This document shows, one piece after another, positions 1 to 12,621 of a stretch of DNA of 12,621 nucleotides. The notes beneath the pieces are model-generated. The model worked only from the letters and a program-made list of their open reading frames with translations. It searched no databases and was not told the origin of the DNA. Source of the stretch: an uncultured Chloroflexia bacterium. Its GTDB lineage: Bacteria > Chloroflexota > Limnocylindria > Limnocylindrales > CSP1-4. The stretch is taken from the NCBI GenBank assembly GCA_963766735.1, contig CAVYBU010000013.1, forward strand, positions 1-12,621, read 5' to 3'. The position numbers were made by a program, and so were the translations under genes. Within the stretch, counting starts at the first letter, position 1, and every line of letters starts with the position of its first letter.

Positions 1-311
1 GGGGCCGGAGCCGCGGCCGTCTCGGCCGTCTCGGCCGGTGTCGGGGGCTCCGGCGTCTCCGGGATCGCCTCGCCCTCTTGGCCCACCCAGGCGCAGACCT
101 GGTTCACCGGGACGGTGTCGCCCACCTGGGCGACGATGCGGAGGAGGACACCCTCGTCGAAGGCCTCCACCTCCATCGCGGACTTGTCTGTCTCGATCTC
201 GAACAGCACGTCGCCCCTTGCGACGTGGTCACCCTCGCGCTTGTTCCAGGCGATGACCGTGCACTCCTCGGTCGCCTGCCCCGGCTTCGGCATCAGGATC
301 GCGTGCGGCAT
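1..311 (-). CDS. Dihydrolipoamide acyltransferase (E2) of a 2-oxoacid/acetoin dehydrogenase complex; N-terminal lipoyl domain and linker, 3' end runs off the window
   Basis: Not in the ORF track; translated by hand from ATG at 311: MPHAILMPKPGQATEECTVIAWNKREGDHVARGDVLFEIETDKSAMEVEAFDEGVLLRIVAQVGDTVPVNQVCAWVG, then a Pro/Ala/Glu/Thr linker. Lipoylation motif ETDKS present; SD AGGAGG at about 321-326; directly downstream of E1. Confidence 0.93.
   Translation of the reverse strand, partial: MPHAILMPKPGQATEECTVIAWNKREGDHVARGDVLFEIETDKSAMEVEAFDEGVLLRIVAQVGDTVPVNQVCAWVGQEGEAIPETPEPPTPAETAETAAAPA
14..37. repeat. 9-bp tandem repeat (CGGCCGTCT x about 2.7) in the E2 linker
   Basis: Seen directly; encodes AET-AET-A on the minus strand. 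Confidence 0.7.
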
Positions 312-353
312 GGCTCGTGGCCTCCTGCGTGTCGGTCGTTGCCCGGGTCGGGG

Positions 354-2662
354 CTAGAGGAGGCCCTTCGCGGCCGTGTAGACGTCCCCTGCGTTGGGCA
401 GGAACGCCTTCTCCAGGCACGTGCGGACTGCGGCGCGATGCCGTTGCGCGCGCCGATACGCGCTACCGGGGCGTCGAGGTAGTCGAAGGCCTCGCCCTGG
501 ATCCGCGACACGATCTCGCCGTGAAGCTGCCCGACGAGCACGGCCTGGCTCGCCACCACGCAGCGGCCCGGTCTTGCGCACCGACGCGAGCACGGTCTCG
601 ATGTCGAGCGGGACGAGCGAGCGCAGGTCCACGACCTCGGCCGAGACGCCGTCCTCGGCCGCCAGCGCTCGGCGGCCTGAGCGCGTCGTGCACCGCCGGC
701 CCCACGCCGACGAGCGTCAGGTCGGTGCCCTCGCGCTTCACGTCGGCCACGCCGAGCGGCACGAGGTAGTCGTCCTCGGGCACCGGCCCCTTGCGCCGTA
801 GTAGAGGCCCTGCGACTCGACGAACATCACCGGGTTGTTGTCGCGGATGGCGCGACTTGAGCATGCCCTTCGCGTCGTACGGCGTGGCGGGGTAGACCAC
901 GTAGAGCCCGGGGATGTGCGCGAACACGCTCTCCAGGCGTCTGCGAGTGCTGCCCGCCGTAGCCCTTGCCGCCGCCGACCGAGGCGCGGAAGACCAGCGG
1001 CACCTCGACCTGGCCGCCGCGACATGTAGTGCCACTTGGCGGCCTGGTTGCTGATCTGGTCCGATGCCATCAGCGCGAAGTCCATGTACATCAGCTCGAC
1101 CACCGGCCGCAGCCCGACCATGGCCGCGCCGACCGCGGTGCCGCAGATGGCGGCCTCGGAGATCGGCGTGTTGAACACGCGCTCGCGCCCGAACGCCTCG
1201 AGCAGGCCCTTGGTGACCTTGAAGGCGCCGCCGTAGTCGGCCACGTCCTCGCCGTAGAAGATGACGCGGCGGTCGCGCAGCATCTCCTCGATCATGCGCC
1301 TCCTTGATCGCGTCCTTGTAGGTGAGCTGCGCCGTCGGCGCGCTTGATCTCGGGGAGGGAGCCACGAGCTCCACCGCCGCTGCGCCGCCGGGAGGTCGTC
1401 GGGCTGCCGTGTCCGTGTACATGTACTCGATCACGTCGGCCGGATCGGGGTCCGCCGCCAGCGCCGCGCGGACGGCGGCGCGGGCGTTGCGCTCCTTCAC
1501 CCGGGTCTCGACCGCAGCGACCGCCGGCCTCGTCGGCGACGCCGGCCTCCAGGATCTGCGGCCTTGAGGCGCTCGATCGGGTCGACCGCCCTCCAGGCCG
1601 CCTCTTCCTCGCGCGTCCGGTACTCGTTGCGCGGGTCGCTCAGCGAGTGGCCGTAGTAGCGGTAGGTGTTGACCTCGATCAGGACCGGCCCCTGCCCGTG
1701 CGGCACAGCTCCGCGGCGCGGCGGACCGCGTCGCGCACGGCCAGCACGTCCATGCCGTTGACCACCTCGGCGTGCATGTCGTTGTCCGCGAAGCCGGCGG
1801 CGCGCCGGGCCAGGTGGTCGACGCCCATGACCTCGTCGTCGGAGCGATGCGTCATGCCGTAGTGGTTGTTCTGGATGAAGTAGATGACCGGCAGGCCGAA
1901 CGGGTGATCGCCCGCCAGGTGGTTGGTGAACTGCGCCTGCGCCGCCCAGTTGAGCGACTCGAGGACCACGCCGTTGGCATAGGCGCCGTCGCCCGCGAAG
2001 CAGCAGACGACCCGGTCCGAGCGCTCGTAGCGGTGGGCCATCGCGGCGCCGGTCGCGATCGGCACGCCGCCGCCCACGATGGCGTTGGCGCCCAGGTTGC
2101 CCGTGGAGAAGTCGGCGATGTGCATGCCGCCGCCGCGGCCCGCGCAGTAGCCGTCCTCCTTGCCGAACAGCTCCGCGATCACGCGGTAGACGTGCTCCTC
2201 CAGCGCCGCCTCGAGGAGCTCTTCGCGCGTCCCGCCGGCGCTGCCCGGAACCCGGGCGCGAAGCTGCTCGTCGTCCATGGTCCGGATGGCGGCGAAGCCC
2301 TTGGCGACGGTGTCGCCGTGGCCGCGGTGGGAGCTGGTGACGTTGTCGTCGGTGCGGAGCATGCTGCAGGCGCCGACCGGGGAGGCTTCCTGGCCGATGG
2401 AGACGTGCGTCGGTCCGCGGTAGTCATAACCCGGGAGCGCGTCGTAGCCGCCCGACCGAAGCCGGACGATCATCTCCTCGACCTCGCGGATCGCGAGCAT
2501 GTTGTCGAGCAGCTCCAGCGCCTCCGCGGGCGTGGTCGTGCCGGCCGCGATCTCGCTCGCCAGGCTGCCTGCATAGGTGAAGCCCCTGACGGTCCCCAGG
2601 GCCACCTCGAAAGGCTCCATGTCCGGGCGCACGTCGCTCTTGTAGGCCGTCTCGTTCGTCAC
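354..2662 (-). CDS. Fused ThDP-dependent dehydrogenase E1 alpha/beta (pyruvate/acetoin/2-oxoacid type), about 770 aa; reading frame interrupted by many single-base indels in about 415-1700
   Basis: Alpha motifs: [33 protein letters not shown]...[13 protein letters not shown]. Beta motifs stitched across frames: [81 protein letters not shown], ending KGLL* at 354. Likely start is GTG 2662 with SD GGAGG; ATG 2716 overlapping the DeoR stop is an alternative. Confidence 0.88.
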
Positions 2663-2712
2663 CTGGTTCCTCCGGTCCGCCGTCGGGCGCCCGGGAGGAG
2701 TCCCGCCGCCGC

Positions 2713-3519
2713 TCATGCCTTGATCACCTTGATGCCGAGCCGCGCGAGGGTGCGCGCCGCCCGTTCGTCGATGCCGTCATCCGTCACCAGGATGTCCACC
2801 TGGTCCAGTCGCCCTGCGTTGACCAGGGAGCGCGTGCCGAGCTTGCCGCTGTCGGCCAGCAGGATCACCTCGCGCGCTCGCCCGAGCACCAGCTCCTTGG
2901 TGTAGGCCTCGCCGGGATCCGTGGTCGTCATCCCGCCCTCCAGCGAGAACGCGAACGTGCCCATCAGGGCTCGGTCCACGTGGATGTCCTCGAGGAGTCG
3001 GCGGGTCATGGGTCCGACCATCGCCTGGCTTCGTTCGCGCAGCTCGCCGCCGACCAGGATGAGCCGTGGCCCACGCCCGAGCAGCTCGTTGGCCACGGGC
3101 AGGCTGTTGGTGACGACCGTGAGGCGATCCCAGCCATGGAGGAGCCGGGCGGCCGCGAGGACCGTGCTGCCGGAGTCCAGGTAGACGGTGTCGTCCGGGG
3201 CGAGGAGCCGCACGGCACGGTCGGCGATCCGCGACTTCTGCGCGGCGGCGGCCTCTGCCTTGACGTCGAAGTGCGGCTCGTCCAGCCGGCCGTCCATGGC
3301 GACGGCCCCGCCGTGCACGCGGCGGAGGCGCCCGCCCGCTGCCAGCTCGTTGAGGTCCCGGCGGACCGTGGCCGGGGAGACGCCCAGGGTGGCGCTGAGC
3401 TCCTCGAGACGGACTGCCCGGCGCGTGTCCACGATGGCGCCGAGGCGCTCGCGGCGGGCCGCGGCGAGGTCGTGCGGCGGGGCAGGTGCGGCCGAATCGC
3501 TCACGTTTGTCAACGACAT
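2713..3519 (-). CDS. DeoR/GlpR-family transcriptional repressor
   Basis: HTH LGVSPATVRRDLNELAAGGRLRRVHGGA; sensor-domain motifs YLDSGST, VVTNS, LVGGELR, LADSGKLG. Confidence 0.96.
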   Translation of the reverse strand: MSLTNVSDSAAPAPPHDLAAARRERLGAIVDTRRAVRLEELSATLGVSPATVRRDLNELAAGGRLRRVHGGAVAMDGRLDEPHFDVKAEAAAAQKSRIADRAVRLLAPDDTVYLDSGSTVLAAARLLHGWDRLTVVTNSLPVANELLGRGPRLILVGGELRERSQAMVGPMTRRLLEDIHVDRALMGTFAFSLEGGMTTTDPGEAYTKELVLGRAREVILLADSGKLGTRSLVNAGRLDQVDILVTDDGIDERAARTLARLGIKVIKA

Positions 3520-3525
3520 GAGCAG

Positions 3526-3534
3526 ATACTAGCA
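3526..3534 (-). promoter_or_regulatory. Extended -10 promoter (TGcTAGTAT) for the DeoR-E1-E2 operon, probably leaderless
   Basis: TGn-TAGTAT on the minus strand, separated by 6 nt from the ATG at 3519; no SD upstream. Confidence 0.6.
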
Positions 3535-3622
3535 CAATCGTGCATGATCGATCACATCTGGCGGAGCGGTCTCGCGGGGGCCATGCGGCGAGCGGGTCAC
3601 CTTCTCGCGTGGGCGTGAGCGG

Positions 3623-3628
3623 TAGACT
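3623..3628 (+). promoter_or_regulatory. Possible -10 box (TAGACT) for the GntR gene
   Basis: TAnnnT hexamer 28 nt before the ATG; no convincing -35. Confidence 0.35.
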
Positions 3629-3656
3629 CTGGCCTATCGGACCCACTGGAGCCCCC

Positions 3657-4403
3657 ATGCCCGAAGACCGTGCCATCTCGCGCAGTGTCCTGGCCGATCA
3701 GGTCAAGGACCGCCTGCTGCAGGGCATCCTTTCGGGCCGCTATCCACCCGACTCACGGATCGTGGAAACGCGGGTAGCACGCGAGCTGGGCACCAGCCAG
3801 GCGCCCGTCAGGGAGGCCCTCCGGGGTCTCGAGGCACTGGGCGTCGTCGAGATCCTGCCCTTCCGTGGCGCGCGCGTCCGGAGCCCAAGCCTCCAGGAGC
3901 TGCTGGAAGCCTATGCGGTGCGCTCGGCGCTGGAGTCACTCGGCGCGCGGCTGGGGATCCAGCGCATGACGGATGCGGACCTCGCGGAACTGGAGACGCT
4001 GCACGAGGCGATGCAGCAGGCCGCGAAGATCGGGGACCGACACGAGGTCGCGGTTCACGACGCGGCGTTCCACGCGCGGCTCCTTGCCCTCGCGGGCAAC
4101 CGGACGCTGGAGAGCGTGTGGAGATCGCTCGAGCCCTTCTCGCGGACCTACATCACGCTCGTCGCGCCGGGGGCGGACGCCCGATGGACCGCGGACCTGC
4201 ACCCGCGCATCCTGGCGGCCGTGCGCTCGCGGGATCCGGAAGCCGTGGTCGCGGCGCTGCGGCACCACTTCGACGAGGCCTCCGCCCACCTGGCCGAGGG
4301 CTGGCAGACGGAGCCCCCCGCCGATGGCCGCCGGTCGCGCGCCGCTGCGGGACGGGTCGCTGCGGGACGGGTCACGCTGCCGGGAGCAACCGAGACCCTC
4401 TAG
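3657..4403 (+). CDS. GntR-family regulator with FCD domain (FadR subfamily)
   Basis: wHTH LADQVKDRLLQGILSGRYPPDSRIVETRVARELGTSQAPVREALRGLEALGVV...RGARV; FCD motifs R-x3-E, DAAFH, AGN, HHF. Start placed at ATG 3657 (GGAG at 3648-3651) rather than 3540. Confidence 0.95.
   Translation: MPEDRAISRSVLADQVKDRLLQGILSGRYPPDSRIVETRVARELGTSQAPVREALRGLEALGVVEILPFRGARVRSPSLQELLEAYAVRSALESLGARLGIQRMTDADLAELETLHEAMQQAAKIGDRHEVAVHDAAFHARLLALAGNRTLESVWRSLEPFSRTYITLVAPGADARWTADLHPRILAAVRSRDPEAVVAALRHHFDEASAHLAEGWQTEPPADGRRSRAAAGRVAAGRVTLPGATETL
4343..4373. repeat. 15-bp tandem duplication (CGCTGCGGGACGGGT x2) in the GntR C-terminal tail
   Basis: Exact copies at 4343-4357 and 4358-4372; encodes AAGRV-AAGRV. 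Confidence 0.85.
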
Positions 4404-5344
4404 GCGCGACCCAGGATCGCGAGCACCTGCTCCGCGACCCGCGACGCCGACAGCCCGTAGATGTCCAGCAGCGCGTCGTTCGGGCCCGACTGGACGTAGG
4501 TGTCCTGGAGCCCGATCCGGTTGAGCTGCGTCGGGCGGAGCTCGCCCAGCACCTCGGCCACGGCGCCGCCCAGCCCACCGAGCACCGTGTGCTCCTCGAC
4601 GGTGATCACGCGGCCGGTCCGCTCCGCGGCGGCCACGATCGCCTCCGTGTCGAGGGGCTTGACCGTCGGCACGTGGAGGACGTGGGCGTCCACGCCCCGG
4701 GCCGCCAGCAGCTCGGCAGCCTCCACCACGCGCGGGGTCTGGGTACCCGTCCCGATCAGCGTGACGTCGCGCCCTTCGCGGACCACCACGGCCTTGCCGA
4801 ACGCGAAGCGGTAGCTCGCGTCGAACAGCCGGGCGGTGCCGTCGCGCACGAGGCGCACGTAGCAGGGTCCCTGGTAGGCCGCGGCCCAGCGGAGGACCAG
4901 GTCGGCCTCCACGTCGTCCGCCGGCGCCACCGAGACCATGCCCGGCATCGCCCGCATGATCGCGAGGTCGTCCACGATGATGTGGCTCATCCCCGTCTGG
5001 CCCGTGAACATGCCGGCGTACCCGGGCGTGATCTTCACGTTCGCGCCCGTCTGGGCGATCAGCACCCGGATCTGGTCCAGCGGCCGGACCACCGCGAACG
5101 AGACGAACGTGCTGATGAACGGGATGAGGCCCATGGTGGACAGCCCCGCGGCCACGCCCAGCATGTTCTGCTCGGCGATGCCCATCTGCAGGTAGCGGTC
5201 CGGGTGGGCCTTCTCGAAGATGTCGGCCCGCGTGGACGAGCCCACGTCGCCATCCAGCATCACGATCCGCGGGTCCTCGGTGGCCAGCGCCGCCACGGTC
5301 TCGCCGAAGATCTCCCGCATCGGGCGGCCAATCGGCAGCGTCAT
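4400..5344 (-). CDS. Split transketolase-like enzyme, C-terminal (pyrimidine-binding + C-terminal domain) subunit, 314 aa
   Basis: MREIFG, LDGDVGSST, GIAEQNM, DQIR, YVRLVR, TVKPLD, TVEEH...GGLG. True start is ATG 5344 in an ATGA overlap with the upstream subunit, not 6367. Confidence 0.95.
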   Translation of the reverse strand: MTLPIGRPMREIFGETVAALATEDPRIVMLDGDVGSSTRADIFEKAHPDRYLQMGIAEQNMLGVAAGLSTMGLIPFISTFVSFAVVRPLDQIRVLIAQTGANVKITPGYAGMFTGQTGMSHIIVDDLAIMRAMPGMVSVAPADDVEADLVLRWAAAYQGPCYVRLVRDGTARLFDASYRFAFGKAVVVREGRDVTLIGTGTQTPRVVEAAELLAARGVDAHVLHVPTVKPLDTEAIVAAAERTGRVITVEEHTVLGGLGGAVAEVLGELRPTQLNRIGLQDTYVQSGPNDALLDIYGLSASRVAEQVLAILGRA

Positions 5345-6219
5345 CGTCCGGCCCCTTCCGCGGTAGCGGGCTCGCCCAGCTCGGCCATGGCCAGCTCGTA
5401 CTCCTCGGGCTTGATCGCCCGCGTATGCCAGAAGTAGCGGCCCTCCATGAAGGAGACGCCCTTGCCCTTCACCGTGTGCGCGATGATCGCGGTCGGGCGA
5501 CCATCTCCCTGCTCGGCCTCGCGCAGAACGCCGACGATGGCGGGCATGTCGTGCCCGTCCAGCTCCAGGACCCGCCAACCGAAGGCGGCCCACTTGGCAG
5601 CCAGCTCTCCCGGTACCTGGGGCGCGATGCGCCCGTCGGGTCCGTCGCCCGGCCAGCCGTACTGCTGGAGCTTGTTGTGGTCGACGATGGCCACCAGGTT
5701 GTCCAGCCCGTAGCGCTGGGCGGCCATGGCGGCCTCCCAGACTTCGCCCTCCTGGCATTCGCCGTCGCCCAGCATCACCCAGGCCCGGACGTCCCTGCCC
5801 GTGAGCCGCGCGCCGAGAGCCATGCCCATGGCGGCGGAGATCCCCATGCCCAGCGACCCGGTGGACATGTCGAGGCCGGGCAGCCGGGTCATGTCCGGAT
5901 GGCCCTGGAGCCGTGAGTGGGCGCCGTCGAACGTGAGCAGCTCCTCCACGGGGAAGTAGCCCCGCAGCGCCATCGCCGCATACAGCGCGATGGACGAGTG
6001 GCCCTTGGACAGGATGAAGCGGTCCCGGTCGGGCCAGGCGGGATCGTCCGGCCGGATACGCAGCTCGTGGAAGTAGAGGGCAGCCAGGATGTCGGCGGCG
6101 GAGAGGGGACCGCCGAGGTGGCCCGCGCGGGCGTAGTAGACGCTGCGGATGATCTCGACGCGGATGTTGCGAGCCACCTCCTCGAGACGCGCGATCCCGG
6201 CGGTGTCCAACGTGCTCAC
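5341..6219 (-). CDS. Split transketolase-like enzyme, N-terminal ThDP-binding subunit, 292 aa
   Basis: GHLGG, DRFILSKGH, LQGHP, STGSLG, GDGECQEGEVWEA...N, TVKGKG, WH. GTG start at 6219 in a GTGA overlap with the cupin stop; SD GAGGAAGG. Confidence 0.95.
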   Translation of the reverse strand: MSTLDTAGIARLEEVARNIRVEIIRSVYYARAGHLGGPLSAADILAALYFHELRIRPDDPAWPDRDRFILSKGHSSIALYAAMALRGYFPVEELLTFDGAHSRLQGHPDMTRLPGLDMSTGSLGMGISAAMGMALGARLTGRDVRAWVMLGDGECQEGEVWEAAMAAQRYGLDNLVAIVDHNKLQQYGWPGDGPDGRIAPQVPGELAAKWAAFGWRVLELDGHDMPAIVGVLREAEQGDGRPTAIIAHTVKGKGVSFMEGRYFWHTRAIKPEEYELAMAELGEPATAEGAGR

Positions 6220-6584
6220 TGGGGGTCCTTCCTCTCGTAGGAACCGGAGACCACCGGGGGCGAGAACAGGCACAGGAGCTCCAGCGGCTCCGGGCCGTCC
6301 GCCTCGGTCGCGTGGAAGGTGCCGGGCGGCACGTGCACCACCACGCCGGGCTCAACCTCCGCCACACCGTCCGAGGTCACGATCCGGCCGCGGCCCGCCG
6401 TGCAGTAGATCGTCTCTTCCTCGGCGGGATGGACGTGGCCGGTGGGCTTCGAGCCGGCGGGGTAGACGGAGACGCCCATCGAGACCTGGCGGGCGTCGCT
6501 GTTGTGGGGCCCGAAGTACGAGTGCCATACCCGGCCGGGAAGCGGAAACTGCTCCGCCTCGTTGCGTGCGACCCGCTTGATCAT
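6216..6584 (-). CDS. Monocupin (cupin_2-like) metalloprotein, 122 aa
   Basis: Motif 1 G-x5-HxH-x4-E-x6-G (GSKPTGHVHPAEEETIYCTAG) and motif 2 G-x5-PxG-x2-H (GVVVHVPPGTFH), giving a full 3His-1Glu set; SD GGTGAGGT. Confidence 0.92.
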   Translation of the reverse strand: MIKRVARNEAEQFPLPGRVWHSYFGPHNSDARQVSMGVSVYPAGSKPTGHVHPAEEETIYCTAGRGRIVTSDGVAEVEPGVVVHVPPGTFHATEADGPEPLELLCLFSPPVVSGSYERKDPQ

Positions 6585-6629
6585 CGAGGTACCTCACCGT
6601 CGGACGGCAGGCGCCGTCTCGGACACATA

Positions 6630-6641
6630 ATCGATTATCGA
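6630..6641. promoter_or_regulatory. Operator copy 1, ATCGATTATCGA
   Basis: Exact 12-mer recurring at 11738 and 12002; dyad TCGAT-t-ATCGA; overlaps the palindrome ATAATCGATTAT (6627-6638). Confidence 0.85.
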
Positions 6642-6669
6642 CGATACGCGCCCCGGCGCCGGCGGTCAA
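6641..6669 (-). promoter_or_regulatory. sigma70/sigmaA-type promoter of the cupin-transketolase operon
   Basis: TTGACC (6669-6664) - 17 nt - TATCGT (6646-6641). Confidence 0.75.
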
Positions 6670-6726
6670 GGCCGCGACGGGGCGTAGTGAGCCCGCCGCC
6701 CGGCGGGGGAGGCGCAGGCGGGCACG

Positions 6727-6765
6727 AAAAGGGGGTCCTCCGCCGCATGGCGGGAGGACCCCCTT
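6727..6765 (-). terminator. Intrinsic terminator after the substrate-binding protein gene
   Basis: AAGGGGGTCCTCCGCC (6729-6744) pairs with GGCGGGAGGACCCCCTT (6749-6765) with one bulge and a 4-nt loop; TTTT follows the GC stem on the minus strand; about 30 nt after tandem TAG TAG stops. Confidence 0.88.
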
Positions 6766-6797
6766 CGACTGGCGTCAGACGAGCTGGCGCCGGGCTA

Positions 6798-8201
6798 CTA
6801 CCACTGGCACTTGTTGGGAGGAGTCTCCGGGTCGCACGTCGCGACGGACTTGATCTGGTCGAGGATCTCCAAGCCCTTCGCGGCGTCGAGGAGGACGGCC
6901 TCGCCCGCCGTGCCGTCCGCGTTGAACGGCGTGTAGGAGGGGTTGACGGCGTTCACGCCCCCATCGGTGTAGAGGCCGGGACCGGTGATGCCGTCGTAGT
7001 CGATGTCCGTGCCCGCGCGGATGAGGGCCAGGCAATCGGCGTACGTGTAGCACTTCTCGCCATCTTCGCCGACCGCATGCATGGCCGGAGCCCAGGCACT
7101 CGCCTTGTACGACCCGGCGGCTTCGACGGCGAGCGCCGTCTGGATCATCACGTCGTACGTGGAGAAGTGGTACTGGTCCTCGGCGCCGCCGAACTTGTCG
7201 CCGTTCACCTGGTCCCACAGCGGCTGGTAGAACGCCCACGCGGCGGTGGAGGTGTCGGGCGAGAAGGCCGCGAAGCCGATGCCCTTCTGGGAAGCGATGG
7301 GCGCGGTGCCCAGCGTGTTGATGAACTCCTGCAGGACCCAGCCGGTCTCGCCGATCCAGTTGAGCGACAGGCCGGCCTCATCCGCCTGCTTGATCAGCGT
7401 GGCCGATTCCACCGAACCCGCCTGGACGATGACGGCGTCCGGCTTCAGGTCGGCGATCTTCTGGGCTTCTGCCCGGTAGGACGGCTGCTCGGCCGGGCTG
7501 TCGATGCGGGCCATTACTTCGAGCCCAAGTGCCTCGGCAGCCTTCTCGGCCGCGTCGGCTGCCAGCTGGAAGCCTTCGACCTGGGTGGCGAAGACCACGA
7601 CCTTCTTGGCACCGATCGACTCCGCGTACAGGCTCCCGGACGTGCCCAGGGCCTCGTCGAGACCCTGTGCCCGGAAGATCGGCTCCGCGGCCTTGCCGCC
7701 CAGGTTGCCCGGGATCGCGCCGCCGTGGACGGACGGCCCGAGCGGCGAATCGTTCTCGGTCCACCAGTCCATCATGTAGTCGCGGTAGGTGCGGTACCCG
7801 TGGGCGATGCTGACCACGATCTCGGCGCCGCGCTGCTCGAGGCAGGCCCGGGCCGCCTGGGCCTCACCGACCGTGCCGAGGTCCTCGTGGTACAGCTCCC
7901 ACGTGCGGCCCAGCGGCGGGTCGAGGTTGATGACCTCCTTGACCGGGAAGACGACGTCGTTGGTGAGCGATTCACCGTACGCCGCGAACTCGCCGGTGTA
8001 GTAGGCCAGCTCGCAGACCGCTACCGGCCCGGTCTCGGCGGGCGGTGCGTCGGTGGCTGCGGGCGGTGCGTCGGTGGCTGCGGGCGGCGCGGCGGTGTCG
8101 CCGGGTGCCGCTGTGGATGATGCGCCGCCGCACGCGGCGACGAGCAGGGCGAACACCATGATGAGGACCATGGCGCGACCCGACTTGATCCTGTCGACCA
8201 T
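6798..8201 (-). CDS. ABC transporter substrate-binding lipoprotein, LivJ/LivK-like (type 1 periplasmic binding fold)
   Basis: Signal peptide with lipobox LVAAC-GG; Pro/Ala linker; TGEFAAYG, SYRAEAQKI..LKPDAV, TYD, GTDIDYDGITG; strong SD AGGAGG; last gene of the Liv-type operon. Confidence 0.92.
   Translation of the reverse strand: MVDRIKSGRAMVLIMVFALLVAACGGASSTAAPGDTAAPPAATDAPPAATDAPPAETGPVAVCELAYYTGEFAAYGESLTNDVVFPVKEVINLDPPLGRTWELYHEDLGTVGEAQAARACLEQRGAEIVVSIAHGYRTYRDYMMDWWTENDSPLGPSVHGGAIPGNLGGKAAEPIFRAQGLDEALGTSGSLYAESIGAKKVVVFATQVEGFQLAADAAEKAAEALGLEVMARIDSPAEQPSYRAEAQKIADLKPDAVIVQAGSVESATLIKQADEAGLSLNWIGETGWVLQEFINTLGTAPIASQKGIGFAAFSPDTSTAAWAFYQPLWDQVNGDKFGGAEDQYHFSTYDVMIQTALAVEAAGSYKASAWAPAMHAVGEDGEKCYTYADCLALIRAGTDIDYDGITGPGLYTDGGVNAVNPSYTPFNADGTAGEAVLLDAAKGLEILDQIKSVATCDPETPPNKCQW
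8038..8087. repeat. 21-bp tandem repeat (x about 2.4) encoding the ATDAPPA linker of the lipoprotein
   Basis: GCGGGCGGTGCGTCGGTGGCT at 8038-8058 and 8059-8079, partial copy 8080-8087. Confidence 0.88.
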
Positions 8202-8245
8202 TCTGATTCTCTCCTCCTGTTTCGGGACACCCTTGGAATTGGGGG

Positions 8246-8962
8246 TCAGATCCGGTATCCCTCCTTGAGCTGCTGGGTCGTCAGTTGGGCGGCGTCCATC
8301 ACTGCGAACGCCTCGCCCAGGCTCAGGACCATCACCCGGTCGGCGACCTGGAGAGCCTTGGTGGCGTTCTGCTCGGCGAGGATGATGGCGACGCCCCTGG
8401 TCTGGTGGATCTCCTTGATCTTGTCGAAGAACATGTCGACGTAGAGCGGGGAGAGGCCCGCCGTCGGCTCGTCGAGGAGCAGCACCTTGGGGTCCTGCAT
8501 GAGGGCCCGCCCGCAGGCCACCATGCGCGACTCGCCGCCGCTGAGCGTTCCCGCCTGCTGGGCCTGCTGGTCCTTGAGCGACGGGAAGAGGTCGAACACC
8601 TCCGCCAGCCGCTCGTCGCGAGACCGGCTGCCGATCATCCCCCCGACCTGGAGGTTCTCCAGGACGGTGAGCTTGGCAAAGGTGCCCTTCTCCTGGGGCA
8701 CGTAGCCGATCCCCCGCCCGGCGGTCTCGTACGGCGGCAGGGCGGACACGTCCTCCCCCTGGAACCTGATCTTCCCGGCCATGAGCGGGATGAGACGCGC
8801 CAGGGTTGCCAGCAGGGTGGTCTTGCCCGCGCCGTTGGCGCCCAGCACGGCGAAGACCTCGTTGCCGACCGAGAAGTCGAGCCCCTTGAGGACGGTGACC
8901 CCGTGGTAGCCGCTGCGCAGGCCTTCGACCTCGAGAGAGACGGAGACGGCCCCGTTAGACAT
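8246..8962 (-). CDS. livF: HAAT-family ABC ATP-binding protein, LivF-like
   Basis: GANGAGKTT, GIGYVPQ, QAGTLSGGE, LLLDEPTAGLSP, AEQN. The symbol denotes family only, not substrate. Confidence 0.93.
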   Translation of the reverse strand: MSNGAVSVSLEVEGLRSGYHGVTVLKGLDFSVGNEVFAVLGANGAGKTTLLATLARLIPLMAGKIRFQGEDVSALPPYETAGRGIGYVPQEKGTFAKLTVLENLQVGGMIGSRSRDERLAEVFDLFPSLKDQQAQQAGTLSGGESRMVACGRALMQDPKVLLLDEPTAGLSPLYVDMFFDKIKEIHQTRGVAIILAEQNATKALQVADRVMVLSLGEAFAVMDAAQLTTQQLKEGYRI

Positions 8963-9746
8963 GGCCCTCTCCCAGGTAGTTCTCGACCACGGTCCGGTTC
9001 TCGCGGATCATCTGCGGGTCACCCTTCAGGACCACGTTGCCCTCGGCCATGAAGTTGACCTCGTCGCACAGGCCCCAGATGACGTTGAGGTCGTGCTCCA
9101 CGATCACCACCGAGGTGCCCGCGGCCGCGAGGTCCCTGACCACGCTCATCACCTTCTCGGTCAGGTCATCGGGAAGACCGGCCGTCGGTTCGTCGAGCAG
9201 GAGGAACGTGGGTCGCAGGAGCAGGCAGCGAATGATGTCGAGGAGCTTCTTCTCGCCGGCCGACATCGCGAACGTGGTCGGATCGGTGAAGCCGAAGTAG
9301 TCCAGGTAGTGGCGGATCTCGTCTTCGTGCTGCTTGAAAACGGTTCGCTCGCTGAAGATCCGAGCCGGCTGCTCGTACCTGGCCTCGGCCACGGCGAGCA
9401 GGAGCGAGTCCCAGATGGTGAGCTTGTCGAAGTCCATGATCACCTGGTTGGACTTCACGACGCCGAAGCGCGCCATCCTGCTGGCGGGCAGGCTGGAGAG
9501 CATGACCTCGGCGCCGCCCGGGCGCACGAGGGAGACCGTGCCGCTGTCGAGCGGGGTGGAGTGCATGATCATCCGCATCAGCGTCGTCTTGCCGGCCCCG
9601 TTGGGTCCGATCAGCCCCTCGATCGGCTTGTCGCCCAGGACGAGGTCGTCGACGTTCACCACGACGCGACCGGAGAAGCTCTTGACGGCCCCCTGGACAC
9701 GGATCTGGGGACGGCTCACGGCCTTGGCCCCGACGTCAGCGACCAT
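8955..9746 (-). CDS. livG: HAAT-family ABC ATP-binding protein, LivG-like (divergent)
   Basis: GLIGPNGAGKTT, degenerate signature MSAGEKK, LLLDEPTAGL, IVEHD, C-terminal V.ENYLG. Confidence 0.92.
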   Translation of the reverse strand: MVADVGAKAVSRPQIRVQGAVKSFSGRVVVNVDDLVLGDKPIEGLIGPNGAGKTTLMRMIMHSTPLDSGTVSLVRPGGAEVMLSSLPASRMARFGVVKSNQVIMDFDKLTIWDSLLLAVAEARYEQPARIFSERTVFKQHEDEIRHYLDYFGFTDPTTFAMSAGEKKLLDIIRCLLLRPTFLLLDEPTAGLPDDLTEKVMSVVRDLAAAGTSVVIVEHDLNVIWGLCDEVNFMAEGNVVLKGDPQMIRENRTVVENYLGEGHV

Positions 9747-10674
9747 GGATCTTCTCCATGAGCCTGTCGCGCCGCATGTCGCCCAGGATGCCCGTCGGCC
9801 GGAACAGCAGCACGATGATCAGCGTGAGCCCGAACACCGCCTCCCGCAGCACCGGGATCGCCTGCGTGTACCACTCGCGCGGGAGGGGCAGGTAGGACTG
9901 GATCACGATGTCGAACAGCCCCACGGAGAGGACGACGCCGACGACCGCTCCCCAGACGCGCGCCGAGCCGCCCAGCACCAGGCCCACCATGACGGCCAGG
10001 GTGAGGTCGACCCCGAGGTTCGAGATCTCGAGGGTCCGCACGAAGACCCCGTACATCGCGCCCAGGAACCCCATCGCCGCCGAGGTGAGCGCGAACATCC
10101 AGAGCTTGGAGCGGAACGTGGCCTTCCCCAGGCTCCGTGCCAGTGGCTCGTTGCCGCCGATCGCGATCAGGAGGCGCCCGTACGGCGAGCGGTGGACCCG
10201 CCACACGTAGGCGAGGATCGCGGCCACGACGAGGGTCAGGATCACCAGCCACAGGAACTCGTTGTCCTTGACGCCGCCGACGTCAAAGGGGAAGTCGAGC
10301 CCGCCCATGCCGCGCGCCCCGCCGGTGAGGTCATCCTCGGTGGTCGCCAGGATCGCGACGGCGGTGGCGAACCCGAGGGTTCCCACGAGCATGCCGTCCG
10401 TGTCGAGGTCGGAGATCAGCCAGCCGACGAGGAGGCCCGCAAGGCCGGCGACCACGGCCGCCAGCGCGGCGCACACCAGGAACACCAACGGCTCTCCGAA
10501 CGGCCAGTCCACCCGGACCTGCAGCACGCCGAAGACGTACATCCCGAGGCCCCAGAAGCCCACCACGCCGAAGTTGGCGACCCGGGTGAGGCCCAGCTGG
10601 AGGTGCAGCAGCAGGCCGAGGCCGATGATCATCACGACCTCGAACAGCCCGGCAATCAGGAATGCGTCGAGCAT
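9736..10674 (-). CDS. livM: HAAT-family ABC permease, LivM-like
   Basis: Hydrophobic; LTGGARG, SPYGRLLIAIGGNEPLARSLG, LVLGG...WGAVVG, FRPTGILG. Confidence 0.92.
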   Translation of the reverse strand: MLDAFLIAGLFEVVMIIGLGLLLHLQLGLTRVANFGVVGFWGLGMYVFGVLQVRVDWPFGEPLVFLVCAALAAVVAGLAGLLVGWLISDLDTDGMLVGTLGFATAVAILATTEDDLTGGARGMGGLDFPFDVGGVKDNEFLWLVILTLVVAAILAYVWRVHRSPYGRLLIAIGGNEPLARSLGKATFRSKLWMFALTSAAMGFLGAMYGVFVRTLEISNLGVDLTLAVMVGLVLGGSARVWGAVVGVVLSVGLFDIVIQSYLPLPREWYTQAIPVLREAVFGLTLIIVLLFRPTGILGDMRRDRLMEKIHGR

Positions 10675-10678
10675 GCCG

Positions 10679-11551
10679 CTACACCTTCGCCGTCTCGGTG
10701 AGCCGGCGACCGCGCACCTTGAGCAGGACCATGAAGAAGACGATCAGCGCGAGCTGCGCGTAGAGCACCTGGCCGAAGGTCAGGGACATCGCAGCCAGGG
10801 CCACGCCCGTGAGCACCCCGACCCCGATGACGCCGCCGAGCCCCCAGCTGCCACCCACGAGGACCACCAGCAGGATGAACAGGAACTGACGCCAGCCGAG
10901 CAGCGGCGCCACGTTTGAGCCGACACCGAGGAACAAGCCGGCCAGCCCGCCTGCCACGCCGGCGATGAACCAGATCAGCGTCGTGACGGCGAGGGGACGG
11001 ATCCCGCTCGCCTGGGCGAGGTCTTCGTCGCTGGCCAGGGCCCGGATCTGGAGGCCGTACCGCGATCGCTGGATGAACAGGTACAGGAGCCCGGCGAGCA
11101 CGGCGACGCTGGCGAGCGCGAGCAGGCGGAATGACGTCACCCCGACGCCGATCACCATGACCGTGTCGGGGGGCGGGACGTCGAAGAACCGCACCGGATA
11201 GCCGAACACGAACTGAAGGCCGTGCCGGAGGAGGATCGACAGTCCGAACGAGATGATGATCAGTTCCAGCGAGCCCACGTTGCGCTTCTTCGCGGGCCGG
11301 AAGATGGCGAAGTAGGTGGCGACGCTGAGGACGCCGGCCATCAGCGCGGCCGGGAGCACGACGGCGTAGAAGTCGAGGCCATACGTGGTGTTGAGCCACA
11401 TCCCGAAGTAGGCGCCGAGCGTGATGGTCTCCGAGTACGCCACGTTGATCAGGCCGGTCAGGCGGTACAGCAGCGCGAAGCCCAGCGCTGCCAGGATCAG
11501 GGGGGCGTACTCGGACAGGCCGATGACCACGGACTGGGTGACGAACTCCAT
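10679..11551 (-). CDS. livH: HAAT-family ABC permease, LivH-like
   Basis: ALGFALLYRLTGLINVAYSE..LGAY, SRYGLQIRALASDEDLAQASGI, VLVGG; no obvious SD before the ATG. Confidence 0.92.
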   Translation of the reverse strand: MEFVTQSVVIGLSEYAPLILAALGFALLYRLTGLINVAYSETITLGAYFGMWLNTTYGLDFYAVVLPAALMAGVLSVATYFAIFRPAKKRNVGSLELIIISFGLSILLRHGLQFVFGYPVRFFDVPPPDTVMVIGVGVTSFRLLALASVAVLAGLLYLFIQRSRYGLQIRALASDEDLAQASGIRPLAVTTLIWFIAGVAGGLAGLFLGVGSNVAPLLGWRQFLFILLVVLVGGSWGLGGVIGVGVLTGVALAAMSLTFGQVLYAQLALIVFFMVLLKVRGRRLTETAKV

Positions 11552-11637
11552 CAGCCGTGGCCCGCCCGTCGCGGGCGTACCGCGTCGCTATTCCAGGCGG
11601 CACCGAACCCTTGGGATCCGCTGGATCCCAAGGGCAT
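11551..11637 (-). CDS. Putative 28-aa leader ORF whose stop overlaps the permease start (TGATG)
   Basis: MPLGSSGSQGFGAAWNSDAVRPRRAGHG*; weak SD (GAGAG); translation unproven. Confidence 0.3.
   Translation of the reverse strand: MPLGSSGSQGFGAAWNSDAVRPRRAGHG
11608..11634. promoter_or_regulatory. Perfect 12-bp inverted repeat in the transporter 5' leader
   Basis: CCCTTGGGATCC-GCT-GGATCCCAAGGG; only TT follows on the minus strand. The structure is certain, the function is not. Confidence 0.6.
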
Positions 11638-11645
11638 CTCTCTGG

Positions 11646-11678
11646 TCAATCCTGGTCCGCTCGGGGGGGCTGGCTCAT
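11646..11678 (-). CDS. Putative 10-aa leader peptide MSQPPRADQD
   Basis: AGGAG SD (11690-11686) 7 nt before ATG 11678, inside the predicted leader; contains a C7 run. Confidence 0.4.
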   Translation of the reverse strand: MSQPPRADQD

Positions 11679-11737
11679 GCCGCTGCTCCTGAGGGGTGCT
11701 CGATCACATGTGAACTGGGACGCGTGATGGCTGGATC

Positions 11738-11749
11738 ATCGATTATCGA
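11738..11749. promoter_or_regulatory. Operator copy 2, ATCGATTATCGA
   Basis: Exact 12-mer 2 nt downstream of the -10 box of the transporter promoter; degenerate copy GCGATAGTCGA at 11781-11791 abuts the -35. Confidence 0.85.
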
Positions 11750-11751
11750 GG

Positions 11752-11780
11752 ATGATAGAGGCGCCCACCGGCCAATGCAA
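11752..11780 (-). promoter_or_regulatory. sigma70/sigmaA-type promoter of the ABC transporter operon
   Basis: TTGCAT (11780-11775) - 17 nt - TATCAT (11757-11752). Confidence 0.75.
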
Positions 11781-11962
11781 GCGATAGTCGACGACCCCGA
11801 TGGTCGGGAACAGAGCCAGAGAGCCCCATGGCGGCACGCCCGGGCGCGATCATCCTGTCCCGCCGCCGGCCAGCGTCAGCGGGCCCGGTTGCCGCCACGG
11901 CAGCGAGCCCCGCTCGCTCTGGCCGAGCGCCGTCACGGCACGAGGGGCGCGGTGCGCCTGCC

Positions 11963-11992
11963 TTGACTCCAGACCGGGGATCGGCTTACTGT
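11963..11992 (+). promoter_or_regulatory. sigma70/sigmaA-type promoter of the Tm-1-like gene
   Basis: TTGACT (11963-11968) - 18 nt - TACTGT (11987-11992). Confidence 0.72.
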
Positions 11993-11995
11993 TTC

Positions 11996-12014
11996 TCGAC
12001 AATCGATTATCGAT
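11996..12014. promoter_or_regulatory. Operator copy 3, extended form TCGACAA-TCGATTA-TCGAT
   Basis: Exact 12-mer at 12002-12013 inside three TCGA boxes spaced 7 bp apart, starting 3 nt after the -10. Confidence 0.85.
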
Positions 12015-12051
12015 GTATTGGCCCGCAGTCGGCGAAGTAGCAGGAGTATCA

Positions 12052-12621
12052 GTGGCGACGGTCGTGCTTCTGGGCACGCTGGACACGAAGGGCATTGAGT
12101 ATGCCTTCCTGCGTGATCGGGTCCGGGAGTTGGGCTGCGACGTCATCCTCGTGGACTGCGGCGTCATGAGCGCCTCGCCGATCGCGGACGTGAGCGCCGA
12201 TGAGGTCGCGGCCGCTGCCGGCGAGGATCGTGCAGCTCTCGCCGCCGCCGGAGACCGGGGGTCCGCTATGGCAGCGATGACCCGTGGCGCCACAGAGACC
12301 GTGTGCCGCCTGCACGCGGAGGGCCGGATCGGGGCAATCCTCGGCCTCGGCGGGTCCGGAGGTTCATCCCTGATCTCGGCTGCCATGCAGTCGTTGCCGA
12401 TCGGCGTCCCCAAGCTCCTGGTGTCCACGATGGCCTCCGGCGACACGCGGCCCTACGTGGGCACGACCGACATCGCGATGTTGTACTCGGTCGTGGACAT
12501 CGCCGGCATCAACGGGATCTCCGAGCGGATCCTCGGCAATGCCGCCGCGGCCGTGTCGGGGATGGCCAGGGCATCGGAGGCTTTCATCCCGGAGGCCCGC
12601 GGGAAGCCGTTGATCGGTGCG
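12052..12621 (+). CDS. Tm-1-like ATP-binding domain protein (UPF0261), 3' end runs off the window
   Basis: Not in the ORF track; translated by hand from GTG 12052 (SD CAGGAG): MATVVLLGTLDTKGIEYAFLRDRVRELG...GLGGSGGSSL...LPIGVPKLLVSTMASGDTRPYVGTTDIAMLYSVVDIAGINGIS...LGNAAAA. These are hallmark UPF0261 motifs. Confidence 0.93.
   Translation, partial: MATVVLLGTLDTKGIEYAFLRDRVRELGCDVILVDCGVMSASPIADVSADEVAAAAGEDRAALAAAGDRGSAMAAMTRGATETVCRLHAEGRIGAILGLGGSGGSSLISAAMQSLPIGVPKLLVSTMASGDTRPYVGTTDIAMLYSVVDIAGINGISERILGNAAAAVSGMARASEAFIPEARGKPLIGA

Follow-up and report, generated by a model that had tools for sequence, protein, structure and literature searches.

A shared operator unites a Liv-type transporter, a cupin and an atypical split transketolase in a Limnocylindria regulon possibly serving sugar-acid catabolism

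The window, meaning the whole stretch of 12,621 nucleotides analysed here, constitutes the complete contig C13 of a soil Chloroflexota bacterium. Domain matches, listed below with their E-values, bear out the gene content that a preliminary description had given for positions 4400–12621.

3–311, minus strand: start of an E2 gene (lipoyl domain), cut at the contig end; Biotin_lipoyl 5.7e-18
357–2776, minus strand: E1 alpha-beta, 2-oxoacid/acetoin dehydrogenase type; E1_dh 1.8e-33 and Transket_pyr 4e-26, in separate frames
2713–3519, minus strand: DeoR-family regulator, head of the E1/E2 operon; DeoRC 1.5e-45, HTH_DeoR 8e-16
3657–4403, plus strand: GntR/FCD regulator GntR1, candidate operator-binding repressor; GntR 8.1e-14, FCD 6.7e-28
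4400–5344, minus strand: transketolase (TK) C-terminal subunit, its acceptor pocket altered (Tyr111, Gln118, Thr119); Transket_pyr 6.5e-35, Transketolase_C 1e-32
5341–6219, minus strand: TK N-terminal, ThDP-binding subunit; Transketolase_N 9e-51
6216–6584, minus strand: metal cupin of 122 aa, first gene of the cupin-TK operon; Cupin_2 4.4e-14
6630–6642, unstranded: operator 1, exact match, directly adjoining the -10-like hexamer in the promoter of cupin-TK
6728–6765, minus strand: GC-rich hairpin followed by TTTT, 3' of the binding-protein gene; read from the sequence
6798–8201, minus strand: HAAT-type substrate-binding lipoprotein; Peripla_BP_6 9e-16
8246–8962, minus strand: LivF-like ABC ATPase; ABC_tran 9.1e-29
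8955–9746, minus strand: LivG-like ABC ATPase; ABC_tran 5.5e-18, BCA_ABC_TP_C 1.6e-4
9736–10674, minus strand: LivM-like permease; BPD_transp_2 6.6e-32
10679–11551, minus strand: LivH-like permease, first gene of the transporter operon; BPD_transp_2 1.7e-28
11732–11750, unstranded: operator 2, exact palindrome with a copy shifted 7 bp, downstream of the TATCAT -10-like hexamer of the livH promoter
11996–12014, unstranded: operator 3, exact palindrome with a copy shifted 7 bp, lying 38 bp before the start of UPF0261
12052–12621, plus strand: UPF0261 gene, N-terminal domain only; PF06792 4.6e-64, NF002674 3.4e-67

Positions 26–11855 are 96.8% identical to positions 201225–213048 of contig C30. 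Many of the small contigs in this bin are 95–99% copies of large ones, so C13 probably represents the island of a second strain and not a duplicate within one genome. Beyond position 11855 the two strain versions differ in extra modules amounting to about 10 kb.

The palindromic operator TCGAT-W-ATCGA lies upstream of three units, namely the cupin and split TK genes, livHMGF with the binding-protein gene, and UPF0261. A scan of the window with ATCGATTATCGA gave exact matches at 6630, 11738 and 12002, and eight matches with up to two mismatches against 0.47 expected, a number reached in none of 200 shuffles. The exact 11-mer TCGATWATCGA occurs ten times in the whole 3.6 Mb assembly, always upstream of genes that belong to the island, here or in relatives; the complete relative G006 has five sites, four of them inside the island, and none of the reversed control pattern. 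The operator keeps its intergenic positions in all nine genus loci, and stands immediately 5' of the cupin gene in two Acidimicrobiia loci (L072, L073). The proposal of three transcription units under a common operator is thus confirmed, the division being supported also by coupled gene overlaps, by the hairpin at 6728–6765 and by a -35/-10-like site at 6669–6641 that touches operator 1. By its sequence the hairpin is a probable terminator of the transporter operon; the consensus terminator scan needs five T and therefore did not call it.

The repressor of the regulon is probably of the GntR/FCD type, with GntR1 and its 60% identical paralogue GntR2 as candidates. GntR1 stands beside the TK genes in 9/9 genus loci, and a C_GCAxxG_C_C-GntR1 unit in L018 and L020 has an operator-like site upstream. 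Such a protein would bind TCGAT-W-ATCGA, in many cases present twice with a 7-bp offset, at or just past the -10 of each promoter. Sites of FadR-subfamily GntR proteins have a GT...AC core, however, which the operator lacks, and this counts against the explanation favoured below.

The cupin and TK genes are coupled by start/stop overlaps, GTGA between cupin and TK-N and ATGA between TK-N and TK-C, the probable TK-N start being the GTG at 6219 that overlaps the cupin stop. Both subunits resemble a solved split TK (TK-N to 6YAK, 1.1e-84; TK-C to 6YAJ, 3.5e-80), and the N-half motifs GH, SKGH, GHP, GDG and wH are all kept in the alignment to 6YAK. Alignment of TK-C to 6YAJ and human TK, in contrast, shows Tyr, Gln and Thr in place of the canonical His, Glu and Asp. 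Tyr stands at the position of His 461 in E. coli and His 416 in human TK, and Thr at that of Asp 469 and Asp 424, so that the enzyme is indeed atypical, as had been supposed. Neither canonical His nor Asp occurs in any of the 80 closest TK relatives, and the window TK is a member of a wide clade without these acceptor-reading residues. Substitutions of D469 in E. coli TK accompany non-natural, aromatic acceptors, according to PMC13663882.

Among 50 aligned cupin sequences, each of H50, H52, E56/E57 and H91 is retained by at least 95%. Comparison with KdgF and sugar isomerase structures gave only weak generic cupin matches, none of them significant, which weighs against the sugar-acid reading. 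The cupin had been grouped with the Tm-1-like UPF0261 protein, a pairing that is not borne out: the cupin is coupled to TK, and is adjacent to it in 49 of the 80 closest TK C-half loci, while the UPF0261/TIM-barrel genes of C30 adjoin another cupin, with no tblastn match to that of the window.

The transporter's binding protein carries an LVAAC lipobox. Its sole match in the PDB search was 4EY3 (E 0.0013), which we take to be an aromatic-acid binder, and HAAT importers are not typical carriers of sugar acids; both points weigh against a sugar-acid substrate.

UPF0261 is represented by its N-terminal domain only because the contig ends at 12621. The LDTKG motif is present, lysine included, and a PEP_hydrolase-like TIM-barrel gene follows the closest orthologues in L028, L019 and L026. 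The C30 paralogue matches both Tm-1 (9.1e-90) and MarK (2.6e-68). The statement that UPF0261 has no established bacterial function is outdated: PMC12624787 (2025) characterises MarK of Novosphingobium aromaticivorans, a member of this family with a solved crystal structure, as a kinase that depends on ATP, forms ADP and phosphorylates phenolics.

Neighbourhoods were surveyed at the 80 closest TK C-half loci, those of at least 19 kb being counted as long. The 33 long cupin-TK loci, mostly from related Limnocylindria MAGs and hence not independent, include GntR in 24, HAAT in 15, UPF0261 in 12, a PEP-utiliser in 17, Mo-hydroxylase in 15, transaldolase in 15 and at least one exact operator in 26; at the 12 cupin-less TK loci of the same minimum length each of these features occurs once or never. 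The conserved, co-regulated catabolic gene set anticipated in the preliminary description is therefore real, its genes co-occurring in other genomes with operator positions kept. The expected recurrence of neighbours holds for cupin and TK; UPF0261 lies within 10 kb of cupin-TK in only 12/33 long loci. A literature search found no description of this gene combination, and so far as that search extends the set is undescribed, as suggested.

The regulon extends far beyond the window: at other places in this genome its operator stands before iolB-transaldolase-iolA (site at C4:96897), an SDR-MBL-ADH operon, an EamA transporter, TIM and RpiB paralogues, further UPF0261/TIM-barrel pairs, and a dikinase and molybdenum-hydroxylase operon. 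With 218.5 bits IolB exceeds its cut-off of 205, and the IolB-like 2QJV (4.3e-45) is its sole PDB match; two copies of IolD as well as IolG are above cut-off, and IolE-like genes are present. IolC reaches at best 77.8 of the 300 bits required in this genome, with none at cut-off, and the neighbourhood of the iol genes contains no class II aldolase; among genus relatives IolB is found in 5/5 and IolC above cut-off in 0/5. The aldehyde dehydrogenase has methylmalonate/malonate-semialdehyde dehydrogenases as all of its best ten PDB matches (1.7e-156 to 2.6e-128; next family 1.8e-73), and the array transaldolase-ALDH-cupin-TK-N-TK-C recurs on one strand, in this order, in 13 loci. For the co-regulated SDR the closest matches are gluconate 5-dehydrogenase (1e-47) and 2-deoxy-D-gluconate 3-dehydrogenase (3e-47), an SDR-MBL pair immediately follows TK in six loci, and the island TIM shares only 34% identity with the other TIM copy of the genome.

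What kind of substrate could such a regulon serve? The co-regulation of IolB, transaldolase, an IolA-type dehydrogenase, a KduD-like SDR, TIM and RpiB suggests sugar-acid or lower-inositol chemistry, and with enzymes of this kind in a larger regulon the proposal of a small non-canonical substrate processed by the Tm-1-like protein and the cupin does not follow. Through this gene set an acidic compound derived from a sugar probably enters central metabolism, by a route new to the literature. More specifically, we tentatively favour the window as one arm of a conserved Limnocylindria regulon for an imported deoxy- or keto-acid sugar, with ketol transfer leading to malonate semialdehyde, a reading that comes near to being probable. 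The operator, operon structure, conservation and enzyme families are observed; from gene families and neighbourhoods we infer GntR repression, the substrate class, the TK reaction and the role of UPF0261. The HAAT importer would bring in an anionic sugar-derived compound, expected to be related to intermediates of the lower myo-inositol route, and the metal cupin would isomerise or open it. The split TK, with donor and cofactor residues all kept and the His and Asp for acceptor phosphate and 2-hydroxyl lost, would take off a C2 ketol unit, while the transaldolase-family enzyme would take a C3 unit from a related intermediate. On chemical reasoning, the leftover aldehyde may be malonate semialdehyde or a close analogue, which the IolA-type CoA-acylating dehydrogenase would oxidise to acetyl-CoA; ketol units would enter the pentose-phosphate pool with the dedicated TIM and RpiB paralogues, and UPF0261 with its PEP-hydrolase-like TIM-barrel partner may perform an ATP-dependent phosphorylation in the same network. 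IolB adjoins TK of this clade in L078, L096 and L102. Against the sugar-acid reading, however, IolB is adjacent to TK in 0/49 cupin-TK loci, in G006 it is 3.3 Mb away from the island and has no exact operator, and one operator-headed operon encodes a PEP-utiliser (577 aa), GntR2, an unknown protein, an FAD/FeS-Mo subunit, ADH, a PPDK_N/swivel protein and an SDR.

This last operon, with its operator, dikinase and Mo-hydroxylase, suggests that the whole regulon might instead degrade a ring-hydroxylated aromatic or N-heteroaromatic compound, which we consider rather unlikely. Import by HAAT would then be followed by phosphorylation by the split dikinase and/or the MarK-like UPF0261 and hydroxylation by the molybdenum enzyme; the cupin would cleave the ring or decarboxylate, and TK would act on the ring-cleavage product or an aromatic acceptor. 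The frequency of PEP-utiliser (17/33) and Mo-hydroxylase (15/33) in long cupin-TK loci agrees with this, as do a cyclase-ADH-Mo-hydroxylase-UPF0261 operon divergent from cupin-TK in a Propionibacteriaceae MAG (L068), an FGase-family gene adjoining the island in G006, and the 4EY3 match; MarK acts on phenolics (PMC12624787) and TK D469 variants favour aromatic acceptors (PMC13663882). Yet iolB-transaldolase-iolA, the TIM and RpiB paralogues and the KduD-like SDR would be left unexplained, no ring-cleavage dioxygenase family was recognised, and 7/33 long cupin-TK loci lack UPF0261, PEP-utiliser, the unnamed gene after GntR2 and the Mo enzyme alike. The dikinase operon moreover has its own ATP-binding half, so UPF0261 and TK would both be unneeded there.

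It is also conceivable, if improbable, that there is no single pathway, and that one or two paralogous GntR repressors control separate modules (transporters, cupin-TK, UPF0261/TIM-barrel pairs, a lower inositol branch, a Mo-hydroxylase branch) shuffled between strains and answering a shared or related inducer. Close relatives do differ in module content: HAAT is absent in L018 and L020, with only part of the binding-protein gene left in L022, UPF0261 is relocated or absent, EamA and transaldolase are inserted or elsewhere, and some 10 kb of extra modules separate the two strain versions after 11855; there are two GntR paralogues, and C30 has two HAAT systems and three PEP_hydrolase genes. The near restriction of the exact operator to the island and its accompanying cupin-TK into Acidimicrobiia speak against this, and the tight transaldolase-IolA-cupin-TK-SDR-MBL arrays point to a single chemical theme. 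A sugar with another anionic group, sulfonate or carboxylate, in the phosphate position would account for the replaced phosphate-pocket His of TK and for an operator common to TK, transaldolase, aldehyde dehydrogenase, isomerase-type cupins and an EamA exporter, which would release the anionic C2/C3 remnant of a sulfo-transketolase/sulfo-transaldolase-like degradation. Sulfoglycolysis clusters contain cupins without an assigned role, according to PMC11968277, but the Pfam search gave the window cupin no DUF4867 match, neither a sulfoquinovosidase nor a desulfonating enzyme was seen, and the ALDH clearly belongs to the malonate-semialdehyde, CoA-acylating type, making such a substrate highly improbable.

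At the other end of the window, the E1 gene is disrupted in C13 by many single-base indels, with 36 indels relative to C30 between positions 324 and 1698; its C30 counterpart is an intact fused gene of 804 aa that matches PDH E1 alpha and beta models. The DeoR-E1/E2 unit adjoins GntR1 in 10/49 cupin-TK loci.

Three separate transcription units of the window share one operator, as the preliminary description had proposed: the sequence ATCGATTATCGA occurs exactly at 6630, 11738 and 12002. It marks a real, conserved regulon of the repressor type, and the genes around its window copies are arranged as follows.

Left part of the window: DeoR, E1 and E2 genes
3657-4403, + strand: GntR/FCD gene (GntR1), with GntR and FCD domains
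4400-5344, - strand: transketolase C-half (TK-C), third gene of the cupin-transketolase unit; Transket_pyr 6.5e-35, Transketolase_C 1e-32
5341-6219, - strand: transketolase N-half (TK-N), second gene of the unit; Transketolase_N 9e-51
6216-6584, - strand: cupin, first gene of the unit
6728-6765, - strand: GC-rich hairpin with TTTT, 3' of the binding-protein gene
6798-8201, - strand: Peripla_BP_6 lipoprotein, last gene of the transporter operon
Between livH and the binding-protein gene, - strand: livM, livG and livF, transcribed in that order after livH
10679-11551, - strand: livH, first gene of the transporter operon
12052-12621, + strand: N-domain of the UPF0261 (Tm-1-like) protein, PF06792 4.6e-64; the contig ends within the gene

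With up to two mismatches the operator yields eight matches in the window against 0.47 expected, a number reached by none of 200 shuffles. Its core is the palindrome TCGAT-W-ATCGA, accompanied at two of the three window sites by a second, imperfect copy 7 bp away. Hexamers resembling a -10 element lie directly ahead of it (TATCGT at 6646-6641, TATCAT before 11750), and the place just after the -10 is the usual position of a repressor. The exact operator occurs ten times in the assembly, three times in the window, twice at counterpart positions on contig C30 (207823 and 212931), and otherwise before other units:

C30 218028: before a second operon of Liv-type (HAAT) importer, UPF0261, TIM-barrel and PEP-utiliser genes
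C30 240184: before an SDR-MBL-ADH operon
C4 96897, with a strain copy on C32: before iolB-transaldolase-iolA
C25 99285: before an EamA transporter gene

Operators with one mismatch occur ahead of a TIM paralogue and in the gap that separates RpiB from a PEP_hydrolase-UPF0261-PEP_hydrolase unit. Of the five exact 11-mers in the complete genome of a relative (G006), four fall in the island; the reversed control pattern has no match in that genome.

As in FadR-subfamily (FCD) GntR systems, an FCD GntR gene adjoins the regulated operons and the palindrome overlaps the promoter; from the placement of sites, GntR autoregulation is probable in two of the loci fetched from other genomes (L018 and L020). 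Operators of that subfamily have a GT-N-AC type core, whereas the site here consists of ATCGAT units with 7-bp phasing and lacks such a core. The divergent DeoR and GntR genes are 137 bp apart, and the space between them contains, at window 3520-3560, a palindrome, TGATCGATCA, which has the ATCGAT core of the operator and not its flanks.

The importer corresponds to the HAAT definition in having two BPD_transp_2 permeases, two ATPases (one with a BCA_ABC_TP_C tail) and a Peripla_BP_6 binding protein. The cupin, TK-N and TK-C genes overlap at their junctions by GTGA and ATGA, which indicates coupling. The cupin has a metal site of the His-His-Glu...His type spread over two cupin motifs; in an alignment of 50 sequences, H50, H52, E56/E57 and H91 are each conserved in 95% or more. 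Its identification with the sulfoglycolysis cupin DUF4867 finds no Pfam match, and KdgF is not among its PDB matches; ESM Atlas look-ups for the cupin and the binding protein returned family names only. A riboswitch or other known RNA was sought in the 500-bp livH-UPF0261 gap; across the whole window, no match to an Rfam family attains the gathering score. The livH leader contains a perfect inverted repeat with a 12-bp stem at 11608-11634 (CCCTTGGGATCC / GGATCCCAAGGG), which does not qualify as a conserved element: a variant occurs on C30 only, and the other fetched loci have none.

The window is a complete contig of a 3.6-Mb assembly with 35 contigs and about 70% G+C. Its positions 26-11855 are 96.8% identical to C30 201225-213048, and contigs C9-C13, C16, C24, C26, C29 and C31-C33 are 95-99% identical to stretches of larger contigs or to one another, so that the bin seems to combine two closely related strains and gene copy numbers taken from it need care. 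Judged by this similarity, the window most likely comes from the second strain and carries its form of an island whose assembly is better on C30. Identity falls to 89.7% between window 1-2800 and C30 201225-204000, with 36 single-base indels between 324 and 1698; indels at this left end disrupt the E1 (E1 beta) and E2 frames. The C30 counterpart of the broken E1 is an intact gene of 804 codons for a fused E1 alpha-beta, and the broken copy looks like a consensus error or a mixture of strains rather than a pseudogene. No contig carrying the remainder of the window's UPF0261 gene or its TIM-barrel partner was found in the assembly, whose three PEP_hydrolase genes are all on C30.

Recurrence of the gene set in other genomes, which the preliminary description had looked to, is borne out. 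Orthologues of the transketolase C-half (76-94% identity) are present in 13 of 24 genomes of the genus; the 16 genomes searched from the neighbouring family have none. In nine 20-kb loci of the genus, GntR1, TK-C, TK-N and cupin are invariably present, the operators occupy equivalent intergenic positions, and the unit of PEP-utiliser and GntR2, the paralogue of GntR1, is found in all nine; the variable content comprises the HAAT importer (complete in 6/9), UPF0261 (in view in 6/9) and an EamA or transaldolase-family insert in several. A scan of 185,579 species genomes for the transketolase gave at least 587 loci, and in the best 80 of these the cupin adjoins the transketolase 49 times; these loci are not independent, because they come mostly from related metagenome-assembled genomes (MAGs) and include some of the same genomes as the nine genus loci. 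With the same restriction, the 33 cupin-transketolase loci of at least 19 kb among the 80 contain GntR (24), HAAT (15), UPF0261 (12), PEP_hydrolase (9), PEP-utiliser (17), Mo-hydroxylase (15), transaldolase (15), E1/E2 (8) and the exact operator (26), and the 12 cupin-less loci of that length contain each of these features at most once.

The cupin/TK-N/TK-C trio extends to Acidimicrobiia, a Propionibacteriaceae MAG, Streptosporangiaceae and Dormibacterota, and two Acidimicrobiia loci (L072, L073) have the same operator directly before the cupin. Thirteen loci share the one-strand order of transaldolase-family gene, aldehyde dehydrogenase, cupin, TK-N and TK-C, and SDR and MBL genes immediately follow the transketolase in six. 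An Actinomycetes array (L070) consists of HAAT, beta-keto-acid cleavage enzyme, SDR, Dak1, Dak2, cupin and transketolase genes; L072 has HAAT and then, divergently, C_GCAxxG_C_C, cupin, transketolase, SDR, MBL and E1. A Dak-type kinase is no regular substitute for UPF0261 beside the cupin-transketolase genes, being found in L070 alone of the 80 loci. The C_GCAxxG_C_C gene, for a putative redox-active protein, is absent from the window; 21 of the 80 loci (L018 4779-5387, L072 8060-8602 and 19 others) have it as a neighbour of GntR1 or immediately ahead of the cupin.

What distinguishes the transketolase itself? The closest structural reference is the split enzyme of Carboxydothermus hydrogenoformans (PDB 6YAK/6YAJ), which likewise has two subunits (matches at 1.1e-84 and 3.5e-80) and shares the cofactor and donor residues; it differs in the acceptor-pocket motif, THAGLTVGEDGASH there against GYAGMFTGQTGMSH here. 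In alignment with 6YAK and human transketolase, the N-half keeps aGHlGG, SKGH, QGHPD, GDGE...DHN and fwH, and the C-half GMSH. We take GDG...N to be the ThDP/metal motif and the donor-site histidines to be those equivalent to E. coli H26, H66, H100, H261 and H473. Among the residues kept is the histidine described as separating transketolases from DXS (PMC13663882). The enzyme had been called atypical, correctly so: in the alignment the acceptor-pocket His (E. coli 461, human 416) is replaced by Tyr111, the Asp (469, 424) by Thr119 and the preceding Glu by Gln. Arg12 is conserved, and so are the Ser of DVGSST and the Arg of VRLVR. In canonical transketolases this His and Asp contact the phosphate and 2-hydroxyl groups of the acceptor aldose. 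Neither is present in any of the 80 closest relatives (the best 80 of at least 587), which have Tyr (79) or Phe (1) at the first position and Thr, Ala or Ser at the second, most distant members reading TGKTGKTH; on this alignment the variant is thus the marker of a wide clade and not a local oddity. The altered pocket would suit an aldehyde, as acceptor or product, that carries a carboxylate and lacks the 2-hydroxyl.

The UPF0261 family had been described as having no established function in bacteria, a statement overtaken in 2025 by MarK of Novosphingobium aromaticivorans (PDB 9MPY), whose activity is presented as the first catalytic function in the family: it uses ATP, with formation of ADP, to phosphorylate acetovanillone and related phenolics (PMC12624787). 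The window protein belongs to the same Pfam family as MarK and tomato Tm-1 and has LDTKG at residues 10-14, its lysine at the position of MarK K16 and Tm-1 K20, which is described as ATP-contacting (PMC12624787). A full-length paralogue on C30, 74% identical to the window protein, has the PF23189 C-domain (4.7e-93) and an FHATG histidine, the substrate-site reference being MarK His219. Its alignments with MarK and Tm-1 cover the full length of each, the match to Tm-1 (9.1e-90) being stronger than that to MarK (2.6e-68). MarK acts alone in an acetovanillone operon, whereas the gene here goes with enzymes of a sugar-acid type and, as in the Tm-1 fusion, is accompanied by a PEP-hydrolase-like TIM barrel: the closest orthologues of the window gene (L028, 87%; L026 and L036, 83%; L019, 82%) are each followed by a PEP-hydrolase-like gene. 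The cupin assigned earlier to the Tm-1-like protein as its partner belongs instead to the transketolase, and the UPF0261/TIM-barrel genes on C30 have a different cupin beside them.

The operator also precedes, on C30 and in relatives, a further operon with dikinase-type and Mo-hydroxylase genes, in the order 577-aa PEP-utiliser, GntR2, unnamed protein, FAD/FeS and Mo subunits, ADH, PPDK_N plus swivel protein, and SDR. UPF0261 as the missing ATP-binding partner of this PEP-utiliser was rejected, since the same operon encodes a protein with PPDK_N and swivel domains. The gene that follows GntR2 and heads the Mo-hydroxylase genes (C30 227418-228587, and likewise in relatives) has about 300-390 codons and no Pfam match. 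The arrangement resembles dikinase-coupled Mo-hydroxylase clusters in placing such an operon under the same operator and next to the window's genes on C30; it differs in that the operon lies outside the window and is linked to the transketolase branch by co-regulation and neighbourhood only. A parallel is the oxidative deoxyribose pathway of Pseudomonas simiae, where a Mo dehydrogenase for the deoxy sugar, a lactonase and an SDR for the 2-deoxy-aldonate are encoded in a cluster under GntR control (PMC6365646). That pathway, as described, differs in that its Mo enzyme is of the IorAB type, its transporters are MFS proteins and cleavage is by BKACE, in its reported GntR palindrome GTGATCAC, and in having no transketolase, transaldolase or UPF0261 (PMC6365646).

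The aldehyde dehydrogenase belongs with the CoA-acylating methylmalonate/malonate-semialdehyde enzymes (IolA type), which account for all ten of its best PDB matches (1.7e-156 to 2.6e-128; next family 1.8e-73). In this genome the transaldolase-family and IolA-type genes lie behind an IolB gene, with the common operator ahead. They form part of a myo-inositol cluster (C4 71277-96714) with two IolD and one IolG that exceed the cut-off, another IolG-like gene that narrowly misses it, two IolE-like genes, IolB and an IolA-type dehydrogenase; its transaldolase-family genes lie beside IolD (73210-74262) and between IolB and IolA (94762-95847). The reading of the C4 IolB gene is spread over two overlapping frames, suggestive of a frameshift or an error in assembly.

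In the lower myo-inositol pathway of Bacillus subtilis, the isomerase IolB, the kinase IolC, the aldolase IolJ and the malonate-semialdehyde dehydrogenase IolA act together. Here the set is incomplete and consists of IolB and the IolA-type enzyme only: IolC stays below the cut-off in this genome (best 77.8 of 300 bits), and the search for a class II (IolJ-type) aldolase near the iol genes gave none, the sole match being weak and on another contig. Five relatives all have IolB, and none has IolC above the cut-off; three further Chloroflexota loci have IolB beside Tyr/Thr-type transketolases. The likeness to the pathway lies in IolB and the IolA-type enzyme under one operator, in a cupin-fold isomerase feeding C-C cleavage and in what would be the end product, malonate semialdehyde and then acetyl-CoA; unlike it, the cluster here has a transaldolase-family gene between iolB and iolA, a co-regulated variant transketolase and a HAAT importer instead of a sugar-type ABC system.

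The SDR most resembles gluconate 5-dehydrogenase and 2-deoxy-D-gluconate 3-dehydrogenase, and in the PDB comparison its nearest matches were KduD and gluconate 5-dehydrogenase; for the MBL protein they were generic MBL hydrolases. A vitamin B6 role for the SDR-MBL operon was dismissed, neither pyridoxal dehydrogenase nor 4-pyridoxolactonase being among the PDB matches listed. The island TIM is 34% identical to the other TIM of the genome. Together, the dehydrogenase type, the iol genes, the SDR and MBL proteins, the L070 and L072 arrays and the TIM point to acid-sugar chemistry ending in malonate semialdehyde. Of the functional model proposed earlier, the conserved, co-regulated catabolic set stands, and the UPF0261 precedent, the partner of the cupin and the chemistry need correcting; in place of a small non-canonical substrate, the co-regulated enzymes indicate deoxy/keto acid-sugar or lower-inositol chemistry. 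The literature searched yielded no published description of the regulon's biochemistry.

Could these elements form a single kinase-poor, ketol-transfer catabolism of acid sugars? We consider this linked scheme unlikely as a whole. In its one half, the Tyr/Thr-clade split transketolase would cleave 2-deoxy-keto-aldonates, for example a 2-deoxy-4-pentulosonate, and the transaldolase-family enzyme would cleave 5-dehydro-2-deoxygluconate, the two cleavages replacing IolC and IolJ; malonate semialdehyde from both would pass to IolA, and C2 or C3 units directly to the pentose-phosphate pool. In the other, the bacterial Tm-1 pair would comprise UPF0261 as kinase and the PEP-hydrolase-like TIM barrel as lyase or aldolase, acting on a keto-acid sugar made by the pair's own partner cupin, a non-homologous analogue of IolB-IolC-IolJ or KduI-KdgK-KdgA.

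Were the scheme true, two orphan families, UPF0261 and the PEP-hydrolase-like TIM barrel, would gain a function. Acid-sugar catabolism by the regulon's enzymes would bring a transketolase/transaldolase route into the known degradations of deoxy/keto acid-sugars or cyclitol products, and a large clade of split transketolases would have a natural role. UPF0261 and its TIM-barrel partner, widespread and with one characterised member between them, are placed in a defined regulon with testable ligands. Limnocylindria are abundant in soil and uncultured, which makes their carbon sources ecologically interesting. The acceptor-pocket substitutions of the transketolase clade fall where engineers change acceptor scope, notably at E. 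coli D469. The cultured Firmicute Brevibacillus fluminis (L094 59-10945) also has a split transketolase of this Tyr/Thr type, and the array it stands in includes a class III aminotransferase, a DMFA2-like protein, a HAAT importer, an SDR and a xylose-isomerase-like TIM barrel. HAAT importers are thus linked to the transketolase clade outside Chloroflexota as well.
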